Shown here in pieces: positions 1 to 64,000 of a stretch of DNA of 64,000 nucleotides; positions within the stretch are counted from its first letter, which is position 1, and each line of letters begins with the position of its first letter. Source of the stretch: Pseudomonas phage sp. 30-2. The notes below the pieces were generated by a model that was not told where the DNA came from, made no database searches, and worked only from the letters and a program-made list of their open reading frames with translations. The stretch lies in sequence record LC727697.1. The stretch is one strand, 5' to 3'. The translations under genes and the position numbers were made by a program.

Positions 1-56
1 ATAAGATTAATTTGCATTTACAACTAGGACATAAAAGGAAAGGGGCAGTTGCCCCT
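1..56 (-). repeat. Copy A of a 56-bp direct repeat, truncated at the window edge. It is identical to 585-640 and carries the palindromic motif half plus the GC-clamp hairpin (stem 41-56).
   Basis: Exact match of 1-56 to 585-640 read directly. Hairpin aggggc-agtt-gcccct. Confidence 0.8.
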
Positions 57-61
57 ATCTC

Positions 62-352
62 TTATTGTTTGGATAACTTCATTGTCAGCACTGCTACTTC
101 GAGGTCGTCTTTCATTACGCGCCAAAGACCGGTATGTGCCCAGACCACCCTACGTCCACTTACATACTCCATAATGGGACGTGCGAGCTGAGTAACAGTG
201 GTCATCTCTTCTTCAGTAGTATGACCCTTTAGTTTGAACGAAACTTCGATGTTCGGTTTCGTTATATGATTCACTGTGCGCTTACCGAGAACTTCGACAT
301 TAAACAGCGCTAGTTCTTTCTCGAAGCGCTTGTTCACAATCGACATATCCAT
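62..352 (-). CDS. hypothetical protein (96 aa)
   Basis: Minus-strand ORF. The stop sits 6 nt before the hairpin. ATG preceded by GGAGCAAGTAA. Confidence 0.55.
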   Translation of the reverse strand: MDMSIVNKRFEKELALFNVEVLGKRTVNHITKPNIEVSFKLKGHTTEEEMTTVTQLARPIMEYVSGRRVVWAHTGLWRVMKDDLEVAVLTMKLSKQ

Positions 353-366
353 TTACTTGCTCCAGG

Positions 367-504
367 CTAATGTGATGTGCGTCTTATCCTCGTACATGCT
401 AGCAGAGCAAGCATCGGGCTTGCAACCGAGTTCTTCGAACATACGCTGTAGGCGAACTTGGCACTGACATGCTCGAACTGTGCCTTTAGGTACTTGCGCT
501 TCAT
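367..504 (-). CDS. small hypothetical protein (45 aa, MKRKYLKAQFEH...)
   Basis: Hand-translated. Its stop is 12 nt upstream of the next ATG, whose RBS GGAG lies inside it. Below the ORF-track size cutoff. Confidence 0.35.
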   Translation of the reverse strand: MKRKYLKAQFEHVSAKFAYSVCSKNSVASPMLALLACTRIRRTSH

Positions 505-573
505 AGCAATTACTCCGTATAGCTACATATATGCTAACATCTTACCGCAGTAATGCAACAGGAGATTGACTTG

Positions 574-600
574 TGCAAATGCAAATAAGATTAATTTGCA
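574..600 (-). promoter_or_regulatory. near-palindromic intergenic motif TGCAAAT-GCAAATAAGATTAATTTGCA (arms TGCAAAT/ATTTGCA)
   Basis: Perfect 7-bp inverted arms with a 7-nt spacer. About 70 nt upstream of the next minus-strand gene. Recurs at least 14 times in the window. Confidence 0.6.
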
Positions 601-619
601 TTTACAACTAGGACATAAA

Positions 620-645
620 AGGAAAGGGGCAGTTGCCCCTTTCCT
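620..645 (-). terminator. GC-clamped hairpin followed by a T-tract on the minus strand (intrinsic terminator of 659-1114)
   Basis: aggaaaggggc-agtt-gcccctttcct, then TTTTAT in the minus sense. Confidence 0.65.
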
Positions 646-658
646 GTGTTAGCAGCGC

Positions 659-1114
659 TTACTTTTTGCTGCCGCCTTTGCTGCCGCCTTTGCGGGCGGG
701 CTTAGCTTCGGCTGCCGGGGTCTCCGGCGCATCCTCGGTCTGCGCCGCCGGGGCTTCTGCTTGCGCTTCTGCCGTTGCCTGGGCATCGGTCTGCGCCGCC
801 GGCGCGGGGAGGGGTTGCCCTTGTTCGCCGTTGCTAACGGAGTGCTTTACTGCATCCTCGAACGCCCGTGCAATGCGGATTGCACTGAACACGCCTTCCT
901 GTGCAAACTGCACCTCTACGCCGTTAACGGTAGCGTGCATGCTCGCGTTCCAGCTACGCTGGGTTTTTGTGCTGTAGAGCGGGAAAGCTTGCCCTACTAC
1001 TACCCCGTTAACTTTTAGGTCGAGCACACTTCCGACCTCCTTGTTAGCGGTGCGCACGATGCGCAGGGTGCCGATGTTCTCTACCGTTACAGCAGGGATG
1101 CTTACATTAGACAT
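659..1114 (-). CDS. GC-rich hypothetical protein with an Ala/Gln-rich linker and a C-terminal KGGSKGGSKK tail. Paralog of 18824-19528.
   Basis: About 65% GC ORF in a roughly 30% GC background. Shares the blocks VNGVVVGQ and VQF.QE.VFSAIRI with the 18824-19528 product. Confidence 0.7.
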   Translation of the reverse strand: MSNVSIPAVTVENIGTLRIVRTANKEVGSVLDLKVNGVVVGQAFPLYSTKTQRSWNASMHATVNGVEVQFAQEGVFSAIRIARAFEDAVKHSVSNGEQGQPLPAPAAQTDAQATAEAQAEAPAAQTEDAPETPAAEAKPARKGGSKGGSKK

Positions 1115-1496
1115 AGCTTGTACTCCGTTGTGTTGTTTATGTGTGTAGCTTACTAGGGATGCTACACTGTGTCTACTACTTTTTAAAAACTTTTATGCTT
1201 GCAAGCACATTGCTTGTTTGCATGTCTGTAGTGTGTAGGATTTCGCAGGTATTGTACAATTGTATATTTCTATTAAGACAGGCACGTTAATAGACGACGT
1301 CTTTTCTGCATTTTGCTATGTAAAGCTACAGGTGTGCGCATGCGCATGGGCCCTAAAACGCGCTACAAGCGCGCATAACAGCGTTTGTGCGCGTAGCTGT
1401 ACTAACGCATTGCTTAGCACTACTACGCAGCATACAGCGCTTACAGCGCTTTTAGCGGCATTGCAAATGTGAATTATTCTTATTCTATCTATTGTA

Positions 1497-1580
1497 GCAA
1501 ATAAGAATTAATCGCAATTACAAATAAGAATTATTTACATCACTAAATGCAAATAAGAATAATTATTATTTGTATTTGCA
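1497..1580 (-). promoter_or_regulatory. three degenerate tandem copies of the palindromic motif (gcaaataagaatta...)
   Basis: gcaaataagaattaatcgcaat, caaataagaattatttacat and gcaaataagaataattattatttgtatttgca, read directly. Confidence 0.5.
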
Positions 1581-1664
1581 ATGATAAAAGATAAAGAAAA
1601 AGATAAAGATAAAGAAAAAGATATTGAAAAAGAAAAAGATATTGATAATGAAAAAGAAACTAAA

Positions 1665-2009
1665 TTATTTCTTTCTTTTATAAATTATTGACTGAACGGT
1701 AATACAGAATATATAAGTCAAAACTGACATAAAATAATAACTTGTTATAAGAATGGTTATTATTAAACACGAAACAAATGTAGTTATATTGACTGGATTT
1801 TTCAATCCTATATAATATAAAGGAGTTATAAGTAAAAACAATAATAACGTCGTAAGGAACAACGAAATGGTTTGCATGAATATGTCGTGAATAAATGACA
1901 TTTTATCATATGAAAAATATATACATCCGACACTACAGCGAAATATATTAAAACCATTATACAATGGATAATGTCTTTTACTTATTATACTTTTATTATC
2001 AAACAACAT
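1665..2009 (-). CDS. hypothetical membrane protein (114 aa, strongly hydrophobic)
   Basis: ORF with multiple hydrophobic stretches. AT-rich, so confidence is moderate. Confidence 0.4.
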   Translation of the reverse strand: MLFDNKSIISKRHYPLYNGFNIFRCSVGCIYFSYDKMSFIHDIFMQTISLFLTTLLLFLLITPLYYIGLKNPVNITTFVSCLIITILITSYYFMSVLTYIFCITVQSIIYKRKK

Positions 2010-2416
2010 ATAGGTATTAAAGATAATCGTATAGGATAAAATAAATTGTATTTCTTAATACGTTTATGCGTATGTACATGCGTATGCAAACACATATAGC
2101 ACACTCATATTCGCATTTTATATTGCAATGCAAGGTTGAGATAAGAATCCAAAATTCAAATATAACTTTTGTAATATGATTTAGGAAATATATTTCATAG
2201 AATGGTTTTTGATATAAATGTAAGTAGCTAATTAGATATGATTATTGTATTTCATTTAAAAAGTGTCCAGTAAAATGTGCGACGAGGTGTTTCTAGTGAT
2301 ACATATCCTATAGAATATTTCGCTGTACTTAACCTTATTCTCTTATTGTTTAAAATTACTATGTATTCTGTCCATTTGCTAAGATAAAAAATTGATGACA
2401 TTTAACACCTACAATG

Positions 2417-2444
2417 AAAGGAAGGGGTTAAACCCCCTTCCTTT
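2417..2444 (-). terminator. GC-clamped hairpin aaaggaagggg-ttaaa-ccccttccttt
   Basis: Perfect stem. Immediately downstream of 2445-2672. Confidence 0.6.
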
Positions 2445-2672
2445 TTATTTAACTATTATCACTAATGCTATGAACACTATGCCCCATGCAATGTCTCCGT
2501 TAAATATAGCACCAATCCCGACAATGACCGAAAATACATCAATTAATGATCCTTTTCGTTCGGGCGACATAAATGCTGTGCATAGCAACAGTGCGATAAA
2601 ATACCAGATATTTCCAGTAACAATTGCAACAATAGAAGCTATGCATGCAACTATATTAGCAAGACCGCCCAT
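2445..2672 (-). CDS. small two-TM membrane protein (75 aa)
   Basis: Two hydrophobic helices. Stop abuts the hairpin. Confidence 0.5.
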   Translation of the reverse strand: MGGLANIVACIASIVAIVTGNIWYFIALLLCTAFMSPERKGSLIDVFSVIVGIGAIFNGDIAWGIVFIALVIIVK

Positions 2673-2673
2673 A

Positions 2674-3321
2674 TTATCCCCCTTGGGTCACGATGTATTC
2701 CCAATTAAGCCGGGTGACTCGACCGTCGACATTGCTGCGAATGCTCACTTGATCGTCGATTCCGCAGATGTTACCTTGTACATATTTCCATCGGGCAACA
2801 TCGTTGGGATACGAACGAAGGGGAACTACAGCCATAACTTCTTGCCCGAGATGATACCACCCGATGTCCAGATCGCTTTGCAAGCGGGCATATACGAGGC
2901 GAATCAATTCGGGACTAACAGACCATACCAAGTCTTTCTCTACATCCCACCACAAGACTGCCCCGCCGCGGATGGCCTTGCCGTCACTGAAGTAGTTACT
3001 GAATGAACAGAACTCGTCAGTAGTGTAGTCGAGGATCTCCCGACGATATTGTTCCCTGACCATCGAACCCGGTGCAAGGCACATACCATACACCGGAAAG
3101 TATCGGAAGAAGCAGCTCATGTTGCTTACTTGCAACGGCTGATCATCGTCATCGTAAACTTGAAACACCGTAGGGCTCGACTCGACTGAGCGGAAAGAAG
3201 AAACGAAGTTTTTAACACTCTCTTCGAATCCATCCAGCCGACCGGTGGTAGGACGCAACCATTTCAGCAGACCAGTGTTGTCCATGTCTACGTTTACGCT
3301 AAAAGAAAGATACTTAGACAT
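2674..3321 (-). CDS. hypothetical protein (about 215 aa, moderately GC-rich). Start chosen at MSKYLSFS.
   Basis: Long ORF at about 50% GC. AAGAG lies upstream of the internal ATG. The N-terminal 27 codons of the ORF-track call are doubtful. Confidence 0.5.
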   Translation of the reverse strand: MSKYLSFSVNVDMDNTGLLKWLRPTTGRLDGFEESVKNFVSSFRSVESSPTVFQVYDDDDQPLQVSNMSCFFRYFPVYGMCLAPGSMVREQYRREILDYTTDEFCSFSNYFSDGKAIRGGAVLWWDVEKDLVWSVSPELIRLVYARLQSDLDIGWYHLGQEVMAVVPLRSYPNDVARWKYVQGNICGIDDQVSIRSNVDGRVTRLNWEYIVTQGG

Positions 3322-3413
3322 AATATAATCTCTTATAAAAAGGTTATTTGGATCTGTTCTTGCTTTCGTGCATATTATTGCGCATATTGCTATATGCGTC
3401 AACAGGTATTTTA

Positions 3414-3866
3414 TTATAAAAATTTGTCAGTAAATGCCTTAGCAATAGAAGTACGAATGTTAATAGGTACCCATTCGCACATGAGCAAATCTACCATATT
3501 GCACGATCCTTCCATAGAGATAAGTTTTGTAGTTGTAATATCGTTATCAAAAAGATAGTGAAGATCTGGTTCTATATCGGAAATATTTACTTCTACCCCG
3601 CCCGAATTGATAAGAGTTAGCTGCAATGGCCTGTCAAAGAAAACACCTTCTGAACTAACTCTGTCTTTTATTTCATTAACGAATTCTACCAATTCGTCGT
3701 AGCCTGTGTAAAAGCTACAGAACCAAGTTCTACGTTCTATCTTCTCGAAATACAATTTTGCAGGAAGCTGCATAATTTCTTCGTAAACTTTTTCTACAAA
3801 ATTATCCGATGAAGTATCTACTTCAAACCGAATAAAAATATTACCATTCATTTTATGAAGTTTCAT
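3414..3866 (-). CDS. hypothetical protein (start at MKLHKMNGN)
   Basis: GAGG RBS 8 nt upstream of the internal ATG. Confidence 0.5.
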   Translation of the reverse strand: MKLHKMNGNIFIRFEVDTSSDNFVEKVYEEIMQLPAKLYFEKIERRTWFCSFYTGYDELVEFVNEIKDRVSSEGVFFDRPLQLTLINSGGVEVNISDIEPDLHYLFDNDITTTKLISMEGSCNMVDLLMCEWVPINIRTSIAKAFTDKFL

Positions 3867-3949
3867 TTTTACAACCTCGCATGTTGGTATCTTATATATT
3901 AAAACTATACATACTATTATGTGTGAATTCAAGCACTAAATTGTAACAA

Positions 3950-3970
3950 GTAAATAAGATTAATTTGCAC
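3950..3970 (-). promoter_or_regulatory. palindromic motif copy (gtaaataagattaatttgcac)
   Basis: Matches the motif consensus. Confidence 0.55.
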
Positions 3971-3986
3971 TTACACTTAACATTCA

Positions 3987-4015
3987 AAAGGAAAGGGGCT
4001 TAAATCCCCTTTCCT
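3987..4015 (-). terminator. GC-clamped hairpin aaaggaaagggg-cttaaat-cccctttcct
   Basis: Same hairpin family as 620-645. Downstream of 4046-4243. Confidence 0.6.
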
Positions 4016-4045
4016 AATAAATGTAGTTCACACCCAGTGGCGGCA

Positions 4046-4243
4046 TCAAACAGCATTGGTGATTGGAAGATCTGTATAATACTGAACAAGACGTTCAGTA
4101 TACATGTATTCCTGTAAATCTAAGCGAACTGCATTGTCTTTCAGTTCGCTATAGAAATGCTCACAGTTGAGTTGCTGCATTACATCAACCCATGCAGAAA
4201 GAATTTCTCTCGATGCATGTTCTACTCCGAGTGTGCTACGCAT
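4046..4243 (-). CDS. hypothetical protein (65 aa)
   Basis: ORF bounded by a cassette element. Confidence 0.4.
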   Translation of the reverse strand: MRSTLGVEHASREILSAWVDVMQQLNCEHFYSELKDNAVRLDLQEYMYTERLVQYYTDLPITNAV

Positions 4244-4316
4244 GATATAATCTCCTGCGTTGTTTTATGTACAACTACATAATAGCACATTTAGAGCTAT
4301 TGTAAAGCGGTTTCTG

Positions 4317-4532
4317 TTATAGCAACGACAGGTCTGTCGTGTTAATAGTCTTATATATTTCACTAAAATAAAGGATATCGTAGTAAGAACCGCGCTGGCC
4401 AGTAAACATATACGATGTCCCTTCATGAACAATAATAGAAGTATCCATGATCTCGGGGTTAATTTCGTTATCTACCGAAAATTCAGCGACAACACCATTG
4501 CTACGGTTTTGAAGAATGATTTTGTATTTCAT
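4317..4532 (-). CDS. hypothetical protein (71 aa)
   Basis: ORF in the minus-strand gene train. Confidence 0.4.
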   Translation of the reverse strand: MKYKIILQNRSNGVVAEFSVDNEINPEIMDTSIIVHEGTSYMFTGQRGSYYDILYFSEIYKTINTTDLSLL

Positions 4533-4814
4533 TTGCTTTTCCTCGTAGATAAAAGAGTACTTCTTTTCTGTTCAATGCATGATAAATGCACTATTGATAT
4601 AATATCTAGCAGTTGAAGTTTCTTATCAAAATTCTCAGCAAACTTAATCTTTAGACAAAGAATGAACTTCATCTTTGTTCTTTTGGTGCTATATGCTTAC
4701 ATTTTTATTATAAACTATTATAGCATGATTGTATTTTATATAAACAGAAAGTTTGTAACAGGTTCTGCAAATTCTAATTATTTGCGATTGCATATATCAA
4801 AAAATATAGAACTA

Positions 4815-5156
4815 TTATTTTTGTTCAAAGTATACCCAAACATATGCAAACTCGGGAGCTCGCATGATATGTGCTATAACTTTCTCTTTATTACAATTAT
4901 TTAATTCATCTACTTGTTTTTTCAATTGTTGAACAGCTTTAAATATTTGTTCCTTATTCTGAGTATAAGTACACTCAAAAAAGAATCCATCATTTAACTT
5001 TCCATCGTTATCAATAAAAGCAAGACCTACCATATCTTCGCCGACAACTATAAATTTGTCAGTGACAGGAATATTGTCTAGATCGGAAATTGTAGTAACT
5101 TCGTTGAGTTTCATAATTTCTCTTTTTACTACGAATATGTAAATATTATCTATCAA
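4815..5156 (-). CDS. hypothetical protein (113 aa)
   Basis: ORF. Overlaps the next gene by 11 nt. Confidence 0.45.
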   Translation of the reverse strand: MIDNIYIFVVKREIMKLNEVTTISDLDNIPVTDKFIVVGEDMVGLAFIDNDGKLNDGFFFECTYTQNKEQIFKAVQQLKKQVDELNNCNKEKVIAHIMRAPEFAYVWVYFEQK

Positions 5157-5340
5157 TAATATTGTCTACTTCAGACAATGCACGCATCATATCTATTACA
5201 GACCCAATTCCTGTTACAGTTACAACTAAGGCCATAAATACTATTATAGCAGCAGGTCCCAAGCCGTATTTGATAAAGATAGCATTAATTAATACTGCAA
5301 ACATAGACGGGACCAAAGCAAACAGATGTGCAAGATACAT
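5146..5340 (-). CDS. small membrane protein (64 aa)
   Basis: Two hydrophobic segments. Confidence 0.4.
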   Translation of the reverse strand: MYLAHLFALVPSMFAVLINAIFIKYGLGPAAIIVFMALVVTVTGIGSVIDMMRALSEVDNIIDR

Positions 5341-5350
5341 TACTACTTCC

Positions 5351-5554
5351 TTAGTACATAATGTATTTTTCTAGAATGATAAGCTCGGCAGTTGCATTAT
5401 CTTCTTCATAATATAGATTTGGCTGAGGCATATCACCCTGTTCGGAAAATTCGTTAATAAATGCTTGTCCTAGACGGAGTGGCTGACCGGATTTATTAGT
5501 GCTATAATAGTTTGCCTTCCATTTGGCAAAATCGCACATAGATAGTTTCTTCAT
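5351..5554 (-). CDS. hypothetical protein (67 aa)
   Basis: ORF. Confidence 0.4.
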   Translation of the reverse strand: MKKLSMCDFAKWKANYYSTNKSGQPLRLGQAFINEFSEQGDMPQPNLYYEEDNATAELIILEKYIMY

Positions 5555-5569
5555 AATATCCCCTGAATA

Positions 5570-5776
5570 TTATTTGTATTGTTGAACAGAATAATCATGC
5601 CACATTTGATGTCCTCGAATCCATTCGTTACGTTCATACGGCTCATTTTTGGTATACGGGCAGTCTGTATATTTCTGCCCTAGTTTAGCTGCATGAACAC
5701 CTTCGCTAAACGGAGAAAAAGATGCACGCTCGCACAGAAATTCATCTACCAGCATGTCTGTTGTTTTGTTACTCAT
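5570..5776 (-). CDS. hypothetical protein (68 aa)
   Basis: ORF. Overlaps the next gene by 8 nt. Confidence 0.4.
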   Translation of the reverse strand: MSNKTTDMLVDEFLCERASFSPFSEGVHAAKLGQKYTDCPYTKNEPYERNEWIRGHQMWHDYSVQQYK

Positions 5777-6095
5777 TATACACCTCTTGTTTTTGTTGTG
5801 TAGTTTCGCACGGTGTTTCTTTTTTATCAGATAGTGCTGCGTTACCTGCTAATCCCATTCCTACCAAACACAATACTGCCGCAACTACCAGCCCCCAGCT
5901 GGGACCAGTATTATATTTGTGCTTTTGGATATCCATTAACACATTTTCACATACAGCATACGGATCATCTCCACCGCATGCTATGCAATTACAGTATACG
6001 CTCATTTTATTTCGACCCCTCTGAGAATTGTTTGTATTTCTAATTTCTCTTCTTCTACTTCGGGTGTTGGTATAGCATATACAATTACTTGGCAA
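5769..6095 (-). CDS. hypothetical Cys-rich protein with a C-proximal TM segment
   Basis: CNCIACGG motif followed by a hydrophobic stretch. Confidence 0.4.
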   Translation of the reverse strand: MPSNCICYTNTRSRRREIRNTNNSQRGRNKMSVYCNCIACGGDDPYAVCENVLMDIQKHKYNTGPSWGLVVAAVLCLVGMGLAGNAALSDKKETPCETTQQKQEVYNE

Positions 6096-6277
6096 TTTTC
6101 ATTTCTTGGCAATTCTGCTTCGCAAGACTTTACAAGTTCTTTATACTGCATATATAACGAAGCAGACTCAGAATTCGACGCTAGGCTGTATCCTATCAGA
6201 ATGCCAGTTACAAAAAAACATATAGAAGAAATTATTAGTATTCTTTTAGCTCTGTGTGTATCAACATATTCATTCAC
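6002..6277 (-). CDS. hypothetical protein with an N-terminal TM segment (91 aa)
   Basis: ORF. Hydrophobic N-terminus. Confidence 0.4.
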   Translation of the reverse strand: MNEYVDTHRAKRILIISSICFFVTGILIGYSLASNSESASLYMQYKELVKSCEAELPRNENCQVIVYAIPTPEVEEEKLEIQTILRGVEIK

Positions 6278-6516
6278 AGAACTTCTCCTAGCTTACAGTC
6301 TACTGCCTCTTCAAATTCAGCATAAGACATTTGCTGGTTATCGAAATAAATAACGTCATGAACGGCATCATAAATGTAAGTATAAATGTTGCCGAAATAT
6401 TTAATCTGCACAGAATTTAAAAGTTTCTTTTTCAGCGACATAACTGCTACTCCTGCGGATTTATGAGTTAAATGTACTATGTTAACAAGCTACAGTCAAC
6501 TGGTATTTTTCTTAAA

Positions 6517-6538
6517 TTGCAAATAAGATTAATTCGCG
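6517..6538 (-). promoter_or_regulatory. palindromic motif copy (ttgcaaataagattaattcgcg)
   Basis: Matches consensus. Followed at 6555-6585 by an imperfect hairpin plus T-run. Confidence 0.5.
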
Positions 6539-6776
6539 TTTGCTAGTTAGCAGCCGCAAAAAAATCCCATCTAAGGGATCCTTTTGCCCAAAAACATTCG
6601 ATTCAGACATCTGTCTTTTAAACGAATCGAAGCGGTGTTTCGGCATTCATAATTATCATCATCATAATGTATATTTAATGCTGCGGCGGCATACTCTTCA
6701 CCTCCAGGAAGCATATAATAGTTTTAGGTTAATGATTCCTACTAGCACTAAGGCATATGCCAGTAGACCGTTTTAA

Positions 6777-7010
6777 GACCTGCTACAAAGCGGGGTAAAG
6801 CATAGATACATACAGTGTACCTTTGTAGCTGTCCCGCCTGTAGCAGCAAGGTCTAGCAGTGTCCAGGGGCAGGTACGTCATTGACCGATTTCCGATTTAA
6901 GGAAAGGTATGCTGCGCCTTCCACGTTACTAGACCTTGTACACCTGTTTGCCGCAGCCCGCGAACATCGCGGGCGGGCTGCTTGCGGGACGGTGTCTCCC
7001 GTTTAGTGTT
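6777..7010 (-). ncRNA. candidate structured non-coding RNA or leader (GC-rich, multiple nested stems, no ORF)
   Basis: About 58% GC island with no ORF. Complementary segments tgctacaaag/ctttgtagc, caaggtctag/ctagaccttg, cagcccgcg..cgcgggctg and cggga..tcccg. Orientation is uncertain. Confidence 0.35.
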
Positions 7011-7295
7011 GCTTACAATGCGTTATGCTGTATTGCTTTGTGTGTTTATAATACGTAAAACTATGCATGCTGTAAACTGAATTTTAAAACTTTTTGTGAT
7101 CTATTTTGTAACGCATGCAATGAAAATGAAGAATATTACATTGAAAAATATATAACTATTACAGACAAAATCTAATCTTTCCTTATAAAAAGTATAATCT
7201 TTATACAGTATCTGTTTATGCATTTTTATAGTTAATATATTAAAATATATCGATACTATTATAGATACAAATGCCTAAATACTTAAATAAAGCAT

Positions 7296-7484
7296 TCATT
7301 TCATCTCAACAAAGGCAAGTGCAAATATCATAAACGATATAACACATAGAATTACTCCGCCTATGCTGAAAATATAACTACCTACTAACCCTCCTAGCAT
7401 TAATCCTATTGTAGGATTATCTACCATAAATACGCCTAGTAACAGAACAATGATACCTATTACACTTGAAAGAGCTTTTTTCAT
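7296..7484 (-). CDS. small membrane protein (62 aa)
   Basis: Two hydrophobic helices. Confidence 0.45.
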   Translation of the reverse strand: MKKALSSVIGIIVLLLGVFMVDNPTIGLMLGGLVGSYIFSIGGVILCVISFMIFALAFVEMK

Positions 7485-7771
7485 AACCGAATTCCTTTAA
7501 TCGGGACAGATACTACTATGCATACACTGTCTTCTGCATTACATGCAAACATGTATTTCTTTTGTCCGTCATGCATTACACATTCGAACATTCCGTTAAC
7601 AGCATTATTGCAATTAACTTTCCCTGTTAATCCAAACTCTTCGTTTAGATATGTTTCTAGATCCTGTTCCATAATGAGGGTGCTCACATCTTTATTTGCA
7701 GAATCTGCTGCATAAGTATGAGCTATTACTGTGAGACCCAAAAATGCAACGAGACACAGTGTATTTTTCAT
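7481..7771 (-). CDS. secreted/periplasmic small protein (start at MKNTLCLVAFLGLTVIAHTYA, signal-peptide-like)
   Basis: Classic n-h-c signal peptide ending AHTYA-AD. Four Cys in the mature part. Confidence 0.5.
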   Translation of the reverse strand: MKNTLCLVAFLGLTVIAHTYAADSANKDVSTLIMEQDLETYLNEEFGLTGKVNCNNAVNGMFECVMHDGQKKYMFACNAEDSVCIVVSVPIKGIRL

Positions 7772-7943
7772 TGTTGTATCTCCATAATAAATGTTTTTGT
7801 ATAGTTGATTGTTGCGTATGTTTAATATAACACCAACAAATGCATTGCACAATATGCAATTATAAGCTATATAACGCGCTTTTTAACGTTAGCAATATGT
7901 ATGTATTAGCTATGCAAATTTATGCGTTATAAAGCATCTTCGG

Positions 7944-7964
7944 TGCAAATGCGAATTATTTACG
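7944..7964 (-). promoter_or_regulatory. palindromic motif copy (tgcaaatgcgaattatttacg)
   Basis: Degenerate match. Confidence 0.45.
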
Positions 7965-7980
7965 TTTATAAAAGAAAAAT

Positions 7981-8004
7981 AAAGGGGGATAATTCCCCCT
8001 TTAT
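7981..8004 (-). terminator. GC-clamped hairpin aaaggggg-ataatt-ccccctttat
   Basis: Perfect stem plus T-run. Downstream of 8007-8363. Confidence 0.6.
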
Positions 8005-8006
8005 TT

Positions 8007-8363
8007 TCAAACGTTAGCTTCGTACCATTCGAAAGAAGATTTAATTTGTTCTACTTCGTTTGAAGTAATTGTTCTCGGAGTAAGAAATTCTTCATACGAA
8101 GACGGTTTAATTTCATTTACGTCGTCTTCTGATTTCAAACCGAGATACTCGCCTGTTTGAATAGAATAAACATGATACATTTGTTTGCCTTGCTTAATTC
8201 CTGCTCGATGCCCGCGGACTACCGAATCAACTACAACGCCATTAGCAGTTGAAATAGGAGTGATAACATTGAGTCGAACAACAATACGGGTATTATGCAT
8301 TTTAATACATTCCTTTCCAAAAATCGTCTTCATCTTGATATGTATCGTATTCATATATGTCAC
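8007..8363 (-). CDS. hypothetical protein (118 aa)
   Basis: ORF. Confidence 0.4.
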   Translation of the reverse strand: MTYMNTIHIKMKTIFGKECIKMHNTRIVVRLNVITPISTANGVVVDSVVRGHRAGIKQGKQMYHVYSIQTGEYLGLKSEDDVNEIKPSSYEEFLTPRTITSNEVEQIKSSFEWYEANV

Positions 8364-8577
8364 GTTGTTTCTTTTTGCGTTTTCTTAATACTTCTTCTCT
8401 AATAGATTTTACATAACCTACTCTACCCGGAGTTTCGTACACATAACAGCGTTTTATCTGAACCCTTATAGGAATTAAATCCATATAATGGTATACTGCC
8501 CAGATATATTTAAAATCATAACCTTTTATAATTATTTTTCTTATAGGTGCTTCTTCGTGCGGAACATCACCGATCAT
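8302..8577 (-). CDS. hypothetical protein (91 aa)
   Basis: ORF. Overlaps its neighbour. Confidence 0.35.
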   Translation of the reverse strand: MIGDVPHEEAPIRKIIIKGYDFKYIWAVYHYMDLIPIRVQIKRCYVYETPGRVGYVKSIREEVLRKRKKKQRDIYEYDTYQDEDDFWKGMY

Positions 8578-8614
8578 TAGGATAGGGTAATCTGTATATG
8601 CTTCTATTTACTTC

Positions 8615-8851
8615 TTACCTATCGTCAACTACTTTGCGATTATTTGTTTCTGCCCATTCGTATATGCCTGTAAGTTCCTTACAGTTTTCGCACGAAAAAT
8701 ATACTACATTTAATGGATCATCTGCACATACTTTTGGTATTTTTATGTTTATAAGAGTGCTACCACATTTTGCACAGATGATATGTAATTTATTTGCCAT
8801 AGCTATTAATTTATCGCTTTGTTTAACAGCATTGTGCATATAGTAACACAT
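8615..8851 (-). CDS. small zinc-ribbon-like protein (CAKCG...CENC)
   Basis: Two CxxC pairs about 30 aa apart. Confidence 0.45.
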   Translation of the reverse strand: MCYYMHNAVKQSDKLIAMANKLHIICAKCGSTLINIKIPKVCADDPLNVVYFSCENCKELTGIYEWAETNNRKVVDDR

Positions 8852-8886
8852 GTAATATTTAATTCAATAGAAAATATTATTACATA

Positions 8887-8912
8887 GCAAATGCAAATTA
8901 ATCTTGTTTAAC
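8887..8912 (+). promoter_or_regulatory. palindromic motif copy in flipped orientation (gcaaatgcaaattaatcttgtttaac)
   Basis: Central spacer AATTAATCTT instead of AAGATTAATT. Confidence 0.45.
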
Positions 8913-8923
8913 TTGTAACATAC

Positions 8924-8955
8924 AAAAGAAGCAGGAATAATTCCTGCTTCTTTTT
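8924..8955 (-). terminator. hairpin aaaagaagcagg-aataatt-cctgcttctttt
   Basis: Perfect stem flanked by A/T runs, so bidirectional. Confidence 0.6.
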
Positions 8956-8956
8956 C

Positions 8957-9289
8957 TCAGCTCAGTTCTTCTATTCGATTTGCTCTACGTAGAGCTTCGA
9001 CGAGAATTGATTGCATAAGAGGTGAATCAGTGTAATCTGCAATAACTTCGTAATCACTATTGCAATAAATGCAATACACATGACCTACCTTCACTTTCTC
9101 TGCATTATAAATACAGAATGTATCACTGTCGGTAGACATGATAGAATTCATAATATCTTTTACAGAAGTACTCTTCTCGATCGCCCAATCACCCCCTTCG
9201 TAAACGGAAACTGAATAACCCCGGGCAATTGCATGAGTAACAAAACCACGTACAATATAACGCATATTTCTTACACTGATAGTATTCAT
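8957..9289 (-). CDS. hypothetical protein (110 aa)
   Basis: ORF ending at the hairpin. Confidence 0.45.
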   Translation of the reverse strand: MNTISVRNMRYIVRGFVTHAIARGYSVSVYEGGDWAIEKSTSVKDIMNSIMSTDSDTFCIYNAEKVKVGHVYCIYCNSDYEVIADYTDSPLMQSILVEALRRANRIEELS

Positions 9290-9316
9290 TGCCGTTCTCC
9301 TGTGTAGAGAGAATTA

Positions 9317-9718
9317 CTAATTAGCGTTCCAGCAAGTGTCAAACACAAGCAAATCTGTTAGTAGTTTCCACTCCGCTGCGGCAAGGTATGCCGAATGTTT
9401 TTCTACAAATTCGGGACTATGTAACGAAACTGACCAGCCGTTGCCGCGAATATACACCCGTTCTTTACTCCGGGCTACCTTGCCGTCTTTACGCATTGCA
9501 TCCTTGTGATGCGGATGCCCGGCAGTGCTAGACCACTGTACTGCCATTTGATGCAGTGCTACTTCGAAAAGTTCTGCATCTGACATGTTTATGTCCAGAT
9601 CCGGCACTTCAGCATCATATATGTTTGTCCCTACATAAAACTTTGCGTAACTTTTCATGACAGACAATCCTTTATGTTTTAGTTCTGTTATTAAACTTCT
9701 ATAAACACATAATAGCAA
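9317..9718 (-). CDS. hypothetical protein (133 aa)
   Basis: ORF with moderately raised GC. Confidence 0.45.
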   Translation of the reverse strand: MLLCVYRSLITELKHKGLSVMKSYAKFYVGTNIYDAEVPDLDINMSDAELFEVALHQMAVQWSSTAGHPHHKDAMRKDGKVARSKERVYIRGNGWSVSLHSPEFVEKHSAYLAAAEWKLLTDLLVFDTCWNAN

Positions 9719-9817
9719 AACTACTATGTATTGTAACTCAAAAATTTGTAACAGAGATCCTATCTAAGTTTTCCATCTCATATCCATGTTTAGAAGTCGT
9801 TTCTATTATACAAGATA

Positions 9818-9850
9818 GCAAATGCAAATAAGATTAATTAGTGTTTGCAA
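9818..9850 (-). promoter_or_regulatory. palindromic motif copy (gcaaatgcaaataagattaattagtgtttgcaa)
   Basis: Matches consensus. Confidence 0.5.
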
Positions 9851-10228
9851 TTTAACAACTGTGTTACTAATATATTCTTTTATAGATATATTGCAAATGT
9901 TAGTATGTTACTCCTACCCAAAAGTAGCCTACTCGCAGGTAGCAGTGATGGCCGTCATAATATATCGGCTTACACCAAATAAAAGGTTCATTGGGTTTGC
10001 TACCCCAAGTCGGATCCCATCCTATATTCCAATCACCATAACGCACAGCCCAATATATATGTTTTAAGATATTCATTTATTTTTGCCTCTATCATAATAG
10101 CTAGTTGATATTTTTGTAGTTATCATAAGATAATTACTACTTAGCATCAAAGACAAAGTAGTCATGCCTTCTTTATTGTCACTTAATACAGGAATAAAGA
10201 ACTGGAATTAATTATTCTTTATTTTTTG

Positions 10229-10282
10229 CAGTATTGATGCTGATACAAGAAACTGTAATAGTCTATATCAGCATCAATACTG
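10229..10282. repeat. perfect 17-bp inverted repeat cagtattgatgctgata / tatcagcatcaatactg with a 20-nt spacer
   Basis: Read directly. Not followed by a U-run on either strand. Confidence 0.6.
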
Positions 10283-10287
10283 ATAAT

Positions 10288-10518
10288 TTACTCTGTAGAC
10301 GTAGAAACTAGTGCTTGAACATTAATCGAGAAATTGCTATACATTTGATTAGTAAATTTCTCGAAATCATCTGATTCGACGAATTTTGCCATTGCAGCCA
10401 AAAAAGCTTTCTTTTTATCACTTTCGGGATCATCAGTAGGATGGGCATATTCACTGATAGCTTCGTTTTGGCCATGGATACCGATGTTAAAGACATATCC
10501 GTTATATTTGAGGCTCAT
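10288..10518 (-). CDS. hypothetical protein (76 aa)
   Basis: ORF. Confidence 0.45.
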   Translation of the reverse strand: MSLKYNGYVFNIGIHGQNEAISEYAHPTDDPESDKKKAFLAAMAKFVESDDFEKFTNQMYSNFSINVQALVSTSTE

Positions 10519-10601
10519 TTATGCTGCTCCTTCTGGTAGGATCATAATGATAATTCTCTCGCTTTACTTCAATTATTTCTTTGCATTCTTATAAAGCTGA
10601 T

Positions 10602-10829
10602 TTATTGTTTCCCAGTCGGGTTGTTCGTAGATGTCATATGGGTGAGCTCCGATTCAACAGCCTGTAGTGCTGCTCGCATTCTGGCATTCTCTGCCTTTAG
10701 CTGTTCCAGCTCAGCTATAAGACTGAGAATTTCTTGTGGCTTTGCTGATGCTATTAACGCCACATAGCTATCAAATTTACAATCGAGAGCCTGTTCCGCT
10801 AGCTTCTTCATTTTGTTGATGTCAATCAT
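10602..10829 (-). CDS. Ea22/Ead-like N-terminal-type small protein (coiled coil)
   Basis: MKKLAEQAL start and an LEQLKAEN heptads region resemble the N-terminal part of lambdoid Ea22-like proteins. About 50% GC. Confidence 0.45.
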   Translation of the reverse strand: MIDINKMKKLAEQALDCKFDSYVALIASAKPQEILSLIAELEQLKAENARMRAALQAVESELTHMTSTNNPTGKQ

Positions 10830-10853
10830 TTGGTGGCTCCTTTGAGGATTTCG

Positions 10854-11168
10854 TTAAGATCGCAGCATCTCGGCGAGTTGATCGACAGTCTCTCGCAGCG
10901 CCTCGTTCTCCGCCTTGAGTTTGTCGATCTCGTCTAGCAAGTCGAGGACGGCTCGGGGGTTGGCGGCAGCACAGAAAGTGGCGTTAGCCTTGTCCTGCTC
11001 CAAATCGCTGTAAAAGCCTTCGTTACCGATCACGACTTCGCCATTGTCCGCTCGGATTACAGGAAACAGATTCGACCATGCAATGTCATCGCCTTCCTCC
11101 CAAGTTGCATACCACGGACCCGGCGTAGCCAGTTTTGCTAGCTTTTTTATTTTGTTGGTGTCGGTCAT
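10854..11168 (-). CDS. Ea22/Ead-like family protein
   Basis: KKLAKLATPGPW plus ...AAANPRAVLDLLDEIDKLKAENEALR, the characteristic PGPW signature. About 55% GC. Confidence 0.6.
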   Translation of the reverse strand: MTDTNKIKKLAKLATPGPWYATWEEGDDIAWSNLFPVIRADNGEVVIGNEGFYSDLEQDKANATFCAAANPRAVLDLLDEIDKLKAENEALRETVDQLAEMLRS

Positions 11169-11356
11169 GGAATCATCTCCGCCATTTCGGTAATAGCCTT
11201 TGCTAGGGCAAGGGCGTGTTCACAGTTACGGGCGCTTTTGCGAAGTGGAGTGCTGACGATGCGCATGTTAGTCACCCAAAATGTAAGCGATTAGGCAGGC
11301 GTAAATGGCCAGTCCAGGATGGCCAGAGAAGGCAAGGACTAGAGCGATTACCCAGA

Positions 11357-11623
11357 TCATGCGATCTCCTCCTTCGCCTGCAGTGTCATGTTGAGGTTAT
11401 ATTGCTTAGCGCAGGAGCAAAGGCGGCGAAGTTCATCGTTCTCGTCCGCCATGTGAAAAAATTCGATGTTGTAGTTGTTCAGCTTCAACTTACCGCTGCT
11501 GAATTTGGCAGATACGCGATGGCCTTGCGTGTGCAGGCTAAGGCCAAGATAGCGGAGTATCGACCTGTGGTCGGTTGGGATAGGTTCGTTCTTTGTGTTG
11601 ACGACAAACAAATTGATGGTCAT
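11357..11623 (-). CDS. hypothetical protein (88 aa)
   Basis: ORF fills the gap, ending 4 nt from the next gene. Confidence 0.4.
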   Translation of the reverse strand: MTINLFVVNTKNEPIPTDHRSILRYLGLSLHTQGHRVSAKFSSGKLKLNNYNIEFFHMADENDELRRLCSCAKQYNLNMTLQAKEEIA

Positions 11624-11626
11624 GCT

Positions 11627-12028
11627 TCACCCGAAGTCATACGCTTTCAGAACGCCATGTTTATCGTAGCCGACTTGACCACAATCTATGCTGCCTACCC
11701 AATCAGGAAAGTTTGCATGGGTGTTGTTCTTCCAATCCACTTCAACCAAACGCTCTTGCATGACGCAAATGAAGCCTCCGATTTCTAGCCAGCGTCCGCG
11801 CGCCAAGTAGCTGCCGGAACAGCTACCTTCCCAATCGTTGCACCGCTCACCCCTGTCATTAATCGGGAACTTCAGGACGTAATGCTTAGATAGAAAGCAT
11901 GCCCGTGTGATACCAATCTTCGGCTCACCGTACTTGGCAAACAACCGATTCAGTTGTTGCTGGGCAAGTTCATTGCGGTGCTGGGCGATGAAACCGCCAA
12001 ACAGCAATTTGTCCAACACAATGTTCAT
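11627..12028 (-). CDS. hypothetical protein (133 aa, GC-rich island)
   Basis: ORF at about 52% GC. Confidence 0.5.
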   Translation of the reverse strand: MNIVLDKLLFGGFIAQHRNELAQQQLNRLFAKYGEPKIGITRACFLSKHYVLKFPINDRGERCNDWEGSCSGSYLARGRWLEIGGFICVMQERLVEVDWKNNTHANFPDWVGSIDCGQVGYDKHGVLKAYDFG

Positions 12029-12052
12029 TCTGCGTGTCCTACGTGGAGACCA

Positions 12053-12487
12053 TTACAGATCCCGGATAGCTTCGGCGTTTTTTTCAAACCACTTGACTAG
12101 CTTTTGCATAGCTTCGGCTGGTGTCTTGCCCTTGATCTTGCGGAACTTGATCACTTCCGAACGATAGGGGATAGACCACGTTAGCAGCTCAATTTCGACC
12201 GGCGAACCTTCTGGCAATACATTCCCGCGATTGTCACACAAATTCATCATAAAGCGCATGTAACCGCTCGCATTCATCAGAATGCTGTTCGGGGCTTCGG
12301 AAGCGCAACCGACATTCGCAAACGAAATTGTCATCGACGGACCAAGGTTATCGGAAACCGACGCGGCGGCGATGTAATTCGGAAAAATCTTAGCCATGGA
12401 AGTTTTGAAGTCTTCGGCGGCTTGCTTGGTGTTTTCTACGATCATTTTTGAATCTCCGGGGCTGTTAGTCATGGCTTGTCTCCCCAT
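12053..12487 (-). CDS. hypothetical protein (up to 144 aa; start uncertain)
   Basis: ORF at about 50% GC. Confidence 0.45.
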   Translation of the reverse strand: MGRQAMTNSPGDSKMIVENTKQAAEDFKTSMAKIFPNYIAAASVSDNLGPSMTISFANVGCASEAPNSILMNASGYMRFMMNLCDNRGNVLPEGSPVEIELLTWSIPYRSEVIKFRKIKGKTPAEAMQKLVKWFEKNAEAIRDL

Positions 12488-12735
12488 TTCACTTCAAGCC
12501 ACAGGTCAACAGACTGGCGTCCTTCGGCATGCACCGCACAGTCGAAGCCGAGACTACGCAACACTTTGAGGATCGCTTCGCTGCGCCGCGAGGTGCCGAT
12601 GCCGAACCCATAGGCGCGGGTAGTGTACACGTACTTTCCTTCTGCGGCTGCTTTGGCGATGTCGTTGAGGATGGCATCGACATCGTCTTTCGCTCGCGCT
12701 ATGTCACGGGCTTGCTCAGCGGTCAGTCTGCTCAT
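12469..12735 (-). CDS. hypothetical protein (88 aa, start MSRLTAEQARDIARAK)
   Basis: ATGA overlap with the upstream gene. About 58% GC. Confidence 0.5.
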   Translation of the reverse strand: MSRLTAEQARDIARAKDDVDAILNDIAKAAAEGKYVYTTRAYGFGIGTSRRSEAILKVLRSLGFDCAVHAEGRQSVDLWLEVKWGDKP

Positions 12736-13055
12736 TTCACTGCCTCGATACCGGCTTCTTGGAGGGCTTCTTCCTGCGCCTTGAGCATTGCTTCGTAGGC
12801 TGGGAGGCATAGACCTCCTATGTAGTTTGTATCTGGGCAGACCACGGCGTCGTAGGTATCTTCCAACCAAGACGGGCACTGCCGCGGCATCGGGACGTAA
12901 TCCTTCATCAGTGCCACACGACTGGCTTTCCAGGCCTCGTAGCGTGCCTGAACATGCGGGTTGAGGTACAAGTCGTCGACTGCATTGTACGCAAGCGGTG
13001 CCGAAGAACGAGTCCGAACCCACGATTCAAATTCTTTTTTCATGTTAGGCTCCAT
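12732..13055 (-). CDS. hypothetical protein (107 aa)
   Basis: About 55% GC ORF. Translationally coupled to the downstream gene. Confidence 0.5.
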   Translation of the reverse strand: MEPNMKKEFESWVRTRSSAPLAYNAVDDLYLNPHVQARYEAWKASRVALMKDYVPMPRQCPSWLEDTYDAVVCPDTNYIGGLCLPAYEAMLKAQEEALQEAGIEAVK

Positions 13056-13083
13056 TAAATCAAAACGTTATGTGTTACTTCTA

Positions 13084-13123
13084 CTATACGTACTAACAGT
13101 ATACAACGTATTAGTACGTATAG
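13084..13123. repeat. perfect 13-bp inverted repeat ctatacgtactaa / ttagtacgtatag with a 14-nt spacer at the GC-island boundary
   Basis: Read directly. Confidence 0.6.
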
Positions 13124-13131
13124 CAAACGAA

Positions 13132-13719
13132 TTATTTGTCTATCCACGCAAAGTAAAATGACTTGTCCTCGGGACAACCTACTTTGATGTACTGATACGT
13201 GTCAACATCAGTATTCTCTTTTACTAGAGCTACTAATCTATCAATACAATTGAAATTTGACTCGCTACTATCTTTACGCACAAACCACGGAGTGATCTGG
13301 ATTTCTGATCCCAAATGATACATAACTGCTTTTATGTTTTTTGCAACAAACCAACTGTCAGAAATATCTACTGCACTGTGGTTAACAGTTACATAATCTG
13401 CATTATCGGGTGTTACACTAAATAGGTAATCGACATCCGGTAAACGAACCATACTAAGTGTGGCATATCCTTTAGTGATGTGTTTAGCTTCTATACCAAG
13501 TTCGTTCAGTATACTTTCAGTAGAATGACTCCAAAATTCTACTATATTGATAATAACACGCCACTGAGCTGATTGAAGGATCCGATATTGGATGATACGT
13601 AACTTGCCGGTCCACTCATAGCTTCGTTCATCCATAACTGCTTCGACTTCGATATCATCCCCGTCTTTGATATCCCATGCATAGCACATATCATTTCTCC
13701 TGTATATAGTTTTATGCAA
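13132..13719 (-). CDS. hypothetical protein (195 aa)
   Basis: Long AT-rich ORF. Confidence 0.5.
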   Translation of the reverse strand: MHKTIYRRNDMCYAWDIKDGDDIEVEAVMDERSYEWTGKLRIIQYRILQSAQWRVIINIVEFWSHSTESILNELGIEAKHITKGYATLSMVRLPDVDYLFSVTPDNADYVTVNHSAVDISDSWFVAKNIKAVMYHLGSEIQITPWFVRKDSSESNFNCIDRLVALVKENTDVDTYQYIKVGCPEDKSFYFAWIDK

Positions 13720-13770
13720 CTACATGTAATGTAGCACTTCAAAATAGAAAACACAATAGGATTAAATTTG

Positions 13771-13796
13771 TGCAAATAAGATTAATTAGTATTTGC
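13771..13796 (-). promoter_or_regulatory. palindromic motif copy (tgcaaataagattaattagtatttgc)
   Basis: Matches consensus. Confidence 0.55.
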
Positions 13797-13809
13797 TAAT
13801 ATAGATCCA

Positions 13810-13837
13810 AAAAGAAAGGGAATTATAATTCCCTTTC
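13810..13837 (-). terminator. GC-clamped hairpin aaagaaaggg-aattataatt-ccctttct
   Basis: Same family. Downstream of 13848-14396. Confidence 0.6.
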
Positions 13838-13847
13838 TAAATATGCA

Positions 13848-14396
13848 TTATTTCTTTGCATTCTTATAAAGTTGATTTATTGTTTCCCAGTTGGGATGTT
13901 CAGAATCCCATACTTGCCAATTAGGATAACAAAGTTTTATTTCAGATAACCTCTTTGTAGTAACGTCATTAAACAATGAAAAATCTTCCTTCATTGTTTC
14001 GTATACATTGTCCGGTAACATGTTGTCGGCTTTTTTGTAATATTCTGTTACTTCGTTGAAACTCGAGTATTTCTTTAAAAGTCGACGAAATTCTTTTACA
14101 TTCTTTTCATATCTTGCATACAAAGGTGCTAATACGTTGAATGCATTATAATTAAATCCTATCTTATATACTACATTCATTTCTCGAAGATCTGTCATGA
14201 ATCGATTCTGAACTTCGTATAATTCGTTAAATGAAGGAGTAAGAACACCAATACGTTTAACAAACGACAGTGATGACTTGCGCTTAGATTGATCATCACT
14301 ACCTGAAGGTTCGAATTTAAATTCCAAGTCGGCAACTGGATTTACCTTGTAATGTTCTAGAAAGAAATAAAATACTTCTAATGCTTTGTAGTTCAT
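13848..14396 (-). CDS. hypothetical protein (182 aa)
   Basis: ORF. Its last 55 bp are duplicated at 10573-10627. Confidence 0.5.
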   Translation of the reverse strand: MNYKALEVFYFFLEHYKVNPVADLEFKFEPSGSDDQSKRKSSLSFVKRIGVLTPSFNELYEVQNRFMTDLREMNVVYKIGFNYNAFNVLAPLYARYEKNVKEFRRLLKKYSSFNEVTEYYKKADNMLPDNVYETMKEDFSLFNDVTTKRLSEIKLCYPNWQVWDSEHPNWETINQLYKNAKK

Positions 14397-14983
14397 TCTT
14401 TATTCCATAATGTGTTTTTGTAATGTAGCATGTTTAAATCAATTTCTCTTACATAAAACTTCTTTGTTTCGTTAGTACATATAGAATGAACATGCATATG
14501 TTCTTGTAGTTCATTTACCATACTATCATTAATACAGACAAATATATCTCCTGTTTCTAATCGAATATACTTATTGTTTGAAATATAATTAAGATTAAAC
14601 GGATTCTCGTGAATTCCAATATTAGCTGTTGCCCAGCTAACTTGAGTATTCTCTTTAATATTAAAAACATTTCCACGAGGAACTGAATCGTAAAACATTC
14701 TTATATCTCCTACTCTAAATTTAGAGCAATCAGTAATAGAAATATACGAATGTACAACAGGTGTTTTTTTATCTAGTTTGACATCATTTTCTACATATGT
14801 ATAAGAAATAATTACCTTTATATAATCACGACTATGTGATATTTCAGTATGTAGGAATGTTTTATTTCTTAGTAATTTATATGAGATATATCCTGACTCA
14901 AAAGTCTTCAGATAATTTATTTTGAAATTTTCTTCTATTAGACTAGTGTATCGATTAATAGCAGCAGTCAAAGAAAATGACAT
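14393..14983 (-). CDS. hypothetical protein (196 aa)
   Basis: ATGA coupling to the downstream gene. Confidence 0.5.
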   Translation of the reverse strand: MSFSLTAAINRYTSLIEENFKINYLKTFESGYISYKLLRNKTFLHTEISHSRDYIKVIISYTYVENDVKLDKKTPVVHSYISITDCSKFRVGDIRMFYDSVPRGNVFNIKENTQVSWATANIGIHENPFNLNYISNNKYIRLETGDIFVCINDSMVNELQEHMHVHSICTNETKKFYVREIDLNMLHYKNTLWNKE

Positions 14984-15147
14984 AGTATGTTCCTAATAAT
15001 CAAAACATTGTAATGTACATTTGATTTATGCAGTGTAACACATATATCAAACTGTCAACAAGTAACAGCCATATTATGCCCTTGTATACATATATGGTTA
15101 ATACTATAGTAGATATTCACAGTAGCTAACGCTACATGTGAATTATT

Positions 15148-15188
15148 GTTTAGTTTTTATCTTCATATTCATTACGATAAAACTAAAC
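15148..15188. repeat. 13-14-bp inverted repeat gtttagtttttatc / gataaaactaaac
   Basis: Read directly. Confidence 0.55.
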
Positions 15189-15214
15189 AATAATTAATTC
15201 TTATTTGTAATTAT
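15189..15214 (+). promoter_or_regulatory. motif-like copy in plus orientation (aataattaattcttatttgtaattat)
   Basis: AATTAAT-CTTATTTG core, as in the flipped 8887 copy. Confidence 0.4.
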
Positions 15215-15445
15215 ATTGCTTTTGCTCTTGCTCTTAGCGGTAAGGGTGAAGGCCCTTAGATGCTGTGCAAAGCACAGCAGAAGCGTCCATTTCCAAGTAG
15301 GTTCAGGAAATTATATTCTCCCGTAATTACGGGAGAATATAAAACCCATATGCCAATATAGGACGAGGGCATAAGTACTCAAAACCATTTCGTAATATGG
15401 ACGAGGCGGGGACCTTTTTCCTCAGATTACATCATTCTCTCATTG
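15215..15445 (+). ncRNA. candidate plus-strand structured ncRNA in a 0.9-kb ORF-free gap
   Basis: Hairpins aaggg-tgaa-ggccctt, ctgtgc-aaa-gcacag and tctcccg-taatta-cgggaga. Duplicated ataggacgagggc / atatggacgaggcgggg. No ORF of 60 aa or more. Confidence 0.3.
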
Positions 15446-15898
15446 TTTCCAATGAATCCCGGAACATCGATGTTATATACCTATGCTAGAAAATTTACAT
15501 CAATGCTGAAGTTGGTGTGTATATTCTTTTGTATATCCGTGTGAAATACAAGCAAGAATTACACTCTGTTTCTACCAGAGCTTCATCCTTTTATTACATA
15601 TCTAATATCGGATAAGATATATAATACGTTTCGCATAGTCCTTTGCAACATTAGACATATCCTTGTCTAACGACTATACTTCAGCACCCAAAATCATAAT
15701 TTAAATAACCCACTTTTGTATGCTTTAATCTGTCTCTAACAGAACAATACTGTGGGCACGATGGGGATAGTTTCTACTACCAATATCCAATAATGGAACA
15801 GAGCTGCTTGTGAATGGAACAAAGTAGCTGTTACGACAGCATGAACAAATTATACTAGTATACACATCAAATGTCAAATACTTTGATTATGTATAATT

Positions 15899-16156
15899 TT
15901 AAATCTTAAATGATACTACTTCAAAGTCTTCTACTTTAAGCTTAAACTTCTTATCCTGTTCTGTTCTTGCCGTAAGATATTCTTGTAGAGTATTCATATG
16001 ACTAAATCCGAAGCCGGATTTGTGCAGACTACGGATCCTATCAATTACATATTCTACATCTTCGTTATAATTAATTGGAGATACAGTATCTGATGAGAAA
16101 TGATCTAATTGAAGATAAATGGTATCATGTTTTTTGTTAACGTAAAGTTTTGGCAT
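15899..16156 (-). CDS. hypothetical protein (85 aa)
   Basis: ORF. Confidence 0.45.
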   Translation of the reverse strand: MPKLYVNKKHDTIYLQLDHFSSDTVSPINYNEDVEYVIDRIRSLHKSGFGFSHMNTLQEYLTARTEQDKKFKLKVEDFEVVSFKI

Positions 16157-16157
16157 T

Positions 16158-16355
16158 TTATTTTACCTTATCTAAGTTAATAACTGCATCTGACCGTATG
16201 CAAACGGTGTTATTAAAAATACCACCTACTTTGTTACATTTTTCTTCTAGTACATTTATTTCTGTGTATTGTAGAATTAATACCCATACACACAAGATAA
16301 TAATTGTACCCAAACTAATCAATGGCCAATCTGTAAATCCTGTTTGTTTTTTCAT
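16158..16355 (-). CDS. small membrane protein (65 aa)
   Basis: One TM helix. 1-nt spacing to its neighbour. Confidence 0.45.
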   Translation of the reverse strand: MKKQTGFTDWPLISLGTIIILCVWVLILQYTEINVLEEKCNKVGGIFNNTVCIRSDAVINLDKVK

Positions 16356-16368
16356 ATATTCCTCAAAA

Positions 16369-16773
16369 TTAATAAAACGAAGCTATTCCGTATTCTAAAT
16401 TAGAGTCAAAATATACTATATATCTTTCACTATTATTCAACAAATCTATTTGTTCTTGTGTTATTTCTGTATATTTAAATTTTATAATAGATTTATGTGT
16501 AACTAAATCATTGAGCTTAGCATAAAGATTGTCTAATACAGGCATTTCATCAGTGTTTACTTCGTTTAATATAACGGCAACACTTTCTTGCTGGCAATAT
16601 ATATAATATATATTCATTACTACATAAAGGTATTTTATTCCCTTTATACTTGTCCTACTCTTAGCACTAACACATACATGTTCCATATCTTTGTTAAAAC
16701 CATACTGAAAATGTTTATTTGCATGTATGTTTACGTACCCGATTAGTTTAGCAATTTTAAGAATATCTTCCAT
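16369..16773 (-). CDS. hypothetical protein (134 aa)
   Basis: ORF. Confidence 0.45.
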   Translation of the reverse strand: MEDILKIAKLIGYVNIHANKHFQYGFNKDMEHVCVSAKSRTSIKGIKYLYVVMNIYYIYCQQESVAVILNEVNTDEMPVLDNLYAKLNDLVTHKSIIKFKYTEITQEQIDLLNNSERYIVYFDSNLEYGIASFY

Positions 16774-16774
16774 A

Positions 16775-17116
16775 TTAATTATAATAATTAGTGGGTAAAT
16801 ATTTGTTTCTGTAATTCAGCAATACGCTATGAGTGCATGAATCGGAATTAGAAAATACATGCGCATGCATGAGTATGTGTGTTTCTGCATACGGGTTGCA
16901 TTTTACTTCAACCGTTATTTTTATTATATGATCCCATATGATAGCGAAACATCCAATTTCTTGTTTTATATTCGAATATTTAAGGATTGCGACCATAACC
17001 AGTATTTTATTTAATTTATATGATTGTATTTTTTGCTGAAGAGGAACAGACAGATCAGTTATAGTGCATGCCTTATCAAAATCAAAGTCTTCTGTATTTC
17101 CGTTTTTATCTATCAT
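16775..17116 (-). CDS. hypothetical protein (113 aa)
   Basis: ORF. Confidence 0.45.
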   Translation of the reverse strand: MIDKNGNTEDFDFDKACTITDLSVPLQQKIQSYKLNKILVMVAILKYSNIKQEIGCFAIIWDHIIKITVEVKCNPYAETHILMHAHVFSNSDSCTHSVLLNYRNKYLPTNYYN

Positions 17117-17131
17117 ATGTCACTACTTCTT

Positions 17132-17344
17132 TTATTTCTTGGACTGAAATTGGATAGTAACAAACATATAGCTTAACCGCGCAACACCCCAAATAACCGA
17201 TAGAAGGGAAATAAAGATAACAACTGGATTATTGTCAGTATTGTTATCTATATACATTACTAAATTTATACCGCATATAAACACAATCATTATCAACGAA
17301 GTTACACAGACGTTGTATAGCACAGTGGTAACTAATTTAAGCAT
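17132..17344 (-). CDS. small membrane protein (70 aa)
   Basis: Two TM helices. Confidence 0.45.
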   Translation of the reverse strand: MLKLVTTVLYNVCVTSLIMIVFICGINLVMYIDNNTDNNPVVIFISLLSVIWGVARLSYMFVTIQFQSKK

Positions 17345-17602
17345 GTTTTAAACCCCCTACAAAGCGCATGTAAGCATGCATTTTAAAAGCAGTATGTGTG
17401 TATTGCTTGTAACGCATACCCCGCAAAATCGTGCAAAAAATGCACATTTTAACGCTATATACTGTCATGTTACGGGTACGGGACCTGCGTTTCCTACGTA
17501 AAGCATTATCTTCTTTGTTTTGCTAAAATGTATGCCGTGCGCATAGTAAGACAATCTGTATATGCTATGCAATTGAACATATCTTTTTAATCTAATCATA
17601 CA

Positions 17603-17908
17603 CTATTTTCTGAAGAAGAGAATAAGTGTAGTATACTCTTCGCAACAATCATTATTTGCCCATTGAATAGAAAAGGGCAAATTTAAATCTTTTTGAATCA
17701 AATAATTGCTCACAACTGATTCGACATTAATTTGTTCTGCCGAATCTAATTTACCATTTTTGCGAATATTTCGTATTGTAACGGTATTACACAAATTACC
17801 ATTTGTGTAAAATATATCCGAATACTTTACATTAATAGATTTTAGGGCATTAACGATTGTTGTTTGCATATGCTGAAATCCCTTTGAGGCATTCTTTGTT
17901 ATGTACAA
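17603..17908 (-). CDS. hypothetical protein (101 aa)
   Basis: ORF. Confidence 0.4.
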   Translation of the reverse strand: MYITKNASKGFQHMQTTIVNALKSINVKYSDIFYTNGNLCNTVTIRNIRKNGKLDSAEQINVESVVSNYLIQKDLNLPFSIQWANNDCCEEYTTLILFFRK

Positions 17909-18184
17909 ATTTTCTATATTTAGAACCTTCTATATAGAAACTAACAAGTATAATTAGATTGTCATCTCGCACTTGTATACATTTTGAGAACCGTCGCCCG
18001 AACAAATTGTCTATAGTATTAGTTTTGTACTGTAAGAGAGGTATATTAATCATTAATGCAAAATAAGTAACACACAAATTTTAATACATGTAAGATGTAT
18101 TGCACACTGTATTTTAAAATATCAATTGCACTGTTATATAATATATTAACAGCAAATACTTTTAATAGCAACTGATTGTTTATA

Positions 18185-18217
18185 TGCAATTACAAATAAG
18201 AGTAATTTGCAATTGCA
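18185..18217 (-). promoter_or_regulatory. palindromic motif copy (tgcaattacaaataagagtaatttgcaattgca)
   Basis: Matches consensus. Confidence 0.5.
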
Positions 18218-18523
18218 ACTCATACAATAAGAAAATGAATTAGATAATAAATGATACCTTAGTAATATTGAAAGAATATGTAGGCCAAATAGAAGTAGAA
18301 TTATTAATCTTAATATCTATCATATGTATACCATAAGCTTTATGATATAGTATATTAGATAGACCGTTTGATATAAAGAATATATTCATATTAATACTTT
18401 TTTATAAAAGTAATGCAAGTATTGTCTAATATAGGAACTGTCGGAATAATTATCATTAAAGAAAACGCAGGTGTGTTTACTTCTAGATAGTAGTCATATG
18501 TAAAATTATTGACTGTTATATAG

Positions 18524-18748
18524 TCATTTCTTATTCCACGACATATCTCTAATATAGTGTTCATAACTTCCTACAGGTATTGTATTAGAAATAATTTTAG
18601 ATACAAGTATGTTATTATAAAATGGATAGGTTATAAAAATATCAGCGTCGCGTGTTATTATGTCTATGTAACAGCATTGTGTCGCTGGCATAGAATACCA
18701 AGTTATTGCATACAAACTAGCTGATATAGAAAATATAGTTAAAGACAC
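18524..18748 (-). CDS. hypothetical protein (74 aa)
   Basis: ORF. Confidence 0.35.
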   Translation of the reverse strand: MSLTIFSISASLYAITWYSMPATQCCYIDIITRDADIFITYPFYNNILVSKIISNTIPVGSYEHYIRDMSWNKK

Positions 18749-18780
18749 AGTAGTATAGTATATAGATTATATGGTCATGA

Positions 18781-18808
18781 AGAAAGGGGAGCAAATTGCT
18801 CCCCTTTC
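18781..18808 (-). terminator. GC-clamped hairpin aaaggggagc-aaat-tgctcccctttc
   Basis: Downstream of 18824-19528. Confidence 0.6.
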
Positions 18809-18823
18809 GGCGCAGTTGGGCAA

Positions 18824-19528
18824 TTACTTGCTTTCCTGCGCCGCCCCGGCGATCGCTGCGTTCTTTTCAGCGACCTTTTCGGCGCGCTCAGCTTCGCGCT
18901 TGGCCTTGCGTTCGTCAGCTTCGCGCTTGGCAGCCGCCGCTTTTTCTTCGCGTTCCTTCTTCTCGGCATCGCGCTTGGCCTTGCGTTCGGCAGCTTCTGC
19001 CTCGGCCTGCGCTTTGCGGTTGATCAGGAAGCCCTTGCCGCTGTTCGCCTTGCCGGCGCCGAGTTCAAAGACGAAGCCCAGGCGACGCAGCTTGTTGCCG
19101 ACGGAAGTGCTGTTCTGCTCGAAGTTGGCCTTGTCGACCCCGTCGAACACCAGGGTAGCTTCGTCGAAGCCGGTGTGGGTGATGGCCGCCTTGACGATCG
19201 CGATCGCGTTGCTGAGCCGGCTTTCGTCGGTGAGCGGTTTCGGACCCTTCTGCCCGGGAACTTTCGGTTCCGGGGTGTACTTGGCCGCCAGTTCCTTGCC
19301 GTCGAGCGCCTGCTCGATTTCGCGGGTGATGCGGATCGCGCTGAACACTTCCTTCTGCTCGAACTGTACGACGGTGCCATCTGCCAGTTCGACTTCGGCG
19401 GTCGCCGACCAGGTGCGCTTGCTCGGGGTGGTGTAAGTAGCCATGGTCTGGCCGATGACCACGCCGTTGATTGCCAGTGCCAGGACGTGCTGTTTGTCGG
19501 TACGTTGACGAGTGATATGTACGGACAT
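18824..19528 (-). CDS. GC-rich hypothetical protein with a long charged C-terminal helix (KAQAEAEAAERKAKRDAEKKEREEK...). Paralog of 659-1114.
   Basis: About 62% GC. Shared blocks with 659-1114. The overlapping antisense or out-of-frame ORFs are GC artefacts. Confidence 0.7.
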   Translation of the reverse strand: MSVHITRQRTDKQHVLALAINGVVIGQTMATYTTPSKRTWSATAEVELADGTVVQFEQKEVFSAIRITREIEQALDGKELAAKYTPEPKVPGQKGPKPLTDESRLSNAIAIVKAAITHTGFDEATLVFDGVDKANFEQNSTSVGNKLRRLGFVFELGAGKANSGKGFLINRKAQAEAEAAERKAKRDAEKKEREEKAAAAKREADERKAKREAERAEKVAEKNAAIAGAAQESK

Positions 19529-19900
19529 GTTGTATACCTCTGTAGCTGATGGAAGGATTATGTTGTTTACTTACTACACTTTCGGGGCACTTACCCCTTA
19601 AGCTTGTATACAGTGTAGAGCCTAGTTTGCATTGCGTCAAGCATTTTTTGTTTACTTTCTGCGTTGCTTACTATGTAGCGCTCTACACACTGCGTCTACA
19701 GTTCGCACTTTAAGGTCGTAGTAATGGAAAGTCAAGCATTTTTTAAAATATTTTTAAATTATTTTTTACCATCTTGTATACGCGCGCGAGCTATATATAG
19801 CAAGGTCAATCAGTATGGTGTAGAATTATAATTTATAAACAAATCAACTACTTATCTACTATCCATTTCCAAGTATGCTACCAATCCATATACTGGGCAG

Positions 19901-20027
19901 TGCAAATGCAAATAAGATTAATTATTATTTGCATATTCTTTTTCGTTGCAAATGCAAATACGAATTAGTCTTATTTACAATAACAAATGAAATTACAAAC
20001 GCAAATAAGAATTAGTCTTATTTGCAA
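19901..20027 (-). promoter_or_regulatory. cluster of three palindromic motif copies interleaved with direct repeats
   Basis: tgcaaatgcaaataagattaattattatttgca, ttgcaaatgcaaatacgaattagtcttatttacaa and gcaaataagaattagtcttatttgcaa. Confidence 0.55.
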
Positions 20028-20135
20028 TAACAAATGAAATAGAGATGAATAAGGAAATGAATAAGGAAGTGACAAATGAAATAGAGATGAATAAAGAAAT
20101 GAATAAGGAAGTGAATAAGAGAATATCTGCTCAAA

Positions 20136-20164
20136 AAGAAAGGCAAACATAAGTCTGCCTTTCT
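20136..20164. terminator. hairpin agaaaggca-aacataagtc-tgcctttct
   Basis: Perfect 9-bp stem. Confidence 0.5.
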
Positions 20165-20686
20165 GATATAAATGCTCCTCAGAACAGTCACGTGCTCTGT
20201 ATCTGGGCAAATTATGCTCGTCAGCACAACGGAGCGGTATATCTTGCCTAAGGAATTGTTATTTGTATAAAGCCCCTTACTCTTTATACTCAGCTAGAAT
20301 ATACAATACTAAGGAATCACTAGCATCATCCTTAGGTCTATCTGGTTATACCAGAATCGACATATCTAAACAACATAGGAGGTATTTACGTATGCAACAG
20401 CGCATAACTTGTATATAGTATATGCATATGTGTATGTAATGTAAATGTTATTTTTATTAATTTACAGATAGTTTCTGTTCTTAATCTTTTCTAAACTATC
20501 AAAAATAAAAGATTAGCCAATGCATCGACAACATGCGCGATTGCATTTTGCATATACACTCAGAACACAAAATGTAAATGCAAAATGCAAATGCGGATCC
20601 GAGTTTGTGCCTAAAATTGAATTTGGAAACCGGAATTGCGATTTAGAATTCCAAAACCTAAATCGCAATTCCGAATGGCCGAATAC

Positions 20687-21094
20687 TTACTGATGAATGC
20701 CCATCTGGTGTTTCAGGTACTCGAGGGCGTTGTAGCTATTGCACTCGGCTTCGCTGCGAAGCTGACCTTCGCTTGCCGGGTAATATAGATCGCCTTTGCC
20801 TTGTGCTAGCAAGAAGCACATAGCACGAACGAGACCTTCAGACTGCACATGACTTACAGAAGACATCTGTGCATTGAGAAGTTCGGTGCCGTTAAACTCG
20901 ATGTAGTCGCCGCTTTCGAGACGACTCGCAGCATGTTCACGTCCGGTCTTGCGGTTGAAGTTATCCATTTCCGAACATGCTGCTACGGAAATACGGATCT
21001 TGTTGCCGGCGGTTTCCCAGGCAACAGTAGCGCCACGGCGGTTATCGATCTGTTGAGTTTCTTCGTTGTAGAAACGAATGTGAGTATGTTGCAT
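20687..21094 (-). CDS. GC-rich hypothetical protein (135 aa)
   Basis: About 50% GC ORF in an AT-rich context. Confidence 0.55.
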   Translation of the reverse strand: MQHTHIRFYNEETQQIDNRRGATVAWETAGNKIRISVAACSEMDNFNRKTGREHAASRLESGDYIEFNGTELLNAQMSSVSHVQSEGLVRAMCFLLAQGKGDLYYPASEGQLRSEAECNSYNALEYLKHQMGIHQ

Positions 21095-21602
21095 GTATAC
21101 TATACCTTTTCTAGACCATTAGTTGTTTGTTGAGTTTGGGTAGCACTCACCTACCCCCTTCACTGCGAGATTACTAACTGAAGGTTTTGCTTTTACGTTT
21201 AATACATGGTGTAATCTAATATCTTACAGCATGTATACGGTTGCATAGAACTTTATATCATATTAAAGTATTTTAGAAAGGACTGTCTGGGATAGCAACC
21301 ATCACCTACAGCTTCCTGATAGTGCATTCCTTCTAATACACTATCCTACGAGAAAATTTCGAAGGTTCTTTGGAAGTTTTTATGCCCATTCAAATATAAT
21401 GTGTAGGCTATAATGCCTAGGAATGAGCTGGATATTTGTTCTTTACACAGCATCTTCCAACCGTATTTGCCTGTGTATCCTGTAACATCACTGTTACAGA
21501 CTTTTTAACTTACTTAACAAGTAACTGTTTAGTAAGCATGTATATATTAGCATAATGCACTTATTTGTCTATGGTTATATTGTGTGTTTAGTAGAAAGCT
21601 CA

Positions 21603-21887
21603 TCAATTTTTATACAGGAAATCAATATATACATCTATGCCAGTATCTGGAGGCCAAGGATAAGCCCAACATTCGTTACTAGTAATATCTCCCATCACCC
21701 TTTCACTTATTATATTTGAAATACAGAATATACCTATATGATTTTTTAAATTAGTTAATATAATATATTTGTATGGTTTTGATACAAATATTAATTCACT
21801 AACACCATTAAGATTATATAGCCGTGCCATATCATGTCTTATACTAATATAATCACTAGCACTCGAAAATATTAATATTTCAATCAT
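21603..21887 (-). CDS. paralog-array family member
   Basis: IEILIFSSASDY and IGIFCISNIIS twin motifs. Confidence 0.45.
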   Translation of the reverse strand: MIEILIFSSASDYISIRHDMARLYNLNGVSELIFVSKPYKYIILTNLKNHIGIFCISNIISERVMGDITSNECWAYPWPPDTGIDVYIDFLYKN

Positions 21888-22072
21888 ATGGTTTGTGCAT
21901 ATCCTTTATACATATCCTCGTAAATTCTGATACTATTAGTACCTATTAATGAAAATATAGTTATTCTATCAGCATCTCGAAAATATGTAGGTTTTGAAAA
22001 TCTAAGAATGTCATAAAAATGACAATCTATAAAGTGACATCCTCTTTGCAATTTAAATATATTGAATTTCAT
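21884..22072 (-). CDS. paralog-array family member (short)
   Basis: ATGA coupling. FNIFKLQRG motif. Confidence 0.35.
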   Translation of the reverse strand: MKFNIFKLQRGCHFIDCHFYDILRFSKPTYFRDADRITIFSLIGTNSIRIYEDMYKGYAQTI

Positions 22073-22266
22073 ACTAGTATACCTGTATCTAAAAATCTAT
22101 ATATTGCAGCGTTTACATAGAATGTTTGATGTATATATTTTGTTATTGCAGGTAATACATATGTAGCGCCTACAGAATAATTATAATAGGTATCATTACT
22201 AATGTATATTCTATTCGATTTCATCAAAATAGATGAAGAATTATAAGACAGATCGAATATATTCAT
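22069..22266 (-). CDS. paralog-array family member (short)
   Basis: ATGA coupling. Confidence 0.35.
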   Translation of the reverse strand: MNIFDLSYNSSSILMKSNRIYISNDTYYNYSVGATYVLPAITKYIHQTFYVNAAIYRFLDTGILV

Positions 22267-25161
22267 CTACTGTAAAACTCGGATGTATTACAATTCTGCT
22301 ATTCGTTTTATATAATACACAAATTGAATCATAATTTACATCTTTAATGAAATATGTATGATAAAAAAGTCTGATAGTCATGCAATTTTGTGATATTACA
22401 AATATACGCATATCATTTAAGTATTTTTATATCTCGGGAATACCTACCGCTGTCGTTACGTTCAATTAGAATGTAATACACATTGCCTGACTTAAAACGA
22501 GCTTTCTGCAAAGATATGGAACATAATGTGAGTTGATATTGTAATAGATCATTCATATAGTATGCCTATTTAAAAGAATTCTTCTTACACTATTAAAATT
22601 TATATAAATTTATTTTCAACTGAGCACAATAATATTGTATAGTTCCTAAAAGACAATATGAATTATATATTTCTATTGAATCACTATGTTGTCTGTCTAT
22701 TTTGTAGCAACTAGCAGACAATTTAAATACCCAATCGATCATTTTAGTTTTAGATTCTAAAAGTATTTTATTTTACTTACAATCTTAATATAAAATATAA
22801 TTCTTTAATAATAGGTGATTCTTTGTTTGTATCTTTATTCATAAATTTTTATGCCGAAAAATACAACTTGTTTTTGTTAATTAATACTTCGGTGATCGGG
22901 CGGCAGAAATATAGCATGAAATAACTCAATTTCCTCGCCGGCTTTTTCATAAAAATGCAAGTGACGCCACATTAACTCCATCTTAATTGTATCCACCCTG
23001 CGTTGGAACTGTAGCAATATATCTAACATATATGTAGTCCTGTACAATAAATTACCACTAACATTTTTCCATAAATATAAACTTCAAATGTTTTATTAAA
23101 AATAGAAAAACTAATTAAAGAAACATTAAAAGAAATAAAAATAAGATTATACACCATACAGTATAGTTCGTGTAGTTTGACACGGAAAGATAGTAATATT
23201 ATTATATATTATGGAAACTGATATTACTGATCTAGTAAATGATTCAAATGATATAGACTCTACACCGCTGCATACAGTTAAAATGTAATTATATTTGAGA
23301 GTATCTATATATTCTAACATTTTAAGAATTGTTTATTAATATATAACATACCTGACTTAATATATACAATAAGACAGGAAGGCTGTCGAAAAATCTTTAT
23401 TTTATCTGCACGATTAGACATATACAACAGTGTAGTGAAATGATGATCTTGCATTATAGTTTCCCACACGTTGTATAATAATGGTAGTAGTATTTTCCGA
23501 TTGATTTAAATATAGAAACACGTAATACTTTGCTTGTTCTTCTTTCTAATATTATTTTTGACGTGTTATGTGATATTAGAACTATATTTTTACGAATCAT
23601 ACAATACTATAAAGTAATTCAATACATGTCGTATAGTTAATAAGCATATATTATATGAAAGATAATCCTATACATGCAAATGTAACCTACATTATACAGA
23701 TATAGTTCTTAAGATGCAACGCAATTATGTACAAGTGAGAGATATATTGAAATTCTTGCAGAATCATATCGCACAACATGAACTCTAAAAGTATGATTCT
23801 GAATAACAAATATAGAAACATTTTTCTTTGCTGCTCTATTCATTTATTACTCTCATGTATTAGTAATTAACGATATGTTTATTTGTATCTAATTATTACA
23901 ATGAAATGTATGTCATCATTTTTGTTTAGAAAGTTCACAACTAAAATATCACTGTTTTTACAAAAACGAAACATAATATTAGAAGTATTGTAAGAACATT
24001 CAAGGATACTGGTCATGTTATATATGCAAACGAGTCTACCATATAAAATGCAAGACCGTCTTTTGCCTTTATGAGTATCGAGTAGTATACTATATCTCTA
24101 AGTCTTGCTGTATTTGCACATATTTCGTATGCATGCGATGAAAATTCTATTATATCTTTTATACCATTCATCTTAGATATGCAACACTAATTATAATAAT
24201 TTTTTCATTACTATTATAAATGCATGCTAATAGATACGTGCTACATAGCGATGAATCTATTGTATGTGCGCATGAAGATACCTGCAACATATCATAATGT
24301 ATATCGTGATTTATAATATTTTTATTTATGAACATTTATTCTAATTCTAACATATGAATCTGAATACACATTAATACCTGTTGGGGATATTCTAGTATAC
24401 CATCTATTAAGATAGTGTTGAATACAAACTATATTATGAATTGATACCGGCGACATAAGTGTTAACGCTTGTTTGTGTGTAAACGAACATAATGTATAGG
24501 ATATGACGACGCATTATAAAATACTAAACAATGAGCACTAGTTATATAATTAGTATTAAACCGGTGCGTATTAAGCGATAATTCAACTATATTACTTATT
24601 GGTTTTTTCATTTAATTTATATGTTAGAGTAAGAAAATTATTGCATTCTACTTGTAATATATTACATTCACATGCATCAAAATAATATATGCTGATATGA
24701 CGTACATTATACTGTATGTAGAATACGTTCTTATATAAGCCCGGGGGTATCATCATATAAAATCAATCTACCGTACTCATAATATATAATAACACTAAAA
24801 CGATTAACTGATATATAGCATGAGTTAAATGAAATGTATGTTATTTTATCAATATCTGTTGCCATTATTAAACTGTATTACATACAACCAGATTCTATAT
24901 AATTTAATATGTTCTTAGATAACATTAATTGTAAACACATAATTGCCATGTCTGTCATACATTTTAATCTTGTATACAATGCGTCTGACATGTATAACAC
25001 AAATATAGCAAGTATTGCGTGATAAGAGAAATATTCCCATTTGTTTTAATACACAACAAAGATAATTTTATTATTTTTATTTAAGAAGAAAATGTTATAG
25101 TAGCTGTCAGTTGTTATATTATATGTATGGTGACATACATACATTAATTCTAATATATTTG
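22267..25161 (-). pseudogene. 2.9-kb ORF-free AT-rich stretch inside the array, probably decayed paralog copies
   Basis: No ORF of 60 aa or more on either strand. Flanked on both sides by family members. Confidence 0.35.
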
Positions 25162-25443
25162 TTACCATTTATCTGATACGACCTGCAGAAATATATAGGG
25201 TAGTATACCGCAATGACATAAACGAGCATAGGTATACTTTTTGATCCCATAATATTTTAAATTTAAACATATTTGTACAATATGATAATTTAAATATATT
25301 ATGCATATTAATCCTTTATATAAAAGATTTTTAGAAACAACAATGTCAAAATACTCAACAAACAATACTGTATAACATGTTTTTGCGTTAAATGCAAACA
25401 CGCTACCATAAGCAGCAATGTATTTCGTCGCCGTCTTTATCAC
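25162..25443 (-). CDS. paralog-array family member
   Basis: Family-like composition and placement. Confidence 0.4.
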   Translation of the reverse strand: MIKTATKYIAAYGSVFAFNAKTCYTVLFVEYFDIVVSKNLLYKGLICIIYLNYHIVQICLNLKYYGIKKYTYARLCHCGILPYIFLQVVSDKW

Positions 25444-25597
25444 AAAACACTATACTATCATAAATAGAATCAAAACAGATAATATGTAGATTTGATTGTA
25501 GTCGTATCAACATTGCAACAGGCGGAATAAAACTTATAAACATTATGACCTTAGTATAATATAATGGAGTGTTTGATACGATTTGTCGTGAATGCAC
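25403..25597 (-). CDS. paralog-array family member (short, overlapping)
   Basis: IRLQSN motif. Confidence 0.3.
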   Translation of the reverse strand: MHSRQIVSNTPLYYTKVIMFISFIPPVAMLIRLQSNLHIICFDSIYDSIVFCDKDGDEIHCCLW

Positions 25598-25842
25598 ATA
25601 CTGTCTATAACAAATAATATTGCGTGTGTTTTCGATTGTAAGTGTATAATTCCTATTTTGTCTGTAATAGCAGAATATTCAGCCGAAGCCCTTGCATATG
25701 ATTCACTACCCGATGGTACCAATAATCTCTTATATACAGACAGTCTGTAATAAAGTGAATAGTTATTACTATAAAATAGATATGATTTATAAACAGTTTC
25801 TATTTTATGAGCACTGTGTTGAATATACAGTATAAAATCCAT
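25543..25842 (-). CDS. paralog-array family member
   Basis: MDFILYIQHSA ... IGIIHLQSKTH. Confidence 0.5.
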   Translation of the reverse strand: MDFILYIQHSAHKIETVYKSYLFYSNNYSLYYRLSVYKRLLVPSGSESYARASAEYSAITDKIGIIHLQSKTHAILFVIDSMCIHDKSYQTLHYIILRS

Positions 25843-26132
25843 TAAATATCCCTAGCATATGATGAGTGTATAATGGCATAATTTTTATCATACATATATA
25901 TTGTATGATAAGGTAAACTAAGGGTAAACTTAATAGAATTAATGGCATGTTGCAAATACACCATGCCATTCTTATCATTATTATATAACTTGAATATTAT
26001 TTCAAAATAATATACATATTTGCCTATATCCAAACAAAATATAGTATCACTGTTTATATTTTGAAATACAAATAATGCACTAAACTGTGATATTAGCACA
26101 GTTTTATGCTGAAGTGTTAATATTAAATCCAT
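25842..26132 (-). CDS. paralog-array family member
   Basis: MDLILTLQHKT ... GMVYLQHAIN. Confidence 0.5.
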   Translation of the reverse strand: MDLILTLQHKTVLISQFSALFVFQNINSDTIFCLDIGKYVYYFEIIFKLYNNDKNGMVYLQHAINSIKFTLSLPYHTIYMYDKNYAIIHSSYARDI

Positions 26133-26376
26133 TTATATTTCTGTCTTATTGACAATATATAATACTACGAGTTTTATCATAAAAACAATATACTGAAAAA
26201 CGAAATGTTATTTGCATAGTATTGTTAGACAAATATAATATATCATATTCTTCGTTCATATTTAAAATATAATATAATGAGTTAACCTCGGTTCACGTGT
26301 TTTTACAGTTAATCCAAGTGCCTTCAACGAAATATATTTAGACTGGTTACTAATTAGTAATATATAATTCATATCA

Positions 26377-26679
26377 TTATACATATTCGTTTGTGTCAAA
26401 CAAAGTCTCCCAGTGAATAGAAATAAAATCTACACTATCAAAAAATATACATTTACCGTGTGTTACAAACCGGTGTGTATTCTGCTGCAAATGAATTATA
26501 CCTAGTAGTTCATTAGGAAATGTTTTATAGTTAACAAATCCTCCCTTTTTATTACAAAAATATATTGAGTCGTATTCATTAATAAAGAACCTTATTTGTA
26601 AAGTTTCTATATCATAAAAACAACCTTGTATTCTTATAACTTCACTGCTAAGGATCAATATAATATCCATACTAGTCAC
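26377..26679 (-). CDS. paralog-array family member
   Basis: MDIILILSSEV ... LGIIHLQQNTH. Confidence 0.5.
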   Translation of the reverse strand: MTSMDIILILSSEVIRIQGCFYDIETLQIRFFINEYDSIYFCNKKGGFVNYKTFPNELLGIIHLQQNTHRFVTHGKCIFFDSVDFISIHWETLFDTNEYV

Positions 26680-26939
26680 CAGCCAAAAATTATTACGCCA
26701 TTGTGGTTTAGTATCATAAATTCATCAAATCTATTAAATGATATAGTATCACAATTGTACTGTAAATAAAACATACCTACAATGTCATTACTAGCATGGC
26801 AATTTAGATACCCATTAATTTTCTGTATCTGATTTAGAAAACGATATAACGTGTTATAATCGGGCAGAACAAGTCGAATTTCACAATCAGTATAAAGAAT
26901 CCATTCGACATTACGCTGAAGCATTAATATTAATAACAC
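26676..26939 (-). CDS. paralog-array family member
   Basis: MLLILMLQRNV ... VGMFYLQYNCD. ATGA coupling. Confidence 0.5.
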   Translation of the reverse strand: MLLILMLQRNVEWILYTDCEIRLVLPDYNTLYRFLNQIQKINGYLNCHASNDIVGMFYLQYNCDTISFNRFDEFMILNHNGVIIFGW

Positions 26940-26951
26940 AAATTCCGTCCT

Positions 26952-27242
26952 CTACAAACTAAAAAAATGACCGCCTTTACTATCTAGAAAACAAATCATA
27001 TCCATTTGATGTTTTTCATTAAGAAAATAAAACTTATTTGTATGCACTTGTAAATGTATAATTCCTATTACATCATTTATAACAGAGTACGAAACAAAAT
27101 GTTTCATACTGAAACCATGATGATCTATTAATGAATATGCTACTTCATTAGTATCAAAAATATCAAATCCGTGCGAAGCCCTTCTAATCGAACAACACAA
27201 TTTCTGTATAAACAGGATAAAATACATTACTAAAGTATACAA
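26952..27242 (-). CDS. paralog-array family member
   Basis: ILFIQKLC ... IGIIHLQVHTN. Confidence 0.5.
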   Translation of the reverse strand: MYTLVMYFILFIQKLCCSIRRASHGFDIFDTNEVAYSLIDHHGFSMKHFVSYSVINDVIGIIHLQVHTNKFYFLNEKHQMDMICFLDSKGGHFFSL

Positions 27243-27514
27243 ATATATTGAATTAGATCTTCATACACATTAGTCATACGACATATTATAGAACGGGTAC
27301 TATAACTTATTTGTAATGAATGTATGCTATTCTGCAAATGCATTATACTAGTTTCGTTGTTTATACTATTACACGAACAATAGGCATACATACGCCCATT
27401 CGGCGGACGTAATAACGATACTATAGTATAATCACTATAGTCGATCATATCTATAATATAATCTGAATACCAAATCTTAAAACAACGAGACTGAAATAAT
27501 AATATTAAGTCCAT
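27230..27514 (-). CDS. paralog-array family member
   Basis: MDLILLFQSRC ... SIMHLQNSIH. Confidence 0.5.
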   Translation of the reverse strand: MDLILLFQSRCFKIWYSDYIIDMIDYSDYTIVSLLRPPNGRMYAYCSCNSINNETSIMHLQNSIHSLQISYSTRSIICRMTNVYEDLIQYICIL

Positions 27515-27517
27515 ATA

Positions 27518-27835
27518 TTAGACAAAACTATTGTATATAGCATGTTGAAGAAAACCGTTAGCAAACACCATATTAACAATAATATCTGTTTTACCAGAAA
27601 CTGATTTTAAATGTTTAACTTCTATTAACGATAGAATAGATTGCATATGCAATAATCCTATCACATCACATAAATTATTATACAAACAATATGCATCATA
27701 TGACACATGTTTTCTCCCCATAGGCAACGTAATTCCATATACGAACTCCCTATTATGCGCATTAAGCATATCAATGATTTGTTTGGTATATACAATCTCA
27801 TGACACTGAGATTGAAGTAATAGTATGAAATCCAT
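27518..27835 (-). CDS. paralog-array family member
   Basis: MDFILLLQSQC ... IGLLHMQSIL. Confidence 0.5.
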   Translation of the reverse strand: MDFILLLQSQCHEIVYTKQIIDMLNAHNREFVYGITLPMGRKHVSYDAYCLYNNLCDVIGLLHMQSILSLIEVKHLKSVSGKTDIIVNMVFANGFLQHAIYNSFV

Positions 27836-27838
27836 ATA

Positions 27839-28108
27839 TTATTTCAAATCAACATGTATTTCATGTACAAACCTATTATTATTAGCAAAAGTAAAAGAAA
27901 TATAATTGTCCGTATGCATGAAAAATTTATAATTACAGTATTGTAAATGAAGAATACCAAGTAAGCAATTGATATTTCTATAATACAGTCTAATACCGTT
28001 ACCTGTAATCATAGCTATATGCTTTTCATTCTTGTTGTTAAGACGGACGTACCATTCACTATAGTCCATCTCTACAGTATTATGTTGAAGAAATAGTATC
28101 AGATCCAT
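27839..28108 (-). CDS. paralog-array family member (one of a recently duplicated pair)
   Basis: MDLILFLQHNTVE ... LLGILHLQYCNY. About 75% identical to the 28112-28384 product. Confidence 0.6.
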   Translation of the reverse strand: MDLILFLQHNTVEMDYSEWYVRLNNKNEKHIAMITGNGIRLYYRNINCLLGILHLQYCNYKFFMHTDNYISFTFANNNRFVHEIHVDLK

Positions 28109-28111
28109 ATA

Positions 28112-28384
28112 TTATTTCAAATCAGCATATATTTTATGTACAAATCTATTATTATTAACAAATGTAAAAGAAATATAATTGCCCATATACTTGAATAAAA
28201 AATCATAATTACAATATTGTAAATGAAGAATACCAAGTAAGCTATTAATATTTCCATAATACATTTTAAAACCGTTATCGGTAATCATAGCCATACTATC
28301 TTCATTCTTGTTGTTAAAACGAATGCACCATTCGCACGCGTCTATCTCTACAGTATTATGTTGAAGAAATAGTATCAGATCCAT
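28112..28384 (-). CDS. paralog-array family member (one of a recently duplicated pair)
   Basis: Near-identical to the 27839-28108 product. Confidence 0.6.
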   Translation of the reverse strand: MDLILFLQHNTVEIDACEWCIRFNNKNEDSMAMITDNGFKMYYGNINSLLGILHLQYCNYDFLFKYMGNYISFTFVNNNRFVHKIYADLK

Positions 28385-28639
28385 AACTAGTTGTCCTGTA
28401 TATACGTTATACTACGAAATGGAATTATATTAACAAGCGTACAGTAGGTGAGTTGTATAGAGTCACGGTTTATATACGTATAGCATACTATATTCCGTAT
28501 ATGTTATGCAAACGGGAATATATAATGAAACCGGCCTATATAGCAAGAATTGGAAATTTTCAAAAAAAATATTTTTTATTGAAAAAGAACTTATATTTTA
28601 TAAGAAGGTCCCTATATAGCAGAAAACGGATTTTTCCAA

Positions 28640-28745
28640 AAAAAATCTATAAAAATGGTTAGAAATGGCTAGAAATGGAAAGAAAATGGATGTAACTGGG
28701 AAGAATATAAATGTAACTGGAAAGAAAATGGATGGGACCTATAGA
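28640..28745. repeat. purine-rich microrepeats (tagaaatgg x3, aatggatgtaactggaaag x2)
   Basis: Read directly. Confidence 0.55.
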
Positions 28746-28819
28746 GCAAGATTTCCAAAATTTTGGTCCTTCTTTCTTCGGTGATGTTAGGGTTCACCGA
28801 AATATGTACTATATAATTC

Positions 28820-29165
28820 ACTTATTATTTGTACACTATCACTATCTTATTAGTATCACTCAGTATCACTCATTATTTGTACACTATAGCTATCTATCAG
28901 TATTGGTATTAGTATCACTTCTATAAGTATCACTCATTATTCACTATCTATTGGTATTATCAATCAACATTATTCATTATTTGTTACACTATAGCTATCT
29001 CAGTATTAGTATTTTAGTATTAGTATCTATCAGTATTATCACTCATTATTTGTATACTATAGCTATATCTATCAGTATTAGTATTATCACTCATTGGTTG
29101 TTACACTATAGTTTCTATCTATTAGAGTATTATCACTCATTAGTTATAGTGTAGTGATTTCTATC
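28820..29165. repeat. iteron-like array of at least 5 direct repeats of a roughly 50-bp unit (tatcactcattatttgtacactatagctatctatcagtattagtatt), ending in an inverted partial copy
   Basis: Unit copies start near 28822, 28862, 28974, 29037 and 29086. The plus-strand ORFs 28732-28926 and 28951-29154 are translations of the repeats. Confidence 0.65.
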
Positions 29166-29181
29166 ATTCATCTTCATTACT

Positions 29182-29463
29182 TTAATAAAGTCTTCTTGAA
29201 TAACATTTTGTATTAACTGATAACCAATTACTATTACACATAGATAAAACAAAGGGATGAATGTGTATTGTATAAATTATATGCTGAAGATAACACATGA
29301 TTATATTGTTATTATTAAAGTTATTGATATGTATGTAACAGTTGAATTTGTTATTGTATATACCTAATTCTAATAATCTATTTCTATCAGAATATAATAC
29401 AAAATCATTAGTTAGAAACTGTATTGTAGTTGTGTATGATTGTAATGTTATAATAAATTTCAT
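29182..29463 (-). CDS. paralog-array family member
   Basis: MKFIITLQSYT ... IIMCYLQHII. Confidence 0.5.
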   Translation of the reverse strand: MKFIITLQSYTTTIQFLTNDFVLYSDRNRLLELGIYNNKFNCYIHINNFNNNNIIMCYLQHIIYTIHIHPFVLSMCNSNWLSVNTKCYSRRLY

Positions 29464-29744
29464 TTATGGTTATAGTTATGGATGTATATAAAAAATATTA
29501 AATCCGTACATACATCATATATTTTTATTAGGTAATATGCACGTTGTAGTATATGTGTTTTAGACTGTAAATGTAGTATGCCGAAAATATCATTAAAGAC
29601 ATTATAGTCTATGTCTACTACGGTCTTTTTGTTCTTGCGTGTTATAAGATAAAAGCATTTTCTATCTGAGTTAATTAAACGATAAGTAGTATCAAATTGG
29701 GATATATATCTAGTTTTATTTTGCAGTGCGAGGATTAGGTTCAT
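29460..29744 (-). CDS. paralog-array family member
   Basis: MNLILALQNKT ... FGILHLQSKTH. ATGA coupling. Confidence 0.5.
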   Translation of the reverse strand: MNLILALQNKTRYISQFDTTYRLINSDRKCFYLITRKNKKTVVDIDYNVFNDIFGILHLQSKTHILQRAYYLIKIYDVCTDLIFFIYIHNYNHK

Positions 29745-30025
29745 ATGATAGAGTGAACTATATAGTGGGAAGTAAAGATTACTAGTGAGTTCCGTGTGGT
29801 AGATATTAAAGTTGTTTGACTTTGTATATGAAGAATGCAGATTTCGTTACACAACTTATCGTAGTTCGCACGCACATATACACGGGATATTATTTTTTGG
29901 ATCTTTATTTCTATTATAGGTTGGTCATGTACGTTATATAGTGTTAAGCCGTGACGGGTGCTGCCAGAGTGGGTGGATTTTTTAATTTGATTTACTTCTG
30001 AAGAGATAAGTTTAATATAGTCCAT
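29741..30025 (-). CDS. paralog-array family member
   Basis: IKLISSEV ... ICILHIQSQTT. Confidence 0.45.
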   Translation of the reverse strand: MDYIKLISSEVNQIKKSTHSGSTRHGLTLYNVHDQPIIEIKIQKIISRVYVRANYDKLCNEICILHIQSQTTLISTTRNSLVIFTSHYIVHSII

Positions 30026-30320
30026 GTGTTATAATATAATAAACGTTTCTATGGTACATATTTCTCATTCTTATCATATAATAAGAATTTGATGATTCTT
30101 GATGTATAGTGTGTGTATTTTGTTGTAGATAGAGTATTGCAGTTTTGTCATTAAAAATACCTAGATATATGAACATAGAATTTGTTATATCTATGTCTAT
30201 TACTGGCATTTCGTCTTCTGTGTATAATTCTATAATACTATTACGATATAATATAATAGAAGTGTTATGTTGTAGTAGGAAAATAAAATCCATAATTATA
30301 TAACCAAGGTATTGTTGCAA
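30012..30320 (-). CDS. paralog-array family member (probable start at MDFIFLLQ)
   Basis: MDFIFLLQHNT ... TAILYLQQNTH. Confidence 0.5.
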   Translation of the reverse strand: MQQYLGYIIMDFIFLLQHNTSIILYRNSIIELYTEDEMPVIDIDITNSMFIYLGIFNDKTAILYLQQNTHTIHQESSNSYYMIRMRNMYHRNVYYIITHGLY

Positions 30321-30550
30321 AGATATGGATACGCTAGAAAATGGCTATGTACAATGGGATAACTAATAGTTTTTGTGTTATGTTGAATATAACAGATTAA
30401 ATCAATGTTTAGTAATAATTTGCTAATGTAAATTTTAGTTTGGCCATACATGTAATGGCAAATTATAATTTCTTTAGTTTTATTAATGACGATTATATAG
30501 TTAGCATATGCACTTATTGTATGTGTTAAATGTGAGATATGTATTATCAT
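30296..30550 (-). CDS. paralog-array family member
   Basis: LICYIQHNT motif. Confidence 0.4.
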   Translation of the reverse strand: MIIHISHLTHTISAYANYIIVINKTKEIIICHYMYGQTKIYISKLLLNIDLICYIQHNTKTISYPIVHSHFLAYPYLCNNTLVI

Positions 30551-30873
30551 TTGATTTTCAACCGAATATATGATTCGTCAAAAACCAAAGCGTATGATTT
30601 TTCCATTCTTTTGATCTTCTTTATTTTATTAGATATAATAACTAACGTAGATTCTGACATTTGAAACTGGTTTATTCTTAAAAATGTCTGGCAGGTCCAT
30701 GTAGAAAATGATAAACAAAAAGATGCTACTTTTATATAATCGGTATTTACAAGAATAAATCTAACAGCATTTAGACCATCATGCGGTATGATTTTACTGG
30801 TGTTTCTTAATAATTCAAGTATTAAATTCATAATATTCTTTACATAACATTGTATTAAGTAATGAATTGACAT
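30547..30873 (-). CDS. paralog-array family member
   Basis: MNLILELLRNTSKII ... STLVIISNKIKK. Confidence 0.45.
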   Translation of the reverse strand: MSIHYLIQCYVKNIMNLILELLRNTSKIIPHDGLNAVRFILVNTDYIKVASFCLSFSTWTCQTFLRINQFQMSESTLVIISNKIKKIKRMEKSYALVFDESYIRLKIK

Positions 30874-31204
30874 TTAGTCTATAATACGTAATTGTGTTTA
30901 TTGTTTTTATTGAATCGCATTTGTATTGTATATACAAAGGATCTATTTCGTTAAGCATACTAAAACACATTCGAAAATTAGAAATAGTAACAACTGAGCA
31001 TAGAAACACAAATCCATTTATATTAGCAATGTATATGCCTGGACCTCTTGTATTGTTAAAATACTGTCCGTAGATTAGTTTGTGGGAATTACTTGATATG
31101 ATAAATGGTAGGTTGCACATAGGGTTTAGATGGACATTAATCTGCTCATTAAAAGAGTTTAATAATGTAGTTTCTGTACAACAACTATTTAAATGATAGT
31201 TCAC
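30815..31204 (-). CDS. paralog-array family member (longer N-terminus)
   Basis: PLYIQYKCDS motif. Confidence 0.4.
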   Translation of the reverse strand: MNYHLNSCCTETTLLNSFNEQINVHLNPMCNLPFIISSNSHKLIYGQYFNNTRGPGIYIANINGFVFLCSVVTISNFRMCFSMLNEIDPLYIQYKCDSIKTINTITYYRLNVNSLLNTMLCKEYYEFNT

Positions 31205-31216
31205 ATACTTATCTTT

Positions 31217-31468
31217 TTAAATATAGTGAGGTATGGGAGAGTTATATAATAATATTCGGTGTGAATGGTTTAATTTTATCGTTTTTGCATTATTAGAAAT
31301 ATAAAATAGTAAGAAATCAGATTCACTCATATAATGCCATAGAATGTTAGTATCTATAAATGCGGTTGGATATATTTGCGCTAATCTATTACCATACACA
31401 GTAAGTTCTAATTCATTAAACTGTGCATTTAGTTCATATGTAAAGTGTGAAAGAAGTATAACAATCAT
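31217..31468 (-). CDS. paralog-array family member
   Basis: IVILLSHFT ... FLLFYISNNAKT. Confidence 0.45.
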   Translation of the reverse strand: MIVILLSHFTYELNAQFNELELTVYGNRLAQIYPTAFIDTNILWHYMSESDFLLFYISNNAKTIKLNHSHRILLYNSPIPHYI

Positions 31469-31488
31469 GCATTTTTGCCCATTTAAGA

Positions 31489-31797
31489 CTATGTTATTTT
31501 TCTAAATAACGTCAAATAATATTTGTTAGAAAATACTTCTAAGAAGTTGTTATGCATTGATATTGATCTTGTGACCGATTGTATCAAAATAGGAATTATT
31601 ATATCGTTACATATAACTTTTTTAAATAATAGTACGCCATTTATAAATATGCAATTGTTATCACCTTTGTATATTTTTAGTGTGTACAAACATTTTCTAA
31701 TTCTTTTTCTAAAACTGATTTCTATAGATATAGTATCAGCTATACTACTCAGAAATATTAACAACATACACTTGTCGTTCGGTATTTTATATACCAT
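31489..31797 (-). CDS. paralog-array family member
   Basis: MLLIFLSSIADT ... IIPILIQSVTRS. Confidence 0.45.
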   Translation of the reverse strand: MVYKIPNDKCMLLIFLSSIADTISIEISFRKRIRKCLYTLKIYKGDNNCIFINGVLLFKKVICNDIIIPILIQSVTRSISMHNNFLEVFSNKYYLTLFRKIT

Positions 31798-31812
31798 TTT
31801 TCGATCTATACC

Positions 31813-32094
31813 TTATAGATAATTATAATACCACATTATTTTTTTATCAGTTAATATACGCACCCGGTTATCAGTGAATGCTATGTACCCGCATTGTTTA
31901 GATGCTATAAATACTGCCCTATTCCACAAACTAAATGGATTACTATAAAAGTTATAATTTACATTATAATAAACAGAAGGTTTTGTGTATATAGAACATA
32001 TGCCAGAGTAAATTACAATTAATCTAGCTTTATTAGATATTTCTAAAATTTCGTCATAATAAATTTTATGCATAGTCAGAATTATTTTAACCAT
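31813..32094 (-). CDS. paralog-array family member
   Basis: KIILTMHKIYYDE ... AVFIASKQCG. Confidence 0.45.
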   Translation of the reverse strand: MVKIILTMHKIYYDEILEISNKARLIVIYSGICSIYTKPSVYYNVNYNFYSNPFSLWNRAVFIASKQCGYIAFTDNRVRILTDKKIMWYYNYL

Positions 32095-32387
32095 TTGCCG
32101 TGATAATATCTTCTTCCTATAGCAAGGAAAATGTATTCATCGTCTATATCTTTAAATGATACTTTAATGTCCACAGCACCCCATACAACAAGTGATGTAG
32201 TTGTGTGCTGTAATAGTAGAATACGATATATGGAATCTAACTTTATGTTATGAAGTACAACTGCGCCTTTTCCTGTTCTTCGGTTTATCGAAAGAACATG
32301 ACCGCCTAAACTCGTTATTAACGTGATACAGTCCGTGTCAAAGAAGATTTCGGAAGTTGATGCTTGAATGTTAATGATAATATTCAT
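32082..32387 (-). CDS. paralog-array family member
   Basis: MNIIINIQAST ... RILLLQHTTT. Confidence 0.5.
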   Translation of the reverse strand: MNIIINIQASTSEIFFDTDCITLITSLGGHVLSINRRTGKGAVVLHNIKLDSIYRILLLQHTTTSLVVWGAVDIKVSFKDIDDEYIFLAIGRRYYHGKWLK

Positions 32388-32456
32388 ATATTTTATTCAC
32401 AATTGCACATTGTTTTTTATTATTGCACATTGTGCATGTTATAGCAACTGAAAAAG

Positions 32457-32738
32457 TTATTGGTAAAGACCTTTCCATATAAGTGTACCATTATATGATA
32501 TGCAAATTGCATACTTATTATCGAATATTACGCGGCAAAATGATTGTATTATAAAAGGAGATAGTGTAAACACACACAAATATAAATGATGTATTCTGCT
32601 AGCAGCACGGGAACCCATGTATGGTATAGATATGCTATAAAATATGATTCCAGCAGCGTTGAACAAGTCTACACAGTTATGAGAAAATGAAGTTATATAA
32701 GTCTCTTTACTTAACAATAGTATTAATTCATCGTTCAT
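32457..32738 (-). CDS. paralog-array family member
   Basis: ELILLLSKET ... SPFIIQSF. Confidence 0.45.
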   Translation of the reverse strand: MNDELILLLSKETYITSFSHNCVDLFNAAGIIFYSISIPYMGSRAASRIHHLYLCVFTLSPFIIQSFCRVIFDNKYAICISYNGTLIWKGLYQ

Positions 32739-33028
32739 AACATATTTGTACGAAATACAGCATCTGCTGATATATTAGATTTATTTTGACGGAAAAGTAT
32801 AATAGACGGTAAATATACCAGTTTATTTGTATAATATTGTATAATTATAGGTAATGAAATATAGTTTAACCAACTGTTATCTATATAAGGAAAATTACAC
32901 ATACCATGCAAGTGTATTGGTATTATTTTATAAAAGAATATACCTTTATTGCCAACAAAGGTAATATTTGTGTCGAATATAATACAATTTGTGTTATTAC
33001 TTATATGTAATATAAAATCATATTTCAT
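32735..33028 (-). CDS. paralog-array family member
   Basis: DFILHISNNT ... LPIIIQYYT. ATGA coupling. Confidence 0.45.
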   Translation of the reverse strand: MKYDFILHISNNTNCIIFDTNITFVGNKGIFFYKIIPIHLHGMCNFPYIDNSWLNYISLPIIIQYYTNKLVYLPSIILFRQNKSNISADAVFRTNML

Positions 33029-33042
33029 TAAGTATAGATATC

Positions 33043-33309
33043 CTAATTAACACAACTAGTCATGATAACGCCATTGCAATTGCGTATAAAAGCATATCTG
33101 GGGGTGACATAAATTTCGGAACAATTTTTACTTATATAAATGATAATAAAACTATCTGTTATTAATTCGTCTACAACAATTAATGACTTAGTTTTAGATA
33201 AAAAATTTATAAAGTATACCACTTTATTATAATTTTGAAAACGCACAACATCGTCTAATAATGCTATCTGTTTAGTATTAATAGAAATTGTAAGTATTAA
33301 TTTAGTCAT
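33043..33309 (-). CDS. paralog-array family member
   Basis: KLILTISINT ... FIIIYISKNCS. Confidence 0.45.
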   Translation of the reverse strand: MTKLILTISINTKQIALLDDVVRFQNYNKVVYFINFLSKTKSLIVVDELITDSFIIIYISKNCSEIYVTPRYAFIRNCNGVIMTSCVN

Positions 33310-33530
33310 TTAAAGGTATATAGTATGTATAATAACTGTTTAGTGCAATAACACGACAATCTGAGTAACATGCAGCATATATTGTATCTGTGTGATAAGA
33401 TAATACCAATATATTAAATATGCATCCGGTAGGAAATAGATTTTTCATTAATAATTTATTTTATCTAATTGACATATTTAATAGTGTCACAATAACTAGT
33501 ATACACTAATTAAAATTAATGGTATGATAT

Positions 33531-33866
33531 TTATGGTGTAACTTGATCTGATTTAGCAGATACGTTACTAAGACAATAAAATATCTTTAACTTAGTAGTA
33601 GTTACCTGTATCTTTTCTCTACCAATAATAAATAAAAGCTTATTACAATATTTAGACGTTAGTAAGATTTTTTGTTTCCAATCAAAATCGAAAATGTCGA
33701 TTGGGTGTCCTGCGGCTGAACGTATTGCATAAAATACTCTATTGTGTTTATTAATTAAATAAAATGTAGTTATATTAGAACACTGGACAGCTATCTCGCA
33801 CGAAATATAAAATATATTGTCCATCAAATTACCTATGTATTGTACAATTATATTAGTAAGTGACAA
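33531..33866 (-). CDS. paralog-array family member (divergent)
   Basis: Position and composition. Confidence 0.35.
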   Translation of the reverse strand: MSLTNIIVQYIGNLMDNIFYISCEIAVQCSNITTFYLINKHNRVFYAIRSAAGHPIDIFDFDWKQKILLTSKYCNKLLFIIGREKIQVTTTKLKIFYCLSNVSAKSDQVTP

Positions 33867-34146
33867 TCTTAGAGAAAAATTGACCTACTTTTGTGAGCAC
33901 ATATATTTGAATTAATTCGTGATGCACAGAAAATTTAAAAATATCTGTGTAAAACTGAACTAGTGCGGGAATCTCATATATTGTCCCCCAGCCATTACTT
34001 CCGTCGTCTATCACTACCGGATGTGAATTAAGATTTTTTGTTACAACATAGATACATTTTTGATCAAATCTGTATAATAAGAATGTGCTATTACTCGTTG
34101 ATGTTATATAGTATGTATTGTTTGATATAAAAAGAATAATATCCAT
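33853..34146 (-). CDS. paralog-array family member
   Basis: MDIILFISNNT motif. Confidence 0.45.
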   Translation of the reverse strand: MDIILFISNNTYYITSTSNSTFLLYRFDQKCIYVVTKNLNSHPVVIDDGSNGWGTIYEIPALVQFYTDIFKFSVHHELIQIYVLTKVGQFFSKIVTY

Positions 34147-34258
34147 TTAGTGTTCCGCATTTAATTAACTTGTACACTAACATACAACACTTAATAACAC
34201 AACAGAGTTTTTATAATGAATAATACATAAGATATCACATTTTTCTGCAAATGTACTG

Positions 34259-34582
34259 TCACTGACCTATGTAATATAACAAATCTGTTAAAGATCTTCT
34301 GTCATCAGAATAAAAATAAAATACTACTTTATCGTATATTCTTAGTTCAGTGATGTGTTTACATTTACATGACAAAATAAAAATAAATAATTTTTTAAAT
34401 ACTGATATATCGAGATTTAACATAAGTGATACTGTTTTACCATATTTTACTTCTGTTATATATTTGATTATATCGTTAGAGGGGCTAGTTCGAATATATA
34501 TTATATTGTTTATATGTCCGATTGACCGGTCTATACCTATTTGTATATTATCAATGCTAGCTATACAAAATATTAAATTCAT
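34259..34582 (-). CDS. paralog-array family member
   Basis: NLIFCIASIDN ... LFIFILSCKCK. Confidence 0.4.
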   Translation of the reverse strand: MNLIFCIASIDNIQIGIDRSIGHINNIIYIRTSPSNDIIKYITEVKYGKTVSLMLNLDISVFKKLFIFILSCKCKHITELRIYDKVVFYFYSDDRRSLTDLLYYIGQ

Positions 34583-34583
34583 T

Positions 34584-34925
34584 TTATAATAAAACAGAAA
34601 TATTTATAATTACAGAAGATGAATAACAAGACGAATATGTCATATTCGTATCAACTACTGACAGTAGTATATTTCTGTTATTATTTTTTATTATAAAACT
34701 TGCATTATCTGCTCCATATGCTATCGTGTGTGTATGGTTACATAATGCAATAATATCTATACTGCAATTATTATAGGATATAAATGAACAATTATGCCAG
34801 TTTTTGAGATGATATGCTGTAAATTCTCTAGCTCCTGTAGTATTATTAATGGTAACTATACATCCGTATTCTGCTTCTAATTTTCTACTTCTTATAAAAT
34901 TCTGAACATATAATATATTATTCAT
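34584..34925 (-). CDS. paralog-array family member
   Basis: NNILYVQNFIRS ... IDIIALCNHTHT. Confidence 0.4.
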   Translation of the reverse strand: MNNILYVQNFIRSRKLEAEYGCIVTINNTTGAREFTAYHLKNWHNCSFISYNNCSIDIIALCNHTHTIAYGADNASFIIKNNNRNILLSVVDTNMTYSSCYSSSVIINISVLL

Positions 34926-35412
34926 TTATGATACGCCGTAACAAAGGTGTTGGATCTAATAAATTTTCAGGTCTGCTAGTATTTAATTGCCATAATCCAA
35001 TAGAATTTGTAGTTCCTTTTGTATATCGTTCTACGTGAAGCATAGACATAGGACGTCCTTTGTTCTTTTTTAACACTTGTTCTACTCTGCCGATACATGT
35101 TCCAGCTGGTACAGTATCTCCTATGTTAATCCAATTTCCTACTAATATTTCGCCGTATACCCATACACCAAATACGTCTTCTACTACTAATGCACTTGTT
35201 TTATTCCACCAAGGTGTTCCGCAACCTGGTCCTGTAAAATCTTTTATTATATTAACTACTTTACCCGATAGCATTGTAAACACAGGTTCTTTATTTTTAC
35301 AATAAAGGTCTACGCCTTCGTGTATATGATTTTTTCGTTGGTATGCAAATCCGCCCGGATGTGTGTAATCTGGGATATTATTCAATTCTATAAATGGTTT
35401 TTGAAATATCAT
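34918..35412 (-). CDS. peptidase M23 (LytM/lysostaphin-like) domain protein. The HxH motif is degenerate (MLHVE), so it may be non-catalytic.
   Basis: H-x3-D (HEGVDLY), then the GTCIGRV glycine-rich block, then SMLHVERY where HLHFE is expected. Embedded in the paralog array. Confidence 0.5.
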   Translation of the reverse strand: MIFQKPFIELNNIPDYTHPGGFAYQRKNHIHEGVDLYCKNKEPVFTMLSGKVVNIIKDFTGPGCGTPWWNKTSALVVEDVFGVWVYGEILVGNWINIGDTVPAGTCIGRVEQVLKKNKGRPMSMLHVERYTKGTTNSIGLWQLNTSRPENLLDPTPLLRRIINE

Positions 35413-35732
35413 ATTATGTAGGATACGTTTATCATAGTATATGCTTTTAACTTCCGAAATGATATAGTAAACAAATGCGAAGAACTGTGTAATTGAGTGT
35501 CATTGTACGAAAAAATCGTATCTCTTGCACGATGCGAAACATTACACACATCTATTATATGAATAGGAGTACACAGTATACTGGATACAACTTTTGTTAT
35601 AGGCCTACCCATTCCGAATATAACAAAATGAAACGATGTATAATTACTCAGTCTTATTGTATACGAATATCTTGTTATATTGCATAATATACTTGAATCA
35701 GACATATCATATTGTAGAAAATGTATATTCAT
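35409..35732 (-). CDS. paralog-array family member
   Basis: MNIHFLQYDMS ... TPIHIIDVCNVSH. Confidence 0.4.
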   Translation of the reverse strand: MNIHFLQYDMSDSSILCNITRYSYTIRLSNYTSFHFVIFGMGRPITKVVSSILCTPIHIIDVCNVSHRARDTIFSYNDTQLHSSSHLFTISFRKLKAYTMINVSYII

Positions 35733-35881
35733 ATACAGCTATAAACTTATTGTTGCGTTCTGTTATATATTGAATTATATAATTACCAAATACATCTGCT
35801 ATACAAAATGTAACGAAATCACTATACGCATCTTCAGATATAGACGTGCATCTAGCAGTAATTGATACAATATATGTAATG

Positions 35882-36241
35882 CTAGCTGACATACGATATT
35901 CTATATCTGCAATATACTTCATCTGCAATACGGGGTCTTAATATACCCACAGAGCATATAGTATTGTGCATTATATCATCTAATACATATGTACTGTTTC
36001 TATATCTGTTTTTTATAGAATACACTGTATTGACTAATTTAAATAAATCTATTTTGAATTCATTTTTATATTTTAAGGTACATAATCCTGTAGTTAAATT
36101 AGTTGCCCATAAAATTATAGTAATATTAGGTGAAATATATAACGACCATATAGTGATTGTATGGTCCATTACCTTTATACTTCGTGTATTTTTAGAAATA
36201 TAATAAATTTTTTCTATATTAGAATGCATGTCCGAGCCCAT
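35882..36241 (-). CDS. paralog-array family member (divergent)
   Basis: Position. ITIILWATN motif. Confidence 0.35.
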   Translation of the reverse strand: MGSDMHSNIEKIYYISKNTRSIKVMDHTITIWSLYISPNITIILWATNLTTGLCTLKYKNEFKIDLFKLVNTVYSIKNRYRNSTYVLDDIMHNTICSVGILRPRIADEVYCRYRISYVS

Positions 36242-36555
36242 GTGTGATTTTTGTAACTATATAACAATCCGTTTCCTTTATTATTAATAATACATACAGA
36301 TCTAGTTTTATAATACATCTCTGAGGCCATTTTAATCATAAAACATTTACTAGATAAAGACAGTACACATATATCATTTTTAAATGTGTAAATGTATGAT
36401 AAGTGCTCTGAATCATGGTTTAAATTATATCTTACAAAAAAGTTTAATGTTTTTGTTGGTTTGTCATATAATCCTTCTATACTTATAACACTGTTACCTA
36501 TAACAGCCACGTTTGAGCATCCTGCTTGCATTTCTAGTATATTGTTTTCCTTCAT
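36214..36555 (-). CDS. paralog-array family member (divergent)
   Basis: NILEMQAGCS motif. Confidence 0.35.
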   Translation of the reverse strand: MKENNILEMQAGCSNVAVIGNSVISIEGLYDKPTKTLNFFVRYNLNHDSEHLSYIYTFKNDICVLSLSSKCFMIKMASEMYYKTRSVCIINNKGNGLLYSYKNHTWARTCILI

Positions 36556-36603
36556 TTCAATACCTTATTTAAGAAATAACTAAACACAAATTATATCACA
36601 TGT

Positions 36604-36936
36604 TTATACAAAACACACCGGATCCCAATTATGGAACCGAGAACCTTGTATATCTATATTTAAGAAACATGGATTTATACCTAATGCTACTGCACGGTTT
36701 GATTCCATTTCTAAGTATAAAGTAGGATAGTCGAAACATATAATACAACACAAGGTAGACACCAAAAATACATTGATATGTAGATTTTTTGCAAACATAG
36801 AATACAAAGACGATTCTTTGTTACTGTAATGGAATACTTTCATGTTTTCTGAGTTAACAATAAAAAACCCGTAATTGTATTTTGAGTTATCTATTTCTAT
36901 TTTGTCACAATTGCTTTGTAATTTAATGATAAACAC
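36604..36936 (-). CDS. paralog-array family member
   Basis: MFIIKLQSNCDKI motif. Confidence 0.4.
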   Translation of the reverse strand: MFIIKLQSNCDKIEIDNSKYNYGFFIVNSENMKVFHYSNKESSLYSMFAKNLHINVFLVSTLCCIICFDYPTLYLEMESNRAVALGINPCFLNIDIQGSRFHNWDPVCFV

Positions 36937-37148
36937 TTAAAATACCTTATATAATTTTGTTAAATTAACCCAACACGAATGGATAGTCAAGCATTTTGCG
37001 GTTCTTTGTCCTGTACATCTAACTCAGCAATAGTTGTACAGATTTTACTAGAATTGCAATAATAAGAATATACATAAAGAAGTTACATTTTTAGTTTGGA
37101 ATTTAAATGCAAATGGTGCGTTATGGTCTTATGCTAAAATACATTCAT

Positions 37149-37496
37149 TTATGCTAATACTATTTCGGATGAATAATTTTTACTACTAATACTATCATTT
37201 GCTATTTCATTGTATAAAATTGTACTTGAGTTACTGTCTGTCAATACTACTACTATTCTATTAATAATATAAGATGATATTTTTTGTGTTAATAGCTGAA
37301 TCTTAAATATATCTAAGTATATCAAACTATTGTTATATGTATAGTCTACAAACCACGACTGTAATGAATTTTCAATTTCTACACAATAAAATATATTATT
37401 ACCACGTCTATCTTTGATAATAAAATTATAGCGGTATGACCGGTCGTCTGGTTGTATTGTTTCCTGCAAAGCACTTAGCGTTATTATAGTATTCAT
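37149..37496 (-). CDS. paralog-array family member (last before tilS)
   Basis: NTIITLSALQET motif. Confidence 0.4.
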   Translation of the reverse strand: MNTIITLSALQETIQPDDRSYRYNFIIKDRRGNNIFYCVEIENSLQSWFVDYTYNNSLIYLDIFKIQLLTQKISSYIINRIVVVLTDSNSSTILYNEIANDSISSKNYSSEIVLA

Positions 37497-37604
37497 TTGC
37501 TACTAGATAAAATAAACACAAGTTTATGTTTAACACCGACATACGGTATTATATGATAATTCCTTGCTTGAATAGAAATAACAAGCATTGTTAAAAGTGA
37601 GTGT

Positions 37605-38216
37605 TTAGCCATTCTCTTCTCTTACTTTTTTTGCAATCACTTTAAACAATCCTGGATTTACTTTAAGTGCTTGAGGAATTATATTATGTCGAATTTGATT
37701 TCTATTAAAATTAGTGTCTCGGTTACTAGGATCTTCTAACCATTGTACACCATTACTTTTCGCATATTTTTTAAATTCGTTTTTTGTAGTAAGCATAAAC
37801 GGTCGGATGACATTTTTTTTCCGATACGGAATGATACGAGGCGAACCGTGCATACTATAAAACAACCACGTCTCTACGTTGTCGTCTAGTGTATGTGCAG
37901 TCATGATTTCTAATTCATGAGAGTGCAGAAATTTATATCGTTCGTTTCGCCAATGTTCTTCCCAACTGCAACCTTTTGGTTTTTTTGTGTTAATGCAGTA
38001 TACATGGCAATTTATTTTATTGTCGCTACAATAATCTCTCACAAATTGCTCTGCTTTGATATCATACTCCGATCCGTGGTTTACATGAAAGACATCGAAG
38101 TTATTTTGTGGATATTTCTTTAAGAAGGACAATGCAACCATAGAATCAATACCGCCCGAAACAGCGATACCAAATTTCTGTCCATAATATGCAATGGGTT
38201 TTACTAACTTAATCAA
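37605..38216 (-). CDS. tilS: tRNA(Ile)-lysidine synthetase (TilS) N-terminal catalytic PP-loop domain protein
   Basis: PP-loop SGGIDS. FHVNHG matches TilS HVxHGLR. AHTLDDNVETWLF and IRPFML...QWLEDPSNRDTNFNRNQIRHNIIP match TilS blocks (E. coli ...WIEDESNQDDSYDRNFLR...). Confidence 0.75.
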   Translation of the reverse strand: MIKLVKPIAYYGQKFGIAVSGGIDSMVALSFLKKYPQNNFDVFHVNHGSEYDIKAEQFVRDYCSDNKINCHVYCINTKKPKGCSWEEHWRNERYKFLHSHELEIMTAHTLDDNVETWLFYSMHGSPRIIPYRKKNVIRPFMLTTKNEFKKYAKSNGVQWLEDPSNRDTNFNRNQIRHNIIPQALKVNPGLFKVIAKKVREENG

Positions 38217-38218
38217 AC

Positions 38219-38518
38219 CTAATATCCTTCCTTCATAACTAATCCAAGTACATAAGAAAAATTACACGATTCTAAACCAGTTCTTAAACTTTTTCTATAT
38301 ATATGATATGTAGTTAAGGTATCATCAGTAGTAACTGACAAGAATACCATATTGCTCCAGATATATATACATTTATAGTTCAACGATATGCGTTGTAACG
38401 CTAGTATGCTGTACATGTTTTTATGCACTGTATTGTTAGCTGTATTAGCGTTATACATGCGTTTGCACGTTATTGCAAACTTGCGTATAGCATAATGCAA
38501 ACGTGCAAAATAACGCAT
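38219..38518 (-). CDS. hypothetical protein (99 aa)
   Basis: ORF. Confidence 0.4.
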   Translation of the reverse strand: MRYFARLHYAIRKFAITCKRMYNANTANNTVHKNMYSILALQRISLNYKCIYIWSNMVFLSVTTDDTLTTYHIYRKSLRTGLESCNFSYVLGLVMKEGY

Positions 38519-38521
38519 TTT

Positions 38522-38818
38522 TTAAATTCCTCTTATTTTATTAATTTCCCGCTCAACGGATGTCATAGCTCTACTAAAGGAAATATAAATGTCAGTGTCG
38601 TATAACCTCCATACAACAAATCTATATCTAACTAGAAATTTTATATATGTATACTTAACAGATATAAAAGATATATAAAAAATAGAATTAACTTTAATAA
38701 ATCTAGTTTCATTATTGATAAATGGGTATTCCTTGCCATAAATTTCGCACAAAAATGCCCCTTCGGGATTATCACCTACATAATACAATATCGGTTTCAT
38801 TTTAATTATATTTGCCAT
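38522..38818 (-). CDS. hypothetical protein (98 aa)
   Basis: ORF. Confidence 0.4.
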   Translation of the reverse strand: MANIIKMKPILYYVGDNPEGAFLCEIYGKEYPFINNETRFIKVNSIFYISFISVKYTYIKFLVRYRFVVWRLYDTDIYISFSRAMTSVEREINKIRGI

Positions 38819-38992
38819 TCAGGAAAGACACCCATACATCCGTCTTGAGATACGTACAAATACCTACCATACTTATCTGACTTTGTAACGTATACCCATG
38901 CCTTTTTAATGTTTAATCCGAAAATATAAAAAGTTATGGTTGTAGTATTTGCACAAATTGAATAGTTTAGTATTAAACTCATACTATACCTC

Positions 38993-39214
38993 TTACCAAT
39001 ACTTTTTTCTTCGTTTATTCTTCGGTAACAAATGTTCCCCGGATAATTTTTTTATCATTTGCCGTTGCTGCTCTTGTGCAGTTTGTTTACAAGACTTAGA
39101 ACAATATAGTCCCCAACCTCTTTTAACATCGGCAATTCTTACTTCGAATACATTATTACATTCTATATTATTGCATGTTATTTTAGTTTTCTTTCCCCTA
39201 GGCGTTGTTGACAT
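38993..39214 (-). CDS. small basic zinc-ribbon protein (73 aa)
   Basis: CNNIECNN ... CSKSC cysteine pairs. Lys/Arg-rich. Confidence 0.45.
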   Translation of the reverse strand: MSTTPRGKKTKITCNNIECNNVFEVRIADVKRGWGLYCSKSCKQTAQEQQRQMIKKLSGEHLLPKNKRRKKYW

Positions 39215-39303
39215 TTAATTACTCGCAACAATACACTGTGTATTAGAATGCACAGTGTATATTATAGATAGTTGAATGCATGACTTACTTTGTTTCTTAC
39301 TAT

Positions 39304-39332
39304 AAAAAAAGGGCACAATGTGCCCTTTTTTT
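39304..39332. terminator. hairpin aaaaaaagggcac-aa-tgtgcccttttttt, bidirectional
   Basis: Perfect stem with A and T runs on both sides. Confidence 0.6.
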
Positions 39333-39546
39333 ATATTTTACTTCTTGCCAGTGGAAGAAGTAATAATTTCTTTACCGCAAACAGTGCAACGATAGCCCTT
39401 AGTAAACACGTTATGCACACGATTACCTTTGCCGTACACACTGTCCTGGAAATCATGTGCGCATTTGCACGATTTGATATTATCCACGTTTACCTCTGCT
39501 AGTTAATGTGTTGAGTGTTTAGTATACTGTTTTATAACAACGAAAT

Positions 39547-39768
39547 CTAGCATTTTTTTAAATTCTTATAACTGGTCCAGCCTAAGCCCCCTATTTCATG
39601 CGAAATATAAGTTGTATAATCATAATTACCTATACTCATCGATCTTGTATCATAAATCATACGTCTATACAAAACTATCCCTTTTTCTCCCCGGACCCAT
39701 ATACATGTATATATGGTACTTGGTTCTATGCATATTTGGCGTGCATTATAAGACAGTTTTAGGATCAT
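39547..39768 (-). CDS. hypothetical protein (73 aa)
   Basis: ORF. Confidence 0.35.
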   Translation of the reverse strand: MILKLSYNARQICIEPSTIYTCIWVRGEKGIVLYRRMIYDTRSMSIGNYDYTTYISHEIGGLGWTSYKNLKKC

Positions 39769-39934
39769 ATTTAGTTTTTACCTTAGCAAAAATAAATCCA
39801 AAATCATTTACAAATGATATAATGTAAACTGTATTACCTTTTATGTCTTTTTGTACATGTTCTACTATATGTAATTTTATAGAATTATACGATAATCCTA
39901 TAATAGAGGTATTGAAATTTGGATTATATGACAT
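39746..39934 (-). CDS. hypothetical protein (62 aa)
   Basis: ORF. Confidence 0.35.
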   Translation of the reverse strand: MSYNPNFNTSIIGLSYNSIKLHIVEHVQKDIKGNTVYIISFVNDFGFIFAKVKTKYDPKTVL

Positions 39935-40056
39935 ATTAGAATCCTTCTTATATGCAAATATTTATTGCTTAGATTCTTAATATATTATATCTATTAATAC
40001 GTTATAATGTAATTCAGAGACATTCAGGTTATATTTGTTTTCTAAATATAATCTCA

Positions 40057-40302
40057 CTAAGTTTGTTTAGTGTTATTATCTTTTTTAGATTTATTTTCAT
40101 TTCTTTCTTCTATACAAAACGATAATAGGTTTATAACAGTTGGTAGTAAGCAACATGTAGCTAAATTAGAAACAATGTCAATTCTTATTAAACTATATAT
40201 TTTATTAAAAATGGAAATAAAAAAATTAGAATATTTAATAGAAACAACGATTGTACTATTTCTAACTACTCTAGATAATTTACATAATAATGATAGATTC
40301 AT
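40057..40302 (-). CDS. small membrane protein (81 aa)
   Basis: Hydrophobic core. Lys-rich C-terminus. Confidence 0.4.
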   Translation of the reverse strand: MNLSLLCKLSRVVRNSTIVVSIKYSNFFISIFNKIYSLIRIDIVSNLATCCLLPTVINLLSFCIEERNENKSKKDNNTKQT

Positions 40303-40529
40303 TTGTATAACTTATTTCTCAGATCAAACAACGACTGGCATTCCACACATTTTGTTGCACTTGGTAGTATACGTTTTCTTTCTTCTCCTATTTCTTCTCC
40401 GCAATCTATACATTCGGTATAGCCAGAATTTCTTGCCATTTCTTTTCGTATTTTACTTACAGCTTTTTCTACAATTTGTTCGTGGGTTTCAGCAAGTCCG
40501 CTGTCATCTATATCAAATTCTGAACTCAT
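40299..40529 (-). CDS. TraR/DksA-family C4 zinc-finger protein (start at MSSEFDIDD)
   Basis: CIDCGEEIGEERKRILPSATKCVECQ is the TraR/DksA CxxC-N17-CxxC finger, including the conserved R and P. Confidence 0.7.
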   Translation of the reverse strand: MSSEFDIDDSGLAETHEQIVEKAVSKIRKEMARNSGYTECIDCGEEIGEERKRILPSATKCVECQSLFDLRNKLYK

Positions 40530-40602
40530 AAAACATTTCCTTGTTATTAAACGTCCATTATTTATTATTTGTATAATAGCATAAGAAAAATAAAAATACA
40601 AT

Positions 40603-40634
40603 AAAACATTGCCCGCATTAGCGGGCAATGTTTT
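40603..40634 (-). terminator. hairpin aacattgcccgc-atta-gcgggcaatgtt
   Basis: Perfect 12-bp stem. Downstream of 40636-41274. Confidence 0.6.
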
Positions 40635-40635
40635 A

Positions 40636-41274
40636 TTAATATTGTTGCCAAAGATTTTTGGATTTCATTTCATTTACTAACCATGTGCAAAATTTAGCAT
40701 GCCCGGCAGCATTTAAATGCAATCCATCACCAAAATATGTTGCATTTTGGACAGGTGCTTGTTTCCCATCTATAAAATAGACATTACTATTATTAGCAGA
40801 AACAAGTGAAGTAACCCATTGTGCTGTATTTTGAAAATCTGCAAGTACATTAGTCGTTCCGTCGTATTTTAACACAGATGTATCCTTATCTTGTCGCCAT
40901 ATAGGCGAAACAATTACAACAGGTATGGTTAACGATATTGCTGCATTCAAAAAATCAGTTAAAGCATAAAAATAATCGACTGTAGTTACGTATGGACTTC
41001 CGTAGTCGTTTGTACCTAATGTACACACAACTCCGTTTAACCCGAAAAATCCATGTAATTTGCTTAATGAAGAAATATCAAACGGATCACTAGGATCAGT
41101 TCCTTTTGCTAAACGCATACCCGGGACAGACACGTTCTGTATAGATGCGTTTACTTTAAACGGTATCATAGATGCAGTGAGTTTATCTGCCCTCGGAATA
41201 ATACCACTATTACTATTTTCTAATACCCATGCCTGGATAGAATCTCCAACTAATGCCCAACGCTGTTGCCACAT
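40636..41274 (-). CDS. SGNH/GDSL-family hydrolase (esterase)
   Basis: Block I LVGDSI, block III GTNDY, block V DGLHLNAAGH. Confidence 0.65.
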   Translation of the reverse strand: MWQQRWALVGDSIQAWVLENSNSGIIPRADKLTASMIPFKVNASIQNVSVPGMRLAKGTDPSDPFDISSLSKLHGFFGLNGVVCTLGTNDYGSPYVTTVDYFYALTDFLNAAISLTIPVVIVSPIWRQDKDTSVLKYDGTTNVLADFQNTAQWVTSLVSANNSNVYFIDGKQAPVQNATYFGDGLHLNAAGHAKFCTWLVNEMKSKNLWQQY

Positions 41275-41335
41275 AATATATCTCCTACATAATTAAAGAT
41301 ATTTAGTGGCATTGCATTTATAAATCTAATGTGTG

Positions 41336-41854
41336 TTAATCTTTATAACACACTTGTTCTAAATCTTTGGCGTCAGCGTCGGATATTTCTAAGATTGTTA
41401 ACCAATTTTTAAAATATTTAGATAATTGATGAGATCTTTTGTGGGTGTCTTTATGATATATTTTAAAATCTTTGAAATTTTGAACCTTATCTGCTATTAG
41501 CATTTCTTTTACAGGATGAATAATATGACCTATTTTTTTAGATGCATATTCAACTGTCCAATGATCTGTTTCTTTTTTACACAAATATGTATTTGCTTTG
41601 TGTCTATATTCCATTGCAAGAAGAATACTTTTTGTTACCAGGCCGCCTGTGCTTACTACTAAATCATAGTTATTTTCAAATTCTTCGTTATTTTGGAGCA
41701 AAGGATGTAAACAAAATGCTTCTTTTACTTCGTATGAAGAATTTATTGTATCTAAAATTTTTAGACCTTCATCTATATGGTTCATTAACGGAATCCCGGA
41801 ACGTTTAGCAACCCGGGTACCATAATATTCTTTAATTAAATCATACCCTTTCAT
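41336..41854 (-). CDS. hypothetical protein (172 aa)
   Basis: ORF. Confidence 0.5.
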   Translation of the reverse strand: MKGYDLIKEYYGTRVAKRSGIPLMNHIDEGLKILDTINSSYEVKEAFCLHPLLQNNEEFENNYDLVVSTGGLVTKSILLAMEYRHKANTYLCKKETDHWTVEYASKKIGHIIHPVKEMLIADKVQNFKDFKIYHKDTHKRSHQLSKYFKNWLTILEISDADAKDLEQVCYKD

Positions 41855-42069
41855 GCTGAATATTTTCCTTCCATTAAGTATATAAAACTTTTTGTGTATT
41901 TTCCTTTATTATACTGAGTATCGTTGTGCGAAGTAGTCTCGTAAGACCATTTATACCATATAGAACCGTCTGAAAAATATTCTGCCAGATCGTAGTGTAC
42001 ACCATAATGGCGTGATGAATCTATAAAAATTAAACAATAGGAACTTAATTTAAAGATGTAATCTATCAT
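41851..42069 (-). CDS. hypothetical protein (72 aa)
   Basis: ATGA coupling. Confidence 0.4.
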   Translation of the reverse strand: MIDYIFKLSSYCLIFIDSSRHYGVHYDLAEYFSDGSIWYKWSYETTSHNDTQYNKGKYTKSFIYLMEGKYSA

Positions 42070-42245
42070 TTTATTTTAGATTTTAAGAAATTAATATACC
42101 TCAGTACATTAGTGTGTTTATTTCTGTCTGACAGACACTTACAACCGCCGTTAGTTACCATTCCTTTCCGATGCGATGGGCGAAATATACAATTGCCATC
42201 AGTACATGCACAATCTAATTGTTCTAGAAATTCGTCTATTGTCAT

Positions 42246-42596
42246 TTACTTTACCTTCAAATACGGTTGCATTGTATATGCACTGGAATAAAATGTTCTT
42301 CGCCAAACTAATGTATAATTTATCCACATATTTAATATTTCTTTCTGGGTAGCACGATTGTACACTGGTGATATTTTCACATTAGATGCAGAAATTCTAA
42401 TTATGCGTTCTAGTTCTTCTTCTATGATGTTAATTGGGCTAGTAATATTATGGTCTAACAAGCGATGCATTTTTTTATTATTTTTGTATTCTATATATAC
42501 GCCGTAGTCGTTATAAAATTTAGATAACGAAATACGTTCTATCGAACTAGAAACTTTTAGTAGATTGATTAATTTAAATACATACTCAAAGTTCAT
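42246..42596 (-). CDS. hypothetical protein (116 aa)
   Basis: ORF. Confidence 0.45.
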   Translation of the reverse strand: MNFEYVFKLINLLKVSSSIERISLSKFYNDYGVYIEYKNNKKMHRLLDHNITSPINIIEEELERIIRISASNVKISPVYNRATQKEILNMWINYTLVWRRTFYSSAYTMQPYLKVK

Positions 42597-42753
42597 TCAT
42601 TATACTCTTTAATTTCATAATGACTGTTCCATATGGGTTTAGGATTATTTAAATTAATAAAAACGATGGGTGATGATGATGAATCTATAGTATATATAGA
42701 TAAATGATAATATATCATATGTGCTAAGTGCATCTGTATTTTAAATATGTTTA

Positions 42754-43026
42754 TCATTTATAAAGTTTCATTCTTGGGTTATTAATCCATCTAATATAAC
42801 TGTTATGTAAATGATTTATTCTATTAGAATAATCACTTAGATTATTAGTTATTTTAGTTGTTTCCTTATGTACTTTAAAATGAAATATGAAAGATGAAAT
42901 ACTACCATACTCTGTCGGTACTTCGAATCTAATTATAATTGATGTTGTTTTGTCCTGCAGATTTTCCATGATGATTTCGAGATATTGATACATGGAACAT
43001 AGTTTACATAGTTTAGTCATGTGCAT
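42754..43026 (-). CDS. hypothetical protein (90 aa)
   Basis: ORF. Confidence 0.4.
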   Translation of the reverse strand: MHMTKLCKLCSMYQYLEIIMENLQDKTTSIIIRFEVPTEYGSISSFIFHFKVHKETTKITNNLSDYSNRINHLHNSYIRWINNPRMKLYK

Positions 43027-43235
43027 GATTTTAAGAACCTAGAATAGCTTAATATCTCGTAGTTGGATACATTCGCACATAACACTATGTTTACTTTTTT
43101 TACTAATACTTTGAATATGTCATTAACACTGAAATCGCCATACGCATCTTTAGTGTCATAGGTTATTCCACAGTTTGGTTCTTGCCAAAATGCCGGCGAA
43201 GGACCGGCATCTGTACACATAACAAATATTCTCAT
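43017..43235 (-). CDS. hypothetical protein (72 aa)
   Basis: ORF. Confidence 0.4.
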   Translation of the reverse strand: MRIFVMCTDAGPSPAFWQEPNCGITYDTKDAYGDFSVNDIFKVLVKKVNIVLCANVSNYEILSYSRFLKSCT

Positions 43236-43239
43236 TTAA

Positions 43240-43455
43240 TTAGTATTGTTTCTTTATTTTATAAAGGGCTGCTGTGCAGTAGTGAGATAGTACGCGGATG
43301 GCGTCGTCGGCAGTGCAATTTTCGTGGCGTGCAACATACTCGCCCTCGTTAGGTTGTTGGCCAACCTCATATCTACCATCGTCGCGATATTTCCTTACTT
43401 GTACAGTATAAGTAGGATATTCGAGTTCGGCAATTATATCGAAATGTTTGTTCAT
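43240..43455 (-). CDS. hypothetical protein (71 aa)
   Basis: ORF. Confidence 0.4.
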   Translation of the reverse strand: MNKHFDIIAELEYPTYTVQVRKYRDDGRYEVGQQPNEGEYVARHENCTADDAIRVLSHYCTAALYKIKKQY

Positions 43456-43769
43456 AACTGTGACCTCGTGTGATTTATATTTAATATACTATACTCTGTG
43501 TATTAATAAAATTGTAAATTTATTGTTTTAATGGAAAATACCAGAATGTAATACTATACTGATTTAAATGAGTATTTTCTGATTTTGCTAAATTAGATAA
43601 TAATAGTTGATTGCATTTGACATCTGCAATAATACTTTGTCTAGTAATCTTTTTCTATATAATACCTAAACTAATATTATTACAAATTATTTTAGAAATT
43701 TCAAAACTAGTATTATAAGATATGTTTTATAATGAGTAACATTATAAAATAACATTTATTAGGTTAATA

Positions 43770-43794
43770 AAAAGCGGAACAATTGTTCCGCTTT
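43770..43794 (-). terminator. hairpin aaaagcggaac-aatt-gttccgctttt at the downstream end of the tRNA cluster
   Basis: Perfect stem plus T-run on the minus strand. Confidence 0.65.
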
Positions 43795-43799
43795 TGTGT

Positions 43800-43889
43800 T
43801 GGCAGATACTGTAGGATTCGAACCTACGGAGCTTTTTCAAACTCACTTCCTTAGCAGGGAAGCACCTTAAGCCACTCGGTCAAGTATCT
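43800..43889 (-). tRNA. tRNA-Ser (anticodon GCU), long variable arm, CCA encoded
   Basis: Hand-folded. Acceptor agatact/agtatct, anticodon loop cuGCUaa, T-loop ttcgaat. Confidence 0.7.
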
Positions 43890-43894
43890 ATATT

Positions 43895-43984
43895 TGGCGG
43901 AGAGGGTGGGATTCGAACCCACGGGACCTTTCGATCCGCTAGTTTTCAAGACTAGTATAATAAACCAGACTCTATCACCTCTCC
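43895..43984 (-). tRNA. tRNA-Ser (anticodon UGA), long variable arm, CCA encoded
   Basis: Acceptor ggagagg/cctctcc, anticodon loop cuUGAaa. Confidence 0.7.
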
Positions 43985-43998
43985 AAAACTAGTTAATT

Positions 43999-44358
43999 CT
44001 ATTCGTAAATTATTCTACAATGTTGTTTTCCTGCAACTCTATCTAAATAACCAAGTCTAGCTAAAATAGCTGGAGCTACATTATTATATTCATCTATAAA
44101 AGATTTAGGAACATTATATAAGTATGCACTTTGGTCATTATCGAATTCTTTACAAAAGATACCATAAAAGTGCGGAACATAGGGATTATCTTCGAATTCC
44201 TTATTTTCTAAAATCTTATCTTCTAAATACGCATCATTTGCAAATAATCTAATATTTTTATTTATTTTATTAGATTCGTATTCCGAGTCTTCGTATATAA
44301 TTTTTGCATCGGCAGTAGGAAGATATATTCCGTATACAATTTGAATTTTGGAAATCAT
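43999..44358 (-). CDS. hypothetical protein with a GIY...IIYE motif (possible degenerate GIY-YIG homing-endonuclease remnant)
   Basis: IVYGIYLPTADAKIIYEDSEY spacing resembles GIY-x9-YIG. Lies between tRNA genes. Too short for a full enzyme. Confidence 0.3.
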   Translation of the reverse strand: MISKIQIVYGIYLPTADAKIIYEDSEYESNKINKNIRLFANDAYLEDKILENKEFEDNPYVPHFYGIFCKEFDNDQSAYLYNVPKSFIDEYNNVAPAILARLGYLDRVAGKQHCRIIYE

Positions 44359-45170
44359 TTAAAATTCTCTTTTGTTATTTTATGCACTTATTATACGAAA
44401 TAATTATACTTTTGTCAAATGTTATTTTGTATATTTAAAAGAAATCATCATAAGAATGTACTACAAGTATATATTTTTCTTATTAAATATCCGTCGGGAT
44501 CTATTATAAAAATATTCAAATGCTTTGAATAAAAAACACCATTAAAAAAGTAAGTAGGGGATATTCGTATAATACCTTCGTTAGCATTAATAGATATCCT
44601 AAATATGTTTTCCATAAATCCACACCGTTATTATGTGTATTTATGGTTTTATTTCTATTTAGAATAGTTATTATAATAGATATATAATGGTTATTTAAAG
44701 GTAAGTCAATTTATAAAATAATAGATAAGCTAAAAATATTTGCATGCAATTAAAAAATCAGTTGTTTTATCTACAACATATATTTCTAATTGTTTTCTAT
44801 TGCTTGTCGGTTTAGTTTTTATCGAAACACATATAGATTTTGTATAAGACAACCTAGAAATGCTATATACATTTTCACGAAAAATAGACAAATCGAGTCT
44901 AAATATGCAACCTGCCATTTAATGTTGGTTCCTTAAACAGAACAATATCAATTTATATTTTTATTCTATCTGTCTAAAAACCATAAAGCATAATTTCCTA
45001 TATTAGGAAGGTATAAACATAAACAATGAGATTTTCTTACATACAATAACTCTGTTGTGTATGCCTGTATTTCCAGCACCGTTATATTAGATGGTATAAC
45101 TAATACTTCCATATTTATCCACTACACGAATCATCGAATAGATATACCAATCAATTATATTAGAATATTG

Positions 45171-45243
45171 AGCAGCCCACGGGACTCGAACCCGTAACAT
45201 CTGACTTGGAAGGACAGTGCTCTACCAATTGAGCTAGGACTGC
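45171..45243 (-). tRNA. tRNA-Gly (anticodon UCC), probable
   Basis: Cloverleaf with acceptor gcagtcc/gggctgc (one G-U) and loop cuUCCaa. One U-U mismatch in the anticodon stem. Confidence 0.55.
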
Positions 45244-45252
45244 ATAGTAAAT

Positions 45253-45329
45253 TGGTCTAGGCAGGAGACCTCGAATCCCCAACCTCTTGCTCCCAAAGCA
45301 AGTGCTCTACCTACTTGAGCTATGCCTAG
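45253..45329 (-). tRNA. tRNA-Pro (anticodon UGG), CCA encoded
   Basis: Acceptor ctaggca/tgcctag, anticodon stem cttgc/gcaag, loop uuUGGga. Confidence 0.7.
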
Positions 45330-45338
45330 ATATAAAAC

Positions 45339-45415
45339 TGGTTGCAGGGGTGGGATTCGAACCCACGATAAAAAGGTTATGAGCCTTTCTGCTTAGACCT
45401 CTTGCATACCCTGCG
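45339..45415 (-). tRNA. tRNA-Met-like (anticodon CAU) with a 1-72 C-A mismatch (initiator-like feature)
   Basis: Loop cuCAUaa. T-arm gtggg-ttcgaat-cccac. Acceptor cgcaggg/ccctgca has a C1-A72 mismatch. Confidence 0.6.
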
Positions 45416-45438
45416 ATAAAACTATATTGTTATATTAT

Positions 45439-45771
45439 TTACCATTTTAAATTTTTAATCTGAGAAAAATCAAATTCCGGAAGTATGCATTTATCGTCTA
45501 GATAATCTTGCATAATCTTTACATCATCAGGCGAACACGAACCTGTACTAGATTGCCACAGGCTCATTATATCTTTCGAATACATAGATCCACGACTATG
45601 TATTCCGTATCTACAGTGCATATTGTCTTTTACTATGCCAACTCTTGCTTTTCCGGCATCGAAATAAACAATATTATATATTCCGTCTATATATGAAATT
45701 AGACGTGCATTTTTTCTATTGTTACGCTTTATCCATTTTAGAACATCTGTATCATTAGAATAATTATTCAT
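45439..45771 (-). CDS. hypothetical protein (110 aa), possible mobile-endonuclease remnant
   Basis: DGIYNIVYFDAGKARVGIV is GIY-YIG-like. Intercalated between tRNA genes. Confidence 0.3.
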   Translation of the reverse strand: MNNYSNDTDVLKWIKRNNRKNARLISYIDGIYNIVYFDAGKARVGIVKDNMHCRYGIHSRGSMYSKDIMSLWQSSTGSCSPDDVKIMQDYLDDKCILPEFDFSQIKNLKW

Positions 45772-45799
45772 TATTTGAGGTACTCTTATATATACATGT

Positions 45800-46042
45800 T
45801 TATTCTAAAATTATTTTCCCTTTACCGTATAATTCTGTATTATACCAAGCTACAGAGTATAAGTAAATAGAATTATATTTAATATCGAATATGTATATTC
45901 CGCTAGTATCAGTTCTAATACTGAATGCTTGTTGTTGAAGCCAAAATAATTTTATTTGTAACGATAACTCTTTGCATTTCCTACAAGTCGATGTATGCTT
46001 TTTGATTGTTCTGTATTGTAGATGTTCTTTGCATCTATTCAT
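45800..46042 (-). CDS. small Cys-containing protein (80 aa)
   Basis: CKEH...CRKCK motif. Confidence 0.35.
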   Translation of the reverse strand: MNRCKEHLQYRTIKKHTSTCRKCKELSLQIKLFWLQQQAFSIRTDTSGIYIFDIKYNSIYLYSVAWYNTELYGKGKIILE

Positions 46043-46310
46043 ATTATTAATATAAATTTTTATACTATAATATTTTTATAGCGAGTCCAGCCTACTAAAC
46101 AGGTATTGTGCAGATTGTAGTTCGAATCAATTCCGATTAATACTCGTCCTATATAATTTTTTCGTAAGTTTAGCTGACCTGGACTGATCCGAGTTTTTCT
46201 GCACACTTCAAATATATCTTTACCTATACAACAGAAACCTTGTTTCATACTATAACGAAGAAGTCTTATGTCAAATCTTATTGTTTGCATAACACAACAC
46301 TCTTTAAAAT

Positions 46311-46387
46311 TGGCGCGCCCGGAGGGATTCGAACCCCCGACCATCCGCTTAGAAGGCGGATGCTCTATCCAGCTGAGCTACGAGCGC
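46311..46387 (-). tRNA. tRNA-Arg (anticodon UCU), CCA encoded
   Basis: Acceptor gcgctcg/cgggcgc (one G-U). D-arm tagctcagctggatagagca. Loop cuUCUaa. Confidence 0.75.
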
Positions 46388-47299
46388 ATATCTTGTGCAA
46401 CTAATGATAGCTTTGTAATAATGCTTTGTATGCGTAACATTATATACTGTTTTGTTTGTTCGGTCAACTATTTTTATTAAAATATATATCTATACAATTA
46501 AGTAATGATCGACGTAACATTTATGAAAATAACTACCACTATTTATTAAGTATAAAGCTATTACGGATTTCTCACAAAAAGTATTTTTACTGACTACAAA
46601 CCCTTTGTAGATTTTTGCATGACATACGATGCGTTCTAAATAGTACGAATAGGAAAAAATACAGTTCATTATCATCATCTTAGCCGTACAATATAACAAT
46701 TCTTATCTAGCCGAACATACCATACTATTTCGCCAGAATAAACACAAACTATGGATTCCGACCATTTTAATAACGACAATTTACATATCAATGTTTTATG
46801 CGAAATAGTTAAAATTTTTTCCATTCTTTATTCTATGTAATAAAGTTAATAAGAAATACTAAGTATACCGCAATATCGATAATAAACAGAATTGCTATAT
46901 ATTATCTAAGCACTTCCGGTATTTGTTACAATAAAAATATTATGTATTATAGAATATAACGGAACATCGGATGCAAATAGTATCTTATCTTAAATATCAT
47001 AGTAATAGAAAGGATAGTAACAGATCTATTATCGCATAACGATATTATGTTGAAACAAGGCATGTATATTACTTCTGTTGAGTATTGTAAATTAATAATG
47101 TATTTCATTTTTTAATTCTATATTGCATTGTATTTCCATGCCATAGAAAATGTACCGATATCAAAATGTACCCATAATGTAAAAGATCTATTATTTTTTA
47201 TAGTGACTACTAACTTGTTTAATACGCGATATTCTATTACGTATGTGTTGGCAGATATATGCATTATTTCATTCATAATAAAAATATCATAATAAAAAA

Positions 47300-47326
47300 G
47301 GAACATACCATAATATGTTCCTTTTG
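47300..47326 (-). terminator. hairpin ggaacatacc-ataa-tatgttcc within the tRNA cluster (processing or terminator element)
   Basis: 8-bp stem, one GU-type mismatch. Confidence 0.4.
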
Positions 47327-47334
47327 TAGGAGTT

Positions 47335-47419
47335 TGGTGCCCGGTGCCAGACTCGAACTGGCACGACTTTCGTCGGGAGATTTTAAGTCTCCTGTGTCTA
47401 CCGATTTCACCAACCGGGC
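47335..47419 (-). tRNA. tRNA-Leu (anticodon UAA), long variable arm, CCA encoded
   Basis: Acceptor gcccggt/accgggc. Loop cuUAAaa. Confidence 0.7.
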
Positions 47420-47468
47420 ATATTCATTCATTATATAGTTTAAGTATAGTTTGATTTGTATATAAAAA

Positions 47469-47545
47469 TTGGTGGGACTTACTGGATTCGAACCAGTGAC
47501 CTAGCGATTATGAGTCGCGCGCTCTAACCAACTGAGCTAAAGTCC
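47469..47545 (-). tRNA. CAU-anticodon tRNA, copy a, whose body resembles tRNA-Ile2 (lysidine tRNA)
   Basis: Anticodon arm gcgactcataatcgct and D-arm tagctcagttggttagagc match the E. coli ileX sequence as recalled. Acceptor gggactt/aagtccc. Confidence 0.65.
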
Positions 47546-47615
47546 CGTTTGAAACATTATATGAATATTTTATTTAGACTATTGTATCTCTTTAGATACA
47601 AATGTTATTTAAAAT

Positions 47616-47691
<76 letters not shown>

Positions 47692-47717
47692 ATATTGAAT
47701 ATACAACAAAGTGTAAT

Positions 47718-47793
47718 TGGCTGGCTAGGTAGGACTCGAACCTACGACCCAATGATTAACAGTCATTTGCTCTACCGACTGAGCTACTAGCCA
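47718..47793 (-). tRNA. tRNA-Asn (anticodon GUU)
   Basis: Acceptor tggctag/ctagcca. Loop cuGUUaa. Confidence 0.7.
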
Positions 47794-47843
47794 TTTAATT
47801 TTAGAATAGTTTCCTATCTTGTTAAGTATTTATATCTTTTGTT

Positions 47844-47928
47844 TGGTACCCGAGACCGGACTCGAACCGGTACGCTGCGAAGCGGGAGATTTTAAGTCTC
47901 CTGTGTCTACCAATTTCACCACTCGGGC
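47844..47928 (-). tRNA. tRNA-Leu (anticodon UAA), second copy with a different variable arm and acceptor
   Basis: Acceptor gcccgag/ctcgggt. Same D and anticodon arms as 47335-47419. Confidence 0.65.
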
Positions 47929-47950
47929 TAAAAGCACAACATCTTAAAAT

Positions 47951-48027
47951 TGGTCCCTCGAACTGGATTCGAACCAGTGACCTAGCGATTATGAGTCGCG
48001 CGCTCTAACCAACTGAGCTACCGAGGG
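47951..48027 (-). tRNA. CAU-anticodon tRNA, copy b, identical to 47469-47545 except for the acceptor stem (ccctcgg/tcgaggg)
   Basis: D-arm, anticodon arm, variable loop and T-arm are base-for-base identical to copy a. Confidence 0.65.
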
Positions 48028-48059
48028 GTTTTTTAACTTGTTAAATAAGCTGCATTATA

Positions 48060-48197
48060 CGCTTATTATACTAAAACTTTTAAGCTATTGCAACATTTTT
48101 TATTACGTTTTGTTTGTAAACTGTATTGCGTTGTTATGTGCTTATTATACTAAAACTTTTAAGCTATTGCAACATTTTTTATTACGTTTTGTTTGTT
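48060..48197 (-). promoter_or_regulatory. two tandem near-consensus sigma70-type promoters (TTGCAA-17-TATAAT) inside a 57-bp direct repeat, pointing into the tRNA cluster
   Basis: Minus strand ...TTGCAAtagcttaaaagttttagTATAAT... The repeat unit occurs at 48060-48117 and 48140-48197. Confidence 0.6.
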
Positions 48198-48332
48198 GCT
48201 GTGTTATTGCGTTATATGTGCAAATTATACGCATACTTTTATATGAAAACTATACTATATTTACAATATTTTTGGAATGTACTTTTATATAAGTAGTGAA
48301 CAGAAAGTTATATAATATACACGAAATATATT

Positions 48333-48527
48333 TCATACACTTCGGTAATAAAAGTATTTAATTACCAGGTTCCCACGTTTATCTGGTAGAATTAGAGACA
48401 TTCGTTGTAAAATATAACTAAAATTGTAATGCAGTCTTACAACTCTACTTCTGCTGCTTATATGTAATATAGTTTCAAATGTAACTATTTTGTCGTTATT
48501 CTGTCTTATATAATCATAAGTGTTCAT
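48333..48527 (-). CDS. hypothetical protein (64 aa)
   Basis: ORF. Confidence 0.35.
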   Translation of the reverse strand: MNTYDYIRQNNDKIVTFETILHISSRSRVVRLHYNFSYILQRMSLILPDKRGNLVIKYFYYRSV

Positions 48528-48530
48528 ATA

Positions 48531-49016
48531 TTAATATCTATCTAATTTTCTAGAAAGTTTTTCTACAAAATCTACAAATCTTGTAAATTTATATTGACTG
48601 GCGATGTTGGTTTTAAATGCAGCAGAAGTGTATGTGTGAAAACATTTTATGAGGTATTTCTTATGTTTTGCTCCGCATACCTTTAGTGCAAATCTACTAG
48701 CAAACATTTCGGAATAAAGACATTTATAAAAATCTTGTGTCTTATTATATAAAAGATACCCGTGTGTAGGACAAATAGGAGTATAGTAATCTAAATAAAT
48801 TTTATAATTAACTAATGTATGATGAATATAATGCCCTATTTCGTGCCAAAATATAGGTATAAAATTACTATTAAATACATTTACGCTAACTGTTATTTTA
48901 TCTGCGTTATCTATTTGTAAACTTCCTGTATCTAATTTTACAAAAGGATTAAATTTAATTCTATACCGTTTGCATATTCGTCTTGCAAGTATAAAATTAT
49001 ATATAGGATTATTCAT
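48531..49016 (-). CDS. putative HExxH zinc metallopeptidase (161 aa)
   Basis: FWHEIGHYIHH motif. ATGA coupling with the paralog-family gene upstream. Confidence 0.5.
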   Translation of the reverse strand: MNNPIYNFILARRICKRYRIKFNPFVKLDTGSLQIDNADKITVSVNVFNSNFIPIFWHEIGHYIHHTLVNYKIYLDYYTPICPTHGYLLYNKTQDFYKCLYSEMFASRFALKVCGAKHKKYLIKCFHTYTSAAFKTNIASQYKFTRFVDFVEKLSRKLDRY

Positions 49017-49321
49017 ATTCCCGTCATATCGTGTAAAGGAACAGAAGATTCATCTGTAACAGATGTGTCTATGTAGGCAAATTTATCGTGTATTCGGTTT
49101 GCATTCTTACTTATATAGATAATGATATCTATAGAACCGTCTTTAATGTCGTTAAACAAAATGTCAGTAAATACAATGCATTTGCATCTTCTTTTGTGTA
49201 ACGTCATTATAGCAGATAAATTAGAATCACTATAAATATGAATAAGTGTTGCGCCGCCGCGCTGGAATCCTCCTATTACAGACGTACATCTTTGAAGTAT
49301 CAGTATTAAATTTATATTCAT
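49013..49321 (-). CDS. paralog-array family member (distal cluster)
   Basis: NLILILQRCT ... IDIIIYISKNAN. Confidence 0.45.
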   Translation of the reverse strand: MNINLILILQRCTSVIGGFQRGGATLIHIYSDSNLSAIMTLHKRRCKCIVFTDILFNDIKDGSIDIIIYISKNANRIHDKFAYIDTSVTDESSVPLHDMTGI

Positions 49322-49575
49322 CGAAGTATGTGCATTGCTCTTAATAGTTCTAAATCTTTAATATAGATTGCATCTTTGCCTATAGTATTGGTATTACGCG
49401 AAATATATAATATGAAATAAATGCATTTTATTCGTTTCATACATATATCTGTAAATAAGAATCCAATACCACTTCTTCTATTAATTAAAAAATATCCACT
49501 ATTAAAACAACCGAACAGTATTGTATTTTTATTATATGTTATTTTATGTAACAGTCGCTGTACAATGAATATCAT
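49318..49575 (-). CDS. paralog-array family member (distal cluster)
   Basis: CIYFILYISRNTN motif. ATGA coupling. Confidence 0.4.
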   Translation of the reverse strand: MIFIVQRLLHKITYNKNTILFGCFNSGYFLINRRSGIGFLFTDICMKRIKCIYFILYISRNTNTIGKDAIYIKDLELLRAMHILR

Positions 49576-49584
49576 AATTTAGGA

Positions 49585-49911
49585 TTATGTTTTGGGGCGG
49601 GTAAAGAATATAGTAATTCCAAGTTCAGTATCTACTTGTGCTGTACCTGTAGAACCCAAAAATGATATTTCGTCTGAATTTATTGATATATACAATATAA
49701 AATTTTCATCATATATTCCAATATCTTGGATACTATCAATATATAATAAAAATTTCATATTACTGCTAAACGAACCTATATCCATATTGTTATAATTCCG
49801 TGCAGATATCTTGACACTTTTACCGATTCCAAATAATCTTATTTTTGGGTTTCCTAAGTAGGAAAATTTATTAACGCATGCTTGGAAACATAATATAATT
49901 TGTTCATTCAT
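49585..49911 (-). CDS. paralog-array family member (distal cluster)
   Basis: EQIILCFQACV ... FILYISINSDE. Confidence 0.45.
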   Translation of the reverse strand: MNEQIILCFQACVNKFSYLGNPKIRLFGIGKSVKISARNYNNMDIGSFSSNMKFLLYIDSIQDIGIYDENFILYISINSDEISFLGSTGTAQVDTELGITIFFTRPKT

Positions 49912-49913
49912 AT

Positions 49914-50237
49914 TTAATCTGCAAAAAATTTAACTTTTTCCTGAAAATATCCAGTACCTAAACAAAATGTATCGTTATGTAGGGTTATACAGCCATAGTC
50001 ATCAGTCACAGTTATTGTTTTTATATTTGACTGGATATATAATATTGATTCTAGTGGTATAGTTTTGCCCATACATTGAACAAAAAGCATAGTGAATTCT
50101 GTATTGACTATTATATTATGTAGATATGTATTATTGTCACTATACATACACAAATATAACACATCATCCTTGCCATATTCAAATTCCATTTTATATATTT
50201 TATTAGATACAATTAACGGTATATTAACAGAGACCAT
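49914..50237 (-). CDS. paralog-array family member (distal cluster)
   Basis: ESILYIQSNIKT motif. Confidence 0.4.
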   Translation of the reverse strand: MVSVNIPLIVSNKIYKMEFEYGKDDVLYLCMYSDNNTYLHNIIVNTEFTMLFVQCMGKTIPLESILYIQSNIKTITVTDDYGCITLHNDTFCLGTGYFQEKVKFFAD

Positions 50238-50679
50238 TAAAATATACTCCGTTTGTTAAATGTTACTTGCAAATCAATAAGTATATTTTTACTTGTATTT
50301 AATATAGTATTATAAGATTGAATGTGCATAAAGTCTGAGATAATAAAATTTTTAATTGTAACATTTCCGTAATGTATATTATAAGATAGGTTAAATCTAG
50401 AATTTAAAAATATACATCATTCTAGCAAATTATTATATTTGTAAGAATACGTACCCCTAGCGTTATAGCTGCAAAAATGCGTTATTTTGCATGCTAGTTT
50501 GCATAGTAGTGCAGTATACACAAAGCACACAAACAACGCATTATGCGCGTGTTTTGTGCTGTTTACGTATGCATTATTTTGCATGCTTTGCAGCAACTGT
50601 AAAAAGCATTTAAATTCCCAACTGTCATTGTATATCATAAAAAGAATACCATATATAGTCTAGTATCGTATTAAATAAA

Positions 50680-51765
50680 TTATATATGATTTAATACTTC
50701 ATTTATAAAACTATCATCGTATTCATATGGGTTAATTTCATCAGTTACAGTTGTTTTACGGACGATTTTATTTTTAAAGTCTACGTATAAGGGTAATGCA
50801 TTGCTAGCACTGATATATTTGTAAGATAGCCATTTCTTGGGAATAGCTACATATGTTCCGGGAATTCCGTTACTGACAAACATTTCACTAATATCGTCGA
50901 TTTCTTGATACAACGAAGGAACACCTACTGTATATTGCAGTCCGTATAGATAACTTCCGGTGCCTAGCGTCCGCCCGGTTGCCACATCAAATCTGCGGTC
51001 AAATACACGATGTCCTTCTTTTGTGCAATAATAAAACGCCTTTAAGAAATACTTTTCATATATACTCGATAGATCACCTACATCTAATTGTTTTAATTTT
51101 AGTATAACATTGTACATGTCTTCGTCATATGATTTTAATTTTTCAAATTCGTTCTTATACACATTATGATCAGAATTTATATACCATGCATATCTTCCGC
51201 CTACAAGATCTACTGCCATTTTTGCTAGACCTTTTTCTTCTTGATGATTAGGCAAGTTGATTGTCAAAAATAATTGTTTGCCACATTCAGTTGATGCCTT
51301 CCCTAGGTATATAACGGAATTTCCTACTTTATCTTTATATGCCCTAAATGGAATTAGTTCTTTTGCAGTTTTCTTTGCACTGGCAGAAATTACATTATCT
51401 GCCGGAATAATTCTATAACTACTAGAACTAAAATCAAATGAAAACTTACCTTTAATTACACCTTCCGAAACAGAAATGTTTTTTGTATGTAAAAGTTCTA
51501 CAAGAGATTCTGCCCTCAGATCAAATCTGCCATACATATCTATCTCTTTTATATATATTGCTGCTTGCATTACTTTCGCACTTCCGTGTCTAGTAGATAT
51601 ATCCTTTAAAATATGTATTTCGTCAAATATGTTTTGTACATTTCTTACACAATTTGTAAAACTGTAGGAAGGTTCAGGGCTAGTAATTTTTTTAGGCCAA
51701 ATCTGTACTTGTTTCTTTGTTTTTGTTTGTAGTTCTACGTCAGTATACCATATATTAATATTCAT
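50680..51765 (-). CDS. hypothetical protein (361 aa)
   Basis: Long ORF. No motif confidently recognised. Confidence 0.6.
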   Translation of the reverse strand: MNINIWYTDVELQTKTKKQVQIWPKKITSPEPSYSFTNCVRNVQNIFDEIHILKDISTRHGSAKVMQAAIYIKEIDMYGRFDLRAESLVELLHTKNISVSEGVIKGKFSFDFSSSSYRIIPADNVISASAKKTAKELIPFRAYKDKVGNSVIYLGKASTECGKQLFLTINLPNHQEEKGLAKMAVDLVGGRYAWYINSDHNVYKNEFEKLKSYDEDMYNVILKLKQLDVGDLSSIYEKYFLKAFYYCTKEGHRVFDRRFDVATGRTLGTGSYLYGLQYTVGVPSLYQEIDDISEMFVSNGIPGTYVAIPKKWLSYKYISASNALPLYVDFKNKIVRKTTVTDEINPYEYDDSFINEVLNHI

Positions 51766-51845
51766 AGATATATTCTCAATACATTATAGTAAGGACATTA
51801 TAGCATAAAACAATATTTTTGTGCTAAAGGTATGCGCAGACAAAT

Positions 51846-51868
51846 AAAAAGGGCTTTAAGCCCTTTTT
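51846..51868. terminator. hairpin aaaaagggctt-taa-gcccttttt, bidirectional
   Basis: Perfect stem flanked by A and T runs. Confidence 0.6.
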
Positions 51869-51881
51869 ATTGATTTTCGTT

Positions 51882-52124
51882 CTACAAAAATAGATTGTAG
51901 CATGTTATTATTGAAATTAAAATTCCTAACACAACGGGAACATAAATCCATTTATTGCGAACCCGTTTATTAACAACAAATGTGTTATACAGAGCTACTA
52001 ACATTACCACTAATGATACTGCCATAATCATAAATGTCACAAGAAAAAGTCCAATATTTCCGTCTTGCATGCTCGACCAAAACGCTGCTTCTACCGGATT
52101 TCTGTACACTATAATTTCTTGCAT
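51882..52124 (-). CDS. small membrane protein (80 aa, 2 TM)
   Basis: Two hydrophobic helices. Confidence 0.5.
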   Translation of the reverse strand: MQEIIVYRNPVEAAFWSSMQDGNIGLFLVTFMIMAVSLVVMLVALYNTFVVNKRVRNKWIYVPVVLGILISIITCYNLFL

Positions 52125-52185
52125 GATAGTATCCTACTATGCGGTTTGTTGTTGCATAATACAATTAAACAGTAACTGTGTCAAA

Positions 52186-52212
52186 AGAAAAGCGCATATA
52201 AAAGCGCTTTTC
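52186..52212. terminator. hairpin gaaaagcgc-atataaaa-gcgcttttc
   Basis: Perfect 9-bp stem. Confidence 0.55.
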
Positions 52213-52227
52213 TTTGTTTAGATTTTA

Positions 52228-53208
52228 TTAAAAATCTTTTGTTACACGAACTATCATTTTTGCACTAACAGTATTAAAGTTAGTTTTATGGGTTGCTTCT
52301 AATTTGATAATAAATGTACCTACTATAGGATCTTCTTCACCTACGGGAGGCACAACATTATCTTTAAAGAACGTGTATCTAAGAGTATTTTGAACACACC
52401 GATTATCAGGATCGGATGCACTGTCAGTAATATCTCCATCTAAAACTGTATTTTTCCATACATATGTATCTTCTTTTGCTAAAGTAAATACAGCCGGGTT
52501 TTGTTCTTTGCCTTCTGAATTACAATATGCAGTAAGAACAACGTTGTATTCTGTAGTTATATCTGTTACTGCCGGAGATACGATACCTACACAATAGTCA
52601 AACGCCCAATCTTGTGTTGAAGAAGTTAGAGATATATCATACGAACCGTCGTCGTTTATTTTTCTGTTAATAACAGAACCGCGCAAGTGTGCAGACAATG
52701 CAAGTTCAATTATATTATTTTTAGATACTAACATTCCTGATGCCGGTATTCCCGAACCAGTCCATAATGTTCCGTTTTCTTTCTTAAATGCAGTACTGGC
52801 ATTTGCAAGCAACGTTTGATTACTTGGTTGCGGGACAGAACTAGTATCAGGTTGTAATCCTGTTTCTTCGTCTACTACCCATTGTGTTTGTCCGCCGAAT
52901 TGAATTTCGCCAGTGGAATTAACTGCTACTAATCCGTATTGTTGTATTTTAGAAACAGTTATGTCACTATCTACTTCGCCTACGAATATAACCCCTTCGC
53001 CTTCGTTTAAATCAGCTAATTTAGAATTAACTAGAAAGACATCGCCTATAGTGTCGTTAACGTTTACTTTATATTTACGAGTACCTTTTTGTGCTACTAT
53101 AAAACCCTCGGCAGCATTAGTCATACCAGGTAACTTAGCATATATGCTTAACTTAGGTTGGCCCGTTTCGCTTTCACCAAACCAATCGCTTTTAATAGGT
53201 CTTCCCAT
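52228..53208 (-). CDS. hypothetical protein (326 aa), Ser/Thr/Asn/Gly-rich; a structural-protein role is only a guess
   Basis: Long ORF with moderate GC. Confidence 0.6.
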   Translation of the reverse strand: MGRPIKSDWFGESETGQPKLSIYAKLPGMTNAAEGFIVAQKGTRKYKVNVNDTIGDVFLVNSKLADLNEGEGVIFVGEVDSDITVSKIQQYGLVAVNSTGEIQFGGQTQWVVDEETGLQPDTSSVPQPSNQTLLANASTAFKKENGTLWTGSGIPASGMLVSKNNIIELALSAHLRGSVINRKINDDGSYDISLTSSTQDWAFDYCVGIVSPAVTDITTEYNVVLTAYCNSEGKEQNPAVFTLAKEDTYVWKNTVLDGDITDSASDPDNRCVQNTLRYTFFKDNVVPPVGEEDPIVGTFIIKLEATHKTNFNTVSAKMIVRVTKDF

Positions 53209-53293
53209 GGAAAACTCCTCCTTTACAAGATAACACTATTTAGTTATATAATGCGATAAATAAGCATATACATATAATACAGGATTAAAGATT

Positions 53294-53488
53294 ATGAAAC
53301 TTTCCGAAATATGCATACTAGAATCGTCAGAATTAGACGAAGAATTAAAACATATAAATGGAAAATGGGCACTTGTTTCTAAAAAGACAGGGAAGCCCCT
53401 TAGATATTATGAGGGTAAAGGAAAACCTTCTAAAGACTGGGTTTCTAAACAAGAAAAATCTATCCAGTATTGGAAACATAACGGATAG
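53294..53488 (+). CDS. small basic protein (64 aa), first gene of the plus-strand trio
   Basis: AGGATTAAAGATTATG context. Followed after 6 nt by the next ATG. Confidence 0.5.
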   Translation: MKLSEICILESSELDEELKHINGKWALVSKKTGKPLRYYEGKGKPSKDWVSKQEKSIQYWKHNG

Positions 53489-53494
53489 GATATA

Positions 53495-54184
53495 ATGAAA
53501 ATTTTAGAATTTAATCTAATAGAAAAGGCAAGCGAAAGTATAATATTATCTACTATTGCAAAAATAATATGGTTTGTTATAGAAAAGAATGCAGAAAATA
53601 AAATATACAATTCATACAAACTAAAAGATTTAATAAAACAAGAATATTTCGATAAGTATCCTGTTTTAAATAATATTTCCGATTTAATAATACGTCCGTA
53701 TGCGAATGAGCATCCAGAACAATACAACGGTGCTTTTATTCAAAGAACTGATGGCAAAAATCTCATAGCACTTTTTGATATAGGTCCGGATTCATATAAA
53801 AATGATATAACATACACAAATACCTTAGTTCATGAATTACAACATGCATTAGATAGTTCTAAGGGTAATCCATTATTATATAAACATACAAACAATTCAG
53901 ATAAACATAAAGAATATTTAAATCAAAAATACGAAATAAATGCAAGAATAGCCGAATTATTAAATGATCTTAAGGTTATATTTTTGCAGTATTGGGGATC
54001 TTCAAAAGAAATACCATCCAAAGAATGGTTTCTAGATAATATAGAAAAATTCGCAAAAGGTCATCAGCTTACATACTTAAAGAAAGAAAATCCAAAAGTA
54101 TGGAAACGAATAGTATCTAGATGTTACGAATTGTATGTTACATTAAAGAAAAGGGCAGAAAATCGTGCGACTGAACGAAATTAA
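53495..54184 (+). CDS. HExxH-motif protein, paralog 1 (putative zinc metallopeptidase, ImmA/IrrE- or FtsH-peptidase-like motif)
   Basis: LVHELQHALDSSKG and YEINARIAELL. N-terminal MKILEFNLIEK shared with paralog 2. Confidence 0.6.
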   Translation: MKILEFNLIEKASESIILSTIAKIIWFVIEKNAENKIYNSYKLKDLIKQEYFDKYPVLNNISDLIIRPYANEHPEQYNGAFIQRTDGKNLIALFDIGPDSYKNDITYTNTLVHELQHALDSSKGNPLLYKHTNNSDKHKEYLNQKYEINARIAELLNDLKVIFLQYWGSSKEIPSKEWFLDNIEKFAKGHQLTYLKKENPKVWKRIVSRCYELYVTLKKRAENRATERN

Positions 54185-54917
54185 TTTAATCGAAACTTCA
54201 GACGAAGAACTGATTATTCAAAATATTGCGAAAATGTGTGTAGCAAACGCCGTATCATATTTCAATAATTTAAAGCAACACAGAGAAGAAATAGAAGATC
54301 AATTGTTGTTGAAAAACTACGATTGGCCGACTGTACAATTAATGTTAAGTACCCATAGTGTTGTTTTAAAAAATATAATTCCCGATGATATATTTGATAA
54401 TTTGTACAATGAATTTAAAGATATTCAGGTAGTGTTTGACATTTCCGGACAACACGGTGCAAAGAAAGGAGAATACAACTTAGTATCTAATACGATATAT
54501 GTTTATACTCATTATTATGGTAATTCTTTTAGTAATAACAAGAGTGTAGTTTCAACTATAGTACATGAGTTAAGGCATGCACTAGATAAAAATAAAGGAC
54601 AACCGTTTAAGAATGAAAAAATAAAAAGATACGATCCGGCATCTTCGGATACATATTATAGACAATCATACGAAATAAATGCAAGAATAAGTCAAGCTTT
54701 AGAACAAACTGTAGATCAATTTAGTTTTTTATACAAAAAAGGAACTGTATTAACAAAAGAAGAATTTATAAATGCATTTATAGAAAATGCACACATAAAT
54801 TATATTATGTTTCTTAAAAATGAAAATCCCAGAGCATACAAACGTATAATCAAACGTGCATATGATTTATATAATACTATAATGACTAAAATTTCAAATA
54901 ATAAAACAGGAGCCTAA
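54165..54917 (+). CDS. HExxH-motif protein, paralog 2
   Basis: IVHELRHALDKNKG and YEINARISQAL. Overlaps paralog 1 by 20 nt. Confidence 0.6.
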   Translation: MRLNEINLIETSDEELIIQNIAKMCVANAVSYFNNLKQHREEIEDQLLLKNYDWPTVQLMLSTHSVVLKNIIPDDIFDNLYNEFKDIQVVFDISGQHGAKKGEYNLVSNTIYVYTHYYGNSFSNNKSVVSTIVHELRHALDKNKGQPFKNEKIKRYDPASSDTYYRQSYEINARISQALEQTVDQFSFLYKKGTVLTKEEFINAFIENAHINYIMFLKNENPRAYKRIIKRAYDLYNTIMTKISNNKTGA

Positions 54918-54930
54918 TGCTCCTGTTTTA
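54904..54930. terminator. bidirectional hairpin aaaacaggagc-ctaat-gctcctgtttt between the convergent units
   Basis: Perfect 11-bp stem, A-run on one side and T-run on the other. Confidence 0.7.
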
Positions 54931-54947
54931 TTATATAGAAACTACTG

Positions 54948-55211
54948 TTAGGTGTCTACATTTTGTAATTTTGTTGATATTTCAGTTTTAGTAGAATTAA
55001 TTTCTTTGTTTAATTCCTTTATTTCCAGATTTAGTGCTTTTTGTTGTTCCAATAATTCATTCATATTTTTAATAAGATTATCCCTACTATTAGAATACCC
55101 TGGAGAGTTTTCTTTTCCGGCAAATATAAATCCATATGTCAACGCATATATAATTCCGGATATAGCTAATATGAATACCAGTGAAAAATATGCAATGAAA
55201 TATCTACGCAT
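54948..55211 (-). CDS. small membrane-anchored coiled-coil protein (87 aa)
   Basis: N-terminal TM helix, then LEQQKALNLEIKELNKEINSTKTEISTKLQN heptads. Confidence 0.5.
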   Translation of the reverse strand: MRRYFIAYFSLVFILAISGIIYALTYGFIFAGKENSPGYSNSRDNLIKNMNELLEQQKALNLEIKELNKEINSTKTEISTKLQNVDT

Positions 55212-55216
55212 ATTGT

Positions 55217-56644
55217 TTAGTTCCCGAAACCAATTTTTTGTTTCTTAAGTTGGACTTTAAAGTCAGGATTATCCATATTGTAAATGTCTGCTAGCGTCAT
55301 TTCGCCTTTTGCTACATATGTCCCTGTTCCGTATTTTTTGTCTAAAAGATTTTGGGATTTTTCTTTTGTTAATTTGTTAAATTCATACTCTGCATTTAAC
55401 CGACCTTTACGAGTTAATGCACTGTCAATTTCTGAAATTTTACAGTTAAACGTACAAATAAACTGACACCGAACAGCATCACCTAGAATACCGTCACTCA
55501 TGTTAAGAAGGTTAGACACTGCCGAACTGCCGCCGCCCTCCCGAGGACGGAGAATATTTTCTGCGTCTTCTACTATAAACACACTATCTTTGTGGTTCAT
55601 AACAAACGAGACAAACTGAGGTCTGGCTAACTCCGGAGCCATATCAGAAGGAACATATATGAGTTTCTTCTTTTTAGCTTTATTTGCAATGTATCGGATG
55701 AAATTAGTTTTACCAGTTCCTCGTTCGCCATAAAGGAGTGTTATACCTTTACTAGAACTAATAATTTTTTCTACTATATATTCAGATGTGTCTTTAAAAT
55801 CATCGTTATAATTTTCTTCAATAAAGGCATCTATGTTTTGCAGAGGAGTCATGTCAAACGACTCTAAATCATAACCGTGGGAATCAGCCACAATAATATT
55901 AATTTCCGGTTTTTCTTCTTTTACTTTAGGATATGCATTTGCATATACTTTTCCAAATTCTTCTACAAACCTAGCTACATTACAACTATCATTTGCAGAA
56001 ATTACCATAAACCGTACACTATCGTAAATATCTGTAATTCTAGAAATAGCTGCTTTTTCGTTTCCTATTACCCAAATTTCCTCAGATGCAACGTCTGCAT
56101 CTCGCTCTGCATCAGATGACGAATAAGATGTTATATTTGTATATTTTTTGGAGATTATATCAAACGATTCTTTACTTAGGCAAGTTTTAAATGCTTCTTC
56201 TACTGCCTTTGTGTTACAATCTATAAATGCTACCCACGTTTTTCTTATAGGCGATTCATTAAAGACATTAGAGAATTCTTCTTCCAGAGAAAACTCAATA
56301 TCGTTGCTATTACGTGTGTAAGTTCTGTTAACTTGAGTCATTCCGGCATCCTCTTTATAATTCATAATAACTTTGTTAGTGTAAGATGTGCAACCTGAAA
56401 CATTTCCTGCAGTGTTGCGTATTAATTGACAGGGTATATCGTCAGAATATATCGACGATCTTCCTGCATATTTGCTATCTCCTGCCCAACTACAGATAGC
56501 AGCATCCTCTGCTATTATATTCTTTGTAAAATAGTGATCAAATGCTCCATTTAATTTCCCGCTCATCATATGGGGAATTTTAATCTTAACTGCTACTTTT
56601 GATATCAATCTATGAGAAGATGAAAGATTTATATTACGCCGCAT
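55217..56644 (-). CDS. classical-clade AAA+ ATPase with a roughly 230-aa N-terminal domain of unknown function
   Basis: Walker A LLYGERGTGKT. Walker B VFIVEDAE. Second region of homology REGGGSSAVSNLLNMSDG...ICTFNCKISEIDSALTRKGRL. The start ATG (MRRNINL) overlaps the upstream stop by 8 nt. Confidence 0.7.
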   Translation of the reverse strand: MRRNINLSSSHRLISKVAVKIKIPHMMSGKLNGAFDHYFTKNIIAEDAAICSWAGDSKYAGRSSIYSDDIPCQLIRNTAGNVSGCTSYTNKVIMNYKEDAGMTQVNRTYTRNSNDIEFSLEEEFSNVFNESPIRKTWVAFIDCNTKAVEEAFKTCLSKESFDIISKKYTNITSYSSSDAERDADVASEEIWVIGNEKAAISRITDIYDSVRFMVISANDSCNVARFVEEFGKVYANAYPKVKEEKPEINIIVADSHGYDLESFDMTPLQNIDAFIEENYNDDFKDTSEYIVEKIISSSKGITLLYGERGTGKTNFIRYIANKAKKKKLIYVPSDMAPELARPQFVSFVMNHKDSVFIVEDAENILRPREGGGSSAVSNLLNMSDGILGDAVRCQFICTFNCKISEIDSALTRKGRLNAEYEFNKLTKEKSQNLLDKKYGTGTYVAKGEMTLADIYNMDNPDFKVQLKKQKIGFGN

Positions 56645-56963
56645 ATATCCATCCCAACATAGCAACTAACACTACAGCGATGCCAGATATAACACCTACC
56701 GTAGTTGCAATATTTTTCTCTGGTTTTATCAATTCTATTATTTTACAACTTTTTAATCCACATAGAAGACCTATAATACAATACAAAACTACTATAGTTG
56801 TATAAACCGAGTCGGATACCAAATTTTGTACATTATTTAATTTAGACACATAACACAGAAATACTGTAGTTACTATACAACTAAAAAGAAATATAACGTT
56901 TGACAGAACTATATAGGAAAATCCGTTATAAAAATCTAAAATATGTTTAATTATATTTTTCAT
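56634..56963 (-). CDS. membrane protein (109 aa, 3 TM)
   Basis: Three hydrophobic helices. Confidence 0.5.
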   Translation of the reverse strand: MKNIIKHILDFYNGFSYIVLSNVIFLFSCIVTTVFLCYVSKLNNVQNLVSDSVYTTIVVLYCIIGLLCGLKSCKIIELIKPEKNIATTVGVISGIAVVLVAMLGWIYAA

Positions 56964-56973
56964 TATATTTCCA

Positions 56974-57600
56974 CTATATAAAAGTTATGTTATGTTCTTG
57001 TGCGTAACTAATTAAAGATTTAAGTTTCTTATCGGATTTTCTTATTCTGTTTCTTGCTTCGTGTTGTAAGTGTTCTGGTAATTGACGTATATAGGTATTA
57101 ATTATTTCTTCTAATTGTTTATATTGCATTCCTTTGTTTGTATGACAATTTTCTTTTATTAAACTTTGCGATAACGCATATTCTTCCCTGCCTTTAGCAA
57201 CAATTATATTTTGTTCTTCTATAGATTTAAATAGTTTGTTTGCAAGCTTAGACGAATTAATTGCAGTTAGTGCATCACCTACATTATGCATATATTTGTC
57301 GAATCCCTTCATTTTAGATAAAGGGTTATTTTTTAATGCGCCGGAAGTATATGCAGATACAGTAATGTTTGATATTTCTATAAATGCAGGCGAAAGAGAA
57401 ACTAATTCTTTTGCAGAAGAAGAAATTATATAATAGTTTTTAGAAAACCAAGTTCCTTTCCTGCAAACTACTTGTCTATCTAATATGTCGCCGTGTCCAT
57501 CGTCTATCATTTTTTCTAAAGAGATGTTTATTTTATAAATTTCTAAAATAAGAGAATTTGCAACAGACCTAAATATGTTTGCATGCGAACTGTATATCAT
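56974..57600 (-). CDS. hypothetical protein (208 aa)
   Basis: ORF in the operon. Confidence 0.5.
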   Translation of the reverse strand: MIYSSHANIFRSVANSLILEIYKINISLEKMIDDGHGDILDRQVVCRKGTWFSKNYYIISSSAKELVSLSPAFIEISNITVSAYTSGALKNNPLSKMKGFDKYMHNVGDALTAINSSKLANKLFKSIEEQNIIVAKGREEYALSQSLIKENCHTNKGMQYKQLEEIINTYIRQLPEHLQHEARNRIRKSDKKLKSLISYAQEHNITFI

Positions 57601-57986
57601 ACAATATATTCCACTTCGCCTAAATCTACGTATACAGACAAATTATTACCTATAATTCCTATTTTTGTTTCAAACAAAAATAAATTATCCACATTAGTAA
57701 TAGTGTCTAACTTTTCTTTTGTTTTAGAGTGATATTTTGCTGCAAGTTTAATGGAATGGTATATGTTATCTTTCGATTTAACAGAAAATTCTATTATTAA
57801 TTTCTTTTTACATTTGTATGATATAAAAGAATTAGAAATAAATTCGTAGTGCTCAGCTGAACATCCGGAAATACACTTTAAAATAATAGAATTATATATA
57901 GAGAAATACCCGTAATGCTCTGTCTCTTTTTTATTATACAGATACTCGGTTATAAACTTTTCGAAATTATACATTGGTAATCTCAA
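57597..57986 (-). CDS. hypothetical protein (129 aa)
   Basis: ATGA coupling. Confidence 0.5.
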   Translation of the reverse strand: MRLPMYNFEKFITEYLYNKKETEHYGYFSIYNSIILKCISGCSAEHYEFISNSFISYKCKKKLIIEFSVKSKDNIYHSIKLAAKYHSKTKEKLDTITNVDNLFLFETKIGIIGNNLSVYVDLGEVEYIV

Positions 57987-58008
57987 AAGTTTTTAAATAT
58001 ATTACATT

Positions 58009-58488
58009 TTAACACTTTTGTATAAAAACACAACTAGTTATTTTTAAATTAATTGAAGTATTAGGTTCTTCGATGTAGCAGATTAATTGTTTGTCATTAT
58101 AATAACTTCTATATCCATATAAAATATTTCCAGATTTAGTAACAACTCTGTTACTTCCTTTAAAAAACACAGTATCGGACTTTACTTCTATCCAACCGTC
58201 CAATTTAAGAGAGTTGTAAATTGTATCTATTGTTCTTTTTTGAATTGTTAATTCTAATAAATTTTCCCACGGGTTATCTTCATCACCAGAACCCCAGCAA
58301 GCATCGCACCGGCCGGGTGTTATTGCATTCCCTCCGACTGCACCTCTGTTCCACATAGCAGTAGATCCATAACAAATAATTCCGTAGCCCATACATTTTT
58401 TACAAGGATTTTTTATATGTCTTAATTTTAGACCTTGATCTTTTAATAATTCTATTTCTCTTCGGAGAGATTGTATGGTTTCATTCAT
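58009..58488 (-). CDS. DnaJ-type zinc-finger (CxxCxGxG x2) protein
   Basis: CKKCMGYG and CDACWGSG repeats. Confidence 0.55.
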   Translation of the reverse strand: MNETIQSLRREIELLKDQGLKLRHIKNPCKKCMGYGIICYGSTAMWNRGAVGGNAITPGRCDACWGSGDEDNPWENLLELTIQKRTIDTIYNSLKLDGWIEVKSDTVFFKGSNRVVTKSGNILYGYRSYYNDKQLICYIEEPNTSINLKITSCVFIQKC

Positions 58489-59089
58489 TTATTAATACCG
58501 GAAAAATTATATTAGAGTTTTTATCTATTTCTAATACCAAATTATAGGATTCTATTACAGGCATGCTGTATTCTGTTTTATTGATCTTAGGAAATATAAC
58601 AGTTATAGCCGAACTATTTACACTTACATTAGGTCCTCCGAGTATGTGTGAATTAGTCCAGTATGTCCACACACGTATAAAACCGCCGTAATCACCTATA
58701 TTCAAGTTTTTGTAATTATGAAGTACGATAGAATTGGATGCAATCCTAGATAGTATATAGGGAATATATTTGTATAACTCATTTGCTTTGGATATTATAG
58801 ATATATAAGAATAAAAAATTCTATTCTTCTTTAATTTGTTTGAATTTAATAATTTAATTTCAGTGGGATAGATATTATTTTCCGGATCGTCATTTAAAGA
58901 TCCATATTTATAATAAAATAAATCCAATTCGCACGAATGAATTATACAATTATAAAAATTGCTCTCAAAACATATTATGCATGAATTTCGAACTACATCG
59001 AAACTAGAAAGTCTGCAGTTATATATAAGATAGCTAACTCCAAATATATTCCCGTATTCAGACTTTCCTATTTCTTTTAAATTTAACAT
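58481..59089 (-). CDS. hypothetical protein (202 aa)
   Basis: 8-nt overlap coupling. Confidence 0.5.
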   Translation of the reverse strand: MLNLKEIGKSEYGNIFGVSYLIYNCRLSSFDVVRNSCIICFESNFYNCIIHSCELDLFYYKYGSLNDDPENNIYPTEIKLLNSNKLKKNRIFYSYISIISKANELYKYIPYILSRIASNSIVLHNYKNLNIGDYGGFIRVWTYWTNSHILGGPNVSVNSSAITVIFPKINKTEYSMPVIESYNLVLEIDKNSNIIFPVLINE

Positions 59090-59694
59090 ATTTCATCAAT
59101 ATCCCATATACTAAACTGTTTTGATATTTTGAATGTGTGTTTATATATAGTATTATAATTATACACGGTCAATGAAAAGTACAGGAAACTCCTGGAACTA
59201 AAATGTACATTACATAAATCTGTATCATTTACATGCGATATTATTTTATAATTGATGTTATTTCGTGATCCTGTGGGAGTCGTCGTTATATACTGTAGAT
59301 TGTGTGTTGTAAATTGACATTCTCTTACTTCTTTTACTATAAAAGGAATAAACATATCAAACGATATGTTTTTAAAATGGATAGCAAACGAAGTTTCATA
59401 TTTGTTAGTATGTAATATATCTGATACTTTGGTCTGTTTTTTAATGTCTTGATAGGCATAATGACCATCAGACCATGTTATCGTATTTAAAAATAATTTA
59501 TTATTTACAGAAGGCACTATTTTGATATTATATATAACTTCACTTACTATACCAGTTGAGTACCATCGTAAGATTATAGATTGATTACTTACATATGTGC
59601 CAGCTGGTTTGCATTCAGAAACACATTTAGAAAATAAAAATATATTAGCAATAACTTCAGTCACACCTACTAATAAACATTCATTTTTGAACAC
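59083..59694 (-). CDS. hypothetical protein (203 aa), first gene of the operon
   Basis: 7-nt overlap coupling. Confidence 0.5.
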   Translation of the reverse strand: MFKNECLLVGVTEVIANIFLFSKCVSECKPAGTYVSNQSIILRWYSTGIVSEVIYNIKIVPSVNNKLFLNTITWSDGHYAYQDIKKQTKVSDILHTNKYETSFAIHFKNISFDMFIPFIVKEVRECQFTTHNLQYITTTPTGSRNNINYKIISHVNDTDLCNVHFSSRSFLYFSLTVYNYNTIYKHTFKISKQFSIWDIDEIC

Positions 59695-59824
59695 ACTATA
59701 TATCCTATTATGAAAATATAATTACAGAAACGACTAATATTTTACATTAATTATTATATTCAAAAATACATGATTGCAGGCAACATTCAACTAAAAATGT
59801 CATTTATTGTTTATTTCTTATATA

Positions 59825-59853
59825 AAATAAGGGACATAAAGTCCCTTATTTTA
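59825..59853 (-). terminator. hairpin aaaataaggga-cataaa-gtcccttatttt
   Basis: Perfect stem. Downstream of 59881-60240. Confidence 0.6.
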
Positions 59854-59880
59854 TATAAACCGAGCGCACTCGCCGCCGGT

Positions 59881-60240
59881 TTAGTCGTCAGTGTCGAACT
59901 CGAACTGATCGTCGCCGTGTTGAAGCTTGAGCATCATAATGTGCTCTTTCGGCACCCGGTCGCCGACGGCTTTTTCGTATTCATCCCAGGTGCGGATGAT
60001 GTCACCGTCCACTGCCCATGCGTTTTTCTTTTTCCCGTTGATGTGGGTGGCCGGACCGAGCAAGCGGTGCATGTTGCCCTGAATGTTCAGCCACACCTTG
60101 TTGCCGTCCTTGTCAACGATGCAGTAGGAGTCGATTTCCTGGAGAACGTATTCGGTTACGCCGCCGACTTGACCATCGACGACCTTCGAGTGCTCGGGAA
60201 ATTCTGCCAGTGCCCATGCTTCTTCGTAGCTTTTTGCCAT
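59881..60240 (-). CDS. GC-rich hypothetical acidic protein (119 aa)
   Basis: About 55% GC island. The plus-strand ORF 59770-60279 is its antisense artefact. Confidence 0.6.
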   Translation of the reverse strand: MAKSYEEAWALAEFPEHSKVVDGQVGGVTEYVLQEIDSYCIVDKDGNKVWLNIQGNMHRLLGPATHINGKKKNAWAVDGDIIRTWDEYEKAVGDRVPKEHIMMLKLQHGDDQFEFDTDD

Positions 60241-60314
60241 TGCAAATTACCTCTCGGTTGTATTAATGTTGTTTGTTAAGCTTCTTAGCTTGATATACAG
60301 TATAGCGCAAAATA

Positions 60315-60614
60315 TTATGTTCGTCTAGTTACGTTTACTTTATTACATTTTTGCCTCTGCTGTTTAGTTGAAGACTTAGCTTTAATATAAAGTAATTTTA
60401 TTTTAGCTTGTTTACATACGGTATGCAATTGTTTAATAAGTTGTTTTACAGAATTTCGTCTAAAATTTAAAGATCTAAAATAAACATCTTTAACTTGTTC
60501 TGAATAGAACTTTGTATAATGTTGCATTAGGTCTTCATTAAGTTCTTTTTTTGTTCTTTTAAACTCTTTTATTTCTTCGATTAAAAGATTTATTTTATAT
60601 TCTATTTTTTTCAT
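60315..60614 (-). CDS. basic Lys/Arg-rich protein (99 aa)
   Basis: ORF with high pI composition. Confidence 0.4.
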   Translation of the reverse strand: MKKIEYKINLLIEEIKEFKRTKKELNEDLMQHYTKFYSEQVKDVYFRSLNFRRNSVKQLIKQLHTVCKQAKIKLLYIKAKSSTKQQRQKCNKVNVTRRT

Positions 60615-60858
60615 ATTCCCTATATAATCTACAAGACTGTATATATTGGTCGCATTCTTCGTTAACGTAATAATTTTGCAATACTATTCCCTGGTTAAAC
60701 GGGGTTTTATAATATATTTCTATTATATTTGCTCTTGTGCTAATATATATATGAGCAACGGTAGAATAGTTTCTTATATTATATTGCATTTCAAACATTT
60801 CTTTTGTTATTGTTTTACATACCATAGTATAATCCTCATTACGATTTATAAAACACAT
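60595..60858 (-). CDS. hypothetical protein (87 aa)
   Basis: ORF. Confidence 0.4.
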   Translation of the reverse strand: MCFINRNEDYTMVCKTITKEMFEMQYNIRNYSTVAHIYISTRANIIEIYYKTPFNQGIVLQNYYVNEECDQYIQSCRLYREYEKNRI

Positions 60859-61405
60859 GATTACCTAATTTGGCAGTTTTTCTCATTTTCTTTGCCCAAT
60901 ACGGTTTGCTTACTCTGTGCGGTGCATAATAATGATCTGCGCCGTTGGTGGGATCGCTAGATAGTCTATTTATAGCCCTATATGCTACTATATTAGCTAA
61001 ATCCCATTTATCTTTTTCTTTAAAACCTTGTTTTCTACTGCCGTCGCAAGTATAACTAAATTGGCATTTATAGTAAACCACACTGTACGGGGTGTTGGGC
61101 CATCTAGTAGGATTCATGGCTCTATTTAATATCGTAAATGCTACACCTTGCATTCCGATCCTAGATTCACTACGCGCTTCATAATATATTGCTTCTGCTA
61201 CTGCCCTGCAATTCTTTCTTCTTTTACACAACGCTATATATGATTTTATTTTATCTTCATCATTTATAGCAAATTCTTCTTTTAGTTTTTCTTCTTTTAG
61301 TTTAAGGTTAGTAATGTATTCAAATTCTTTAGAATACATTTTGTCTGCTACCATACAACTTGCAGCGATAGCGAGACTAAGTAGAGTTGCCTCAGTTGTA
61401 GTCAT
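60839..61405 (-). CDS. cell-wall hydrolase of the SleB/CwlJ (Hydrolase_2) family, putative endolysin with an N-terminal hydrophobic signal/anchor
   Basis: AEAIYYEARSESRIGMQGVAFTILNRAMNPTRWPNT...YKCQFS...HYYAPH...KPYWA...LGNHVFY matches SleB blocks. N-terminal TLLSLAIAASCMVA. Confidence 0.75.
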   Translation of the reverse strand: MTTTEATLLSLAIAASCMVADKMYSKEFEYITNLKLKEEKLKEEFAINDEDKIKSYIALCKRRKNCRAVAEAIYYEARSESRIGMQGVAFTILNRAMNPTRWPNTPYSVVYYKCQFSYTCDGSRKQGFKEKDKWDLANIVAYRAINRLSSDPTNGADHYYAPHRVSKPYWAKKMRKTAKLGNHVFYKS

Positions 61406-61415
61406 GCAGAAATTC

Positions 61416-61655
61416 CTATAATTCTATTATAAGTATTTCGTCAGAATCTTTCGGAAAAGAAAACTTCTGTTTTGTTGTATGAATTCGTTTTTGATACCCA
61501 TCGGTGCATTTGTATATTTTAACAACATTTAGAAATCCTGTGTATTCTGTTTCTGTTTCTTCTAGAAATTCTAAATAACCTTCCTGTCTGATAACTATAT
61601 CGTATATTTCGGCATTACCCCGGCAAATACGTTGTTCTTTTATATAAACTCTCAT
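61416..61655 (-). CDS. hypothetical protein (79 aa)
   Basis: ORF. Confidence 0.4.
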   Translation of the reverse strand: MRVYIKEQRICRGNAEIYDIVIRQEGYLEFLEETETEYTGFLNVVKIYKCTDGYQKRIHTTKQKFSFPKDSDEILIIEL

Positions 61656-62085
61656 TATTATATTTCTTTATATAAGATATTACTTCTGGATGTACTAAAT
61701 AATTTTTGGATGGATACACAAAAAACGAACCATTCAGTGTATTGTCGTATTTAAAAAAGTAATAGTTTGATAATTGTGTACCAAAATCATAAAAATTCAT
61801 TGATATAAGATTACATTTTGCTACAGAAATAATTCCTTTTGTATTACAGGCAATAAAATAATCCTCGTCGAGTGGCATGTCAATCGATATAGTGCAATAA
61901 TCCATGCTTAAGAGACGTTCAAATCTATATGCTCCTATAGTTGTACCTGCTAAATTACTTAACAGAAGTATTTCCGATAGATGATGTTTATGAACACATT
62001 TAAAGAAGACATAGAATCTTATATATTTTATATAAGCAACTTCGTTAAGGAACGCATAAATTGCGTTATACAGCTTTTTAAGCAT
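61615..62085 (-). CDS. hypothetical protein (156 aa)
   Basis: ORF. Confidence 0.45.
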   Translation of the reverse strand: MLKKLYNAIYAFLNEVAYIKYIRFYVFFKCVHKHHLSEILLLSNLAGTTIGAYRFERLLSMDYCTISIDMPLDEDYFIACNTKGIISVAKCNLISMNFYDFGTQLSNYYFFKYDNTLNGSFFVYPSKNYLVHPEVISYIKKYNNESLYKRTTYLPG

Positions 62086-62154
62086 AAGCGTATATAAGCT
62101 CTAGTGTTACATGTTTTTGTAGCATACGCGCAAATTAACGCGCAGTAAAGCGCG

Positions 62155-62460
62155 TTATTGTGTTAACTTTTTAAGTATAAGTAATTCTGTGTGTTCAGCT
62201 AGAGTGTATGTTGGCTGGTCAGCTTCTACATACTGAACAATTTCACATTCGTTGTATATGTCTTGTAAAACCGGGTTATTACGAATAGTAGTAAGATGAG
62301 ATCTAAGTTTACCTAAAGTATTGAATACTTTTCCCGGACCAGAAGTTACAAACGCCGGACTGGAAGACCCTGTGCTAAATGCACCGTCAGAAATGCGACG
62401 AATTCTATATAGTGCGCCTTTCGGTTCATATACTTTGCTATAATTAATTTTTTTCGTCAA
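62155..62460 (-). CDS. hypothetical protein (101 aa)
   Basis: ORF. Confidence 0.45.
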   Translation of the reverse strand: MTKKINYSKVYEPKGALYRIRRISDGAFSTGSSSPAFVTSGPGKVFNTLGKLRSHLTTIRNNPVLQDIYNECEIVQYVEADQPTYTLAEHTELLILKKLTQ

Positions 62461-62968
62461 TTGAAATATCTCCTGTATATTTGTCCCAGCTAGTATGTAC
62501 GGTATTATCTTTTAAATCGTTTAACTTATGACACCATACTCCTTCGTTAGTTTCATCAAAACCTATATCATCTATCTTTAATATAGTGTTTTTATTGTAT
62601 TCGGATATATTTGGTATTTTTGCACTTATAATAGGAATAAATTTATCATACTTAGATAAATCCATTTCTAAAATTGCAGAAGAATTGCATATATCAAAAT
62701 CTAAAGTACACCAAAATCCTTTATTTAAGCAATGCAGTATCATTTGTTTCCATTTAATTACTTCTGTTATATCTATTTTGTGTAGAGGGAAACTTTGGTT
62801 AGCACCGAAATATATATGTTTACAGTTATGTTTCAGTGCATTACTTACTACTTCGTCACCGGCTTGGGGACCAGCAACAAAAAGTGTTTTTTCACCGTAT
62901 ACTGGAGTATGTTCGACTTCTGTTCCTATAAAATAAATTACTTCTTTTCTATCCATTGTTAGTTCCAA
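62444..62968 (-). CDS. hypothetical protein (174 aa)
   Basis: Overlap coupling on both sides. Confidence 0.5.
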   Translation of the reverse strand: MELTMDRKEVIYFIGTEVEHTPVYGEKTLFVAGPQAGDEVVSNALKHNCKHIYFGANQSFPLHKIDITEVIKWKQMILHCLNKGFWCTLDFDICNSSAILEMDLSKYDKFIPIISAKIPNISEYNKNTILKIDDIGFDETNEGVWCHKLNDLKDNTVHTSWDKYTGDISIDEKN

Positions 62969-63861
62969 ATAATATAACCATAATTATAATGTTTCGGGCG
63001 ATTAATCCCTGTACTGAATGCACTTTTCCATTCAGTGTCTCTTTTATATCCCTTAGTCCAAAATTTATTAGGATCAAAGATTTTAGTTTCTACTATTCTA
63101 CATGCATCATTTAATGATTCGTAAAATTTATTATTATCGGGACTAGGGAAATTTATTGTAACAGATTTATGTGCTAATAGATTTAAATCTATTAAAGTTG
63201 GTTTACCTGCGGCACCTATTATTAATAAGGAATTCGTATTCAATATATTATTTGTTAAGGGTGTGTTTAAACCCTGCAGATCAAACACTATGTCATACAA
63301 GTGAATCGGTAGAGTATTATACAACGATTTATTAAAGATAGATTTATTATGAGATCCAACAACATATATTCTATTAGGATCAATATCGTGTTCTTTTGTT
63401 AAGACAGTATACAGTACAGATGCAACAAAACCAGATCCTAGAATAAGTATTTTACCTTCGTTTCTATTTAACTCTACGAATTTGTTCCAATTTTGTGTTA
63501 TTAAATTTAATGATCGAGCAATTGGTTCTAAAATATATCTAGGAGAACATTTAGGGATTTTTACATATTCTTCTGTTTTACAATTATAAAAATCTGAATA
63601 TAAATGATTCGTAGTTGTGGCTACAAAATCTCCCACTTTTACATCAGTAATTTTAGATCCAACTTTTGTTACTATACCTACACTTTCACAACCATATTTG
63701 TTACTAGCATAAGTTGTTTGGTTATAAATTACATTTAAATCATTATTGGAAACACCTACATATTTTGTTTTAACTTCAATTTCTGTATTTTTTATATCGG
63801 GCTTATCCCATACTGTTTCTTCGAATACATTGTTTATGGGATGAAAATAACGGACCTTCAT
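62959..63861 (-). CDS. medium-chain dehydrogenase/reductase (zinc-ADH-like) family protein
   Basis: YGCESVGIV...VKVGDFV (GHE-like block with Cys for His). Rossmann ILILGSGFVASV. Confidence 0.55.
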   Translation of the reverse strand: MKVRYFHPINNVFEETVWDKPDIKNTEIEVKTKYVGVSNNDLNVIYNQTTYASNKYGCESVGIVTKVGSKITDVKVGDFVATTTNHLYSDFYNCKTEEYVKIPKCSPRYILEPIARSLNLITQNWNKFVELNRNEGKILILGSGFVASVLYTVLTKEHDIDPNRIYVVGSHNKSIFNKSLYNTLPIHLYDIVFDLQGLNTPLTNNILNTNSLLIIGAAGKPTLIDLNLLAHKSVTINFPSPDNNKFYESLNDACRIVETKIFDPNKFWTKGYKRDTEWKSAFSTGINRPKHYNYGYIIWN

Positions 63862-63871
63862 TATAAATTCT

Positions 63872-64000
63872 CTATTTGTTTAAGTATCCATTCATCTATT
63901 AAATAATGATAACTCCAAAATCCTTCGTTACTTAAATTTTGTACACAGTTAGATATCATCCGAGAGTATGATGATTCTTCATTATAATCTATATCGAATA
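63872..64000 (-). CDS. 3' end of a CDS whose start lies beyond the window
   Basis: Open minus-strand frame running off the right edge (...LIDEWILKQIENL*). Confidence 0.4.

Follow-up and report, generated by a model that had tools for sequence, protein, structure and literature searches.

Recurrent intergenic cassettes with a palindromic box in the early region of PA5oct-like Pseudomonas jumbo phages

Introduction

What does a short palindrome do that recurs between the genes of a Pseudomonas jumbo phage, often beside a hairpin? The locus that raises this question lies near the start of the 64,000-nucleotide stretch of sequence record LC727697.1 (Pseudomonas phage sp. 30-2) that was analysed here and that we refer to as the window. 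An original prediction, made from the letters of the window, had described a recurrent intergenic cassette ordered as gene stop, terminator hairpin, palindromic motif and next gene, had likened it to the cassettes that mediate gene shuffling in T4-type phages, and had suggested that the motif is better explained as the operator of a dimeric DNA-binding protein than as a simple promoter.

The first 20 kb of the window is ~97% identical to ten Wroclawvirus jumbo phages (PA5oct, Cassandra, Paride, MIJ3 and others), the taxonomy of the record is Arenbergviridae, genus Wroclawvirus, and identity at this level identifies the window as that of a PA5oct-like Pseudomonas jumbo phage of this genus. Relative to the PA5oct record the window is reverse-complemented, which puts its genes on the window minus strand, and positions 1-20,000 correspond to 28.5-8.7 kb of PA5oct, within the 39-kb direct terminal repeat. 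Genes gp34-gp105 of the PA5oct terminal repeat were found by RNA-seq to be highly transcribed early genes (Lood et al. 2020, PMC7318152). Early transcription in PA5oct proceeds almost solely from one strand and needs the host RNA polymerase, and no phage polymerase is annotated (PMC7318152).

Results

The box is a 27-bp dyad with sharp edges

The recurrent element is a near-palindrome of 27 bp, TGCAAATAAGAAT-N-ATTCTTATTTGCA, of which the window holds 17-18 copies at 13 loci, flipped and weak ones included (Table 1). All of the copies that the original prediction had listed exist, displaced by a few bases at most. Read on the minus strand the copies align as TTGCAAAT..AATTAATCTTATTTGCATTTGCA, and the 27-bp consensus drawn from 20 PA5oct loci is TGCAAAT(A/G)(C/A)N-AAT-(T/A)-A(T/A)T-CTTATTTGCA, a dyad with arms spaced by N13 and with symmetry at the outer 7 and inner 3 positions. 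The perfect 7-bp arms around N7 that had been ascribed to the motif as a whole are found in one copy only, at 580-600, where extra TGCAAA/TTTGCA hexamers in 6-bp steps generate overlapping dyads; boxes are often extended by more of these hexamers, in steps of the same size. The downstream (right) arm is better conserved than the upstream arm at the 20 PA5oct loci. Information content is ~0.8-1.8 bits at most of positions 2-28, with columns 9-11, 15 and 17 lower, and it is at most 0.4 bit in the flanks of the 27-bp core and at most 0.3 bit downstream of the box, so that no -35 or -10 element stands in a fixed register with it. For most copies the 27-bp core alone is held in common and the flanks are unrelated. 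Orthologous boxes compared in five genomes have not diverged less than their flanks (2.6% vs 2.5-3.7%, P = 0.55) and give no signal of purifying selection.

Inverted arms located between cistrons might suggest that the palindrome acts as RNA or as a single strand, for example as an RNase III/E processing hairpin, as a structure in a 5'-UTR or as an N4-type promoter formed by an extruded DNA hairpin. We regard this as very improbable. In most copies the arms are imperfect as well as AU-rich, and arm positions 9-11 are mostly non-complementary to positions 19-21, so pairing in a DNA or RNA hairpin is not maintained. In addition, if the promoters predicted below are right, the box would be transcribed only by read-through of the terminator; Rfam identifies only tRNAs in the window and no family at the box region; and PA5oct uses the host RNA polymerase, with no polymerase of its own annotated.

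Table 1. Box copies, hairpins and predicted promoters, in window coordinates. PWM, position weight matrix; TRF, tandem repeat search.
Feature	Position	Strand	Details
Palindromic box, 35-nt block with 27-bp dyad core	573..607	-	minus strand TTGTAAATGCAAATTAATCTTATTTGCATTTGCAC; PWM 43.4 bits; exact TGCAAAT-N7-ATTTGCA at 580-600
Intrinsic terminator hairpin with U-run, closing gene 659-1114 (-)	620..645	-	11-bp stem, dG -21.6 kcal/mol, z -3.9
Predicted sigma70-type promoter TTGCAT-16-TAGCAT, 14 nt downstream of box	531..558	-	read from sequence; 45-aa ORF downstream, ATG at 504
Second cassette copy, box cut by window edge (1-29), hairpin 41-56	1..56	-	identical to 585-640; distal direct repeat flanking the 584-bp module
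Sequence between the two repeats of the 584-bp module; ORFs 367-504 and 62-352	57..584	-	blastn against PA5oct and Cassandra
Cluster of 3-4 overlapping or adjacent boxes without hairpin	1461..1595	-	PWM sites 1523, 1546, 1575, 1581 (minus) and 1461 (plus); 18-nt tandem repeats at 1587-1657 before it (TRF); 345-nt leader, then GC-rich gene 659-1114
Box 3942-3976 and terminator hairpin ~3988-4015	3942..4015	-	dG -24.7, z -6.5
Predicted promoter TTGAAT-17-TATAGT	3904-3932	-	sequence match, box 3942-3976
Weak box, missing from the original prediction	4759..4793	-	15.6 bits; 1 mismatch to the N7 pattern
Box 6511-6545 and hairpin 6556-6587	6511..6587	-	PWM and folding; hairpin roughly at the 3' end of the PA5oct ncRNA002 equivalent
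Predicted promoter TTGACT-17-TACATT	6471-6499	-	sequence match, box 6511-6545
Box 7937-7971 and hairpin 7975-8008	7937..8008	-	dG -21.1
Flipped box 8885-8919 and minus-strand hairpin 8924-8954	8885..8954	+	asymmetric centre inverted relative to transcription
Promoter-like TTGAAT-16-TACTAT	8840-8867	-	faced by flipped box 8885-8919
Box without hairpin	9816..9850	-	41.3 bits; upstream sequence unfolded, z -0.6
Box 13764-13798 and hairpin 13813-13838	13764..13838	-	directly upstream of PA5oct gp52 homolog
Degenerate flipped copy	15185..15219	+	below 14 bits; read from sequence
Box without hairpin	18184..18218	-	36.1 bits
Predicted promoter TTGCTA-17-TAATAT	18143-18171	-	sequence match, box 18184..18218
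Three tandem boxes, centres 46-47 bp apart	19900..20027	-	37.3-38.3 bits each; TRF period 47; 12/42-nt tandem repeats before; 370-nt leader with two canonical TTGAC promoters, at 19735 and 19640, then gp38-like gene

Boxes are intergenic and confined to the early region

TGCAAAT-N7-ATTTGCA with up to two mismatches has 10 matches in the window, against 1.1 +/- 1.07 in shuffled sequences, none of 100 of which reached 10. A 35-nt PWM, built from 11 copies and applied with a cut-off of 14 bits, found 15 minus-strand sites in the window, every one between 573 and 20027, and zero boxes in the remaining 44 kb (20-64 kb). A genome-wide motif search with a test of association with gene boundaries had been put forward as a check on the prediction, and it came out in favour: 13 of 13 loci are intergenic in a region of which 74% is ORF (binomial P = 2e-8). 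Across the whole PA5oct genome (286,783 bp) the matrix gave 24 plus-strand sites of at least 14 bits, all at 8.6-35.5 kb (shuffles, 0-3); a single strong outlier at 66,213 of PA5oct, lying within a coding ORF, was judged a chance match. The box-bearing interval of PA5oct, gp37-gp101, nearly matches the early block gp34-gp105 defined by RNA-seq. The copies are real and far more numerous than chance would give, and all of them lie between genes within the early-transcribed 8.6-35.5 kb.

When the 35-mer was compared by blastn with 50,697 phage records it was multi-copy only in 10 Wroclawvirus records, at 13-17 places in each. A scan of IMG/VR with AATTMWTCTTATTTGCA returned 73 contigs with one match apiece and none with more than one, as chance would give, and revealed no distant relatives. 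The main text of the PA5oct paper, which gives 32 putative TTGAC/TATAATA promoters and 36 terminators from ARNold, makes no mention of a palindromic box (PMC7318152), that of the MIJ3 paper has nothing on promoters, repeats or a palindromic box, and a literal search of the literature for the box sequence found unrelated primers only; multi-copy only in Wroclawvirus and absent from these two main texts, the box appears to be new.

Twelve of 14 copies share one orientation. The two flipped copies that had been proposed are both present, one well preserved (8885-8919) and the other degenerate (15185-15219). This bias argues for direction or for common descent and, together with the better conserved downstream arm, is not predicted by a purely symmetric operator, so that a directional role linked to promoters is possible.

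Hairpins and predicted promoters flank the box

Seven of the 13 loci have a strong hairpin with a U-run that precedes the box by 5-15 nt, with dG of -15 to -25 kcal/mol and z of -3.2 to -6.5; these hairpins are strong terminator-like structures, and the folding test found none at the 9816 and 18184 loci. The order of gene stop, terminator hairpin, box and next gene is thereby borne out, with the hairpin at those seven loci. The next gene had been placed 40-90 nt beyond the motif, which is correct for some copies, but the full range from box to next start codon is ~46-372 nt, with a median, roughly estimated, of ~80-100.

With a sigma70-like PWM, the best site in the 110 nt after the boxes scores a median of 6.1 vs 4.8 in random windows (Mann-Whitney P = 1.7e-4), and 9 of 23 such best sites begin 9-20 nt after the box (P = 0.004). 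A plain sigma70 scan of this AT-rich window showed no enrichment (85 found vs 77 expected), and the promoters that we describe are consensus matches. They have the form TTGnnn-16/17-TAnnnT with imperfect -35 hexamers (TTGCAT, TTGAAT, TTGCTA), canonical TTGAC-N17-TATAAT promoters occurring mostly elsewhere in the genome, and they would put the dyad centre at about -64 to -76 from the predicted starts. We note that the ncRNA002 equivalent has a plain promoter, TTTACA-17-TATTAT, and that the genome-wide PWM scan found no box of at least 10 bits at the early gene gp450; early transcription is therefore possible without a box.

The box does not itself read as a promoter. As a sigma70 promoter it would offer TTGCAA followed by TAATCT only 8 nt on, with no fitting spacing, and a -35 upstream of the box is unconserved; as a sigma54 -24/-12 element it is missing the GG 10-11 nt before GC. 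Nor does it fit the consensus sequences for PvdS, FNR, IHF, Fis and ArgR.

It could still be a cis element for RNA polymerase or for a factor bound to it, acting either in the manner of an UP element that strengthens weak early promoters or, through its downstream arm (TTATTTGCA), as a MotA-like box that replaces the -35 at some of the promoters by sigma appropriation. The strong orientation bias and the greater conservation of the promoter-proximal arm speak for this, as do the imperfect core promoters associated with boxes when canonical ones lie mostly elsewhere. There is also a likeness to the T4 MotA middle promoter and to the PmSL variants, with Mot boxes, of the cassettes known in phage nt-1, in which a -10-like hexamer is preceded by a TGC box (TTTGCA here, TGCTT in T4) (PMC4122927). 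This likeness is limited to a minority of copies: TAnnnT lies 12 +/- 1 nt after TTTGCA at 4-5 of ~16 loci, three of them TATAA(T/C), where ~1.8 would be expected by chance. Most copies, in contrast, lack a -10 at that or any fixed distance, the columns downstream being unconserved (at most 0.3 bit), and the box has dyad symmetry; the annotation of PA5oct lists neither MotA nor AsiA homologs, and we rejected the reading of the box as a T4-type MotA-box middle promoter, in which the box would be centred near -30 and a -10 hexamer would follow 11-13 nt on. As for an UP element, the AT-rich centre of the box would be at ~-58 to -71, upstream of the usual zone of -38 to -59, and the conserved G/C positions and the dyad would be left unexplained. 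One well-preserved copy, moreover, is flipped while its promoter is still correctly oriented. Direct reading by polymerase or a polymerase-bound factor thus seems to us unlikely.

Cassette copies flank modules gained and lost between sister phages

A 584-bp module is present in the window and in Cassandra and missing from PA5oct, which is without window 57-640. On either side of it is a direct repeat that starts with the hairpin, takes in the box and stops 2-3 nt beyond the -10 of TTGCAT-16-TAG(C/T)AT, and the end point just past the predicted -10 suggests that the repeated unit is terminator, box and promoter together. The identity noticed earlier between 1-56 and 585-640 is confirmed and is part of something longer, the repeat being at least 113 nt (531-643), cut by the start of the window, and 113 nt in Cassandra. 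Cassandra also has 83-nt cassette repeats (100% identical) around 877 bp and 40-nt repeats (95%) around 425 bp, and Callisto has 60-nt repeats (96.7%) around 1.6 kb, so that among the five genomes compared four modules lie between direct cassette repeats of 40-113 nt.

Cassette copies flank modules that are present or absent among sister phages, which is the pattern to expect were modules added and removed by homologous recombination between copies. The supposed likeness to the shuffling cassettes of T4-type phages holds to this extent, sister genomes differing by modules between direct cassette repeats. By hand count, 5-6 of ~12 indel events begin or finish no more than 100 nt from a box, and the rest lie farther away. 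The claim that the element brackets the GC-rich islands is right in part: cassettes delimit modules that range from 29 to 53% GC, but not every exchange is bracketed by them: the largest GC-rich replacement (window ~10.5-13.0 kb) has its breakpoints 700-1900 nt from any box.

Short ORFs make up the early region, and Pfam recognises hardly any of them. The modules include genes that also occur in unrelated Pseudomonas phages. In one module the product is Ead/Ea22-like and 63% identical to its counterpart in unrelated virulent Pseudomonas myoviruses, and another module contains the homolog of PA5oct gp52, which has been shown experimentally to inhibit END nucleases (anti-END1) and is shared with Pbunavirus 14-1 (PMC12191111).

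These comparisons also bear on whether the box has any regulatory role, since it could be just the conserved part of a repeat that is selfish or prone to recombination (MITE-like, or recognised by a phage recombinase or homing endonuclease), spreads through duplication and gene conversion, and is sited where insertions are tolerated. Several cassettes are indeed homologous past the box, in their hairpin stems (AAAGGGG...CCCCTTT), similar spacers and repeats of 56-113 nt; the genome codes for many homing endonucleases; the orientation bias would suit common descent; and orthologous boxes show no excess conservation. Nevertheless, copies with only the 27-bp core in common predominate and have position-specific, roughly symmetric conservation, unlike decaying repeats, and they are limited to the early region and not spread through intergenic DNA generally. 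Some boxes, furthermore, have a hairpin and others none, and some form clusters of three. We think it distinctly improbable that the box is simply such a repeat.

Discussion

We propose that the locus is a composite early cassette of terminator, 27-bp box and host-type promoter in which the box serves as operator for a dimeric or multimeric regulator, a reading to which we assign a probability of roughly 60%. It is suggested by the dyad consensus, the sharp 27-bp edges and the lack of a -35/-10 in fixed register; by the restriction of the sites to a single temporal class, their occurrence in clusters of three and their variable distance from the promoter; and by the flipped copy, which is well preserved and yet faces a correctly oriented promoter. 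In such a cassette the intrinsic terminator would close the upstream unit, the box would follow, usually 5-15 nt on, and an imperfect sigma70-type promoter, typically 9-20 nt past the box, would serve the next unit of short accessory or anti-defence ORFs, with host RNA polymerase starting at this downstream promoter. The box would be bound by a sequence-specific dimeric or multimeric protein, most likely phage-encoded, and boxes bound in this way upstream of the predicted starts of ~20 units would co-regulate the whole early gene set. Such a regulator might either boost weak promoters right after injection or silence them at the switch from early to middle expression. Recombination between cassette copies could, at the same time, add or remove modules.

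Which protein might read the box? A search for a helix-turn-helix (HTH) protein had been put forward as a further check, and it yielded no candidate: HTH, ribbon-helix-helix (RHH) and other DNA-binding Pfam domains were found neither in 39 early ORFs of the window and PA5oct gp99 nor in 110 further window ORFs, ~150 window ORFs in all. PA5oct gp99, a 'DNA binding protein' in PHROGs, is actually a weak match to Pyr_excise. We note that three GC-rich paralogs, PA5oct gp38, gp86 and gp98, lie directly behind boxes, that two of the three follow the only triple arrays, and that gp38 is a virion protein; the predicted fold of the gp38 family gave no convincing match. The gp38 family may be a weak candidate for the regulator, delivered with the DNA or made first. 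More tentatively, and as an idea more likely wrong than right, we suggest that the box could be the operator of a global early-gene regulator of jumbo phages, perhaps a small phage protein that has no detectable DNA-binding domain, and that boxes might double as portable recombination joints.

Dispersed operators of a global phage regulator are familiar from the operators of P1 C1, which are scattered through the genome, and from the OL/OR triplets of lambdoid phages. As in those systems, we find a short site with dyad symmetry that is repeated by many promoters of one temporal class and that occurs in triple clusters. The sites described here differ in being upstream of predicted promoters and not overlapping them, and the phage is virulent. 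Heptad-repeat operators are read by ribbon-helix-helix repressors such as omega of pSM19035, and here too short units (TGCAAA), direct and inverted and varying in number, recur in regular steps (of 6 bp) upstream of predicted promoters. The units in our boxes, however, flank a conserved centre of 9-13 bp that is absent from heptad arrays.

The closest likeness in overall layout that we describe is to the promoter-early stem-loop (PeSL) cassettes of T4-like phages (Arbiol et al. 2010, PMC2839356; Comeau et al. 2014, PMC4122927). The two share the order of stem-loop, AT-rich stretch, sigma70-like -35/N17/-10 (predicted here), Shine-Dalgarno and ATG, and a hairpin style, A3-4G3-loop-C3T3-4, that is seen in phage nt-1. 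A terminator hairpin at 7 of 13 loci is also PeSL-like, and the remaining loci resemble the 'half' PeSLs without a stem-loop that have been described (PMC4122927). In both cases copies cluster in a hyperplastic region of small ORFans and flank insertions, deletions and replacements between very close relatives. The cassettes described here, in contrast, are carried by a member of the Arenbergviridae and not by a T4-like myovirus, have a sharply bounded, conserved 27-bp dyad in place of a mere AT-rich stretch, include boxes that occur without a hairpin and in triple arrays, and have core promoters that are weaker and in no fixed register with the box. By analogy the cassette would be PeSL-like in its working and outside the described PeSL set.

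PA5oct has been promoted as a model jumbo phage and as a candidate for therapy, and its relative Paride kills dormant cells. The cassette bears on the timing of the first 30 kb of transcription in PA5oct-like phages, in which the box probably marks an early regulon. Were it to prove an operator, a regulon of ~20 early units, one of them carrying the proven anti-defence gene gp52/anti-END1, would be defined at one stroke, and the 35-mer could serve as bait for its regulator. The comparative evidence suggests that the cassette family mediates modular gain and loss of genes, and cassette-flanked indels would extend PeSL-type modular gene shuffling beyond T4-like phages. Such shuffling may account for the exchange of accessory and counter-defence genes between Pseudomonas phages with their own promoter and terminator kept, and cassette sites may be useful for engineering insertions. 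Should a global regulator of the kind tentatively suggested above exist, ~20 weak promoters of an AT-rich genome in a GC-rich host would be switched as one regulon, and anti-defence genes would move with their regulation attached.

The box and the GC-rich gp38/gp86/gp98 family

We find that copies of the box, the 27-bp near-palindromic intergenic motif, lie directly upstream of all three GC-rich paralogs corresponding to PA5oct gp38, gp86 and gp98, two of which follow triple box arrays and have leaders of 345-370 nt. Members of this family, which includes the virion protein gp38, share a common architecture in which a beta-rich domain of ~70 aa is joined to charged or Ala-rich tails; no homologs were found beyond the genus, and a fold search returned no convincing match. 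At 170-290 nt beyond its triple box array, in the downstream direction, the leader of the gp38-like gene holds two canonical promoters, and the upstream string AAAAAATGC-TTGAC is common to both. Each of the two multi-box clusters is directly preceded, in the sense of transcription, by purine-rich tandem repeats. We note that doubtful PA5oct coding sequences, gp85 ('cell division protein FtsH') and gp37 ('extensin-like'), cover these repeats.

Features of the window by class
Feature	Coordinates	Strand	Remarks
Purine-rich short tandem repeats	1587-1657 and 20026-20141		units 18-nt x3.9; 12/42-nt
Tandem-repeat array	28676-29166		21-46-nt units, TCACTCATTAGTTGTACACTATAGCTA-like
Tandem duplication	27812-28385		276-nt, 2.1 copies, 86% identity
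GC-rich paralogs (PA5oct gp38, gp86, gp98)	18824-19528; 659-1114; PA5oct 33964-34425	-; -;
Two canonical promoters	19735-19707 and 19640-19612	-	leader of gp38-like gene
RMF-like early ORF	5570-5776	-	68 aa; Pfam
PA5oct ncRNA002 equivalent	6590-7050	-
PA5oct ncRNA001 equivalent	about 20200-20430	-
12 tRNA genes, clustered	43803-48027	-
Ead/Ea22-like protein	10854-11168	-	in GC-rich module
PA5oct gp52 homolog	13132-13689	-

Other features of the window

The array of 21-46-nt units coincides with the start of the PA5oct record, that is, the left end of its terminal repeat, and could be related to the terminus or to packaging; its counterpart is annotated 'CRISPR' in the Paride record. Two small ORFs (27842-28108 and 28115-28384) fall within the 276-nt duplication.

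PA5oct ncRNA002 and ncRNA001 are abundant early transcripts without ORFs. The former seems to be transcribed from a plain TTTACA-17-TATTAT promoter (7076-7048) that has no box, and its 3' end appears to be the hairpin of the cassette (terminator hairpin, box and predicted promoter) at 6511-6587.

The early ORF matches the Pfam ribosome modulation factor (RMF) at 24.7 bits, below the cut-off of 27.9. Paride, a close relative, replicates on dormant cells, which makes this sub-threshold match intriguing.

The gp52 homolog is the first gene after the cassette at 13764-13838, and PA5oct gp52 (anti-END1) inhibits END nucleases (2025 preprint, PMC12191111). The Ead/Ea22-like protein is 63% identical to proteins of virulent Pseudomonas myoviruses of the PAK_P5/KPP10 type and 35-39% identical to those of temperate D3/PMG1; its allele recurs only in Cassandra, the PA5oct version standing at 46%. 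This gene has clearly been exchanged horizontally among Pseudomonas phages.

Follow-up and report, generated by a model that had tools for sequence, protein, structure and literature searches.

An orthologue of PA5oct ncRNA002 in a Wroclawvirus jumbo phage: predicted transcript ends, folded domains, and a Shine-Dalgarno-led micro-ORF

The closest described relative of the locus analyzed here is ncRNA002 of the jumbo Pseudomonas phage PA5oct, which was catalogued in 2020 from stranded RNA-seq of PA5oct infection and accounted for 4.65%, 5.04%, and 1.23% of the phage reads in the early, middle, and late stages, respectively (Lood et al., 2020; PMC7318152). The ncRNA regions of PA5oct were said to be without known promoters (PMC7318152). 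With approximately 5% of phage reads, ncRNA002 belongs to the most abundant transcripts of this model jumbo phage, and close relatives such as Paride are studied for the killing of dormant, antibiotic-tolerant Pseudomonas aeruginosa. The published record of ncRNA002 consists of coordinates and read shares only, and the promoter, terminator, domains, and micro-ORF described below are absent from it. No functional study of ncRNA002 was found in the later literature, where no target, partner, or phenotype is reported.

The window, which is the whole 64,000-nt stretch of record LC727697.1 that was analyzed, belongs to a PA5oct-like jumbo Pseudomonas phage of the genus Wroclawvirus. Its region 6777-7010 had been singled out as a candidate structured RNA, possibly an ncRNA, a riboswitch-like leader, or an intron remnant. 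Sequence comparison identifies this region as the 5' half of an ncRNA002 orthologue. The PA5oct feature EST35_0068 ("ncRNA002, putative lncRNA, based on RNA-Seq"; MK797984 21951..22401) overlies the orthologous stretch, on the strand corresponding to the minus strand of the window. A 261-nt alignment to PA5oct was 94.3% identical and a 1101-nt alignment 93.9%, and identity to eight other Wroclawvirus genomes was 98.5-100%. Across 10 Wroclawvirus genomes, 1.1 kb of sequence was 93.9-98.8% identical and had the same genes on either side. The RNA is flanked by the orthologues of EST35_0067 (62 aa) and EST35_0069 (55 aa) and shares their strand. The RNA was thus already catalogued as ncRNA002 and is not a new discovery.

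Transcript abundance and strandedness were measured in PA5oct and are transferred to the window by orthology, and the promoter and terminator of the window are identical or nearly identical to those of PA5oct. The transcriptome data called for in the original prediction exist for PA5oct, where stranded RNA-seq shows an abundant RNA on the corresponding strand (PMC7318152), and the RNA-Seq-based annotation of the orthologous locus as ncRNA002 supports a structured ncRNA on the minus strand. The other abundant PA5oct RNA, ncRNA001, maps to approximately 20390-20155 (minus strand), has a GC content of 39%, and is unrelated. No paralogue of the region was found in the 64-kb window by blastn-short or nhmmer.

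On the minus strand, the transcript is predicted to run from about 7040 to about 6558, a length of about 483 nt, of which 6777-7010 covers just the 5' half (Table 1). The start is predicted near 7041-7040, behind a sigma70-like promoter that, with 10/12 matches, was the best promoter-like site in 6300-7600 and resembles the published PA5oct motif TTGAC / TATAATA. Both hexamers were invariant in all variants, and the first spacer base occurred in three states. The promoter scan overall did not exceed chance (7 sites versus 5.6 +/- 2.3), and therefore the position of this site is what counts. The 5' end of the PA5oct RNA-seq feature maps to about 7029 of the window, and its 3' end (22401) falls inside the terminator hairpin. 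This hairpin was not listed by a consensus terminator scanner, probably because its upstream A-run pairs with the U-run. Gene 7296-7484 lies 286 nt upstream of the region on the minus strand, close to the 300 nt originally estimated. The GGAGG-ATG micro-ORF that had been noted on the minus strand is also present, but its distance from 6777 is 72-85 nt, shorter than the earlier estimate of about 120 nt. Farther along, an RMF-like protein is encoded about 0.9 kb downstream of the RNA.

Table 1. Predicted features of the ncRNA002 orthologue and its immediate downstream region, in window coordinates.
Feature	Position	Strand	Description
Sigma70-like promoter	7048..7076	-	-35 TTTACA 7076-7071, 17-nt spacer, -10 TATTAT 7053-7048
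A/C-rich 5' leader	7010..7040	-	weakly structured; only weak helices predicted
Three-way junction domain	6940..7009	-	P1 7009-7005 with 6945-6940; H1 7001-6985; H2 6981-6953
P2 irregular hairpin, 92 nt	6847..6938	-	12-bp base CAAGGUCUAGUA / UGCUAGACCUUG, internal loops, tip UUUCC-UUAAAUC-GGAAA
P3 hairpin, 67 nt	6780..6846	-	CUGCUACAGGCGGG / CCCGC-U-UUGUAGCAG with inner stem-loop
P4 hairpin, 10 bp	6738..6769	-	CUACUGGCAU...GUGCUAGUAG, variable loop
Extended Shine-Dalgarno GGAGGUGA	6696..6711	-	Shine-Dalgarno 6705-6698; CUUCC just before
Five-codon micro-ORF MPPQH	6675..6692	-	AUG CCG CCG CAG CAU UAA
P5 AU-rich hairpin	6643..6681	-	conserved closing stem GCAUU/AAUGC, hypervariable top (three alleles)
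P6 hairpin	6597..6631	-	UCGAUUC...GAAUCGA with inner AGAC/GUCU; -9.6 kcal/mol, z -2.0
Intrinsic terminator	6558..6585	-	GGAUCCC-UUAGAU-GGGAU then U7; -11.4 kcal/mol, z -2.2
Promoter-like site for downstream gene array, outside the RNA	6471..6499	-	TTGACT-17-TACATT, 9/12 matches

Composition, folding, and ORF checks confirmed that the region is GC-rich, self-complementary, and without a plausible ORF. The GC content of 6777-7010 is 54.7% and that of the whole window 32.3%, with a peak of 58.7% over 150 nt, such that the earlier figures of 58% against 30% hold at the peak but are slightly high for the span itself. Among the GC-rich islands of the window, several others look like acquired genes, and this region is the only one without a long ORF. 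The 261-nt stretch folded at -98.9 kcal/mol on the minus strand (z -4.0) and -100.2 kcal/mol on the plus strand (z -3.5), with 0/200 dinucleotide shuffles as good in either case; folding energy does not favor the minus strand.

All four complementarities named at the outset are present in the sequence, and three of them are part of the predicted fold. The pair caaggtctag/ctagaccttg forms the base of P2 with a pairing probability of 0.99, cagcccgcg...cgcgggctg corresponds to H2, and cggga...tcccg to H1. The fourth, tgctacaaag/ctttgtagc, is a true 9-bp complementarity contained in P3, but it occurs only in an alternative fold with a probability of about 1e-5, since CUGCUACAGGCGGG is the better partner for its 3' strand. 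A riboswitch-like bistability was rejected, as this fold lies 6.9 kcal/mol above the MFE and is essentially unpopulated. Taken singly, the domains have predicted energies of -30.6 kcal/mol for the three-way junction (z -2.4; P(P1) 0.81, P(H1) 0.71), -34.6 kcal/mol for P2 (z -3.75, 0/200 shuffles), -29.2 kcal/mol for P3 (z -4.65, 0/200 shuffles), and -14.2 kcal/mol for P4 (z -3.1).

Among the Wroclawvirus copies, H2 exists as two alleles that are five substitutions and two indels apart, and it refolds as a hairpin after this rewriting. Divergence from PA5oct has two hot spots, and P5 is one of them, at 16 differences per 100 nt. Outside H2, six of nine variable sites are unpaired, and the three paired sites keep their pairing (G.U to A-U once, G-C to G.U twice). 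For example, the variable sites of P2 occupy its tip loop, one bulge, and one internal loop, except for one C-to-U change that keeps its pair as G.U; in P3, a G.U pair became A-U in four of 10 distinct sequences; and P6 of PA5oct has one C-to-U change that turns a G-C pair into G.U and another change in its loop. Similarly, the P4 loop occurs in four versions, one with a CGC insertion, on an invariant stem. The wobble pairs that arise from substitutions fit the minus strand alone.

These one-sided changes, which keep pairs in the minus-strand RNA only, also bear on whether the inverted repeats could act at the DNA level, for example as an origin of replication or as a site of recombination or protein binding, with transcription being incidental or serving to open the DNA. 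Such an element would be consistent with the nearly equal folding of both strands and with the location of the orthologous PA5oct region within the long terminal repeat of that phage. However, bulges and wobble pairs make the helices irregular, unlike clean palindromes, the RNA has discrete ends at a promoter and a terminator, and no iteron-type repeats were noticed on reading and folding the region. A DNA-level role is hence considered highly improbable.

Double-sided compensatory changes were observed in none of the 93 predicted pairs among the known Wroclawvirus copies, which have a mean column identity of 98%. The RNA is confined to this single genus, and because all known copies are about 94% identical or more, covariation is undemonstrable and the covariation check proposed in the original prediction has almost no power. 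Likewise, no extra conservation of the core relative to neighboring genes was detected, with divergence from PA5oct of about 3% versus 2-3%. Searches for distant homologues covered an exact core 24-mer and the two flanking proteins in IMG/VR, one flanking protein in a collection of 5.8 billion proteins (where it formed a single 90% cluster), a core 21-mer in JGI metagenomes, and the core pattern in GTDB genomes, and none was found in any of these; among plasmids, the distant mode returned merely chance 30-nt matches at E >= 0.3. Contigs carrying the flanking protein added five further versions, which were still nearly identical.

The absence of covariation, of extra core conservation, and of homologues outside one genus would also be expected of a functionless remnant, in which a GC-rich fragment acquired from a GC-richer genome, like the other islands that look like acquired genes, lost its reading frame and is transcribed from a fortuitous promoter, its nuclease-resistant hairpins merely accumulating. 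This origin is judged improbable, as every core domain folds better than dinucleotide-matched shuffles, substitutions avoid or preserve pairs, and neither protein families nor bacterial or plasmid DNA showed similarity to the region. Additionally, a well-placed promoter and terminator are kept in all ~15 variants, and about 5% of phage reads would be spent on the RNA in a phage under selection for economy.

Known RNA families were searched with ARAGORN and with Rfam 15, for which the whole window was scanned at the gathering score and 6450-7300 at the looser threshold of E <= 10. At the gathering score, no family matched the region, and this included riboswitches, T-boxes, 6S, RNase P, Y RNA, GOLLD/ROOL, and known Pseudomonas sRNAs. 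A single riboswitch-type hit appeared at E <= 10, an 11.8-bit partial fluoride match on the wrong strand and outside the fold. The suggested label of a riboswitch-like leader thus found no riboswitch model, and the RNA has its own promoter and terminator. The label of an intron remnant fared no better: no group I, group II, or other intron family matched even at E <= 10, the ORFs on either side are small, complete genes, and 6450-7300 contains neither an interrupted gene nor a split or intron-type ORF. No tRNA, tmRNA, or tRNA-like RNA was identified at the region by ARAGORN or Rfam, and the 12 tRNAs of the window are all located at 43.8-48.0 kb. Given that neither program returned a match, the riboswitch, intron, and tRNA-like readings are unsupported. 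Potential antisense targets within the window were limited to 11-nt matches, which are at chance level.

The condition that relatives encode a protein here, named as refuting in the original prediction, was examined through the ORFs of the locus and does not refute it. The longest of these ORFs are 41 aa (antisense, with a TTG start) and 32-33 aa within the region. A small protein gene, with the 41-aa antisense or a 44-aa or 47-aa sense ORF as its real product, would agree with the CDS features that automatic pipelines placed at this locus in Cassandra, PAC2, Paride, Ettore, and Deifobo, and the 41-aa frame is open in all variants. The RNA-seq-curated annotation of PA5oct, in contrast, includes no CDS over the region. 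Of the 47-aa ORF, PA5oct retains 31 aa and L018 just 15 aa. The 44-aa ORF has a frameshift in L018, continues across the terminator, and is without a Shine-Dalgarno sequence. The 41-aa frame is antisense to the transcript and its differences are exclusively non-synonymous, and no ORF of the region had a Pfam or PHROG match. A small protein gene is therefore barely credible, and the several CDS annotations over the locus in newer genomes are probably spurious. With the longer ORFs unconserved, the RNA is predicted to encode no protein longer than five residues.

The exception of five residues refers to the micro-ORF MPPQH. Its Shine-Dalgarno sequence is a perfect 8-nt match to the anti-Shine-Dalgarno, with 8-nt spacing to the AUG at 6692, and the segment 6711-6643 folds no better than its shuffles do (z +0.37), which is consistent with an open conformation. 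The ORF was intact in 13/13 distinct versions, with the stop UAA changed to UGA in the PA5oct and L018 alleles, and it thus retains a stop beside a hypervariable stretch. A conserved strong Shine-Dalgarno sequence with a micro-ORF suggests that the RNA may be translated and is perhaps not strictly non-coding. In addition, the micro-ORF could act as the 3' strand of a long-range helix by pairing with approximately 6957-6940, the segment just 3' of H2. The predicted energy of this duplex is -20.3 kcal/mol in the window, reached by 10% of shuffles, and -25.9 kcal/mol in allele B, reached by 0.7%.

With a Shine-Dalgarno sequence, an AUG, five sense codons, and a stop, the architecture of a minigene is present, on an RNA whose abundance is known from PA5oct. 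The RNA could be regarded as a stable carrier that delivers a very efficiently initiated ORF, fMet-Pro-Pro-Gln-His, tying up ribosomes or tRNA because Pro-Pro bonds form slowly and peptidyl-tRNA drops off, or producing a pentapeptide that acts on ribosomes. Minigenes of 3-8 codons are known to inhibit translation by tRNA sequestration, with shorter ones acting more strongly (PMC2490762), and the phage carries its own tRNA-Pro(UGG). However, the single occurrence of GGAGGTGA in the 64-kb window is within chance (0.41 expected; at least one in 33/100 shuffles), and since the whole RNA is 98-100% conserved, the intact micro-ORF carries little weight. CCG makes up 23-29% of the Pro codons of the phage, and thus tRNA sequestration would not spare the phage itself; a host-specific form of sequestration was rejected because CCG is not rare in phage genes. 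The Shine-Dalgarno-minigene module was found nowhere else in IMG/VR or GTDB genomes, the same bases can form the long-range helix, and 300 nt of elaborate structure would be left unexplained. Delivery of the minigene as the main role is hence quite improbable.

The genomic setting also admits a terminated leader or attenuator, in which the RNA is the promoter-proximal part of an operon starting at the 55-aa gene 6441-6274. The terminator would be passed conditionally, through a ribosome on the Pro-Pro micro-ORF, an antiterminator protein, or a polymerase-modifying RNA fold, and the abundant 480-nt species would be a terminated by-product similar to the short 5'UTR RNAs of other Pseudomonas phages. 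The RNA is oriented like the gene array that begins with the 55-aa gene about 115 nt downstream of it, and it ends in an intrinsic terminator with a Shine-Dalgarno-led micro-ORF containing two Pro codons 90 nt before it. Elements that might serve in a riboswitch-type expression platform are a terminator, a Shine-Dalgarno sequence, and a possible long-range helix that could mask the micro-ORF start, and an alternative fold of the 5' domains exists. A total of 29 prematurely terminated 5'UTR RNAs were identified in other Pseudomonas phages by ONT-cappable-seq (PMC10914365). Against this reading, the promoter-like site 6471..6499, albeit only a 9/12 consensus match, lies between the terminator and the 55-aa gene, no antiterminator pairing competing with the terminator stem was found, and the alternative 5' fold is energetically unfavorable as noted above. 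In addition, no known riboswitch, T-box, or leader family matched, and a 300-nt structure is long for simple attenuation. A leader function is, on balance, unlikely.

In the reading preferred here, which is given about an even chance of being correct, the ncRNA002 orthologue is a stable phage RNA that stands alone and acts in trans, with a length of about 483 nt and transcription from the minus strand. Host sigma70 RNA polymerase would start the transcript at the promoter 7048..7076, and the intrinsic terminator would end it. The first ~300 nt would form four compact GC-rich domains (the three-way junction, P2, P3, and P4), while the 3' third would remain open, displaying the Shine-Dalgarno sequence and the five-codon ORF ahead of two small hairpins and the terminator. 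The compact fold probably gives a long-lived RNA, which would help explain its ~5% share of phage reads, and probably also offers a scaffold to some factor of the host or the phage. In early and middle infection, the RNA would function in trans instead of controlling the genes behind it, and the open Shine-Dalgarno/micro-ORF segment would be its most likely contact with the host translation machinery.

A more far-reaching and very improbable extension would make the RNA a new class of phage riboregulator, in which a nuclease-resistant, multi-domain scaffold offers host ribosomes a Pro-Pro minigene with a perfect Shine-Dalgarno sequence. The long-range helix, whose 5' strand is in the fast-evolving hairpin-2 region, would control access to it, and components of host translation (30S subunits, tRNA-Pro, EF-P dependence) would be trapped or reprogrammed early in infection. 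Such an RNA might work with the RMF-like protein and, if real, might bear on the replication of Paride-type relatives in dormant cells.

Among known phage RNAs, GOLLD, ROOL, T4 species 1 and 2, and phi29 pRNA are likewise phage-encoded, highly structured, non-coding, and abundant or conserved. GOLLD and ROOL are larger than the RNA of the window, which differs from them further in having no Rfam 15 match, in lying 37 kb from the tRNA cluster, and in its restriction to a single genus. The lambda bar minigene has two sense codons, compared with five in the micro-ORF described here, and bar has no counterpart to the large structured domain. Toxic minigenes of the lambda bar type are similar in being phage-borne, strongly initiated ORFs of few codons on a well-transcribed RNA (Hernandez-Sanchez et al., 1998, as cited in PMC2490762), and tRNA can be sequestered as peptidyl-tRNA by such ORFs (PMC2490762).

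The prematurely terminated 5'UTR ncRNAs of phiKZ, PAK_P3, YuA, LUZ19, and other Pseudomonas phages are short, abundant, and promoter-proximal, as is the RNA of the window, and they share with it a terminator before genes of the same orientation and a genus-restricted occurrence (Putzeys et al., 2024; PMC10914365). In contrast, they measure 89-210 nt where a length is given (PMC10914365), versus about 483 nt, and are located directly in the 5'UTR of a gene, whereas a promoter-like site separates the RNA of the window from the gene that follows. The RNA of the window is also distinguished from them by its 300-nt GC-rich multi-domain fold.

The closest counterpart is ncRNA002 of PA5oct itself, which has the locus, flanking genes, strand, promoter, Shine-Dalgarno/micro-ORF segment, and terminator in common with the RNA of the window. 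The latter represents the commoner "allele A" of H2 and P5, whereas PA5oct ncRNA002 has a rewritten version of both. The analysis provides a concrete map of the predicted promoter, four folded domains, an open Shine-Dalgarno/minigene segment, a terminator, and two hypervariable hairpin tips, and this map offers experimenters defined mutations to make.

The GC-rich patch singled out by the original prediction as a structured non-coding RNA belongs to the minus-strand orthologue of a transcript already published, and annotated in GenBank, as ncRNA002 of Pseudomonas phage PA5oct (EST35_0068), and that reading was right. The PA5oct feature 21951..22401, recorded as 'ncRNA, putative lncRNA, ncRNA002; annotation based on RNA-Seq data', aligned with minus-strand positions ~7029 to 6575 of the window, which identifies the locus, on sequence grounds, as the orthologue of ncRNA002. 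The patch itself is real (54.7% GC in 6777-7010, with a 150-nt peak of 58.7%, against 32.3% in the window), but these coordinates span only the 5' half of the RNA. In PA5oct, four regions were reported to be actively transcribed and to contain no plausible ORF (Lood et al. 2020, PMC7318152), and ncRNA002, which is abundant and strand-specific, accounted for 4.65% of phage reads at 5 min, 5.04% at 15 min, and 1.23% at 25 min (PMC7318152). In GenBank it was found similar only to the sister isolate MIJ3 (Lood et al. 2020, PMC7318152), and no function was assigned to it in the later literature searched. The present analysis adds a promoter, a terminator, a domain map, a micro-ORF, and a variation pattern, and excludes the coding reading as well as the riboswitch and intron labels proposed originally.

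The other abundant RNA defined by RNA-seq in PA5oct, ncRNA001 (2.4-5.1% of phage reads; PMC7318152), also has an orthologue in the window, at ~20155-20390 on the minus strand with 99.6% identity. It is 39% GC, is unrelated in sequence to ncRNA002, and includes its own promoter-like site (TTTACA-17-TATACT) and a terminal hairpin directly ahead of an 'extensin-like' CDS.

The 1.1 kb around the RNA matched ten phage genomes at 93.9-98.8% identity, all of them Pseudomonas jumbo phages of Wroclawvirus, the single genus of the family Arenbergviridae; those named were PA5oct, MIJ3, Paride, Cassandra, Deifobo, Ettore, Callisto, PAC2, and phi30-3. Within a 261-nt stretch around the core, identity ranged from 94.3% (PA5oct) to 100%. 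No relative of the locus was found in IMG/VR, JGI metagenomes, or GTDB genomes, and a search of the flanking protein against 5.8 billion proteins returned one 90% cluster and nothing beyond. The RNA is an orphan confined to one genus. The anticodon set of the 12 tRNA genes in the window is the same as the published PA5oct set. Over the 6 kb compared with PA5oct, the strongest local divergence was at 4600-4699 (84 differing columns, including a ~77-nt indel), an alignment pattern indicative of mosaic exchange among Wroclawviruses.

The sequence has promoter and terminator signals at the ends measured in PA5oct, a fold beyond chance, and no conserved long ORF. The promoter lies 19 nt upstream of the RNA-seq 5' end mapped over from PA5oct and is similar to the PA5oct motif TTGAC / TATAATA; both hexamers are invariant across variants, and the first spacer base occurs in three states. 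The PA5oct ncRNA regions were said to be without known promoters, the promoter search of that study was limited to 100 nt upstream of CDSs, and host polymerase was required for PA5oct transcription (PMC7318152). The 3' end of the PA5oct RNA falls inside the terminator hairpin, and counting from a start near 7040 to the terminator gives a length of 483 nt.

Upstream of the promoter is a very AT-rich spacer of 265 nt (7030-7295, 20-27% GC), one more hot spot of divergence, with 15 differences per 100 nt relative to PA5oct. Its small ORF has 40 aa here and 65 aa as annotated in Paride; in PA5oct and in one collected locus, L018, a deletion of 11 nt breaks it. The spacer might resemble an UP element or represent a small gene in decay.

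Features of the RNA locus and of the wider window (ORF comparisons cover 13 versions of the locus)
Feature	Position	Strand	Details
Sigma70-type promoter	7076-7048	-	TTTACA-17-TATTAT; 10/12 matches, best site in 6300-7600
Three-way junction with H1 and H2	7009-6940	-	z -2.4
P2	6938-6847	-	z -3.75
P3	6846-6780	-	z -4.65
P4	6769-6738	-	z -3.1
Terminator	6585-6558	-	hairpin + U7; -11.4 kcal/mol
Second promoter-like site	6499-6471	-	TTGACT-17-TACATT; ahead of next gene
47-aa ORF		sense	shortened to 31 aa (PA5oct) and 15 aa (L018)
44-aa ORF		sense	without SD, runs across terminator, frameshifted in L018
41-aa ORF		antisense to measured transcript	open throughout; TTG start; non-synonymous differences only
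MPPQH micro-ORF			intact in 13/13; stop UAA to UGA beside hypervariable stretch
GC-rich islands	568-1144, 2657-3287, 9363-9621, 10780-13069, 18737-19598, 20630-21093, 59821-60267	mostly -	all with long ORFs
tRNA cluster, 12 genes	43800-48027	-	Ser x2, Gly, Pro, Met x3, Arg, Leu x2, Thr, Asn

Folding of the 261-nt stretch gave -98.9 kcal/mol (z -4.0) for the minus strand and -100.2 kcal/mol (z -3.5) for the plus strand, with 0 of 200 dinucleotide shuffles equal in either case; strand was not distinguished by folding energy alone. All four core domains beat shuffled controls, and two small hairpins, P5 and P6, lie between the open segment and the terminator. The four complementarities listed in the original prediction were all found in the sequence, but the helix tgctacaaag/ctttgtagc competes with the outer P3 helix and sits in a fold, also joining the H1 3' strand to the P3 5' strand, that is 6.9 kcal/mol less stable (probability ~1e-5). 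A two-state switch through this helix, though possible, is therefore not indicated by the folding model.

The comparison of variation drew on 20 loci, taken from NCBI phages, Logan contigs, and a single ENA assembly; among them were 13 different full-length versions and, for the 5' domain, 10. The covariation check proposed originally was carried out with RNAalifold; none of the 93 predicted pairs had a double-sided compensatory change (covariation term -0.02), in a test almost without power because mean column identity is 98%. Of the nine variable sites outside H2, six are unpaired, lying in a tip loop, a bulge, an internal loop, a linker, the loop of P4, and the 5' leader. The three paired ones all retain pairing: G.U becomes A-U in P3 (four sequences), and G-C becomes G.U both in P2 (one sequence) and in a weak helix at the 5' end. 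On the plus strand the P2 and P3 changes would be C-A mismatches and therefore mildly favour the minus strand, consistent with RNA-seq. A function of the locus as a DNA-level element is very improbable.

Variation clusters at hairpin tips. H2 occurs as two alleles, 5 substitutions and 2 indels apart in 30 nt and a hairpin in both, the three alleles of P5 share the same closing stem, and the P4 loop has four versions; template switching could have generated such clustered quasi-palindrome changes. Relative to PA5oct, the core (6700-6899) has 3 differences per 100 nt, as in neighbouring genes, and two hot spots have 11 and 16, like other mosaic patches. Conservation is therefore neutral on function. 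The alternative that the RNA is a functionless stable remnant is rather improbable.

The absence of a plausible ORF from the patch was borne out, the longest being 41 aa (antisense, TTG start), followed by 32-33 aa. Small ORFs over the RNA on both strands had no Pfam or PHROGs match, and all substitutions in the 44-aa sense ORF relative to PA5oct are amino-acid-changing. The coding reading was excluded, as the long ORFs are not conserved and have no family match; a small protein gene is the least probable of the explanations considered. Newer records (Cassandra, PAC2, Ettore, Deifobo, and Paride) carry three to four automatic 'hypothetical protein' CDSs of 32-44 aa, on both strands, over the equivalent of 6512-7080, and since these break, drift, or lie antisense, they are probably spurious.

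The other GC-rich islands, at 50-75% GC against 32% for the genome (up to 75% in 568-1144), look, with their long ORFs, like genes acquired from GC-richer sources. They are mostly without a Pfam match, 10857-11168 being an Ead/Ea22-like protein, and the longest ORF of 59821-60267 is on the plus strand. The island of the RNA (6737-7074) alone lacks a long ORF; it folds beyond composition-matched shuffles, and its similarity to plasmid or bacterial DNA is at chance only, with none in GTDB genomes or protein families.

The segment 6711-6643 is no more structured than chance (z +0.37) and bears GGAGGUGA, the sole copy in the 64 kb. The micro-ORF AUG CCG CCG CAG CAU UAA starts eight nt after it, at 72-85 nt from the 6777 boundary rather than the ~120 nt first estimated. 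In full-length MFE folds of both H2 alleles, the stretch immediately 3' of H2 is paired with the start of the micro-ORF; when all 18-nt windows across the 5' domain were compared, this flank gave the strongest pairing with AGAGUAUGCCGCCGCAGCAUU in the window, in PA5oct, and in L018. The energy of this duplex was -20.3 kcal/mol in the window (reached by 10% of shuffles) and -25.9 kcal/mol in the rewritten allele B (0.7%), in a test chosen post hoc and with only one strand varying between alleles; a long-range helix is possible, as a lead and not as evidence.

A 68-aa protein encoded ~0.9 kb downstream (5573-5776, minus strand) matched Pfam RMF (E 2.5e-5) at 24.7 bits, just below the cut-off of 27.9 bits, and the same weak match was precomputed for its orthologues. 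A candidate RMF-like ribosome-hibernation factor near an RNA with a perfect SD may merit a look, all the more because the related phage Paride replicates in dormant cells.

We give roughly an even chance to a stand-alone RNA that would act in trans during early and middle infection, its compact GC-rich fold conferring stability and offering a binding surface, and its open SD/micro-ORF segment being the likeliest contact with the translation apparatus. Its value, moderate to low as a discovery, is greater as a well-defined object for experiments. That the RNA serves as a minigene carrier is improbable: tRNA sequestration by minigenes of 3-8 codons offers a comparison (PMC2490762), but CCG already makes up 23-29% of the phage's own Pro codons. 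It is also unlikely, though worth weighing, that the RNA is a terminated leader of the downstream early genes, in which case it would be comparable to the 29 5'UTR RNAs described in other Pseudomonas phages (PMC10914365).

Follow-up and report, generated by a model that had tools for sequence, protein, structure and literature searches.

Morons and mosaic non-essential regions are familiar from the lambdoid phages, in which the b/ea region of lambda holds ea22. In T4-type phages, hyperplastic regions and their PeSL-mediated modular shuffling have been described (Arbiol et al., 2010, PMC2839356; Comeau et al., 2014, PMC4122927), and mosaicism arising by illegitimate recombination at gene boundaries has been discussed as well (PMC3029335). 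The GC-rich block and associated direct repeat considered here are a recombination scar in a mosaic accessory locus, i.e. a feature of a known kind, of which no description was found for the PA5oct-like phage group in the literature searched.

Genomic setting of the locus

The window, namely the whole 64-kb stretch of DNA that was analysed (LC727697.1), comes from a PA5oct-like (Wroclawvirus) jumbo phage of Pseudomonas aeruginosa, ten Wroclawvirus records matching it at 95-98% identity. The recipient phage is a virulent one, with a jumbo genome of 287 kb at 33% GC. In PA5oct, the locus occupies 15.7-18.4 kb of the annotated 39-kb terminal repeat, the genes of which were reported to show high early transcription (PMC7318152); the window's own island genes are presumably co-transcribed early too. 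Within the first 29 kb of the window, which is terminal-repeat DNA, the interval at 10.5-13 kb is the sole variable stretch besides bases 1-500, the remaining GC-rich islets being conserved in PA5oct and Paride.

Composition and gene content of the GC-rich block

An initial annotation had described a 3.2-kb GC-rich island, bounded by a direct repeat and standing out from surroundings at about 30% GC. The compositional step is genuine, since the segment 10830-13043 has 52.1% GC and a GC3 of 59-67% per gene, against 27-38% GC and a GC3 of 17-34% in the native flanks, but the GC-rich part measures some 2.4 kb and is 790 nt away from the right repeat copy. The foreign composition, at 52% GC against 29-32%, is also seen in the k-mer comparison suggested at the time, which was run on trinucleotides: the island profile correlates with that of early regions of temperate P. 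aeruginosa phages (r = 0.70-0.72) as opposed to that of native DNA (r = -0.26 to -0.35).

The island genes are all on the minus strand, co-oriented with the flanks, and their start and stop codons overlap. First in the direction of transcription comes gene H (12732-13043, 103 aa, phiTE_015-like/phrog_343), of which only the ribosome-binding site, the start codon and the first six codons (MKKEFE) are common to all relatives. Next to it, gene G (12469-12735, 88 aa) is the one island gene that no relative lacks. Its product shares 65% identity with gp032 of the temperate phage YMC11/02/R656, in which the gene likewise comes after an Ea22-like one, and its structure model gave no significant fold match. 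Genes F (12053-12472, 139 aa), E (11627-12028, 133 aa) and D (11357-11623, 88 aa, GC3 67%) have no family match, and are followed by two short ORFs (11165-11360; 33 and 30 aa), annotated in Cassandra, the second of which is hydrophobic. Gene B (10854-11168, 53% GC) codes for an Ead/Ea22-like protein, with 41.5 bits against PF13935 for a cut-off of 27 (32.1 bits for PA5oct gp057) and E = 7e-24 against phrog_4029. Paride and Deifobo have different genes there except for the 57 nt at the 5' end of gene B, which they share at 100% identity.

Gene B is the only island gene of the window to pass the Pfam Ead/Ea22 threshold, so that of the two Ea22-like genes initially proposed one stands as such. 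The other, gene A' (10602-10829, minus strand), has a GC content of 44%, between the island and native values, and neither it nor full-length PA5oct gp058 matches PF13935 at the Pfam gathering threshold. Residues 1-56 match phrog_4029 (E = 1e-6) and the N-terminal 59 residues are 61% identical to PAE2_24, a paralogue of Ea22-like genes; gene A' is related to the Ea22 family through these 59 residues only, below the level of the family model.

Scans of all island ORFs against Pfam, PHROGs and NCBIfam revealed no recombinase, integrase, transposase or homing-endonuclease domain. Consensus scans yielded no convincing internal minus-strand promoter or terminator among the window's island genes, the sole minus-strand promoter-like match (13126-13098) and the minus-strand terminator-like matches falling outside the island. 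The genes probably have dispensable roles in host takeover or inter-phage competition.

The cargo resembles early genes of GC-rich P. aeruginosa phages, and on this point, as on the foreign composition, the initial interpretation is supported. The window's modules show 70-78% DNA identity to YMC11/02/R656, PAE2, LC3I3 and PAK_P5/KPP10-like phages, and the homologues in YMC11/02/R656 and PAE2 adjoin the integrase, where their order is the same or they are Ea22 paralogues in tandem. Since this 70-78% is the nearest match of the window's modules outside Wroclawvirus, the putative donors are to be seen as a pool rather than as single phages. A match of 90-95% identity across some 500 bp links the PA5oct-type phosphatase module to D3, PMG1, JBD44, PAJU2, Ab31 and others. 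Whether transfer went into or out of the jumbo phage would be read from composition, which suggests the former.

Flanking native genes and intergenic elements

To the right of the block lies the homologue of PA5oct gp052 (13132-13689, minus strand), a gene of native composition (38% GC) found in all relatives and placed between the block and the right repeat copy. An 88-nt spacer separates it from gene H and contains an inverted repeat with perfect 13-bp arms (13084-13096 and 13111-13123), which as minus-strand RNA would form about 19 pairs with no U-tract after them. This hairpin (-24.2 kcal/mol, z = -4.1) is conserved in all relatives. It had been placed exactly at the composition switch; its arms are indeed perfect, but they sit 40-60 nt right of the point where the relatives cease to align (13025-13043).

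Beyond the gp052 homologue, a composite intergenic element (13771-13838) combines a 26-nt palindromic motif (13771-13796) with the terminator hairpin of the gp051 homologue (13813-13838). Ten copies of this element occur in the first 20 kb of the window, and the one at 13771-13838 is the only copy in the island interior and at its edges; the hairpin at 13084-13123 and the left boundary element occur once each. The gp051 homologue itself (13848-14396, minus strand, 182 aa, 32% GC) is restricted to Wroclawvirus, with no homologue outside the genus, and is the source of the repeated tail. On the left, the homologue of PA5oct gp059 (10288-10518, minus strand, 76 aa) is directly downstream of the left repeat copy and is followed by a perfect 17-bp inverted repeat (10229-10282).

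Variation among related phages

Twelve relatives were compared, namely nine GenBank genomes and three independent read-archive contigs. In all 12, this site holds a GC-rich block whose right edge is common to them, while its left edge varies and its content differs in nearly every genome, at least 12 configurations being found among 13 genomes or contigs with 95-99% identical flanks. The initial annotation had named a shared position, shared boundaries and native GC content in all relatives as speaking against its reading; the site and the right edge are shared, whereas GC is non-native everywhere.

The differences between genomes lie inside the block, at breakpoints located mostly at gene starts and stops (10530/31, 10581-90, 10842, 11170-88, 11618, 12463-68, 12746-67 and 13025/26). 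Besides, chimeric genes are joined at conserved motifs such as AWKASRVAL, at which H alleles are joined, and MTDTNKIKKLAKL, and gp3670 of phi30-3 combines the N-terminus of B with the C-terminus of Paride_0333. Presence or absence of a cassette between short direct repeats was encountered in one real case, a 94-aa cassette of SRR30213626 flanked by direct repeats of a 17-55-nt boundary element (AAATAATTGAAGTAAAG...) different from the 54-bp repeat. Module 10, a cassette of SRR30213626, Callisto and SRR22477850, has a consensus-like TTGACG-17-TAATAT promoter upstream, as identified by consensus scan. With a fixed position between conserved genes and variable content, the locus is a hyperplastic or mosaic accessory region, and breakpoints at gene boundaries or short motifs together with chimeric genes are likewise those of a mosaic accessory region.

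The direct repeat and the chimeric gene

The repeat reported initially is real. Positions 10573-10626 and 13848-13901 align in direct orientation with 51 of 54 positions identical (94%), including perfect runs of 24 and 19 nt (E = 1.5e-17 by self-BLAST of the 64-kb window); counted across 55 positions, there are four mismatches and not three. Without gaps, the similarity reaches 81 nt (10546-10626 vs 13821-13901, 84%), i.e. 27 nt beyond the stop codon into the trailer. The right, original copy (13821-13901) covers the final 17 codons of gene 13848-14396 with their stop, and a 27-nt trailer extending to the loop of the terminator hairpin, and is identical or near-identical across all relatives. 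The left copy (10546-10626), found in the window, Cassandra, PA5oct and SRR30213626 only, has a core of 17 codons and stop (10573-10626) and a degenerate version of the trailer (10546-10572), with no terminator hairpin (-4.1 kcal/mol, z = +0.3). At the same place, relatives devoid of it carry another AT-rich tail, DLKEDKK followed by a stop codon. The left copy is an ectopic piece of the native gene's 3' end and trailer joined to a foreign-type Ea22-family gene, which supports the idea of a recombination scar; the tail peptide was found nowhere outside Wroclawvirus.

The further proposal, that the island entered or can exit by recombination between the two copies, found no support. If the copies were working sites, homologous recombination would excise and reinsert a 3.2-kb segment comprising the island and the gp052 homologue, possibly as a circle resembling the PeSL mini-circles of T4-type phages. 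The length, identity, uninterrupted runs and direct orientation of the copies would suit such a role, the right copy abuts a repeated terminator/motif element resembling PeSL (PMC2839356), and another short direct repeat of the locus does flank a presence/absence cassette. The alleles of the left copy are also compatible with gene conversion: that of the window differs at six positions from that of PA5oct and SRR30213626 and agrees with the right copy at five of the six, with three differences from the right copy against seven. The copies could therefore still interact, which if real would argue against a purely passive fossil, although the numbers are too small to decide. Against working sites, the 12 relatives offer no example of the predicted 3,275-bp deletion joint, of an empty site or of an island-free state; no genome compared lacks the segment between the repeats, and all 12 retain gene 13132-13689 between the two repeat positions. 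In addition, most relatives carry the island without having the left copy, so that the repeat is not needed for it, the right copy is off the composition boundary, with the gp052 homologue and a promoter/terminator region intervening, and the left copy has neither the repeated motif nor a hairpin. Such a role is considered improbable, and the 54-bp repeat is probably an old splice scar instead of a working excision site.

A second possibility concerns the encoded peptide, P[ND]WE[TI]INQ[LY]YKNAKK, which could be a functional C-terminal module, e.g. an interaction or virion-targeting tag, grafted and kept by selection. The 107-aa PA5oct gp058 is a chimera of an Ea22-family coiled-coil N-terminus, the homology of which stops at about residue 60, and the tail of the gp051 homologue, and this tail is in frame and intact as the C-terminus of both gp058 and its counterpart in the metagenomic contig SRR30213626. 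PA5oct gp051 is moreover flagged as detected by virion mass spectrometry, and of the three differences that separate the window's copies, two are conservative replacements (H/Q and N/D). On the other hand, gene A' is a frameshifted derivative of gp058: the window has a 67-bp deletion relative to both PA5oct gp058 and SRR30213626, because of which the tail is out of frame in the window and in Cassandra, and hence dispensable there. The left copy holds the final eight codons of ORF 10602-10829 together with its stop (10602-10604) and, as first noted, in a frame other than that of gene 13848-14396. The similarity extending into the non-coding trailer points to copying of DNA and not to selection on a peptide; most relatives have no second copy, and gp058 bears no virion-associated flag. 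Selection for a functional tail is accordingly held to be very improbable.

Finally, a chimeric assembly, or contaminating DNA of the host or of a GC-rich phage, which the abrupt compositional step and the homology of the block to other P. aeruginosa phages might have suggested, is refuted by the comparative data and retains practically no probability, as independent isolates from Poland, the UK, Switzerland, Thailand and Japan and three unrelated read-archive assemblies carry the block with the same site and right junction, its genes being co-oriented with the flanks and overlapping by their start and stop codons.

Proposed origin of the locus

The likely explanation is that the long, early-transcribed terminal repeat of this PA5oct-like jumbo phage harbours a hypervariable locus for accessory genes, in which the direct repeat is a fossil. 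Tightly packed, co-oriented small GC-rich genes would have been placed between the native gp052 and gp059 homologues, the array being drawn from the pool of genes found in GC-rich P. aeruginosa phages, above all those near the integrase in the early regions of temperate siphoviruses, as exemplified by the tandem Ea22-family genes and the Ea22-to-G gene pair. At its right end, the array would borrow the native promoter region, hairpin, ribosome-binding site and start codon, and at its left end a native-type stop and trailer. The 54/81-nt repeat would be what is left of one illegitimate joining event, by which the last 17 codons, stop and 27-nt trailer of the gp051 homologue became attached to the 3' end of an Ea22-family gene, the joined copy breaking off in the loop of the terminator hairpin. 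A later 67-bp deletion in the lineage of the window and Cassandra would have turned the tail into a non-coding relic, which by chance provides a stop. Turnover may proceed through recombination, homologous or homeologous, in which the partners are other Wroclawviruses as well as co-infecting phages or prophages, with crossovers where short sequences are conserved around the starts and stops of genes, and small deletions or insertions between short direct repeats may contribute too. Every relative carries the island and the gp051 homologue is confined to the genus, so that none of the genomes compared shows an ancestral state from which the order of events behind the left copy could be read. 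All in all, the initial observation is confirmed and its interpretation is supported for the scar, but not for entry or excision through the repeat pair.

Comparison with known systems

A direct repeat that duplicates a gene 3' end beside DNA of foreign composition recalls att-bounded genomic islands. Unlike these, the locus has no integrase and no empty site in any relative, and the repeat is off the composition boundary and absent from most island-carrying genomes; with no site-specific recombinase among the island ORFs (Pfam, PHROGs, NCBIfam), the right copy 790 nt outside the GC step and 0 of 12 empty sites, an integrative island of the att type was rejected. An integron-like cassette array was set aside as well, neither an integrase nor a recurring structured site being present between cassettes.

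Closer are the hyperplastic regions of T4-type phages, with which the locus shares small, non-essential early genes having no known function, a content that varies between near-identical phages, and insertions, deletions and replacements at short conserved sequences near gene ends. As with PeSL, the window has a repeated composite intergenic element (hairpin and 26-nt motif). The cassettes are, unlike PeSL-bounded ones, not individually flanked by it, and with one copy of the composite element and single-copy elements at the edges the cassettes are not of the PeSL-type regulatory kind. Besides, the cargo differs from that of T4-type regions in being strongly foreign in composition and in matching unrelated phages of the same host.

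The lambdoid morons and mosaics likewise place genes of foreign composition between conserved ones, with junctions at or near gene boundaries, and Ea22-family genes also occur in tandem and as chimeras. With its putative promoter, module 10 recalls a classical moron, whereas most island genes of the window show no convincing promoter or terminator in consensus scans and would depend on the native transcription unit. What sets the locus apart from the lambdoid case is that the recipient is not temperate but a virulent, 33% GC jumbo phage, and that the junctions fall a few codons inside the genes (6 at the 5' end, 8-17 at the 3' end), resulting in in-frame grafts.

Genomic setting of the locus

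When region 10400-14500 is compared with GenBank, ten records match, all of them P. aeruginosa jumbo phages of the genus Wroclawvirus at 95-98% identity, the named ones being PA5oct, MIJ3, Paride, Cassandra, Ettore, Deifobo, Callisto, phi30-3 and PAC2; a near-full-length alignment is obtained with Cassandra only. The PA5oct counterpart of the locus lies at about 15.7-18.4 kb, within a terminal repeat to which the PA5oct record assigns 39 kb. This repeat is reported to hold 105 genes, many of them highly transcribed early, in a genome whose GC content is 33%, that of the host being 66% (PMC7318152). Neither GC-rich islands nor this locus are mentioned in the papers on PA5oct, MIJ3 and Paride. 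The compositional step reported in the initial annotation is borne out, as 10830-13043 has 52% GC (GC3 59-67%) against 27-38% GC (GC3 17-34%) in the neighbouring DNA.

Over the first 29 kb of the window, this island is the sole stretch not conserved in PA5oct and Paride, except for bases 1-500, which are without match in the corresponding stretch of either phage and suggest a second variable spot at the window edge. A 59-nt direct repeat of 98% identity is found at 1-59 and 585-643. The idea that every GC-rich islet of the terminal repeat is a variable cassette site was rejected, since the other islets (501-1500, 2501-3000, 6501-7000, 18501-19500 and 20501-21000) are conserved in PA5oct and Paride. 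GC content in these islets reaches 63% at 19001-19500, and the trinucleotide profile of the 18650-19600 islet resembles that of temperate Pseudomonas phages (r = 0.73). Further along, a 276-bp unit repeated 2.1 times and several arrays with periods of 21-46 nt occupy 27812-28385 and 28676-29166, around the place (about 28.8 kb) where homology to position 1 of the PA5oct record stops and which corresponds to the physical end of the genome or to the boundary of the terminal repeat. Judging from positions, the repeat region labelled 'CRISPR' in the Paride record would fall by offset at about 28.36-28.72 kb of the window, where it overlaps the first array and may be one of these arrays.

Fixed edges and variable content

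The locus was compared in eight GenBank relatives and in three read-archive assemblies (SRR31012036, SRR30213626 and SRR22477850), which represent independent configurations found by exact-protein look-up of the gp051 homologue (13848-14396, minus strand). In every relative, a GC-rich block (about 45-64% GC in 250-nt windows) lies between the same two native genes, namely the homologues of gp052 (13132-13689) and gp059 (10288-10518), with an island length ranging from about 1.3 kb in phi30-3 to about 3.5 kb in Deifobo. When the proteins are clustered, each of nine genomes has a gene order of its own, the three read-archive contigs add three more orders, and the only universal island gene is the 88-aa G (12469-12735). 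In IMG/VR, no further Wroclawvirus contig was found, either by the 25-nt invariant flank sequence or by the protein of the gp051 homologue.

The right edge is common to all: alignment stays near-perfect across the hairpin at 13084-13123 and the ribosome-binding site and into the first island gene (H, 12732-13043, in the window), of which it covers the ATG and six opening codons (MKKEFE); past these, at least four unrelated continuations exist among the relatives. In PA5oct, MIJ3 and Deifobo, these codons persist as a dead stub (MKKEFELRCPTSRCSRWSK followed by a stop) ahead of a phosphatase gene. Regarding the left edge, the relatives devoid of the repeat copy discussed below carry another AT-rich tail in the same place, DLKEDKK and a stop, on two unrelated genes and with two different spacers after it; both edges of the island therefore fall a few codons inside a gene. 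Inside the island, many genes are chimeras with joints at short conserved motifs. The H alleles diverge after AWKASRVAL, with a 29-nt 100% match to Paride, and the N-terminus MTDTNKIKKLAKL is common to Ea22-type genes, with a 57-nt 100% match in Paride and Deifobo. Relative to the window, most breakpoints are no more than about 25 nt away from a start or stop codon.

Source of the cargo

The trinucleotide profile of the island correlates negatively with that of native DNA and positively with the early regions of the temperate P. aeruginosa phages YMC11/02/R656 and PAE2 (r = 0.70-0.72). At the DNA level, window modules share 70-78% identity with P. aeruginosa phages outside Wroclawvirus, namely YMC11/02/R656, PAE2, LC3I3, FBPa47, IME307 and PAK_P5/KPP10-like myoviruses. 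In YMC11/02/R656, a G homologue (65% amino-acid identity) comes directly after an Ea22-like gene near the integrase, and in PAE2 three tandem Ea22-family paralogues stand near the integrase; both arrangements are mirrored in the island. Closer matches are found in the relatives: the dual-specificity phosphatase module of PA5oct type (about 500 bp; gene gp053, at 5406-5873 of L003, the PA5oct locus) is 90-95% identical to D3, PMG1, JBD44, PAJU2, Ab31, YMC P52/P54 and others, and homology to these donors stops within the dead MKKEFE stub of gene H. Besides, a 37-nt stretch at the end of the H-like PA5oct gene gp054 (L003 5101-5137) is 100% identical in about 100 Pakpunavirus genomes. From composition and DNA matches together, it follows that the island exchanges with a GC-rich Pseudomonas phage gene pool, in some cases fairly recently, and composition points to transfer into the jumbo phage.

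The direct repeat as a probable historical marker

The direct repeat described in the initial annotation is present, 10573-10626 and 13848-13901 being identical at 51 of 54 positions; ungapped similarity extends to 81 nt at 84% (10546-10626 vs. 13821-13901), and the pair reaches E = 1.5e-17 in a self-BLAST. On the right, the repeat does not coincide with the compositional boundary: the copy there lies 790 nt past the GC step, from which gene 13132-13689, of native composition, separates it. This right copy consists of the last 17 codons and the stop of the gp051 homologue, whose C-terminal end reads SEHPNWETINQLYKNAKK before the stop, then of 27 nt of trailer, and it stops in the loop of the terminator hairpin of that gene (13813-13838; -14.7 kcal/mol; followed by a U-run). 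The left copy is devoid of hairpin (folding z = +0.3), leads directly into the ribosome-binding site of gene 10288-10518 and is confined to the window, Cassandra, PA5oct and SRR30213626. The PA5oct record flags EST35_0051, the counterpart of the gene that donated the tail, as detected by virion mass spectrometry.

In PA5oct gp058 (107 aa) and in SRR30213626, the left copy is in frame and forms the C-terminus, GAHSYDIYEEPDWEIINQYYKNAKK followed by the stop. Over its N-terminal 59 residues, and no further, gp058 resembles the Ea22-family paralogue PAE2_24 (61-63% identity). It is therefore a chimera, in which a short linker joins a coiled-coil head of foreign origin to a tail that is native, as are the stop and trailer. 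In the window and Cassandra, 67 bp (3 x 22 + 1) are missing just upstream of the tail, which shifts the frame and creates the stop at 10602; ORF 10602-10829 indeed terminates within the left copy in a different frame, as the initial annotation had it. Since SRR30213626, otherwise 97.6% identical to the window over 10641-14500, has the undeleted form, the deletion is the derived state; its junctions also carry substitutions, and exact microhomology at the endpoints is accordingly not definable.

The repeat is a scar, as previously proposed, but the genomes lend no support to entry or exit of the island by way of the two copies: none has the corresponding 3,275-bp deletion, and most carry an island without the left copy. 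The repeat is most plausibly a relic of illegitimate joining, with a break in the hairpin loop, and was partly disabled later; it is a historical marker rather than a mechanism. Two alleles of the left copy are known, with six differences, and at five of these six sites, the only ones available, the window allele matches the right copy, which could reflect slower divergence or gene conversion. No homologue of the gp051 homologue or of its tail peptide was found outside Wroclawvirus, and there is consequently no outgroup. Scanned once each for the 22-nt repeat core, the metagenome and genome collections yielded a single match apiece; both were dismissed as chance matches, being similar to the window over only about 23-26 nt at that core.

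Recombination between boundary repeats does occur here, at the pair formed by the stop-plus-trailer element AAATAATTGAAGTAAAG and not at the 54-bp pair. In SRR30213626 (5283-5760 of its contig), a 94-aa GC-rich cassette with its own consensus-like TTGACG-17-TAATAT promoter lies between two copies of this element, which match perfectly over 17 nt and are similar over about 55 nt. The cassette is absent from PA5oct and the window, where the left gene is present; in Ettore, MIJ3 and SRR31012036, the cassette is present and gp058 absent. The cassette promoter region is common to Callisto and SRR22477850 (88% over 165 nt), and the upstream sequence differs in Ettore and MIJ3. The left boundary element as a general cassette-flanking repeat was rejected, as each genome has one copy and only SRR30213626 has two.

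Expression and gene function

The island array is co-oriented with its neighbours, its starts and stops overlap or are closely spaced (e.g. ATGA at 12732-12735), and no convincing internal terminator was found on the minus strand. It is placed between the native promoter/terminator region (13700-13840) and a strong hairpin at 10229-10282, formed directly downstream of gene 10288-10518 by perfectly paired 17-bp arms around a 20-nt loop. This hairpin is probably the end of the island-carrying transcription unit; its sole Rfam match, a sub-threshold microRNA, was discarded as meaningless. One early transcript would then comprise the gp052 homologue, the 13084-13123 hairpin, the cargo and the gp059 homologue. 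The inverted repeat of the initial annotation is confirmed, with perfect 13-bp arms at 13084-13096 and 13111-13123; as minus-strand RNA it folds at -24.2 kcal/mol, is devoid of U-tract and has no Rfam match, and among its variants two single-base changes keep pairing on minus-strand RNA and one on plus-strand RNA.

Searches of Pfam, PHROGs and NCBIfam for the function of island genes returned only Ea22, phiTE_015-like/phrog_343 and families of unknown function, plus a DSPc-type phosphatase in relatives. Two Ea22-like genes had been proposed; 10854-11168 passes the Pfam Ea22 model and is the only one to do so. Genes E and F have no match in a PDB sequence search, no PDB fold significantly matches the AlphaFold model of gene G (pLDDT 73; best Foldseek E-value 0.09), and neither tRNA genes nor known RNA families were found. 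Position, size and variability suggest that the island genes are dispensable genes for host takeover or phage competition.

Significance

PA5oct-like phages (PA5oct, MIJ3 and Paride) count among the candidates for therapeutic use, and one of them, Paride, is known for its ability to kill dormant cells (PMC10761892). Part of the value of the locus lies in the gene flow that it documents: strictly virulent jumbo phages of AT-rich composition exchange DNA with GC-rich phages of the same host, some of them temperate, and some modules are shared with temperate phages at 90-95% identity. This bears on safety assessment and on gene flow across phage lifestyles. For engineering, it offers a natural cargo-tolerant site, with 1.3-3.5 kb of variable, presumably dispensable DNA between fixed flanks in an early-expressed terminal repeat. 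Besides, the short list of small early genes, with G universal and the rest optional, is worth screening for host-takeover or inter-phage competition functions.

Comparison with known systems

Models based on an att site or an integron fail, as neither a recombinase nor an empty site is present and no site recurs from one cassette to the next. A broader reading would make the locus a recombinase-independent gene-capture site, at which a 33%-GC virulent jumbo phage repeatedly samples early genes of unrelated 55-64%-GC P. aeruginosa phages or prophages. The reusable splice points would be the 54/81-nt repeat derived from a native stop and terminator, the 17-55-nt AAATAATTGAAGTAAAG element and the conserved ribosome-binding site with its first codons; thanks to them, captured genes would remain under native signals for early expression, gene conversion would still operate between the two repeat copies, and the whole would be functionally analogous to the PeSL shuffling of T4-type phages, in a jumbo-phage lineage unrelated to these. 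That all these parts hold together seems rather unlikely.

A PeSL-like, partly palindromic element, TGCAAATAAGATTAATT (AGTATTTGC), does occur in ten copies (at most two mismatches) against 0.2 expected, all intergenic and in the first 20 kb: 580-596, 1548-1564, 3949-3965, 6518-6534, 9823-9839, 13771-13787, 18191-18207, 19907-19923, 19963-19979 and 20010-20026. Half of them stand 10-14 nt from a terminator-like hairpin. The element resembles a composite one, of terminator/operator or promoter type, and recalls the PeSLs of T4-type phages; it differs from that class in that it does not flank individual cassettes here. The island of the window is a mosaic accessory hot spot of a known kind, whose closest analogues are the hyperplastic regions of T4-type phages with their PeSL-mediated shuffling (PMC2839356, PMC4122927) and, in lambdoid phages, the non-essential regions with their mosaic structure and their morons.
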